Shown here: piece after piece, positions 1 to 64,000 of the stretch
Numbering within the stretch: the stretch's first letter is position 1
How the letters are laid out: each line of letters starts with the position of its first letter
NCBI RefSeq assembly: GCF_963853765.1
Contig: NC_088854.1
Location: 46,128,001-46,192,000, forward strand
DNA from: Magallana gigas
Taxonomy: Eukaryota
Reading direction: 5' to 3'
Length of the DNA: 64,000 nt
Notes under the pieces: generated by a model
The model's input: the letters and a program-made list of their open reading frames with translations, nothing else
Databases searched by the model: none
What the model was told of the DNA's origin: nothing
Program-made: the position numbers and the translations under genes

Positions 1-1505
1 TGTCTACACACTGCCATACCCACTTTTATCTAAAAGCAGCATGGTAACACAGGACAGCCCAAATGATATCAGCATGTAATGGAGCTCAGATCTGCTCTGA
101 CAACCATAAATCTTGCTTTGATGATAAGAAATGTAAAAGAAACAACTGGGATGCAACTTCATTCTGTGATGTATGTAACATTCTATCTGTAGAGCAAAAG
201 TAGCCATGAAATTTCAATTGGACACACTTAATTATACCCCTCATCAGGCCATCCCTATAGAATTTGAAGAGAATTACTGATCAATGATGATTGACACATG
301 TTAGATAATTTACAGCAAGAGCAATAAGCATATACATGTAGTAATTCAATAAGGCAATGCATTTCTGATGCATATTTACAAGAGAAATCACATAAGTGCA
401 TGCCATATCACAATACTGAAAAAAGAATCATACCAACCCCCCTAGTTGTGGATAAGGGTGGGGCATCTATATTGTACCCATACATGTTACATGATATGAT
501 TTCATTCAAATTTTGATTTTCATTACTTAGAATAGGACAGGTGTGCTGAGGTTACCATATAAAAAATAGTAATATCTCCTTCTAAACATTTTAACAATGA
601 CTAATGTTTCAATATCTTAGGTCATTCAAACATAAATATCAGTATTTGTATTTTGTAAATAAGGAACTCCCCTTAAAATGTGGGAAGAAACTGATTTTCT
701 GGCTATAATGCATAAAAACATTTTCTGGTAAACTGAAATTCATCAGTTTTTAAGGATGAAAACCATGAAAAGCTCCTAGATTCAATCATGATGATATTAT
801 ATATACTTGACTCATAATGACCTTCTCAACTAAATGCATGAAACCTCTTTTCTACACAAAATATGCATCTGTGTGATCTTGTAAATGGTGTTAAAGCATG
901 TTTTTGCCTTAAACTATTACAAATGGGTAATTCAGTGTAAAATAAACATAAACATAGCACATATTTGCCCAAATCCCTTAATTCCTTCAATCAGGACTAT
1001 GTAGGAAATGAAATTAAAACTCACATAAGGTGAGCAGAAATCAAAGAAATTAAAGTTTTTGTCAAAATAATCCTTCGATAGACTGTTCATGTTCTTCTTC
1101 GCAATGTTTCGCACTTGTCGCTTAATTCTGAGACTTGCACGTAAACTCAAAATTGGTCATTCGATGAAAAACTAGTCGCTGCGTGCTCTTACGACAAAGT
1201 CTGAGGGCATCAAATATGACTGCGACAACTGATCTGCACACTTTTACAGCATCTAGAACACAGAAACCAATATTCTAAGCTCCAGTGACTACAAATCATC
1301 CATTTTTAAAGGTTTTTATTATTATATATTAAAAATTACATGTTTTCCACACCAAAAATCATCATTTTTCATATTTTTTTCATTACAAAATTTTAAAAGC
1401 ATTTTTCTATCTTCAGACTACAGAAACTAATTTCTGTTAACAAGATTTGACATAAAATACTGAAAACTGGCACCTGCATGCATTTTTTCAATTTGACACA
1501 CAGCC

Positions 1506-1977
1506 CTTCAAGGTATCACACCGGTAATTGTTTTCACTATATAACACTATAGAGGGGAAAAAATTCTTAAAAATCAGTTTGTATTTTTCATGACAAAATA
1601 TTCGGAGGAAATGTTATTTGTTACCTATCTCATCAGCTAACACCATAAAAAGGGCAAGCGATACTGCATTTTCTCAAAATATCTAGCTCCAAACAGGTCT
1701 ACCCTCAAAACCACGTGTTTTCCATTTGTATGTAAACAGACTGCACACTCCCCAGGAAGCTGCTGCATGAGCCCTGAAAGAAGTAGTTCCTGTGAAAAAA
1801 AATCATCACCTAACAAAATACATGAAATATCCTACTCAGTGGTACAAAAAATTTTAAAACTGAGTAAAGGAAAATGTAAAAATGCAGTCAAGGAAAAAAA
1901 TAATTCTGAAGTATATATGGAACTACAATTGACTAAGTTCATTTTGATTGGCCGATTACCGGTGTGATACCTTGAAG
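1506..1977. mobile_element. 472-bp MITE-like element, copy 1
   Basis: Perfect 23-bp TIR: CTTCAAGGTATCACACCGGTAAT (1506-1528) and ATTACCGGTGTGATACCTTGAAG (1955-1977). No transposase ORF and no clear target-site duplication (TSD). Confidence 0.8.
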
Positions 1978-3919
1978 AGACTCTAAAGATGTCAGATCCC
2001 TTTCAAATTTGCACCTGAGAATTCCCAATCAACTGTCACCAAATCCCTAAAACCCTGTCCCCAAGCTCCCAATATTTCATTAGCTATTGAGGATTTATCT
2101 CCCTTACTCAGACTGAAGAAAATAGCACAGATGAAACACATTTGGAGCCTCACACCATGCATGACCTGAAGCCAATTTTCATCCTTAAAACAACAAGATA
2201 CAAAATCATCTTGGTACCAAATCAGAGCATATACATTTTTCTTTACATCAAAATAAAAATATTCCATTAGAGTCACTTCATTATGCAATCATTGCATAAC
2301 AAAGAAGAAATTTACCTCTATTGTTCACACATTTCATAACAATATTGTGAATTATCAGGTCAAAAATGAAATCTGTATCTGGTAAATTTATATATCAGGT
2401 AAAGCCTGTTTACTTGTCTACACACTGCCATACCCACTTTTATCTAAAAGCAGCATGGTAACACAGGACAGCCCAAATGATATCAGCATGTAATGGAGCT
2501 CAGATCTGCTCTGACAACCATAAATCTTGCTTTGATGATAAGAAATGTAAAAGAAACAACTGGGATGCAACTTCATTCTGTGATGTATGTAACATTCTAT
2601 CTGTAGAGCAAAAGTAGCCATGAAATTTCAATTGGACACACTTAATTATACCCCTCATCAGGCCATCCCTATAGAATTTGAAGAGAATTACTGATCAATG
2701 ATGATTGACACATGTTAGATAATTTACAGCAAGAGCAATAAGCATATACATGTAGTAATTCAATAAGGCAATGCATTTCTGATGCATATTTACAAGAGAA
2801 ATCACATAAGTGCATGCCATATCACAATACTGAAAAAAGAATCATACCAACCCCCCTAGTTGTGGATAAGGGTGGGGCATCTATATTGTACCCATACATG
2901 TTACATGATATGATTTCATTCAAATTTTGATTTTCATTACTTAGAATAGGACAGGTGTGCTGAGGTTACCATATAAAAAATAGTAATATCTCCTTCTAAA
3001 CATTTTAACAATGACTAATGTTTCAATATCTTAGGTCATTCAAACATAAATATCAGTATTTGTATTTTGTAAATAAGGAACTCCCCTTAAAATGTGGGAA
3101 GAAACTGATTTTCTGGCTATAATGCATAAAAACATTTTCTGGTAAACTGAAATTCATCAGTTTTTAAGGATGAAAACCATGAAAAGCTCCTAGATTCAAT
3201 CATGATGATATTATATATACTTGACTCATAATGACCTTCTCAACTAAATGCATGAAACCTCTTTTCTACACAAAATATGCATCTGTGTGATCTTGTAAAT
3301 GGTGTTAAAGCATGTTTTTGCCTTAAACTATTACAAATGGGTAATTCAGTGTAAAATAAACATAAACATAGCACATATTTGCCCAAATCCCTTAATTCCT
3401 TCAATCAGGACTATGTAGGAAATGAAATTAAAACTCACATAAGGTGAGCAGAAATCAAAGAAATTAAAGTTTTTGTCAAAATAATCCTTCGATAGACTGT
3501 TCATGTTCTTCTTCGCAATGTTTCGCACTTGTCGCTTAATTCTGAGACTTGCACGTAAACTCAAAATTGGTCATTCGATGAAAAACTAGTCGCTGCGTGC
3601 TCTTACGACAAAGTCTGAGGGCATCAAATATGACTGCGACAACTGATCTGCACACTTTTACAGCATCTAGAACACAGAAACCAATATTCTAAGCTCCAGT
3701 GACTACAAATCATCCATTTTTAAAGGTTTTTATTATTATATATTAAAAATTACATGTTTTCCACACCAAAAATCATCATTTTTCATATTTTTTTCATTAC
3801 AAAATTTTAAAAGCATTTTTCTATCTTCAGACTACAGAAACTAATTTCTGTTAACAAGATTTGACATAAAATACTGAAAACTGGCACCTGCATGCATTTT
3901 TTCAATTTGACACACAGCC

Positions 3920-4391
3920 CTTCAAGGTATCACACCGGTAATTGTTTTCACTATATAACACTATAGAGGGGAAAAAATTCTTAAAAATCAGTTTGTATTT
4001 TTCATGACAAAATATTCGGAGGAAATGTTATTTGTTACCTATCTCATCAGCTAACACCATAAAAAGGGCAAGCGATACTGCATTTTCTCAAAATATCTAG
4101 CTCCAAACAGGTCTACCCTCAAAACCACGTGTTTTCCATTTGTATGTAAACAGACTGCACACTCCCCAGGAAGCTGCTGCATGAGCCCTGAAAGAAGTAG
4201 TTCCTGTGAAAAAAAATCATCACCTAACAAAATACATGAAATATCCTACTCAGTGGTACAAAAAATTTTAAAACTGAGTAAAGGAAAATGTAAAAATGCA
4301 GTCAAGGAAAAAAATAATTCTGAAGTATATATGGAACTACAATTGACTAAGTTCATTTTGATTGGCCGATTACCGGTGTGATACCTTGAAG
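3920..4391. mobile_element. 472-bp MITE-like element, copy 2
   Basis: Same TIR pair at +2414. Confidence 0.8.
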
Positions 4392-6333
4392 AGACTCTAA
4401 AGATGTCAGATCCCTTTCAAATTTGCACCTGAGAATTCCCAATCAACTGTCACCAAATCCCTAAAACCCTGTCCCCAAGCTCCCAATATTTCATTAGCTA
4501 TTGAGGATTTATCTCCCTTACTCAGACTGAAGAAAATAGCACAGATGAAACACATTTGGAGCCTCACACCATGCATGACCTGAAGCCAATTTTCATCCTT
4601 AAAACAACAAGATACAAAATCATCTTGGTACCAAATCAGAGCATATACATTTTTCTTTACATCAAAATAAAAATATTCCATTAGAGTCACTTCATTATGC
4701 AATCATTGCATAACAAAGAAGAAATTTACCTCTATTGTTCACACATTTCATAACAATATTGTGAATTATCAGGTCAAAAATGAAATCTGTATCTGGTAAA
4801 TTTATATATCAGGTAAAGCCTGTTTACTTGTCTACACACTGCCATACCCACTTTTATCTAAAAGCAGCATGGTAACACAGGACAGCCCAAATGATATCAG
4901 CATGTAATGGAGCTCAGATCTGCTCTGACAACCATAAATCTTGCTTTGATGATAAGAAATGTAAAAGAAACAACTGGGATGCAACTTCATTCTGTGATGT
5001 ATGTAACATTCTATCTGTAGAGCAAAAGTAGCCATGAAATTTCAATTGGACACACTTAATTATACCCCTCATCAGGCCATCCCTATAGAATTTGAAGAGA
5101 ATTACTGATCAATGATGATTGACACATGTTAGATAATTTACAGCAAGAGCAATAAGCATATACATGTAGTAATTCAATAAGGCAATGCATTTCTGATGCA
5201 TATTTACAAGAGAAATCACATAAGTGCATGCCATATCACAATACTGAAAAAAGAATCATACCAACCCCCCTAGTTGTGGATAAGGGTGGGGCATCTATAT
5301 TGTACCCATACATGTTACATGATATGATTTCATTCAAATTTTGATTTTCATTACTTAGAATAGGACAGGTGTGCTGAGGTTACCATATAAAAAATAGTAA
5401 TATCTCCTTCTAAACATTTTAACAATGACTAATGTTTCAATATCTTAGGTCATTCAAACATAAATATCAGTATTTGTATTTTGTAAATAAGGAACTCCCC
5501 TTAAAATGTGGGAAGAAACTGATTTTCTGGCTATAATGCATAAAAACATTTTCTGGTAAACTGAAATTCATCAGTTTTTAAGGATGAAAACCATGAAAAG
5601 CTCCTAGATTCAATCATGATGATATTATATATACTTGACTCATAATGACCTTCTCAACTAAATGCATGAAACCTCTTTTCTACACAAAATATGCATCTGT
5701 GTGATCTTGTAAATGGTGTTAAAGCATGTTTTTGCCTTAAACTATTACAAATGGGTAATTCAGTGTAAAATAAACATAAACATAGCACATATTTGCCCAA
5801 ATCCCTTAATTCCTTCAATCAGGACTATGTAGGAAATGAAATTAAAACTCACATAAGGTGAGCAGAAATCAAAGAAATTAAAGTTTTTGTCAAAATAATC
5901 CTTCGATAGACTGTTCATGTTCTTCTTCGCAATGTTTCGCACTTGTCGCTTAATTCTGAGACTTGCACGTAAACTCAAAATTGGTCATTCGATGAAAAAC
6001 TAGTCGCTGCGTGCTCTTACGACAAAGTCTGAGGGCATCAAATATGACTGCGACAACTGATCTGCACACTTTTACAGCATCTAGAACACAGAAACCAATA
6101 TTCTAAGCTCCAGTGACTACAAATCATCCATTTTTAAAGGTTTTTATTATTATATATTAAAAATTACATGTTTTCCACACCAAAAATCATCATTTTTCAT
6201 ATTTTTTTCATTACAAAATTTTAAAAGCATTTTTCTATCTTCAGACTACAGAAACTAATTTCTGTTAACAAGATTTGACATAAAATACTGAAAACTGGCA
6301 CCTGCATGCATTTTTTCAATTTGACACACAGCC

Positions 6334-6805
6334 CTTCAAGGTATCACACCGGTAATTGTTTTCACTATATAACACTATAGAGGGGAAAAAATTCTTAAAA
6401 ATCAGTTTGTATTTTTCATGACAAAATATTCGGAGGAAATGTTATTTGTTACCTATCTCATCAGCTAACACCATAAAAAGGGCAAGCGATACTGCATTTT
6501 CTCAAAATATCTAGCTCCAAACAGGTCTACCCTCAAAACCACGTGTTTTCCATTTGTATGTAAACAGACTGCACACTCCCCAGGAAGCTGCTGCATGAGC
6601 CCTGAAAGAAGTAGTTCCTGTGAAAAAAAATCATCACCTAACAAAATACATGAAATATCCTACTCAGTGGTACAAAAAATTTTAAAACTGAGTAAAGGAA
6701 AATGTAAAAATGCAGTCAAGGAAAAAAATAATTCTGAAGTATATATGGAACTACAATTGACTAAGTTCATTTTGATTGGCCGATTACCGGTGTGATACCT
6801 TGAAG
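6334..6805. mobile_element. 472-bp MITE-like element, copy 3
   Basis: Same TIR pair at +4828. Confidence 0.8.
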
Positions 6806-8747
6806 AGACTCTAAAGATGTCAGATCCCTTTCAAATTTGCACCTGAGAATTCCCAATCAACTGTCACCAAATCCCTAAAACCCTGTCCCCAAGCTCCCAA
6901 TATTTCATTAGCTATTGAGGATTTATCTCCCTTACTCAGACTGAAGAAAATAGCACAGATGAAACACATTTGGAGCCTCACACCATGCATGACCTGAAGC
7001 CAATTTTCATCCTTAAAACAACAAGATACAAAATCATCTTGGTACCAAATCAGAGCATATACATTTTTCTTTACATCAAAATAAAAATATTCCATTAGAG
7101 TCACTTCATTATGCAATCATTGCATAACAAAGAAGAAATTTACCTCTATTGTTCACACATTTCATAACAATATTGTGAATTATCAGGTCAAAAATGAAAT
7201 CTGTATCTGGTAAATTTATATATCAGGTAAAGCCTGTTTACTTGTCTACACACTGCCATACCCACTTTTATCTAAAAGCAGCATGGTAACACAGGACAGC
7301 CCAAATGATATCAGCATGTAATGGAGCTCAGATCTGCTCTGACAACCATAAATCTTGCTTTGATGATAAGAAATGTAAAAGAAACAACTGGGATGCAACT
7401 TCATTCTGTGATGTATGTAACATTCTATCTGTAGAGCAAAAGTAGCCATGAAATTTCAATTGGACACACTTAATTATACCCCTCATCAGGCCATCCCTAT
7501 AGAATTTGAAGAGAATTACTGATCAATGATGATTGACACATGTTAGATAATTTACAGCAAGAGCAATAAGCATATACATGTAGTAATTCAATAAGGCAAT
7601 GCATTTCTGATGCATATTTACAAGAGAAATCACATAAGTGCATGCCATATCACAATACTGAAAAAAGAATCATACCAACCCCCCTAGTTGTGGATAAGGG
7701 TGGGGCATCTATATTGTACCCATACATGTTACATGATATGATTTCATTCAAATTTTGATTTTCATTACTTAGAATAGGACAGGTGTGCTGAGGTTACCAT
7801 ATAAAAAATAGTAATATCTCCTTCTAAACATTTTAACAATGACTAATGTTTCAATATCTTAGGTCATTCAAACATAAATATCAGTATTTGTATTTTGTAA
7901 ATAAGGAACTCCCCTTAAAATGTGGGAAGAAACTGATTTTCTGGCTATAATGCATAAAAACATTTTCTGGTAAACTGAAATTCATCAGTTTTTAAGGATG
8001 AAAACCATGAAAAGCTCCTAGATTCAATCATGATGATATTATATATACTTGACTCATAATGACCTTCTCAACTAAATGCATGAAACCTCTTTTCTACACA
8101 AAATATGCATCTGTGTGATCTTGTAAATGGTGTTAAAGCATGTTTTTGCCTTAAACTATTACAAATGGGTAATTCAGTGTAAAATAAACATAAACATAGC
8201 ACATATTTGCCCAAATCCCTTAATTCCTTCAATCAGGACTATGTAGGAAATGAAATTAAAACTCACATAAGGTGAGCAGAAATCAAAGAAATTAAAGTTT
8301 TTGTCAAAATAATCCTTCGATAGACTGTTCATGTTCTTCTTCGCAATGTTTCGCACTTGTCGCTTAATTCTGAGACTTGCACGTAAACTCAAAATTGGTC
8401 ATTCGATGAAAAACTAGTCGCTGCGTGCTCTTACGACAAAGTCTGAGGGCATCAAATATGACTGCGACAACTGATCTGCACACTTTTACAGCATCTAGAA
8501 CACAGAAACCAATATTCTAAGCTCCAGTGACTACAAATCATCCATTTTTAAAGGTTTTTATTATTATATATTAAAAATTACATGTTTTCCACACCAAAAA
8601 TCATCATTTTTCATATTTTTTTCATTACAAAATTTTAAAAGCATTTTTCTATCTTCAGACTACAGAAACTAATTTCTGTTAACAAGATTTGACATAAAAT
8701 ACTGAAAACTGGCACCTGCATGCATTTTTTCAATTTGACACACAGCC

Positions 8748-9219
8748 CTTCAAGGTATCACACCGGTAATTGTTTTCACTATATAACACTATAGAGGGGA
8801 AAAAATTCTTAAAAATCAGTTTGTATTTTTCATGACAAAATATTCGGAGGAAATGTTATTTGTTACCTATCTCATCAGCTAACACCATAAAAAGGGCAAG
8901 CGATACTGCATTTTCTCAAAATATCTAGCTCCAAACAGGTCTACCCTCAAAACCACGTGTTTTCCATTTGTATGTAAACAGACTGCACACTCCCCAGGAA
9001 GCTGCTGCATGAGCCCTGAAAGAAGTAGTTCCTGTGAAAAAAAATCATCACCTAACAAAATACATGAAATATCCTACTCAGTGGTACAAAAAATTTTAAA
9101 ACTGAGTAAAGGAAAATGTAAAAATGCAGTCAAGGAAAAAAATAATTCTGAAGTATATATGGAACTACAATTGACTAAGTTCATTTTGATTGGCCGATTA
9201 CCGGTGTGATACCTTGAAG
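8748..9219. mobile_element. 472-bp MITE-like element, copy 4 (terminates the array)
   Basis: Same TIR pair at +7242. Its right flank (TTCTTCGGG) differs from that of the internal copies (AGACTCT). Confidence 0.8.
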
Positions 9220-9240
9220 TTCTTCGGGCGTTTAAATGCA

Positions 9241-9243
<3 letters not shown>

Positions 9244-9325
<82 letters not shown>
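9244..9325. repeat. (AT)n microsatellite, about 41 units
   Basis: Uninterrupted AT dinucleotide run. Confidence 0.99.
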
Positions 9326-9328
<3 letters not shown>

Positions 9329-9854
9329 TTCACAACTGACAATCGCTGTTTGCTTACAAAAATATGTTTACTAAATTGTGGCAGAAACGTATATACATTG
9401 TATAAATGTCCCTGGTACTGATATTATTGTGTAATGATCTTGATTAAATTTGGAACAAAAGTTCGCGAATTTTATCCACAGAGCATCGGGTTCAACTCAT
9501 CAGTCTGTCGGAACTAGGAACAATGCCCTTAAACAACACATATTTAATGTGTGTTTTATTGACAAATAAATCCAACCCCGCCCGATCGCGTAATGGACGT
9601 TAGAGGTTCGCCGTTATTAAAGAGCTGCTGAACAGATGCCGTGTGCCTTTACCTGTTTAAAAAGACATTTTATTTTTAAAACAATAAACACTTGATAAAC
9701 AAAAACCAAATAGCTATGCCGAGATTTTAAACGCCGATAACACACGAAAATTAGAAGAAGGAATAAATACACATTCATTTTGGCGCGATGCTATTCTTGC
9801 CGTCTGTTGAGCAGTAGCTTACCCATAGTGACGTGTAGCATCCTTGCTGGAGTT

Positions 9855-10021
9855 ATGGAGACGGTAATTTCTATAGATCGACGCCTGACCCAGCGGGTCC
9901 AAGGGGGCCCCAAGGATTTAACCCCGAAGATGTGTGTGATGGACAGCTACAGGAACCAGGGGTCGCGCTGCCGGACAGAGCCCTACCTTCCTACGATCAT
10001 TTTACCTGTTGGAAAAGCCAG
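9855..10021 (+). CDS. Candidate first coding exon of CNBD gene 1 (METVISIDRRLTQ...PVGKA, phase-2 donor)
   Basis: ATG at 9855 and an open frame to a strong AG|GTGAGT donor. Phase 2 matches the acceptors at 11845, 13057 and 15682. Confidence 0.5.
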
Positions 10022-11374
10022 GTGAGTAGAATATTACCTTTGTAGGGCCTTGGTTGTTATTCTGCGGTAGTTACTTTCTATTTTATGAAAGTACATCTCT
10101 TTAAACATCGAGATCAAAAGTATGTGAAAGAGAAATGTTTTTGATATTTGTGAAAGGTTTGTGTAGATGTATTGATTATTTATTATCAGATGTACAAAAC
10201 TTCTGGTAAAAGTCGCAAGTACTTGTAAATCGAATCGAACTTTCAAAACATTTCGTAAGAAATAAATGATTTAGATATGAAAACCCCCAGGAGAAACATT
10301 TTTTTCACACTTCATTTGTATATTAATACTGCTAGACATCCATTTTCTTATCGTTGAAATATTGCTATTACGTTTAATAATTGATTGATATTGCTGATAA
10401 AACATCTTTGATGAAAAGTACTTATTTCACCAATACACACCATGCATCGAAAATCAAAGAATATAGGTGAGAATGAATATGAATTTTTTCATTGTGAGCA
10501 GAACTCCAGCAACTTGAAGAAAATGAATCAAATATACAGTAATAAAGAGATTCGCTCAAATATTGTCTATAAATAGTTGTACGCAATGACGTACATTCGA
10601 ACGTTGCAAATTGAATTGTGGTGTTGATGAATACAATTTTTAAAAACTGGAGGAAAGAGGATTGTGTTAAATGCAGTTGTTAAATTGTGCACATTGTCAA
10701 TGTTGTCGTTATACAGCACAGTCGATTTGCATAGCGCATGTACATTTTAACGCGTGGACAATGTGCACCTATTGACGGCTATCAAGAGACAAGGTTGTGA
10801 TAGCTGCACGGCGAGTGCGAAGAGCGATACTGGTCCAAATTTAAAAACCCTTAACGCTGGATAATAAAATCTTCTTATCGTTCACCATCATTTTGTCTTG
10901 CATACATTTACATTAATTTTGTGGAACCTCATAGCGATGCTTGTTGACCAAAGACTTGTTCCCATTCCACACGCTGATCACCAATGTTATATTATTTCAA
11001 ATCCATTTGTTAAAGTAACAAACAAATCTACGGAACACAACAATCCTGACACCCACACACTGCATAGTTGATTTCAAACACGGACAGCCAAACCAATTTA
11101 AATCAGCATTAGATTTTTGTTGGACAAAATAATTGGATCATTCAAAGTTCAAAATTGAAATTAATGTCAAAAGATTCGAAAATTGAATATTGAGTGAGCC
11201 ACCTGTGGCGTATTTTAATGAAACCTTGGCTTGTAAGATTGAGACAGTGACCAAAAACACATATATTAATATCACCGATATCTTTTTTTCACTGCTAGTA
11301 TTACTAGTATCATAAAAATGAATGACTGCTGTTAATTTTCTCTGAAGACACCGAAACACGTATTAGTATTAGAA

Positions 11375-11402
11375 ATAACCATGAAACGGTTGCTTTGGCA
11401 AT
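11375..11402. promoter_or_regulatory. Paired RFX X-box-like motifs
   Basis: ATAACCATGAAAC (11375-11387) next to GTTGCTTTGGCAAT (11389-11402, 11/14 match to GTTGCCATGGCAAC), upstream of a CNBD2-like gene. Confidence 0.45.
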
Positions 11403-11844
11403 GCTATGGGATGGGATGAGGATATAATGACTTTGTTGACGCTTTTTGTTATATTTATAAAACGCTTTTATCGTTAGAATTCAATCTGTCGTGTTGGATG
11501 TCATTTACAGACCAATTATAACGCGGTTACAGAGCGAGCTAGTCGTAAAAAAGCTACATTTACTCACCTTGTTCAACCAGCTGTGATGGGAAGCCGCTGG
11601 GTAGCGGATGTTCATAAAAGGAAGACCGTGTTGCAACGTTAGCTTCAGAACAAAAATCAGTTTTGCACACTACAGGGAAAAAACATCCATGAACGGAGAA
11701 GACGCCAAAGATTGGTACAGAGGCACACAAGATTAATTTCGGTTACTCTTTCGTCTGCATGATGAGTACTGATGACCAAAGCTTAGATGTAAGCTTTTTG
11801 TATATAATTATAAATGTGGATTTCATTTTGCCATGTTTTGGTAG

Positions 11845-12001
11845 GTGCGACACGGCGGATTCTGTGTGGACCACCAAAGATCAGAGAAGCGAAGACCGAG
11901 TTTGTTCGGACAATAAGGATGTTGAGAGGCGAGGAAATCGAGAACCGCTCGACTGCCTCAAAGTAGCCAAGTTCAAAAGACGGAGACATTTCTTTCACAG
12001 A
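11845..12001 (+). CDS. Candidate alternative exon A of CNBD gene 1 (phase 2 to 0)
   Basis: TTTTGGTAG acceptor, open frame CDTADSV...KFKRRRHFFHR, AGA|GTGAGT donor, 157 bp. Confidence 0.45.
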
Positions 12002-13056
12002 GTGAGTACAACCTTAGGCTTGTTGTCTGTTTAATTTTTTAATCAACTCTAGCTTGGAATAGAACTTTCCATCTTTCCTGTTTTTTGTTTAGTTTGGTTT
12101 TTTTGTGTTTTGCATCCGCTCGAGATTATTTTCTGAATTTGAGAACTCTGGGTAGAGAAATTAATGCACGTTTGTGAATGAGGCCAATTTGGCCTGTGAA
12201 TCCAGTACAAAAAAATATTTGACAAAAGTAGAATGTCGGTTATTGATGGATTAAAATGCCATAAATTTCAGAGCTGAACATTTAACTGGTACAATGCCTT
12301 CCGCATTTAGTACCTCAGCATGAATTAATTTAGATGTCTATGATTAGATCGAATGCTGCGATATTAGATGTTTCTTTCCATTTTTCTTTCAATGCGAAGT
12401 AGTATGTTAAAAAATAAATCAATTTAATTTCATTTTCAGAATATGAATGCAATTTCGTTATATAAAATCAAATAAATTTCGACACCAAATCCAGTTCTGG
12501 CACTTGCAATGAGATATGTGTTTTTTAATTATGTGCCTTAGTTCAGTCAAGTACATTAGAAATGACGGAAGAGGGCTTTTGAGAAGAGGAGCGCGTTGCC
12601 TTTAATGGTAACCCAGAATTAAATCTTTTATCCCTTTGCCGCTTTTAAGCAAAATGTTTTGATTTGATACACATTAAAATCTACATAATTCAACTTTTGG
12701 CGACACAGTGAATTATCAATGGCTTTGTAGGTATTTTACATCATTATCAGTAAGACCTTTGTCAACTTGCAATAATAGAAAACACCAACTGTCAGCGAGA
12801 GAAGTGACAGAGGAAGCCCCCTACAAGTTTGAGTGGACCCTGCGGTGCTCACTGGGACCTAAAATCGTGTCTCTGGCTATCTCCTCACTGTCATGCTGAA
12901 CTCTGACAATCCGGGTACTTTTGGAATGTACAAAAGTAATTACTAATATTATTTCAACGGTAGTATTTCGTAGCCATTCTGTGAAACGATTTAAAATATC
13001 AACGTGGTTGAAGGTCTCATACTGCGAAAAAAAACACATTTGAACCTGATTGTTAG

Positions 13057-13381
13057 AAGAACAAACATTGGAGTGAGCAAGACCCGAGATAAAGCAATGA
13101 AGAAAAAGTTTTTACGAAGCCGGACTTTTGCTTCTAACCAACCAAAAACAAGCTTGATGAAAAAAAGAACTAAAACTGATATTGAAAATATAAGGATACA
13201 CAGAGAGAAGTCGGAGCCGTTGATTTCTAGTCCAAAATCGCCATTTCTTCAATTCCATGCATGGAATACAGTCCACTCTCGGAGGTCTGTTAGAAACAGC
13301 CCAAGTATTAGAAGGAAAGAAGATGAAAGCGCTGGGGCTTCCGACGAAACGTTTATGACGGAAAAGCCAAAATATGTGGAG
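13057..13381 (+). CDS. Candidate alternative exon B of CNBD gene 1 (phase 2 to 0)
   Basis: TGTTAG acceptor, 108 open Lys/Arg/Ser-rich codons, GAG|GTAATA donor, 325 bp. Confidence 0.55.
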
Positions 13382-13674
13382 GTAATAAAACAGTAGCTGA
13401 TAAAGTAGTTAAACTCTTCAAAATCGATAAACGTTAATTAGATAGATTCTAACAAATGAAATTGCGAACGATCAAACGGCTGTGTACCGTTCATCTCAGT
13501 GCTGTTAACTGTGGAGGATGCAAAGTAATTAGGATTTTAAAACAAGTTTGCTTGATTCCTATCTCTCAATGCCAAGTAATGAGTAAAGAGTACAAAGTCT
13601 TTGCAAGGGACTTTAAATAACCAAAAAATTATTTTAATTCTTTTGTGGCGTGTACTAATAATTGTTGCCTCTAT

Positions 13675-13688
13675 GTTGCCATGGTATA
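13675..13688. promoter_or_regulatory. RFX X-box-like motif
   Basis: GTTGCCATGGTATA, 11/14 match to the X-box palindrome. Confidence 0.3.
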
Positions 13689-15681
13689 CATGTACCTTTT
13701 ATATTGTACGGACATAAAAAATGCAGGAGTTATTATCATTTATAAGTTGACTCGTCTTTGCAATCAGTTGATTCGGATGTAGACAGGGTAGTACGACCCT
13801 TTGTCCTCCTTCAGAATCGAAGAACAATATCAACATATTTCAGAACTTAAATTTGAAATGTTTACTAAAGCTTTATTCAGGGCTCTTCATCCAAAGGAGA
13901 TTAATACAGTCTAATAATGACCCCGACCATTCAGCCCTAATTGGTCATTGAAATTGAAACCAATTATCAATATACCGTTCCTTAATTGCGTGGTACGTAC
14001 GTTCTATATTAATAATTCCTCGGAAAACACTGGTGGAAGGTGGCAAACGTTTAATCAAAGTTCTTGATCTAATGGATTTCATACATACATTCTTAAACAA
14101 TTTTGACTAATGATTACTCATATCTACACATGTAAGTGATGCGGATGATTAAAATTTAGAATTTTCTTGTATTTATCACATGCCATATTGTATAAACTGT
14201 AGAAGGCATAGGACTAATATTATTGGAATATTTAAGCATTTAACATTTCATCGTTCATAGCGGAAAGTCTTGGATTTAATAAAGTGCCGAAGCAATCGTT
14301 CTAGTAATCGAATGTTGACGATCTTCTAGATTATTGATAATACCTCTTGATATCTGTTACTAACAATCTGTTTATAAGTTTGATAATGGGAAGGAAGATT
14401 GGTCACCTTGAATTACAGTTTATTTGACACAATAAAACGTAAATCCCATGAACAGAATGAAGACTGACATCCCCCATTATGCGACAGCCTGGAGCTACCC
14501 CCAAGACAACGAATGCTTGATCAACAAAATGTTTTAATGCAGAATGAATTGCAACCTCGTAAACACCTAGTTATGCAACTGATATATTTATTTACCTCTT
14601 AGATAAATATTTCACGGGTTCTTCCACAAGAAATTCCTTTTATCTTGGAGACGAGAAAAATGCAATGACCAGCACGACAATGTGCAGGAGTAATGATAAC
14701 TGTGTGTGATAGTTACTCATTGCCACTCCTCCTCTAAGACAGAAAGGAAAATTAATCTCCTTGTTTTTTCTCCCATGGGACGGTATCAAGCTTAAAAGCG
14801 ATCGATTGAGCTTATACTTTATGTAATAGCAATGCCTCCTTTAGGCACCCACAACCTCAGAACTGACAGGGGTAACTACGCATTCAACAAAATTATCTTG
14901 AATACCCGATGCCCCAGGAATGAATGACGCTATGGGATGAATGTAGCATTAATATAAGAAAATCTATCGATAATTGTGTTAGTTTTATGTATGGGAGGCG
15001 ATTAAGTCACGGATCTGGACGGGTTCCGTCAGCGGTTCACAAAATCAGTAATAAATCTTGTAACACTTGGCGATTATTTAAATGTCGCTCAGATATATCT
15101 TGTCATGCGAATTGATTTAGATTTCCTAATAAATTACACAAATACCAATAATCACCCAAAAATTCGCCAGGAGTATGGATGTTGGACACCTAGTTAAAGA
15201 TTTACAGTCTCTGGTTACGGAGTTACACACAAAATAAATGGAGGCTGTTGAGCTCATCAGGAAAAGAGCCCATTCAAACGAGGAGAGGACCCTGAATTAA
15301 TCTTCGAGATGAACAACTGAAATTACACCGATGTGAGAATAAACACAGTCAACAAGGCTGGAGAAGAAGTCGCCACTTTTGTGAAGGCCACAACTGACTA
15401 AGAATTTGGACCAAATTTCGGAGATATAGCTGTAATTCTCCGTTGCCGAGGAGGTTTGGGTGACAATAAATACATATCTGCTCAATAAAACGAATTTTTC
15501 ATTTCGGGATTATTAGGAGACATGAAGATAACAACAGTTTTAATCAAGTTCTCTTTGTTGGACTTTCCCGTATTTGCCGATACCATGCAGAATTGATTTT
15601 GAAGTTTACTCACTCAATTGTGGGAGATAAGTGAGTTGATATTTTGTGGAACTGAAGTGCATCTCTAACGTATAATTGCAG

Positions 15682-16255
15682 ATTGTCATTGTTCAAACAT
15701 AATTATCCATTGTCTAACAATAAAATACCAATACTGACCGAGATGATTCCAACTCGAAAATTAATTGAAACAGCAAATGATGACGCCAGATTTTATAGGC
15801 GACGCTCGGACGCGCAGTTCGGAAGAAAATTCAGTGATGGTAACATTCTGTACTACGATTCAAAATTTAAAAAACGAACGTCATCTTTTTCGGACTATCC
15901 AAGAAGACTAAGTGTCAAATCAGACCAAGGCTTCCGGAAATTTAGCAGTGGCAGCATTGACGTGTTTTACCAAAGCAGACGATATAGTCGCGATGACGTC
16001 ATGGAGGCACCAGGATTTACAAAAAGTAAAGTTTACCCAATAACCGAGAGGAAAATATTAGAAAACGTGGATAGGCTTTATTTGTCGAAATCAAAACTGA
16101 TGAAGACTCGTTCAACAAACAACATCAACTTACCGCCATTGAATTTACGTTTACCAAAAACAACTCGTAAACCACAGAAACCCAATGGAAAGTCCCTGCG
16201 GAGGGTTAGGTCGGAAAATTATGTCATCCCACTTCCGTTTAAGAACAAGATTTTG
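15682..16255 (+). CDS. Candidate alternative exon C of CNBD gene 1 (phase 2 to 0)
   Basis: TTGCAG acceptor, 191 open codons in AT-rich DNA, TTG|GTAAGT donor, 574 bp. Confidence 0.65.
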
Positions 16256-17844
16256 GTAAGTTTGTATGGATTGTTTTTTTAGTAATAAAATGAGGCTTTG
16301 ACAATCAAAAAACATTACGATGTACAATCTGAGTCAGTGACTTTAGTATGGCAATGAACATCTACAGATGCATGCATGTGTTATTATGTGCATTTTACAT
16401 GCACTGTATGAGTGTAAATACAAGGTTACATCGAAAACATATCGTAAATTTTGTATTTTACACCCACCCAAAAAAATTTACAGTATGACATATATTTGTA
16501 AATTCCATGTGTCAAACTTAACAGGAATTTATCGTTATCAAATATTTTCATCAGCTTGAATAAAATGTCCATAACAGAAATTTATGCCTAATTTTATACT
16601 GTATATTTTGTTTTAATGCTTAACATTTTCCCATAAGGACTTTGAAAGACGTTTATAAAATGAACTGTAATGCTCGTGGTTGTGATAATTATCATCTATA
16701 AAATTCACCTCTATGCACTTTACGGTAAAAAAGTAAATGTTAAAAAAATGTAAAAAAAAAAAAAAAAAATTAAAAAAATAAATGTTAAATGTGTATGCAA
16801 AGAGGATGTGATATACATGATTCCCTAGCAGAAATATATGACAGTCATGTATTAAATCAATTTTTTTTGGATGTTTTCACCATTGCGGTTATTAAATTTT
16901 ATATGAAAAAGCAAAACAAACAAAAGCCTTACAGACGTAAAGGTTACATGCGCCTGACGTTGTAACTTTTTCTTTAAATTAAATATATTTATCCCCTAAA
17001 CCTAATAACACACCCTTTATAACGCCAGGTGCCTGAGCTACAGGTATATGTAGTAAACTGTATAGTTTTACATTGCTGTGTACTATTATGTATACAATAC
17101 TAGGGTACTTGTACTTTGTGTCTGCAAATTTTCACGTTTGTTGTGCCGTGTACAAGTTCTTTTCCATGGCCGGTCTGTTGTTTTATTTCCTTCTGTTGAC
17201 AGAGCACTCAATGTCTCTGTTACAAAACAACCTTATATTTCAATCACTGCAGGTTTCGGGTGTCATAAATCTCTCCTGCACTTTTAACGTAAGACAGTGA
17301 ATTACTTACGGTTATGAAAAGTCAGACAGATAGCTAATAAATACAAGAATTATTGTGGTTTTCATAAATTATCATGATCATTTCCATTATTTTGATCCCA
17401 ACGATTTGCACACAAAGAAATATTTCTTGAAAGACGATTTGCTTTCATTATTTACGAACCCCTTTGTATTTGATTTCTCCCGTTTAAAGATTGTATGAAG
17501 ATTTACTGTGCCTTAATGAAATAATGAAACTGTTTAATGGGGGTATTATAAGTGATTTCTGACTTTATTACGAGATGACAGGAGGGATATGTTTACACAG
17601 CTATAAAGACTTATGAATGGGGCATGGAGACAAAAGTACCTCCATTACTGAAGATCACAATTAAATCGACCGATTATTAGTGTTTAGTTTACTGTAGAGA
17701 TTCAAGTACCCGAGGCTCCTAACCGCCGACAATGGTTTAACTTTCACCATAGAGAAACCTTTGTACTAAAACCAGTCACAGAAGCTATTCGTTTCACTAA
17801 AATAATTTTGAGTCACAAGAAGTTGGGAACAGACAGGAAGAAAC

Positions 17845-18111
17845 ATGGACATACAGCAAAAGAATTCTATTAATTATCAAAAAGAAAAGACGGAAAAAAG
17901 TAATTTGCGAAGAAAAAGCAAAGAAATGCGACCTGATGCTTCCAATGGTGCCATCGTGTCTTCCAAGCCGAAACGAGGCTTGGCGCGAATTGCCAGGAGA
18001 AAAAGATGGGAACGAGTCTGTAGTCGAATATTAATGTGTAGAGTGTTCCTCTCTCCGAGTCTGAAGATTGCATCCAATGACCATGAGAGGGTTTCTAGAT
18101 TTACCGTTAGT
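17845..18111 (+). CDS. Candidate alternative first exon D of CNBD gene 1 (MDIQQKN...RRKRWERVCSRILMCRVF...FTVS, phase-0 donor)
   Basis: ATG plus 89 open codons and an AGT|GTGAGT donor. Confidence 0.55.
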
Positions 18112-20204
18112 GTGAGTAAATTCTTCATTTTTCCCATGGGAAGAATCCGATCTCTTGCCTATTCGTATAATTTATGTTTGTAGAAAGTTATTCACAGCTT
18201 TAGATCTCTGTTTAGAGTTATGTACATTCGTATGATGGAGTTGACAAGTGATATACCTTTGGAGTGCAGGTAAATTTATCGTTTTCTCCCCTCATCCCCC
18301 CAAAAAGGGAAAAGAGCTTTCGATAAGATAACGGAAGTCGCCTCTCCACGGCTTCAAAGCATTCCTGTGATCCAGGGTCAATGCAGATTACCTGTACATG
18401 AATTGTGTTTACCTGTTTTAATTTTCTAAGCAAAATCTCGTCTTGTCATGTGGCTTCCACGTTGAATTTATCATATCTGCGCTTTCAATCACAATAGCGT
18501 TGTCATTTTGGAACAATGTCGAAATTGAAAGGCGTTGATCTGGTAGAAACGCTTTGTTTGCACTGACCCCACCAGATAACAGAGTTTATATGATGTGATC
18601 AGACTAAACAGAAACAAGGCAAATGTCACCCTCTTTACCTGATTCATATTCCCCGCGCCCAGCCACCATGCCCTGCTGCTTTCTACATCAGAAGGTAAGA
18701 CCAGGGTTTTTCTGCTGCATAGAAATTTTGACAATTACGTGATGTATTTCAAACGAAGTTTAAAAAAAGATGAGAGTATTAAAACAGCGAGATCAAAAGA
18801 AGCAATTGATTCAGTCGTCTCTAAAGAATTGATTCTTTTTTCTTTACAATCGGTCTTGATTTTTCATATGCTTTTTTATTTTAATTTCAATTTCTTTTGT
18901 AAAAGGGAAAGAGTATCAAATGCAATACTTTATCTGTTTTTTTTTATTAGATTATTTTTCTTTCAGTTTCTTGTATTTTCATTTGCTTTGCCTCGCTTGT
19001 TAATTTTTTTATATTCCCCTATTTTGGAGAAAATGGTAAATAATGAATAAAGCTTAATGCTGGAACAGTTAATCAAAATCTGATGTGTAATTGCTGTTGT
19101 GTATTTTAATATTTCAAATTTAATATACTGCCAAGGTAAAAGTACCAATGCTGTCAGCAAAATATGGTAAAATTTGTCGTCGATAAAATCAATTTTTAAA
19201 TATTAAAAGCCCTATAGCAAGGTCTGCAATAGACATGTCGTGTATCATATTTCAATTTACTGCAAGGATGTCATCAATATTAGGTTAACTAGACAAAAGT
19301 TTCCCTCTTAAAGTTTGTGGTGTTTATCATAAACATTTTGGAATATTCTGCCTCAATAAGATCATAAATATTGAGGAAATGATTAGATTTCTTTTACAAT
19401 ACAATGTACCTTATACTTAACGGGCGACGTTATATGCTTACAAAATGTTACACTTTGTGTTTTGTAACGAACGTGCATAGGCCCACAGCACATAAAATTG
19501 AAGTTGTAAATCACACACAAGTTGACCAACTTCATATCTATTTACTTAGTTGCAAATTTTGGGTCGCACGCTTCAACGTTTAACATAATTAAAAAGTTGA
19601 AGAAGTAGCATATTGCTGTCGGTGTAATTCGATAAATATCATATTCATCAAAGAATTTTGCTGTTATGTGTTATTTTAGTTTGGTGGTCTTCTTGCATTC
19701 ATTGGGCTTAGCTACTGAGAAGCCCAGCGATAATTTGTATAGCCTACTAGATTCATTGGAGTAATTGTGGGCTTTGAAATGAAATGTCAATATAGCAAAG
19801 AATATTCATTGAATAGTGAAATAGAATAAATCTATTTCATTTATCCAATTTTGTAAAAAAGACTAAGGCTTCTTTTTTTGTATAGAAGCTAGTTACGAGA
19901 GATACTACTGGGCAACTTTGATAGATAGTAGTCAGTCTCCATGGAAGGCTGTCGGAGAAAGAATAGACCAAAGCACTAGTGGAATATTAATATTTGAAGT
20001 TTTCTACACACACAAACACCCTGTTACCGCACCTGTCGACTTTAATTTTGCTGGACACAAAAACTTATTTTGATAATGGAGTTAAAAGGTTCTTTAGTGT
20101 TTTGTCAAGCTTAAAAACATCTGGTGTCTTTACGTTGGTGAGTAACGCTGAGTGAGGTTTTTGCATGGAGGAACTCTTAGACGTTGAAAAGAAAGGGATT
20201 AATC

Positions 20205-20624
20205 ATGGATCTGTTCGAACGAATTTTATCATCTCCCAAGGACTACCCAATCCCTCCCCTCAAAATAAAAGAAAAAATCAACAACATGTACACAGCATAC
20301 AGTCTTGATGGTTCATCCGGACCGATGGATCACAACTTCCTAAAGGAGCCCGAAGAGAACCACTCGGCCGTAAAAAGGAGATACAGGAAGCGTAACTATA
20401 TAGCATCTCCAAATTTGCGGAAACCTAGGCTTGAACCAATACGGTTCTTTCATATTCCTGAGAATTTGCAGTGGATATATGATAGGGCGAAAGAAAAGCA
20501 GTCGGTGAAAGATGCTCTAAGAAAGCGGCGATTTAAGAGGAAAAAAGAGAAAACGATAGAGACAGTCGTAATACAAGTGATAGAGATTCCAGAACCCGAC
20601 TTAACTCCCAGAAATGTTGTTGAG
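20205..20624 (+). CDS. Candidate alternative first exon E of CNBD gene 1 (MDLFERILSS...TPRNVVE, phase-0 donor)
   Basis: ATG plus 140 open codons and a GAG|GTAAAG donor, in frame with the exon at 20951. A phase-0 acceptor at 20181 is also possible. Confidence 0.65.
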
Positions 20625-20950
20625 GTAAAGAAAGAAGGAATGGTGTTAGTACTAGGACACTTCATGTAGAAAGCATAATTAGTGTACGATTTTTTTCCCA
20701 GTAGAAGGCTGTTGTACAAACCGAGGTACAAGATTATGGTACAAACTGTGATACTGAATGTTGTACAAACTGTGTACGAGTGGAACAAACTTTAGTAAGA
20801 CTTGTACAAACTCTAGTACATTGCACGAGATTGGTGTACAAATTGTATTACGAGAAACAAGTTGCAGTACGAGGCTGTTGTAAAATTCGTAACAATTGTT
20901 ATTCTATTTTTGGTTCGTTAGATAATTGTATTTTTTTTATTTGCTTGCAG

Positions 20951-23900
20951 CCACTGGTCAGATTCAGGCGTGCCGTGAAGACGATACAAGTTTTATTGAA
21001 GGCGACCCTCACCAACTCACAGGGCCAGCGCCATGATCTCCTCTCCTGGGCACACCAAGACACCAGCTCTTCAAAGAGGGAGTACGAGATGTTTGGTCTC
21101 ACCTTTGACCCCGGGGACTTCAGAGCCAAAAAGGAGGTAGAATTCATGTAATAGTACACATATTGTAAATTCTAAAGAAAACCGTTTAAGGACAATAACA
21201 ATTCGGACAGTGGAATTGCTAAGTGAAGTTGTTCCTGTGAATTCCATCGTCAAAAAAGCTAGAAATACGTTAATCTTACTTATCTTTCTTTTTAATTACA
21301 GACTATATTAAGTAATGAAGCAAAAGCTATTTTATCAATGGAGCCTGAACGAAGGACCGAGGAACAACTAAAGGTGGCGCTGCTAGCGCTGAATCAGGCA
21401 GTGGAGGCGTTCAGCGAGTTCCCGATCACCATGCAGAAGTCGCTCGTGAGGGTCGGCTGGTATGAACAGTGAGTAAACGTAGATTGTCTCTGATCCACAA
21501 CAAAGGCTGCTCATCTATTTAAAATACCACTTCCTTTGTCAGTTTGTCAACATAAAGGTTGAACACGGTGATTGGTTTATTGAAATCTTTTCATAAGTGT
21601 TTATAAAAGGATTCCAGAGAAATAATAATGCGAGATTCGTTTATAGCTTCTCGTTTTATCGTTAAGCAAACAAACGGATTTTTAATTATTTCCCTGTGTT
21701 TAAACAGACATCAGTAACGCGTTTGCGATGAAGAAATGTCATCATTGCATAATGTTTGAATGGCAGTATATCACGATACTCCTTTGAACATGCCCATTCT
21801 CTTTTGTTACAGTTTTGAAGACAAACGAGTCATCATAAGACAGGGTCACATGGCAGACAATTTTTACTTCATATTATCTGGGACAGGTACACATTCTTAA
21901 TATCAATGAGTACTCCATTAATACTTACCAATGTATGTGGTGTTTTGGTAATAAGGAACCAGTGTAAATACTTTTGAAGTAGGATAAAAAATAATATTTA
22001 GGAACGTGCATTTATCATATACGAAATGAAAATCATTTTCAAAAATCAAGACCTTCATTCTCATTTTTTAAACTTCGGAGCATTAAATCAGGAAAAAAAA
22101 TATTTTAAAAATATCATTTTGCAAGCTATTTTATTTATCCTAGATAGATGAACGCATTTTTTGAAGCTTTTGAAAAACCAATGCATGTGGTATGGTAGTA
22201 ATAAAAAACTTATGTTCTTACTTTTGAACTAGGAAAAGAATTAATATTTAGGAACGTACATAACTATACGAAATCAAAATCAGTAAATAAAAAAAATTCC
22301 AAGCTGTTTTTTTTTTTATCTTGAAGAAGAAATATACACATGACATCTTTAACGTTTACTTGTAGCCGTTGTCACCATCCTACAGACTGACCCTGAGTCG
22401 GGGGACCAGGTGGTACGAACCGCCGCTGTCCTCAAAAAGGGGAACAGTTTTGGGGTAAGTACATATCGTTATTACAATTATATATATTCGTAGACAATTT
22501 TGTAAACTGAAATATTAAAGATATTTTTACTGCATACTTAGGAAGAGTTTGATTTTTTTTTAAAATAGCATTAAAAAAAACAAATGCTGATTTGAATCGA
22601 TGACAGTATATTCGAAACCATTATATTTGTGGCCACGCCTGTCGTGATACAGGTCTCTATCAATTAATCTATCATCTACTTCTAAGGTCTTACCAAAATA
22701 CTTTCAACTTACGCTTCTATAAACGAGTGATTTGCAAACGATCCGTTGCTATCATTGTCACATGCCGCAGCCAAATGATATCGGTATGCTGACAATGGGC
22801 CTTGGCTTGAAACGACGGTTTATCATCGCGAACAGAACGAAAAAAAACCCAACAAACTGAACAATATATAACTTAATTAACTGTACTAGTCATCGTAGTA
22901 TTTCTATGAAACAGTATTTGAGTTTTACTATTTGATAATTTGTCAGAGAAAGGACGTAACATTTTTTTTTATCATAAGAAAAATGACGTTCTGGTTCACA
23001 CCATTTATTATATCTGGTGATGTCGCATCAGATCTCGCATTTATAAAGAGACCTTGAAAATATATGTATTTTTCATTGATGGGTTGAATGATAAAAGAAC
23101 AATTTAAAATGTCATTGTTAGGATCAAATGAAATTAAGACGGAGAATGTCAGATGTCGTAACATCAAAGACACGCAAATATCTGATTTATAAGAAGGTGA
23201 ATTAAAGTTCAATAACACATCTATTGGTTTTTAAAACATTTTAAACAAGTCACAGAAGAATCATTGAGAGTAAATTAAGATTTCAATACAATAGTCTAGT
23301 TCCGTTTATGAGGTCGGTGCGATATACCGTCGCCGGGCGTTATTTACAATAAGGAACATTTTACGATGACAGTTTTAATTACCACTTGTAAAAGAGTTTT
23401 CTTGGCCGCTATTGATGAACAGTATTAGAACCCTGCCTATCATCCGGTATGCTGTGTATAGAATAAAGTATCTACGCATAATGCTGCTTATTTGCGTTTC
23501 AATATCATTTGAAAGCAAATGCCACATGCAGAGCAAGATTTGCATTGTTACTAAGATTTTCTGGAGTTACCGTGGAAGACGAAAAAGATTGCTGCTTTAA
23601 GCCTATCGATCAAAACGATTGATTGAGCACACCTCTACTTGCAGGAACTGGCGCTTATGCACGCTGCTAAACGGAGCGCCACTGTCACTTGCAAGAACAG
23701 CGTGGAACTTTTAGCAGTAGGACGTGAGGATTTCGTGGATATATTCATGCCCATGGATAAAGACCAAGAGCCGGAGCACATCCGCTTCCTACGGACAGTT
23801 CAACTCCTGAAAGGCTGGCCCATCGAACGGCTTCCGTATCACGACCCCAAGATCTGTTGCTTCACTTATTTCAGGTTTGTATTGTATGTGGGTCAAGGAT

Positions 23901-24243
23901 CATGGAACAATCTTTATAGATTCAAATAAAAATTTCAATTACTAGTAATCATAAATGCTTTCTGAGCATAAACTGATTCTTAAAATGTGCAGTTAAAAGA
24001 ATTGAATATTTATAATATCTATAGCAATATTTGAAATTTTAATGAATATTTGTTTTTGTAATGATAAACTTTTTAGACAAGGTAAAAATTGTGATTAATT
24101 GAAGTCTAAAGACGGCTTTAAAATTCTGGGAGCAGGTTAACGACAAGTTAATTTTCGATTGGACATGAAGCATTGATATTTTTTCAATGAATATTGTTGA
24201 AACTTGTCATTCGTTTCATTCCATTTTTAGGCATATATTAAAA

Positions 24244-24292
<49 letters not shown>

Positions 24293-26324
24293 CAAAAGTC
24301 ATGTAAGTACCGCAGTTGTTCTCTCTAACCTCTAACGAACGTACCCACAAAACCATAAAGAAATAAATAGCGTGACCATATTTATTTACAGAAGGGGCCT
24401 CCTGCTGTGTAAGGACAGTAACATCAGTGAGTGGGTCTATATCATCAAGACAGGATCCTGTAGAGTACTCAAATCACTCCATTCAGCTAAACCGAATATA
24501 CCAGGACTGCCAGCCAATCAACAAATAGCTAAGTCCCTGTTACGTAAGTGAAACCATCAATAAGCATGCAAATTTTATCGCAGGGTTCTAGTAAAATACT
24601 TGTTTTAAACACTGTTCTCTCGGCGTTGGTATAAGTCATGTATTATTCAAGGCACTTGAGCTTCATGATTGATTTACCAGTGAAAAGTTGATTGTACACT
24701 TGTGACGTCATAAATTACAAAATATTTACTGATTGTTAGTTAATTTTACATAAATTATTTATTAAAAGATTAACTAATTTTTTAAAACAATAAGACAAAA
24801 CCTATAACTCCGAAACAAAAACCATTTAATGAACATAAGAATGATTATTTTTGAAACATAATATATACAAACCAGACGATGTTAAGAATTTTAGTTTACT
24901 GTCGTTTGTTTTACGTACATTTTATGAGCGGTGAATTTAAATGAAAGTTGCAGAAAATCCTTTTAACATAATTTCATTTGCACCACGATAATGATAAATT
25001 TCAATCTCAAACTTGCAAAAGCATTTAATTTTTTGGACTTTACAAAATATCAAAGCAACACAGAATTCAATAATTACCGCCTTTATAAATAAACAGACGC
25101 ATCAAAGCGGAAACCTATTGGATTTCGCAAACAGACAATTTTGATTATATTAGTTTCAATAACATTTTACGCGAAACACGGTAAAAAATCAATCCGTCTG
25201 CAACTGTTAGATAATTTGGCATATCAATAATAATCATAATGAAAAGATTAATCAATAGTTTCATATTTTCAATGAGTTTGTTTTATCTTAGATGAAAAAA
25301 GAGCCAAAGAAAACTGGATTCTGAAGTTTTTTTTATCAATACACACACGAGTTTTTTTTTCACTCTTATCTTATTTTAACTGTTATTTTTGGGAGTTGAT
25401 TTTAATCAACTTTCCTATGCAGTTTCTCTGGCAAACCGGAAATGAAACAGTGTTTGGACCTCAAGACAAATCACCACCGCTGACAAGACTTCGTACTTAA
25501 AATAATATAGATTTTCAATCAGGGCTTAATTGACCCTTTTTGGTACAGGGTCCTGTACCCTTTCAATTGGGAATTTTTCGTCGAAATATTGTTTTTTTGG
25601 GAAAAATATTTAAACAAATATGGCTAAATCTAGTTAGCAAAAAAACCCAAAAATTCTATACAGATTTCTTAGTTTCTAACTGCATATTACATATATAATC
25701 ATTAAATTAATGTTTGCATCATAATAAAACACAATTAACAGAACATTCAGATATTTTAATTGACATACATAAGGATGTCTCACTTAGCAGTTACAAATTC
25801 AGCATCCTATATCTTTTATAGCACAATACGACACAGTTACTTTATTGAGAATTTATCAATTAGATTTTGGAAAAAACAGTCAATTTTCCATTAGGAGTGG
25901 GTCCTTTTACAAGACCTGCATGCAAGAAATATTATGCCCTGTCAATTAATGTATCCAGAAGCATTGCTCTTCAAGGAAACTTATTCATAAATACCTTGAA
26001 AATAGTCAGATTTTAAATGGTACGAACAATTTAGATATTTTTGTGGTCTTATGTATTTCTACGCCAGAGTTCAATATTGCTTGGATACAATTATTTAGAC
26101 ATATTTCGATTACAGATACGAATTTGATGGCGTTTATTCAGTCTTTAAATATTACACACCAAGATTCATGTGGGGTTTTCCGTTTTTCCGTCTATACATG
26201 TAGCTCGGAATTGCATTGGAAAAGTCCGAAAATTCATATTAGAACTACGTGTATTATACCAAATTGTCCAGATATTTTGTATTATGACTCCGTGAAGCTG
26301 ATTTAATTATGCCTATTGTTGCTG

Positions 26325-26359
<35 letters not shown>

Positions 26360-38500: not shown

Positions 38501-41500
38501 CCAACGTGCTCTGGTCTCTAATGAAAAAGTTCATTACATTTTCGTCCAAATCTCGTCTTTATAAGCGGACGATTATCTTTGGCGTCCATGATCGTTCGTT
38601 TTAAAGGAAACAAAATATGCTTGAGGTTTTATATAGATAGGAAATTTATTAGTATAAATTGATTTTTTGCCCCTGACGAGGACACAGACTAATTATTTGG
38701 CATGTCCCACACTTCATTTCCCTTACTAGCTGTTAGATACATAGCCTGATAGTGCCAGGTCGGACCTCTTGTTTGATGTAAGTGTGACGGTGCACATTTT
38801 GATTTTTATATATTTTACGTAGTAGTTGCTTGTGGTCTGTAATATCTCGTAAATGTTTTAATTATTTTATATTTTACAATTTAAGATTTAAGTTAAATGA
38901 AAGTTAAGAATTTGTGGGCTAAATAAATATTAAGAAGAAAGCGTCGCGCTACATAAATAATGTACATGGGTTCGGATTAACGTTTACACGTTTCCTTTTT
39001 GTTCGGATCTAGAAAGTTAGTAACAATTTATTTAGGAATAAATCATTCTCACATATCGGCAATTATCAAATGTTCAAGTTAAGAAGTAATGCAAACAAAA
39101 GTCGGTCTATCTATTCAACTGTCAGTACGTAGGTATTTGAGTTAATTTTACTATCACTTTAGGATTAACGCATAACAATAGATGCCAGGGATAGTGAGAA
39201 ACTCTTCCGCTAATTGAATAAAAATTAAGGTAAAAGGGGACGCTAACCTCACGAGGCTCCCCAAAGGAAATTCAATAAAGTCATTATAATAATTTGTTAA
39301 TTACACTGTAATTACCCCCTTTGAGTGACCTCACTGAGGACAGGTCGAGGATTAAGTTTATTCCCCCGTCTCCCTCTCGTCACTTACGCTTGGGACACAG
39401 AGGAATAAACATCATATGTACATTGTATCCTCGACCTTGTCTTTATTCAGGTCAGTATTTTTATGTTTTATAAGTTAGATTGTTTATATGAATTATAGGT
39501 ATTTTTATTATTTAATCAAGTTATTAAAAATTAAGTTAAAGTGATAGCTTTAATTTAACATTAAGAAATTAGTAAAAGTTCCATAACATTTTTAACTTGG
39601 GTGTTAAGATAGTTTTAAACATAATTTTGTACAGTAAATCCGATTCATATTCACTTACTTTAATGATAATTTAATACTAATTTGGATATTGGGTTCAGTA
39701 TTTGAAAATTTGTTTAGTCAATATTTTTACTTTAAAATTGTAATACTGTCAATCAACGGCCGGGAATTGATACCGGAAGTTGATTTTAAATATGGCCGCC
39801 ACTCTTTAAATGGCGGACCAGTGATGTTATATTAATGTCTATTTTAATCATGTTCTTTAATAATGTTCAATTTAAATTTAATTGTCAATATGTTGTAATT
39901 AATATTCATTTTTATACTGTGTCACTTACGCTTGGGACACAGAGGAATAAACATCATATGTACATTGTATCCTCGACCTTGTCTTTATTCAGGTTAATAA
40001 GGTTTCTTACCATTTACGTCCGGGCGTAAGGCTAATTACAACAGCGAGTTTTACAATTTAAGATTTAAGTTAAATGAAAGTTAAGAATTTGTGGGCTAAA
40101 TAAATATTAAGAAGAAAGCGTCGCGCTACATAAATAATGTACATGGGTTCGGATTAACGTTTACACGTTTCCTTTTTGTTCGGATCTAGAAAGTTAGTAA
40201 CAATTTATTTAGGAATAAATCATTCTCACATATCGGCAATTATCAAATGTTCAAGTTAAGAAGTAATGCAAACAAAAGTCGGTCTATCTATTCAACTGTC
40301 AGTACGTAGGTATTTGAGTTAATTTTACTATCACTTTAGGATTAACGCATAACAATAGATGCCAGGGATAGTGAGAAACTCTTCCGCTAATTGAATAAAA
40401 ATTAAGGTAAAAGGGGACGCTAACCTCACGAGGCTCCCCAAAGGAAATTCAATAAAGTCATTATAATAATTTGTTAATTACACTGTAATTACCCCCTTTG
40501 AGTGACCTCACTGAGGACAGGTCGAGGATTAAGTTTATTCCCCCGTCTCCCTCTCGTCACTTACGCTTGGGACACAGAGGAATAAACATCATATGTACAT
40601 TGTATCCTCGACCTTGTCTTTATTCAGGTCAGTATTTTTATGTTTTATAAGTTAGATTGTTTATATGAATTATAGGTATTTTTATTATTTAATCAAGTTA
40701 TTAAAAATTAAGTTAAAGTGATAGCTTTAATTTAACATTAAGAAATTAGTAAAAGTTCCATAACATTTTTAACTTGGGTGTTAAGATAGTTTTAAACATA
40801 ATTTTGTACAGTAAATCCGATTCATATTCACTTACTTTAATGATAATTTAATACTAATTTGGATATTGGGTTCAGTATTTGAAAATTTGTTTAGTCAATA
40901 TTTTTACTTTAAAATTGTAATACTGTCAATCAACGGCCGGGAATTGATACCGGAAGTTGATTTTAAATATGGCCGCCACTCTTTAAATGGCGGACCAGTG
41001 ATGTTATATTAATGTCTATTTTAATCATGTTCTTTAATAATGTTCAATTTAAATTTAATTGTCAATATGTTGTAATTAATATTCATTTTTATACTGTGTC
41101 ACTTACGCTTGGGACACAGAGGAATAAACATCATATGTACATTGTATCCTCGACCTTGTCTTTATTCAGGTTAATAAGGTTTCTTACCATTTACGTCCGG
41201 GCGTAAGGCTAATTACAACAGCGAGTTCCCCTTTACGAGAAGAACTTCGTAAAATAAATCATAACTTTTTATTATGATTGTTAATTGAACGGTAAATTGG
41301 AATCCAGACTGAAAACAAAGACTTCGTTCAACGCCAGGTCGAAGATCGCGCAGTTCAGTAGCAATAATATTGATATTCACCGGACGACAAGTCATTTTAC
41401 GAGAAAAATTGTGAAATGTTGTTTTTCCAGTTCTGTAATTAAACTAATTAGTTGTGATATGGTTGATTTTGATCTTTAACCAGTGGTTTCCAAACCAGAC

Positions 41501-44500
41501 GACAAGAGAAACCCGGATGAACTTCACGCTGGAGAAAAGTTCGGGGTCAGTTTTCTTGTGTTTCATCTTTACCACCATTTTCTCTTATTTTCGACATATT
41601 CTTGTGAGTTTTTTTTTTTAAATGATTGAAGATTGATAGCTCCTTCTCTATAGCTGTTAAATTCTTTGTAGATAATTTTCTATGAATGTGTGTCATAAAG
41701 GATAGTATGATTGGCATCTGTAATACCGTTGTCGAAGGTCGGCTTAGATTTCAATGAAAGGCTTATGAACAGACAACAGACGTTCCATCTAACAAAGCAA
41801 TAGTGTTTTAACACATTCTCTTCCCCAGTAATTCCCTGTCAGTCGTTCCACTTGCCATGTACAAGCTGGAGTGGAGATTCAAAATACAAATTCACACAAG
41901 TTAAAGGAGTATAAAGTGCACACTTGTGATTGGAATTCTTGTGTTTTAGGAAGAAGATTTAGTGTGTGGATGTGGCAGGCGAGCTACGGTGATCACACGC
42001 CACGAGGTGGAGCTTCTATTCCTACACAGATTTGTGAGTAGTTTCCGGTTCTTGTATATCAAATACGTAGAAATGGGAGGAGGAGGCAAAATAATACCTC
42101 CAGTTATCTGTGACAAAATTTAAATGCGATGAAAAAAGAAACTTGTGATGTATTACCCCCTTTCTTCAAGTTCTTCGTTAGGGAATTTGAGCTTTTAAAG
42201 GTGTTTTTTTTAAAAATATTTTCGCGTGTCAATATATTTCCCCAGTTGGGAAGTCGATGCTACGTACGTACTTTTTAATAAAAAAACTGTTTGCAATAAT
42301 GTACTGCTATGTACTGTGTAAAATGTCCCCAAAATAAGTACAAAACTGTGTTTTAAAGAATATCAAAGCAAGCATTCATAAATTCATGGAAATCATACGA
42401 ATATTTTCTGCTCTTGAATATCACTGTGTATGGACCATCATAAAGAATAATAATTAAAAAAAACTATACATGTAACAGACAATGCGTGAAAATAAAATTC
42501 TTTTTATATTTTGTTGTATTGAAGAAACAGCAAGGCAATATGGATTTTATTGGAATGGGGAGGGAACCTTACTGTGGGCTTCGTTATCGATATGAATATT
42601 ACTTAGAACATACATTTCCCATTATCCCCTGTAATCTGCCTTCATCTTACAAGTGTCTTATCGAATCAAAGAAACTCAAGTAATATTGCTTACGGCTCAC
42701 TTGTTGGAATCCTTTTGATGGAAAGTTAATTTTCCAGACCCATAATAGTGTACATAGCGACAGCGAAATTGATTGGGTTTGATAGATAAAAACTAGGTCC
42801 GATTTCAAATAATAAACTTTATTCCAAAGTAAGTTATAAAAAAAAAAGTAGAAAACGCAGGGTCGATATGCCAAACAAATATCTTGGTGTCTGTTCATAC
42901 ACAAAGTCTTATCTCGCCTTAGCGCACATTCAAGATACTCAAGAATTTTTTTCATTACACCTGACAAACAATTCAATCTACATTCAACTGATAACAAATA
43001 ATTGGGTAAAAATTAAATCCCTCTCCCACTTTTAAATAATCGCTGCAAAGTCTTGAAAAAATTACAGGGGATGACATGTTATTGTTTTGCAGAAACTAAC
43101 TGATAAGAAAGTGTATAATGATTCTTGATAGATATGTACTCCAAGCCTGGACGAATTTAAATACATGTCCTTGTAAAATTGGACTGCCAAATGCATTTTC
43201 TTTTAAATTTCAAACCTGAACACAGGACATGGTGCAAATTGATTTGAAGTGACTCAATGATTGGATTATATGTGTATCAGTTTAGCGTTTCGATTTAACC
43301 GCCGTTCATTTTCTTTCTTCACAGGACTATATGGACATATTCGATATGTCCGCGGACTCTAACGATCCCAAGAACTTAAACATTTGTCGGTAAGGATTTA
43401 CGTTATTCTTTGAACGTTATGCAGTTATTGGAATAAGTATAACATGTATTTTCATTTTAAAGCACACAGTATGTTGTGATTTATTTCAACATCAAAGTTC
43501 AACTTAATCAAAGAAATCACAGATAGGTGTTAAAATGTGTACAACGTATTACTATAGAGTATCATGTTAAACTTGGCTGTGAAAAGTTCACATAAATTTT
43601 GGCTTTGAATGATTAGGGAAATAGCTCGGTAGGATGCCACTTTGTTTTCTACTGGTAAAATAACTTAAATTTTTAAACTTGAAAGTAACAAAAATTTGCT
43701 CATTTTCAGGAGGGACGTGGTCCTCAGACATTTCCCGATGGACAAACTCGAGGACAATCCAGGAACGTGGAGTACTCTAAAATACAGGTATACACGGAGC
43801 AATCTGTCCTTTAAAATTGCAAAATACAGCCCTCACATTTTAATTAACTTGTTGCACTTGTTTGAATTGTTGTTCAAGTGGTTGCCACTAAGAAAATAGA
43901 AAAGTTAAATACAAAAGTATAAATGCACCATATACTAGAAATGTCGTTAAAATAACTATCTATTCGACATACCCTGTAAAGTTTTTTATCATTTTTATTA
44001 ATAAAACCTTGATTAAAATACTAGTTTGACCTTTTTAGAGGTTTGCGATTTCTATTTGGGTTGAAATGACATAATCGTATTCTCCCACAAGAAATTAACA
44101 TTTTACCAATTGTTTATGAACGCTGTCTTTTTTTTTGCTTGCAGATATGGTCGTCTTATTGTGAAGAACAGCAACGAAATGGAATGGATATACGTGATTT
44201 TGTCTGTATGTACATGTATCAAACAAAATAGTGTACCGTTTTCTTGTCTGTTGACTTAATCCATGTATCGACAAAAAAATCGGATAAGTTTCCATTTTTG
44301 AAGTATAAATCTAAATTATCGGTGTAGTGAGCAAAGTTCAGTACGTAATGAAAGGAAGTAGTGACGGTTAATGAGATCCACATCCATTCATTGCAGGGAG
44401 AAGCGCGCGTGATAGCGCGGCTACAGCCGGATACCATAGACGTGAAGGCCCGGCGTCAGCAGATACAGAGAACCATAGAGCAGGACTCGCCATTCTACAA

Positions 44501-46254
44501 GAAAAAGAAAATCCTCAACTTTGTCTCAGACCGGGCTCACGGTAAATAATTGATCAAACTGATTACTGGTAGCTTATTCCGAGTCCCGAACTTTGTCAAG
44601 TTACATTATCTATTAATCGATGATCTAAAATCACAGGTACTTAGGGCATTGATATCTTTTTGTTATCGATGAGTAATATTCATATACCAGAAAAATATCA
44701 ATGGAGAAAAAAATCTATGTTGGGTTTATATTTCTTTTTATTTAAAAAAAAAATTGAAAGGGGTGGTCCATGCCCCAAATGCTTTTTATCAAAATTCACG
44801 ATGCGTTCCTCTTTGTACATTTAAAAATATTGACAGAATAACGCTTAAACATTTTGGTTTCAGTAAAATCAAAGTACAGCCCTGCAACATATCATCCAGG
44901 GATACGGAGGGACCTTATGTCGGCGCCACCTGCGCATGGGCACAGACGTTGTCTTGACGATATTGCGTACAAAAATGTACCAGACGCCCAAAACGCTGTG
45001 ACGTCAATACGAGGATTTCTTCGCTCTAAATCTGAAATATTAGAAAGTAAATCGGATAAACTTCCAAAAATTGACATTAAAGTCAGTGATGAAAATGGAG
45101 ATACAACTGAAAAGACAGAAAATGACGAGAATATAAGACCTATTTCAGTTCCCCCCTCTGAACCTCAACAGTTATCATTCACCGAAATATCCACAGACAA
45201 AAAGTCGTTTTATCAAAGAACTGGACATAATGCCGGAAACAAGCCGAGACCAAAGTCTGAGAATCTGCACGCGATGAAAAAGAAACGGTTAACCCACGAA
45301 CAAATGATGGAACGTCTGCATATGGCGGAACGCAGACGATTAAAAGAGAAATACATGAATGCCCCGAACATCAAACCACAGCGCGTGGTCATTACACACG
45401 AGAAGGAGACGGCGGAACTTCCTGCTTTTGTCCAGGTGGAAACTTTGCATCCAGGACAGACCTTCGTAAGTACTATCAATAGCACTTTGCATTTCTAATA
45501 ATCAGGTAGTTTGTTCTGAACAAGGGTTTGCTTTTCATAGTGTTCGTCGTAGAGATGAAATGAAACTGTTGAGATTTTGAAATCGGTTACAAAGTTTCAT
45601 TCCTGCATGCGGCATAATATTTTCGACCTGGTTACATAAGTCCAATTATGTCTATGAAATAATACTACATTGACACAATGTTGTGTTATTAATGTTTCTA
45701 ATAGAAAGCCATTCATTTTATTTACAACACAGGGTTTGCGATCTTGCCTAGAATCTTATGAGCGAGGACCCTCAGTTAGCCTGGTGAGTACATTATCAGC
45801 GAGGAAGTCACGTGGACTATCTAATTGTTTTGATTGGTCATTGCTGTCATAATCTCTCTAGCGCAATATTTGAAAAGTTTTTCTAATTTTAGATCAGCGG
45901 TGACTGTGAAGTACTCGCCATCAACAAAAAATTCTTCCTACGCCATTGCGATGACGCTATGTTCAGTCTCATCAGACTCAAGGTAATTTTAATATATAAA
46001 TATACTTTAATCGTCCAATGGACCGGGTGTATTGTAGATCGTTATATTCTAACTAACCTGTACTTTTGATATACACTATAATGAAATACCTTAAAGTCAT
46101 AGAGCAAACCCAACGGTATTCTGTTCAATTTCAGGCGAAGCCTTTTCCTCAGCAGAGTGAGTTGGTAGACCGATTAGATATCACTCTACAATGGGACGAA
46201 TTTAAACAAGAGACATTGAAAGACTACCTCAGGAGACGAATCAGAAAACATTGA
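35532..46254 (+). CDS. CNBD2-like cyclic nucleotide-binding domain protein, gene 2; core exons 35532-35602, 35734-35920, 36502-36576, 36837-36928, 37421-37494, 41484-41545, 41950-42033, 43325-43389, 43710-43787, 44145-44205, 44397-44541, 44864-45465, 45733-45783, 45893-45982, 46135-46254 (618 aa core)
   Basis: GT-AG introns with continuous phase. Motifs: KFRRMARAV, LTFDI, VIIKRGLPPDGIYFVISG, FGEEDLVCGCGRRATV, EWIYVILSGEARV, FVQVETLHPGQTFG, QWDEFK. Colinear with gene 1. Confidence 0.88.
38872..41227. repeat. Exact 2 x 1177-bp tandem duplication in an intron of CNBD gene 2
   Basis: Copies at 38872-40048 and 40049-41225 with a TT junction overlap; identical ORFs at 39835 and 41012. Confidence 0.95.
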
Positions 46255-47070
46255 CCATACCATATTTTATCTGAATAATGATTATGATGACGCAATATTT
46301 CCCCCTAATACGGCAAATTTCGCTGGGTTTAGTGCTGTGAAAATTGTGTACTTTTGTTCTCTCTTACCAGTATTATTATTTATGAATTATGATTAATAAA
46401 CAAATATTTATTACTGTGTTTAAATGTGTTTCTGTAGTTTGCTCTACATGTAGATACATTTGGTTTATGAAGAAATTCGGCTGGTATGTGATTCATTGTA
46501 TGCGTTTTGAAAGTTTGTCCTTTAGAATTATGACGTGGCAACATTATTTACCCCCCCCCCCCCCAAAAAAAAATGATGACATTTTAAGGGTAAATTCTGA
46601 ATAGTTCAAATAAACATGTATTTGGAAGGAAATTACACGTGTTGAAGACCTAGAGCGGTGACTGGACCTATCCTCTCCCCCAAAATTTGCAGAATTATAG
46701 TATTATACATATACAATGTACAATATATAGTAGCGTAAACTTATAAATAGTATACACAAGTCACCCCTTGGAAAACAAATCATTACAAGGACAAGCTGGG
46801 AATACTTTGTAAAAATCGAGGTAATGTAAAGAAGATATAGATTTAAATTCACTCTCCCATCTTGATGATTGGGAATTTTGCCTTTGAGATTAAAGGGGTC
46901 TTTAACACTAGTACTGTGCTGTATTTTGCACCCGCTTATATAAGATGCAGTTTCTGAAAAATCCATGCATACGTAATGATAAACTAGAGATAATCTAGAG
47001 AGTATATAACCACTTTTGTTTTTACTGTATCTCACCTGACATGTGAGATATTAACCTTTAAAAATCAATA

Positions 47071-47240
47071 TCCCATAGGAAAATAACAATCCCCATAGGA
47101 GAAATAATTAAAGGAAGGGAAATATTGAAAATCCTACAGGATTTAAAAAATCCTACAAGAATTATAAATATTTCCTATAGGAGAAAAGTATTCCCTGCAG
47201 GAATTTGACTCAGATACTAGTTGGTAGTTTTCTAATAGGA
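47071..47240. repeat. Cluster of seven CCTAYAGGA-like palindromic motifs
   Basis: Motifs near 47071, 47091, 47132, 47151, 47173, 47193 and 47231. Confidence 0.6.
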
Positions 47241-47380
47241 TATTAAGATTTTAGAAATAAGAAAAAAAATTCCAGGAAAAAAAAAGGGAAGGGGGGGGGG
47301 AGTAGAGTTCACATGTACCTGTGTTACAATTCATGTTGTTGATTGACTTGATAAATTCAATTAGCCTTAATCGACTGGTA

Positions 47381-47409
47381 ACTATAGTTTACGGACCGTA
47401 ACCTATAGT
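47381..47409. other. 29-bp near-perfect palindrome
   Basis: ACTATAGTTTACGG-A-CCGTAACCTATAGT, 13/14 paired. Confidence 0.8.
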
Positions 47410-47478
47410 GAACGATTATAGTTAACAAATGACAATCTGAGTCTATCGGTCTGCAAATAACGTTAAGGATAGATTTTG

Positions 47479-47539
47479 CATCATCGGAACCCACGGGTTT
47501 TCTATGTAACGGATAAAAAACCCGTGGGTTCCGACGATG
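47479..47539. other. 61-bp hairpin / closely spaced inverted repeat
   Basis: CATCATCGGAACCCACGGGTTTT...AAAACCCGTGGGTTCCGACGATG, 22/23 paired. Confidence 0.85.
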
Positions 47540-48519
47540 GAGATTTTGATGATGAATATAGATTCACATCTGTAAACTATTATTTACATTGTTAATCATA
47601 GTTTCACACTCTTGAAACCATATTTATTATATAAACTATAATTTTTAATTAAGGTCAAGATCTAGTAAATGAAAGGTGCCTACAGGTTTCTGAAATTCAA
47701 GATATAAATTCTTTTAATGATGCTTCATAACAATATCTTTGTTTTATAGGGTGTACCGGGGCTTAAATATTTGGTAAACACAATGAAAAATCATGTTTTA
47801 AAAGACCATTTTCTACGAAATATGAAGGATAAAAATAACAAATCTCGGGGTTTTGTCCATTTTTGACCAATGAAATATATCTAGAATGCCTACAGTCTCT
47901 CCAAAAACGGAATAAAACAAGCTCTTGACCTCCTCTTTAAAATGATGTCAAATTGAATATAGGTACCGGGATTACTTTTCCCGTGATTAAATATAGAATG
48001 TCAAAATATTGTTTTATTTTCTACATAATAATGAAAAGATTCATCAAATCAATTATGACGTCATAATGGTTAATTTACAACCGTTAAACCTAATTCATCG
48101 TAGTGAAATTGTGATTAGGCGCCTACCTCATTTTTGTAAATTTAACAAGCTCTGGATTAAGAAAAGTTTATCAGCAATAGCACTCCCTAACTAATCAATA
48201 TAGATTCTCTCATCCAGAAAGACACTCTTTCACCACTCAACCTGCCCAAGGCAGGTAGATCCGCGCCGATTATTTATTTTTTTTTTTGGTGATGCATCAC
48301 GACATTACTCTTTTTTTATGGCTTTAAAATATTATACTCTAACGTATATTCAGTATGTAAAATGGTACAAAATAATAAAAAAATTGCAAATATTGCTACT
48401 TATTGTTCTAGTAATGTTCGAGAGATTGGTTGTCGTAAAACCGGATGTAGGCTAAAGTGAAACTTGTTTACGATAAATTTTGACAAGTCACCAGACAGAC
48501 ACAAGTCGGCTGAGTCGCG

Positions 48520-51500
48520 ATGGATGTTGGGGAAGTGAGGGTGGCAGAAGATGCTGATTTTAACAGACTGAAAAGTTTGTGTGACGACACAAATGGGTGG
48601 AAGCAGGAGTACAACAAAAACAACACAACAGTGTGGACAAAAATCAACGAATTATCTGAATTTCAGATGGTCAAAGTAAGCATTTTAATCTTCTGTCAAA
48701 GTAAATATTTCATTTGTCATTTCATACACTATGATGGTTTTGAACAAATTTTTATATTTAATAAGATTTATAAATGTTGGATGTTTTTCAATGGTAATCT
48801 TGTGTTCTAATGAGAAACAAATAGGCCATTGTTTTCTATCAAATAAGGTTTTCTTTATACTTTTTTTTTGCATAATTTAGACTCAGTACAAAATAATAAA
48901 CTATACCATAGTGATATTTATAATGTAAGAAGAATGTCAAAATATTTTGTTCTTTATATAACAGGGTATGAAAACAGCACTGCTGTTATTTATTTTGGGA
49001 ACAGCTAACCCACTGTTTGGTAGTTTTGCTACCATTTTGTTGTCTATTGCCTTTATAGTACCCCTATTTTACTTACCAAACAGGAGTCAAATTTCATTCA
49101 TTTGGGTTTACACTTTTCTGAGGAAAAAGTGCATCATTGTTATTTTTTGTCATAATTTCATTTAAGGTCAGAACAGTCTTTAAAGATATTAAACCAGAGG
49201 TACTGTATGATGTACTTCATGATCCAGACTACAGAAAGACATGGGACCACACAATGGTGGAGGGGTATGAAATCTGTGACATAAATCCAAACAATGACAT
49301 TGGATACTATGCAAGTAAGTTTAATGCTCCAGTCACATCTTACCAGATAATACTTATGGACATCATACCAAAAAAAGGACAATACCAAACACAATTCCAT
49401 GGTTAATTGATGAAAGTCGACCCTGGTGTTCTTTGACATAAACAAGGCAAAAAATTACTGGAAACATAGAATGAATGGTCAACCACAGATCTCACTGTTT
49501 GAGCAATGAAAAATTATTTGGAAACACTTAAAAAATCCAATGAAACATTTGCTTACATGGTACCGTCCCTTATGAGAAATAAACATGCTAAAATCTGTTT
49601 GGCAAATAAAACTGTTATTCCCTCTCTAGATACTATTGGTCAAATAAAACAGTTTATTCCCTCCCCAGATATGTATTGGTCAAATAAGAAAGGGACAAGA
49701 AATTCTAAAAGAGATGAACAGATTGAAAAATTTGCCATTTGCCAACATTCAGAGGCATTGTTCGATGAGGTGTTACTGAGCCTCTACTTAGGTCACTGTT
49801 ATGCATAATTGATACATTACACTAAGATTGCTGTAAAGATATTTTTGTTTGTGTATTATAAAAGGAATGAATGATGCTAAATTTCATACCTAATTCAACT
49901 ACAATTTATATATATTTTGTTACAAGAGTTTGTTCTATTTTGATAACCTGTATTAAATAATGCACCATAGAATTTGCCAAATTTAATGATACATGTACAT
50001 TCAGAATTGAGTTTCTTTGTCGGAATTAATAAGATATTATTTTTCACAGTGAAGTGCCCCCCTCCTTTAAAGAATCGAGACTTTGTCACACAGCGATCAT
50101 GGCTAGATTTAGGTGCAGAAAAATGTATTGTGAACCATTCTGTTAACCACAAGGTAAACAACAGAAAGAACCTATTAGAAGCAACTCATGATTTCTAATT
50201 TATAAATAGTTTGTTGATAAAAAAAAAAGCAACATTACAGTTATATATGCAGATAATGCTGAGAATTTTCATTTACTTATTAAAATGACATGAGTTACTT
50301 TGAAAATGAAAGAAATTACAGAAAGATTTGATTTTTGACAGAGCATGCCAATTCGGAAGGGATACGTACGAGGTATATCGTACGTTACAGGTTATCTTAT
50401 ACGGGAGCAGGGACCACATAAATGTCAATTTACGTATGTCTCGCAGTCAGATCCTCGAGGTAAATTTACACTCCATCAGCCAATTACTACTGTTCACATA
50501 AAAAAATACAATGTACAACAGGTGAATGAACCATATTAGGGATAGGCTGACCGATTATATAAGTATCAGTAATCATTTATTCAGAGATCCTGAATATTTA
50601 TTCTTATTCATGTAGATTTATTCCAAACATATTCATTCATGTTGCATACTTACGGTAATTACAGACTTTTTTTAATCAACTTCCTCTATGATCTTCATAA
50701 ATACAAAATTATTTTGAAAAATTTATGAAATCAAATAATTTATATATTAAACATAAGTAATTTTATGTTATATACTTCCTTTTAAAGGCTGATACATATC
50801 GATCAAGCTGATAGTAAATCTGTTTTATACTACATGTAATTGCATTGATGGTACCTTTATTTTTTAAAGGAAAACTTCCAGCATGGGTTGTGAACAAAGC
50901 TACACAATATTTAGCACCTAAAGTAAGTACTGAAAACTTTTATTATTTAACTTGCTGAAAAAAGTAATAAAAGAATATTGTACTCAGTCATAAATATGCT
51001 TAATCACAGGTCAGGGGAACATTTTATATGAACTGTTTTAAACAATGTCATTGATTATTAATTTCATATTATACTTTTATACCCTACCTACCTACCTAGT
51101 CCTTGCTATGCCTGGGAGCACATAGGGCAAGAACTAGACTCCTCCACTTGTCTCTGTCTTGAGCCACCTTCTCCAGTTCTCCCCACGTAAAGAACTATAT
51201 ATGATATGAGTTGAATTTGGCCCCCATAATTCGCCATTTTTTAAAGTGTTTCGGGAACTATAAAATATTATGTTAATTTTTAGAAGAGTTGATATAAAAT
51301 ATATTTTTCGCCTATTTGTTTGATTTATTTGCACTCACTTGCAGTATATGACGTCAGAAGTGACGCTATTTCTATAATTCAATCAAAATCAGTCAATTTG
51401 AAAATTGACATTTTCCCCATCTTTTAACAAATGGGAAATATAGAGTGCATGCTTGAACAAGGAAAAATTTTTTGTCAGTTATTAGTCTTGGGTAGTTACA

Positions 51501-52343
51501 TCTCTGATTAAATTTTTTTGTTTGTTCAAGCATGCGCTTTATGTTTCCTGAAAGGAAAACTGCTCGAAAACAAGCCGTTTTATGCTAAAATTGCAAAAAT
51601 GGCGGGAAAAGGTTGTCTTTATGATATCAGTTTTCTAAATTGTGGGCACTTGAATCAAAATGAGCATAGTGTAAAAATATCACATATATATCTGTATAAA
51701 GAAAACAAAGAATTACAGTAAAATGATGATGTTCATTTAAGGGGGCCATTTTAGGCCCATATCATATATAGTCCTTTGTGTTCCTTCATTTCTTTTTCCA
51801 CGGTCCTTCTCCAGGTGTTCTTGGGTCGACCGGGTTTCCTTTATACTTCTATAAGTTGTAAATTAAAACTTGGTTGCAGCATGCAAGCAGATTCATAATT
51901 ACTGCAAAGTCAGTTTCATTTCCTTAATCGAAAAATTGTGATATATACTTATTGAACATAAATAATTATAGTTATATCAAATCAACATCATCTCTGGTGG
52001 TTCCCTATAGCCATGTTTGACTGTATAAAGTAGCAGTGTTACTGTATACTCTATGGTATTAAGTATGAAAAAGTAGTAAGAAACATTAATAGTTTATTGT
52101 GTGATATTGACTTGTGCTCTGCAGGTCATCTCTCGGATATACAAAGCCTGCCAGAATTACAGTACCTGGAAGTCCTCACACAACCCCGGACACAAACCCT
52201 GGCTGTACCCTGAACAGATGACACTGCCACGGCTAGATCTCCAGGATATACAGGCAGAGTGTGAATTCACTTCCAACGAATCGCTGGACGAAAGCAACGT
52301 CAAGGAGGAAGATATAGACAAGGGTTATGTAGATGAGATATGA
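48520..52343 (+). CDS. STARD10: START domain-containing protein 10 (PCTP-like); exons 48520-48675, 49167-49314, 50050-50153, 50342-50459, 50870-50922, 52125-52343 (265 aa)
   Basis: Complete ATG-to-TGA chain. Motifs: LYDVLHDPDYRKTWD, NNDIGYY, KCPPPLKNRDFVTQRSW, GYVRGISYVTGYLI, DPRGKLPAWVVNK, KPWLYPEQ, and an acidic tail. Confidence 0.95.
51082..51840 (-). mobile_element. 5'-truncated RTE-clade LINE 3' end, split by a MITE
   Basis: Minus-strand RKPGRPKNTWRRTVEKEMKEH (51778-51840) plus TWGELEKVAQDRDKWRSLVLALCAPRHSKD*, followed by a (TAGG)n tail. 13-bp TSD TTATACTT(T/C)TATA at 51069-51081 and 51841-51853. Confidence 0.85.
51189..51777. mobile_element. About 590-bp MITE nested in the RTE fragment
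   Basis: Imperfect 37-bp TIR: AAAGAACTATATATGATATGAGTTGAATTTGGCCCCC versus the reverse complement AAAGGACTATATATGATATGGGCCTAAAATGGCCCCC. Confidence 0.85.
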
Positions 52344-52374
52344 TGGAGTGTTGTATATTTTTCTGGACCAAGTA

Positions 52375-52396
52375 GGGACGGGGGTGGGGGTGGGGG
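52375..52396 (+). other. G-quadruplex-forming motif in the STARD10 3' UTR
   Basis: GGGACGGGGGTGGGGGTGGGGG, 31 nt after the stop codon. Confidence 0.5.
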
Positions 52397-55300
52397 TTTT
52401 GGCTGTGATGGGACAGTCTACCAGTAAACATGTTTAAATAGACACCACTATCACTTTTGCTCATTATTATGAGAAAGTTTGTCATGGGTTTGTACATTCC
52501 AAATACTAAATAAGAATGGCATATATTTACAGATGTATTGTGGTATTTATAGCAAATAAATTAAGTTTCTAAGAAGCTGTGAAACAAAATACACATGCAT
52601 TACATTTGATTTTTATCCAACAGGTTGTTATATTAAAAAATTTACAAATGTATTTATGCTGCAAAGTATGCAAAGAGGATTTAATAATTGATGTCCATTC
52701 CATTTATAAAAAGTTCTTTATCTGATGATATATCTTACATTTTTGTATTTATAAACTACACTCAGCAAAGTATTATGCTGTTTTCTTTCACAAAAAACTG
52801 TTGTACTATATATATTAATTATTGTCAAAATGTCAGGACAGTTTCATTAAGCTCTGTTCATTTTGTATGGAACACCTGAGAAGGTGTTTATGCACAGCAA
52901 TTTTATGTATAGTTCCAATTGCACAATGAGTGTATTTAAAATTATAGATAACCACCCATAGAAAAAAATCTGTAACCATTTCATTGAATTATAAACGAAA
53001 TATATCTAGTTAGATAAAATGCACACTTTGCTCTCATGTAGAAATTAGTTAACACATCTACTGGTAGTTATCTCTCTGTATATTTCTGTATTCTATAGCA
53101 AAATATTTTTGAAACCTTTATCATAGCAAATAGGCTATATGCTTCTAAAGCCCTTGATTTATTTTAGGTGAGAAAGAATGGATTTCAATGTAGCTCTCTC
53201 AATGAAAGATGGTAAACCCATGTTCTTTCCCATTTTCAGACTGTCGGTAAATTATTAAATGCATTTTTGTTTCAAGCTTATTTGTCGTGTGTTTTGTGCC
53301 AAATTTGCAAAATTTGCTAACGAAAACAGCTGTGACTATGTTTAACATATGCTAGTATTATTGTATTTGTTGTTTTCCATAGAATACAGGTGATTTTTAA
53401 GGTTATTTTTTCAGTCTGTCTCCTTACAAAAAATATAGTGCAACAGAATGAATGATTGGAAGGGAATATGATGATGTTCATTTTCTATAACTTAATTGTG
53501 TTTACTGTACATGAACTATTTCAGTTGCCCAGAACCTTTGTGCTTGATGCTTTGCTAAACAAGTTCTGCGTCTAAGTTCCCACTTATTGTCAAATTCCAC
53601 TTGGGATTTTAACACAACATTAAAAGGGTGCTGGCAATTCTACATTACTTTAAACATTTTTCTTTGATATACAGTATATATTTATTTTAATTTATTGGTG
53701 AGGCATTACTTTTGTATGTTTATGTATGATTTGAGCTGGAAAAATGTTGAAAGTTTTATTGGTTGTCTCCAATCTTTGTAATGGATTCTGTCAAAATCTG
53801 TGCAATATTACAGCTGACCTCATGACAAAGATCATTCAAACTTACTGGGTACCTTTATATTATATACATGTATACATACACAAAATATAAGCCCAAAATA
53901 CAATGTAATTGTATATGTTTTTTGTTAAACATTGTCTTGTGGTAAAATGACTTGGATTATTTGGCTGACTGTAGCTAATTTACACGTATATATACGAGTA
54001 CATTACACACTGTATGTGTTCATATGCTGCAATGTATAAATTTGAGATTCTATTTGAACGAGCTTTGGTGAAAAAGAAGTTATATTACCGTACATTAAGA
54101 TACATAAGTTGATATATTTTTGTTCAAAATTAAGAAAGTTTGTAATGTGTTTATTGTGCACAATTGTGAATCTGTAAGCTAGTCATGTTATATTTCTGTT
54201 CGTTTTACTTGTCTGGTTACAGCAGCTTCAAGCTTTCACTGTCTCTTGAAATGTTTACACTACCAGAGATGCCTTAATTTATGTCGATTGATTTTATGGT
54301 GTTTTCCAATGCAAACTGAAAATTATAATTCTTCATCATCAAAAATCTTTTCAATTTTGAATTATTTAAAAAGAAATTTTCAAAGAATTCTTTTAATAAC
54401 AAGGTGTTCATATTTCTTCTAATATCTCAGGTCAGTTTGTATAAAATAATGTTTCACAAATTTGTGGCAAGGTATTTCACAATTTGTACCTCAGTTGTTG
54501 AATATTTATATAAGAGATTAAAAATGTTACAATTTTCTCATGCCCTGTGCAAGTATTTTACTATTTATTTTTGTCTGTCTTTTTACTAATAGAATTCCAG
54601 AATTAAATCAGTATCTCTCATTGAATATTTGTGTATTTTGTTTTCTCTGTGATAGATGTCATCAAACTAGCCAATCAGCATGCATAGTTTTATGATCATG
54701 GTACAGTTGAAGTAAGTTGAACTTCCTTCAGCTGTTATTGCTCACTCATTGCTTTCAAGAGTCAAAATTAAAGAATCTTTTGGTGAACATTTTACAATCA
54801 GCGAGCACTGCAGTTTCATGCTGAGCTTACTGGTAATGAATTTATTTTAGATATCCCCTAAAATTCTCTTCCAATCCAAAAACGTGTAAACTATAAAAGT
54901 TCAGTGAAATCTCTTTTTTAAATCTTCCTCTATATACAGTAGTGTTGCCTGTATGCACTTATTGAATGATGTTGAGGTAAAGATTTTTCTCTTGACCTCA
55001 TTTTAAAACTATTATGACAACAGAAAATGTCTTTGATACAGGTCCTTGTTTATTTGATCATATAACATGTACAAAGCGATACATGAACAATATATAAGAG
55101 TTAACATTAGTGAGCCAAGATGCACACAATCAAAACAAGAACTAGCCCAGCAGTAACAGACGTCTGGTATTGACTTCAAATTCACAGATTTCTTTGGCCA
55201 GAGGCATCATAAATATATCACAAAACAAATCATAAAAATTTTCTCTAGATTTCAAATCATTTCTAAATTTTATAAGAAAGTGTATTTAGATGCACTTTGA

Positions 55301-56330
55301 CAAATTCAAGATAAGCTATATCTAAATGCATTTTGGCGATAGACAAATGTTTCGGGGGAGTTAAATCTGCCAAAGATGTTTCAGTTTCTCATTATTCTGC
55401 ATCATTAACTAAACAAAGAATAGGTAATGCTACAAATATGAAAAAAAAATATTAATTTATTTTGATTAAATTTACATATATTTATATAAACAGGAAAATT
55501 TTGAAATAAATTTCCTGTTGAACAAAATGTATTTTAAAAAACCCGAATTTGCTATTTCTCTATTGATAACATTAAAATAATAACATCATCTAACAGGTTG
55601 AGGTAGAAAGAAATCAAAATATTGTACATTGCTGGTGACCCAGCAGCAGACTACATGTAGCTTAAGTGAGTTTAGTTGTAAGTTTCCAACATTTGGTTTT
55701 GTACAGAATGCTCTTACTAAGTCACCCCCCCAAAAAAAACAAAAAACAAAAAAACCAACCAAAACCCATTGATGGAGTGTTTGAAAAAATCATGGGAGAG
55801 GAAAAATTTCAAATACTTTGCTATAGAATTTAAATCCATGTATAAAATAGACCATGAGGTGTTTTTTTAACGACAGATATCTGCTTACATAAGCTGTGGT
55901 CATCAATTGTGACAGCTACTACATACACATGTATCATTATAACAACAGAATGAAATCTCTTGGAGATTCATAAATATACATATATAAATTTAGTTCTGTA
56001 GAAGAATGAAATGAGTAAACACTTAACAAAATATCACATTATGGAGTTCATAACAAACGAGGATACATAAGTGTCACACTATAACTTAAATTTGCATACA
56101 AACACAAACGCTCACATAAAATGACTTAAAATGTTACCTTGTCAGTCAAAAAGACTTATTAAATGAATCTTAATGCAGAATAACTTCATATTTCACACAC
56201 AGCCACCCACTGGATCCACACTGCTAGAGTTTGAGACGAATCTATCGCACTTTGTATACATCTGCATGACTGTTTAACTAAATCGAATGTTTATCTAGAC
56301 ATTAATTTGCTACAGACGACACGGAATGAA

Positions 56331-63850
<7,520 letters not shown>

Positions 63851-64000
63851 CTGAAAGGAAAAATATACCCAATTTCTAGTTAATAAATGAACATTTGTAC
63901 AATGTATCAGTCATACTAATATATAGCATAAGAACAAATGCATGAAAAAGGTACAAGTAGGTAATTGGTGTTGGTCATTGTACATACTGTGGAATCATTA

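What the first reader, a model, noticed from the sequence alone, without database searches (positions are those of the whole stretch)
1..9219. 2.4-kb tandem array whose boundary is exactly a MITE terminus
Seen: each 2414-bp unit is 1942 bp of cargo plus a 472-bp TIR element. The copies look identical, and the array ends on the last TIR base (9219). Inference: the element defined the amplified unit. Options are unequal crossover between two MITE copies 2.4 kb apart, amplification of a composite MITE-cargo-MITE unit, or rolling-circle or circular-intermediate amplification from one element end. This would be a macrosatellite at birth, next to a gene promoter. An assembly expansion is a real alternative.
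Basis: partly seen in the sequence, partly recalled or inferred. Interest (0 to 1): 0.7.

Follow-up and report, generated by a model that had tools for sequence, protein, structure and literature searches.

The report
Known oyster KolobokP transposon multimer
The 2.4-kb tandem array is real, but it is a multimer of a published Pacific-oyster DNA transposon (KolobokP-N3_CGi, also catalogued as satellite CgiSat16) whose superfamily lineage is known to form such arrays, so it is an already described feature and not a new satellite being born.

Summary
Observation confirmed. Window 1-9219 has an exact 2414-bp period with no mismatch. The full array (C2:46115022-46137219, 22,198 bp) starts and ends with the TIR element.

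The interpretation needs re-filing. The "472-bp MITE" is the 460-bp long terminal direct repeat (LTDR; GG..CC termini, 17-bp TIR) of the non-autonomous transposon KolobokP-N3_CGi, plus 6 bp on each side. The "cargo" is that transposon's 1954-bp internal region (INT). Kojima & Bao 2022 described the LTDR-INT-LTDR architecture, solo LTDRs, (LTDR-INT)n-LTDR multimers and LTDR-less INT-INT joints. The 2414-bp period is also the published satellite CgiSat16, which belongs to a group shared by six oyster species.

The same unit forms arrays of up to about 98 kb at 10 or more other sites on 7 chromosomes. The family is therefore old and dispersed. This particular array is young: its 9 units are identical and share 4 private substitutions, so it grew in place from one founder unit.

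New details are small. All 27 LTDR-less joints in the genome are the same 7-nt scar in two mirror forms. CgiSat16 and KolobokP-N3 are the same sequence. Local copy number could not be checked with reads. Low interest.

The parts
1..1511 (-). INT (internal region) of KolobokP-N3_CGi, cut by the window start. This is the last 1511 of 1954 bp as read on the + strand.
   Evidence: Exact 2414-bp periodicity with the complete units downstream. The array continues upstream to C2:46115022.
1512..1971 (-). LTDR (460 bp, GG..CC, 17-bp TIR)
   Evidence: TIR core hits at 1512-1528 (+) and 1955-1971 (-). Identical to the LTDR at 8754-9213.
1972..3925 (-). INT, 1954 bp, non-coding
   Evidence: Periodicity. 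The longest ORF in a unit is 98 aa.
3926..4385 (-). LTDR
   Evidence: TIR core hits at 3926-3942 and 4369-4385.
4386..6339 (-). INT
   Evidence: Periodicity.
6340..6799 (-). LTDR
   Evidence: TIR core hits at 6340-6356 and 6783-6799.
6800..8753 (-). INT. It starts TTGAAG and ends CTTCAA on the + strand.
   Evidence: The reverse complement matches the published KolobokP-N3_CGi-I record: its first line, plus an exact internal 18-mer. It also matches the CgiSat16 consensus.
8754..9213 (-). Terminal LTDR of the multimer
   Evidence: The reverse complement matches the published KolobokP-N3_CGI-LTDR record, 460 bp. TIR core hits at 8754-8770 and 9197-9213.
9214..9219 (.). TTGAAG. These six bases beyond the LTDR end are identical to the first six bases of an INT. 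The periodicity ends here.
   Evidence: The mirror sequence TTCAA precedes the first LTDR at the left boundary.
9244..9325 (.). (AT)41 microsatellite, 25 bp beyond the array. It is not part of the element but it breaks every short-read contig.

Best explanation
Window 1-9219 is the right-hand part of a (LTDR-INT)9-LTDR multimer of KolobokP-N3_CGi. This is a non-autonomous, non-coding member of the KolobokP lineage of Kolobok cut-and-paste DNA transposons of the Pacific oyster. The same 2414-bp period has been catalogued as satellite DNA CgiSat16. Shown here: identity with both published sequences; the LTDR-INT-LTDR architecture; the dispersed family of solo LTDRs, monomers and multimers; and growth of this array in place from a single founder unit. 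Inferred: a founder copy (a monomer, or a solo LTDR that later received an INT) arrived by transposition. It was probably mobilised in trans by an autonomous relative such as KolobokP-5_CGi, whose LTDR starts with the same 24 bases (these include the 17-bp TIR). The array then expanded by unequal exchange between the 460-bp direct LTDRs. The family's His-Me nuclease may stimulate this exchange, as Kojima and Bao proposed. In other arrays single LTDRs are later cut out, leaving a fixed 7-nt scar.
For: Identity with CgiSat16: three diagnostic strings (both TIR arms and the cargo start) each occur once in Data S1 of the satellitome paper, inside the CgiSat16 consensus. That satellite is listed at 2414 bp, 66.8% AT, with a Repbase hit to DNA/Kolobok.

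Identity with KolobokP-N3_CGi: the published LTDR record (460 bp) reads as the reverse complement of window 8754-9213. The published -I record begins with the reverse complement of the cargo end plus TTCAA, and it contains an exact internal 18-mer from this unit. Table S1 gives 2872 bp, LTDR 460 and TIR 17; I compute 460+1954+460 = 2874.

Architecture, as described: termini are GG..CC. A monomer LTDR-INT-LTDR lies at C2:34.19 Mb. Solo LTDRs sit in many different flanks. Multimers are present on C1, C2, C6, C7, C8, C9 and C10.

Short direct repeats flank whole arrays: TGAA at C10, TCAA at C9, and TGTA at the C2:34 monomer.

LTDR-less INT-INT joints: all 27 have a 7-nt spacer, 18 CTTCAAG and 9 CTTGAAG. 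Each equals loss of the LTDR plus 5 bp from one INT tip or the other. This matches the paper's 'micro-deletion at either tip'.

Growth in place: the 9 units are identical and share 4 substitutions absent from the C9, C10 and C2:34 copies. Each of those loci has its own 4-7 private changes, and the INT copies recovered within each of C9 (2) and C10 (18) are identical.

Copy number: single INT contigs carry roughly 40-190 times (mostly about 100-170 times) the word depth of the single-copy flank in four independent samples.
Against: No clean target-site duplication flanks this particular array. The four bases next to GG..CC are TCAA on the left and TTGA on the right, which is an inverted pair, not a direct repeat. 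The paper also lists the TSD of this family as '?'.

An intact autonomous partner was not shown. The best His-Me nuclease hit near a KolobokP-5-type LTDR has two stop codons.

The exact copy number at this locus and the perfect identity of the units rest on the assembly alone. No contig crosses the (AT)41 tract and no long reads were available.

The match to the published consensus was made with short exact strings and by eye, because the supplement text could not be loaded into an aligner.
Confidence: 0.85

Rival explanations
1. Circle-mediated growth. A 2414-bp extrachromosomal circle (one LTDR plus one INT) is formed by LTDR-LTDR recombination or by a copy-out step. It re-integrates into an LTDR of the same array, or it is rolling-circle copied into a concatemer that integrates. 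This would add identical units without unequal crossover.
For: This is one of the three models in the KolobokP paper. It would give perfectly identical units. LTDR excision takes exactly 5 flanking bp with it, like the spacer in copy-out circle junctions that the paper discusses.
Against: No circle was observed. Mixed arrays with multi-unit registers (a 15,968-bp block repeated on C10) fit unequal exchange better than addition of single units. Private variants mean any circle must come from the same array, so this model is hard to tell apart from unequal exchange.
Confidence: 0.2
2. Assembly expansion. The locus holds one or a few units, and the assembler inflated or guessed the number of identical units.
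For: The units are 100% identical over 22 kb. Identical arrays cannot be sized without spanning reads. No spanning read could be examined.
Against: The same architecture recurs at 10 or more loci. Each locus has its own private variants, and some have internal landmarks in the form of LTDR-less units. INT contig depth is mostly about 100-170 times the flank depth in four independent samples, in line with the 122 or more copies the assembly holds. Read-clustering studies independently found this 2414-bp tandem repeat at 0.07% of the genome.
Confidence: 0.07
3. A ready-made multimer transposed here from another locus, using the outermost TIRs.
For: Any left and right TIR pair in a multimer could in principle be used. 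Whole arrays on C9 and C10 are flanked by 4-bp direct repeats.
Against: All 9 units carry 4 substitutions not seen in the C9, C10 or C2:34 copies. At two of these positions (7145 and 7413), none of the contigs laid from four other samples carries this array's letter. This array has no recognisable TSD.
Confidence: 0.08
4. An ordinary 1949-bp satellite into which an unrelated MITE inserted once. The MITE-bearing unit then spread by homogenisation, and the LTDR-less units are the ancestral state.
For: Units without the element exist on C6, C8 and C10.
Against: The empty joints come in two forms that are exactly the left or the right 7-mer of the occupied site, so at least one form must be derived by loss. 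Arrays begin and end with the element at every locus examined. A single LTDR-INT-LTDR copy exists. The LTDR-INT-LTDR unit is a named transposon family, and related families share the same architecture.
Confidence: 0.03

Closest known systems
KolobokP-N3_CGi (Kojima & Bao 2022, Mobile DNA 13:24, PMC9587614)
   Same: Same sequence: the LTDR and the internal region match the published records as reverse complements. Same sizes: LTDR 460 bp, TIR 17 bp, monomer 2872 versus 2874 bp. Same host species. The structure is the (LTDR-INT)n-LTDR multimer described for KolobokP.
   Different: Nothing essential differs. The paper counted only 78 LTDR and 7 internal copies in the fragmented oyster_v9 assembly, and it did not describe oyster multimers. 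Here the arrays reach about 98 kb, and each of the three arrays checked base by base is internally identical.
Satellite DNA CgiSat16, and its cross-species group OYS4 (Tunjic-Cvitanic et al. 2021, PMC8268682; 2024, PMC11136912)
   Same: The same 2414-bp monomer, including both LTDR/INT joints. AT content about 67%. Repbase hit to DNA/Kolobok. Scattered over most chromosomes.
   Different: Those papers treat it as a satellite and did not dissect the monomer. Only the 11 most abundant satellites were analysed structurally, and the 2024 text does not mention Kolobok.
KolobokP-5_CGi (autonomous, 4093 bp, LTDR 461 bp)
   Same: The first 24 bases of its LTDR (which include the 17-bp TIR) are identical to the LTDR here, and long stretches of the LTDR are similar by eye. 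Its internal region also appears to start with TTGAAG, judging from a flank that recurs at 7 loci.
   Different: It encodes a transposase and a His-Me nuclease, whereas the element here is non-coding. An intact copy was not demonstrated in this genome.
Bacterial composite transposons and IS26 translocatable units; tandem arrays of TRIM LTR retrotransposons
   Same: A segment bounded by two direct copies of a repeat that can itself move. Neighbouring units in an array share one repeat copy.
   Different: This is a eukaryotic cut-and-paste (DDD/E) element, so no reverse transcription is involved. The end repeat carries its own TIRs.

Membership tests
KolobokP (Kolobok superfamily) | LTDR-INT-LTDR architecture with direct terminal repeats of about 450 or about 660 bp | tested here: met
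   The LTDR is 460 bp. A monomer lies at C2:34.192-34.195 Mb. Multimers share one LTDR between neighbouring units.
KolobokP (Kolobok superfamily) | Each LTDR has its own short TIRs (11-18 bp), and the termini are 5'-RR..YY-3' | tested here: met
   A perfect 17-bp TIR (GGTATCACACCGGTAAT) with GG..CC termini.
KolobokP (Kolobok superfamily) | TSDs of 3-5 bp, TTAA-like for Kolobok, flanking solo LTDRs, monomers and multimers | tested here: inconclusive
   Direct 4-bp repeats next to GG..CC: TTAA and TTCA (solo copies), TGAA (C10 array), TCAA (C9 array), and TGTA offset by one base (C2:34 monomer). None is present at this locus (TCAA versus TTGA). About a third of ends carry TTCAA in inverted rather than direct orientation. 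The paper lists the TSD as '?' for this family.
KolobokP (Kolobok superfamily) | Solo LTDRs, multimers, and INT-INT joints with a micro-deletion at either INT tip | tested here: met
   90 ends outside array interiors, in many different flanks. Ten or more multimers. 27 of 27 joints show a 5-bp loss from one tip or the other.
KolobokP (Kolobok superfamily) | [quoted passage not shown] | tested here: not met
   The longest ORF in the unit is 98 aa. This is expected, because the family is listed as non-autonomous. PF05551 nuclease genes occur elsewhere in the genome.
KolobokP-N3_CGi (named family) | Sequence identity to the published LTDR and internal consensus | tested here: met
   Exact 17- and 18-nt strings from the LTDR and the INT fall inside the N3 LTDR and N3-I records. 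The first lines of both records read as the reverse complement of the window sequence. No full alignment was made.
Satellite DNA CgiSat16 | A 2414-bp monomer with the published consensus sequence, arranged in tandem | tested here: met
   The period is exactly 2414 bp. Three diagnostic strings each occur once in Data S1, within the CgiSat16 record, whose text shows both LTDR/INT joints.

The most novel reading that the evidence does not exclude
KolobokP-N3 arrays in living Pacific oysters may be turning over now through an enzyme-driven process, not through slow random crossover. Three observations point that way. Arrays of 11 to 42 kb are each internally identical yet differ from one another (a third, ~98-kb array was not checked base by base). 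This array's haplotype was not seen in contigs of four other samples. Every LTDR loss is the same exact LTDR-plus-5-bp excision, resolved to one of two mirror 7-mers. If this reading is right, the locus set would give a direct natural test of the proposed 'nuclease-induced unequal crossover' or circle-reintegration mechanisms, and of how a transposon becomes a satellite.
Probability: 0.3. Interest if true: 0.5.

Novelty: already known. Interest (0 to 1): 0.2.

Why it matters
The main value is correct filing. A striking "macrosatellite at birth" turns out to be a textbook multimer of a transposon lineage first described in this same species.

Two modest points go beyond the papers I read. First, satellite CgiSat16 and the transposon KolobokP-N3_CGi are the same sequence, and CgiSat13 appears to be KolobokP-4/4N1. 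Neither of the two satellite papers nor the transposon paper read here states this link. Second, a chromosome-level assembly shows how large (about 98 kb) these multimers are and how uniform the three checked base by base are, and how stereotyped LTDR excision is. This gives concrete loci for testing the published amplification models.

The array ends about 640 bp upstream of a region that another, unchecked note reads as alternative first exons of a cyclic-nucleotide-binding-domain gene. Copy-number variation here could therefore matter for that gene, but this was not tested.

Tried and rejected
Helitron/Helentron rolling-circle array: this was my first guess for an oyster tandem repeat. I rejected it because the unit has symmetric TIRs, GG..CC termini and TTAA-like flanks, and it matches a Kolobok family.

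LTR/TRIM retroelement: rejected. There is no TG..CA, and no primer-binding site or polypurine tract next to the repeats (by eye).

Tyrosine-recombinase core site at CTTSAAG: rejected, because the two copies are inverted rather than direct.

Coding or RNA content of the 'cargo': there is no ORF over 98 aa and no Rfam family.

I read the flanks through pattern searches with inner N positions instead. This lists only 13 nt per end and at most 100 places.

I could not define one consistent TSD rule for the family. At least two classes of flank appear.

The supplements of the 2024 satellitome paper are not held, so monomer lengths in other species are known only for C. hongkongensis (2421 bp).

All sequencing runs were available only as short-read contigs. 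Local copy number, the 9219/9220 junction and presence/absence polymorphism could not be tested.

No full alignment to the published consensus sequences was made, because that would have required typing long sequences.
Full report
**1. The observation**

Comparing the window with itself at an offset of 2414 bp gives no mismatch from position 1 to 6805. The first mismatch is 6806 versus 9220, and all neighbouring offsets give about 28% identity. A perfect 23-bp inverted repeat lies at 8748-8770 and 9197-9219. Its 17-nt core occurs 8 times in the window against 0.06 expected. An (AT)41 tract follows 25 bp after the array.

The window is C2:46128001-46192000 of a 564-Mb genome in 29 contigs. From overlapping loci I rebuilt the whole array, C2:46115022-46137219. 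It is 22,198 bp long, with 10 TIR elements and 9 'cargo' segments, and there is not one difference between units. It begins with a complete TIR element.

**2. It is not a local event**

The same 2414-bp unit is found in tandem on C1, C2, C6, C7, C8, C9 and C10. One array on C6 spans about 98 kb (39.255-39.353 Mb) and one on C10 spans 42 kb. Single element-cargo-element copies lie at C2:34.19 Mb and elsewhere.

The element's 5' end occurs 192 times with at most one mismatch. Ninety ends that are not array-internal sit in many different flanks, so the element is or was mobile on its own.

Some units in the C6, C8 and C10 arrays lack the element. There the two cargo copies are joined by a single 7-mer.

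**3. Identification**

The C. gigas satellitome paper lists CgiSat16 with a monomer of 2414 bp, 0.07% of the genome, 66.8% AT and a Repbase hit to DNA/Kolobok. Both TIR arms and the cargo start each occur once in its sequence file. They fall inside the CgiSat16 consensus, whose text shows both element/cargo joints as in the window. That paper dissected only its 11 most abundant satellites. A later paper places CgiSat16 in group OYS4, shared by six oyster species, with a 2421-bp monomer in C. hongkongensis.

Kojima & Bao 2022 describe KolobokP, a Kolobok lineage discovered in C. gigas. [quoted passage not shown] Each LTDR has its own 11-18 bp TIRs and RR..YY termini. The lineage also shows many solo LTDRs, (LTDR-INT)n-LTDR multimers usually flanked by TSDs of 3-5 bp, and occasional INT-INT joints with a small deletion at either INT tip.

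Their Table S1 lists the non-autonomous KolobokP-N3_CGi at 2872 bp, with LTDR 460, TIR 17 and TSD '?'. The published LTDR record reads as the reverse complement of window 8754-9213. The published internal record begins with the reverse complement of the cargo end plus TTCAA. Exact 18-mers from my LTDR and INT fall inside those two records.

With the LTDR defined as GG..CC (460 bp), the INT is TTGAAG + 1942 + CTTCAA = 1954 bp. The monomer is then 2874 bp and the period 2414 bp.

The 'MITE' is therefore the LTDR, the 'cargo' is the INT, and the array is a 9-unit multimer. The unit has no ORF above 98 aa and no Rfam match, as expected for a non-autonomous family.

**4. How this array arose**

All 9 units share four substitutions (cargo positions 340, 457, 608 and 855). 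These are absent from the C9, C10 and C2:34 copies. Those loci in turn carry 4, 7 and 5 private changes, and the INT copies recovered from C9 (2) and from C10 (18) are identical within each array. Each array therefore grew in place from one founder unit. Arrays were not copied from one another.

On C10 and C9 the whole array is flanked by a 4-bp direct repeat next to GG..CC (TGAA and TCAA), and the C2:34 monomer is flanked by TGTA. This fits arrival by transposition followed by local expansion.

The C10 array reads McMcMccMccMcMcMcMccMccMcMcMcMcMcM, where M is the element and c the cargo. It contains a 15,968-bp block that occurs twice. That is evidence for exchange in multi-unit register, as unequal crossover gives.

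These data fit the published model: unequal exchange between LTDRs, possibly induced by the family's nuclease. They do not exclude re-integration of LTDR+INT circles from the same array.

**5. LTDR loss**

A genome-wide pattern search allowing any spacer of 0-14 nt between INT end and INT start found 27 joints. All have exactly 7 nt, 18 CTTCAAG and 9 CTTGAAG, and the two forms are interleaved on C8. An occupied site reads CTTCAA-LTDR-TTGAAG. Each scar therefore equals removal of the LTDR plus exactly 5 bp from the right or the left INT tip. This is the oyster counterpart of the 'micro-deletion at either tip' and '1-5 flanking bp on one side' reported for clams. It shows that LTDR-less units are derived and not ancestral.

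**6. Reads**

Only short-read contigs were available. On one unit plus 2.8 kb of flank, contigs of four runs from four studies gave these word depths:

| Run | Flank contigs | Single INT contigs |
|---|---|---|
| X1 | 54-68 | 7204-9611 |
| X2 | 20-24 | 1137-3185 |
| X4 | 13-20 | 758-2523 |
| X5 | 20-26 | 2267-3794 |

That is mostly a 100- to 170-fold excess (the lowest single contigs give about 40- to 55-fold), in line with the 122 or more cargo candidates in the assembly. The high copy number is therefore real in independent samples.

Contigs break at the (AT)41 tract. The 9219/9220 junction, the local copy number and any empty allele could not be tested.

At 7145 and 7413, two of this array's private positions, every contig laid in all four runs carries the other letter. 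This hints that this haplotype is rare or private. Contigs drop rare variants, however, so it is only a hint.

**7. Possible autonomous partner**

KolobokP-5_CGi (4093 bp, LTDR 461 bp) starts with the same 24 bases, and its LTDR is visibly related. Seven exact KolobokP-5-type LTDR ends exist in this genome. The best His-Me nuclease match (PF05551) lies 3.2 kb from one of them at C1:58.05 Mb, but it contains two stop codons. Trans-mobilisation by this family is therefore an inference.

**8. What remains odd**

This array has no recognisable TSD. The five or six bases outside its outer LTDRs (TTCAA on the left, TTGAAG on the right) are the same as the INT tips that flank the internal LTDRs. About a third of the 90 listed ends, in at least 18 different contexts, also carry TTCAA next to GG in inverted rather than direct orientation. 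The paper could not assign a TSD to this family either, or to the two autonomous oyster families with 461-bp LTDRs.

In the C10 array the two higher-order blocks differ in scar type (C,C versus G,G). A simple block duplication does not explain this.

**9. Verdict**

It is wrong in claiming a new, locus-born macrosatellite with captured cargo. The feature is a known transposon family, also known as a satellite, in a form already described for its lineage. The scan has noted possible KolobokP solo LTDRs elsewhere in this genome. Interest is low. The small additions are the CgiSat16 = KolobokP-N3 equivalence, the size of the arrays (with the three checked base by base internally identical), and the invariant 7-nt excision scar.

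Noticed in passing
G000:C6:39255088-39352670: The largest array of the same family is about 98 kb. It has roughly 40 LTDRs and 15 LTDR-less joints (13 CTTCAAG, 2 CTTGAAG).
   Followed up: partly
G000:C7:48695123-48706518 and C4:3881472-3886075: His-Me nuclease (PF05551) hits with open 133-aa frames recur every ~3735 bp (four times on C7) and 4409 bp apart (twice on C4). They look like multimers of coding, possibly autonomous KolobokP families.
   Followed up: no
CgiSat13 record in Data S1 of PMC8268682 versus the KolobokP-4N1_CGi LTDR record: The other 2414-bp 'Kolobok' satellite, CgiSat13, contains a stretch that by eye matches the KolobokP-4/4N1_CGi LTDR (starting GGACACAGACCACAATT). Both long Kolobok-type satellites of the oyster satellitome therefore appear to be KolobokP multimers. 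None of the three papers read here (PMC8268682, PMC11136912, PMC9587614) makes this link.
   Followed up: partly
Flanks of LTDR ends genome-wide; window 9214-9219 and C2:46115023-46115027: TTCAA sits next to the GG terminus at about a third of non-internal ends, in at least 18 different contexts and in inverted orientation at the two ends. The effective TIR of this lineage may be 22 nt. This could explain why no TSD could be assigned to the oyster families with 460/461-bp LTDRs.
   Followed up: partly
G000:C10:12367522-12409580 (loci L001-L013, L025-L026, L043-L060): A 15,968-bp higher-order block (ccM ccM cM cM cM) occurs twice. Both LTDR-less scars are CTTCAAG in one block and CTTGAAG in the other. 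This is unexplained.
   Followed up: partly
Flank TTAGTTGTCTTCAA next to the LTDR at 7 loci (for example C1:58047240, C5:472316); flank GGAAGGGTTTTCAA at 5 loci (for example C2:48842396): Repeated flanks. The first is probably the start of the KolobokP-5_CGi internal region (it also begins TTGAAG). The second is another repeat or composite that was not identified.
   Followed up: no
window 9244-9325: A perfect (AT)41 microsatellite lies 25 bp from the array end. It breaks every short-read contig and so hides the junction in public short-read data.
   Followed up: yes
window 9855-21136: Another first-reader note proposes alternative first exons of a cyclic-nucleotide-binding-domain gene starting about 640 bp downstream of the array. 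I saw basic, serine-rich ORFs on the + strand (130, 199 and 161 aa) but did not test them.
   Followed up: no
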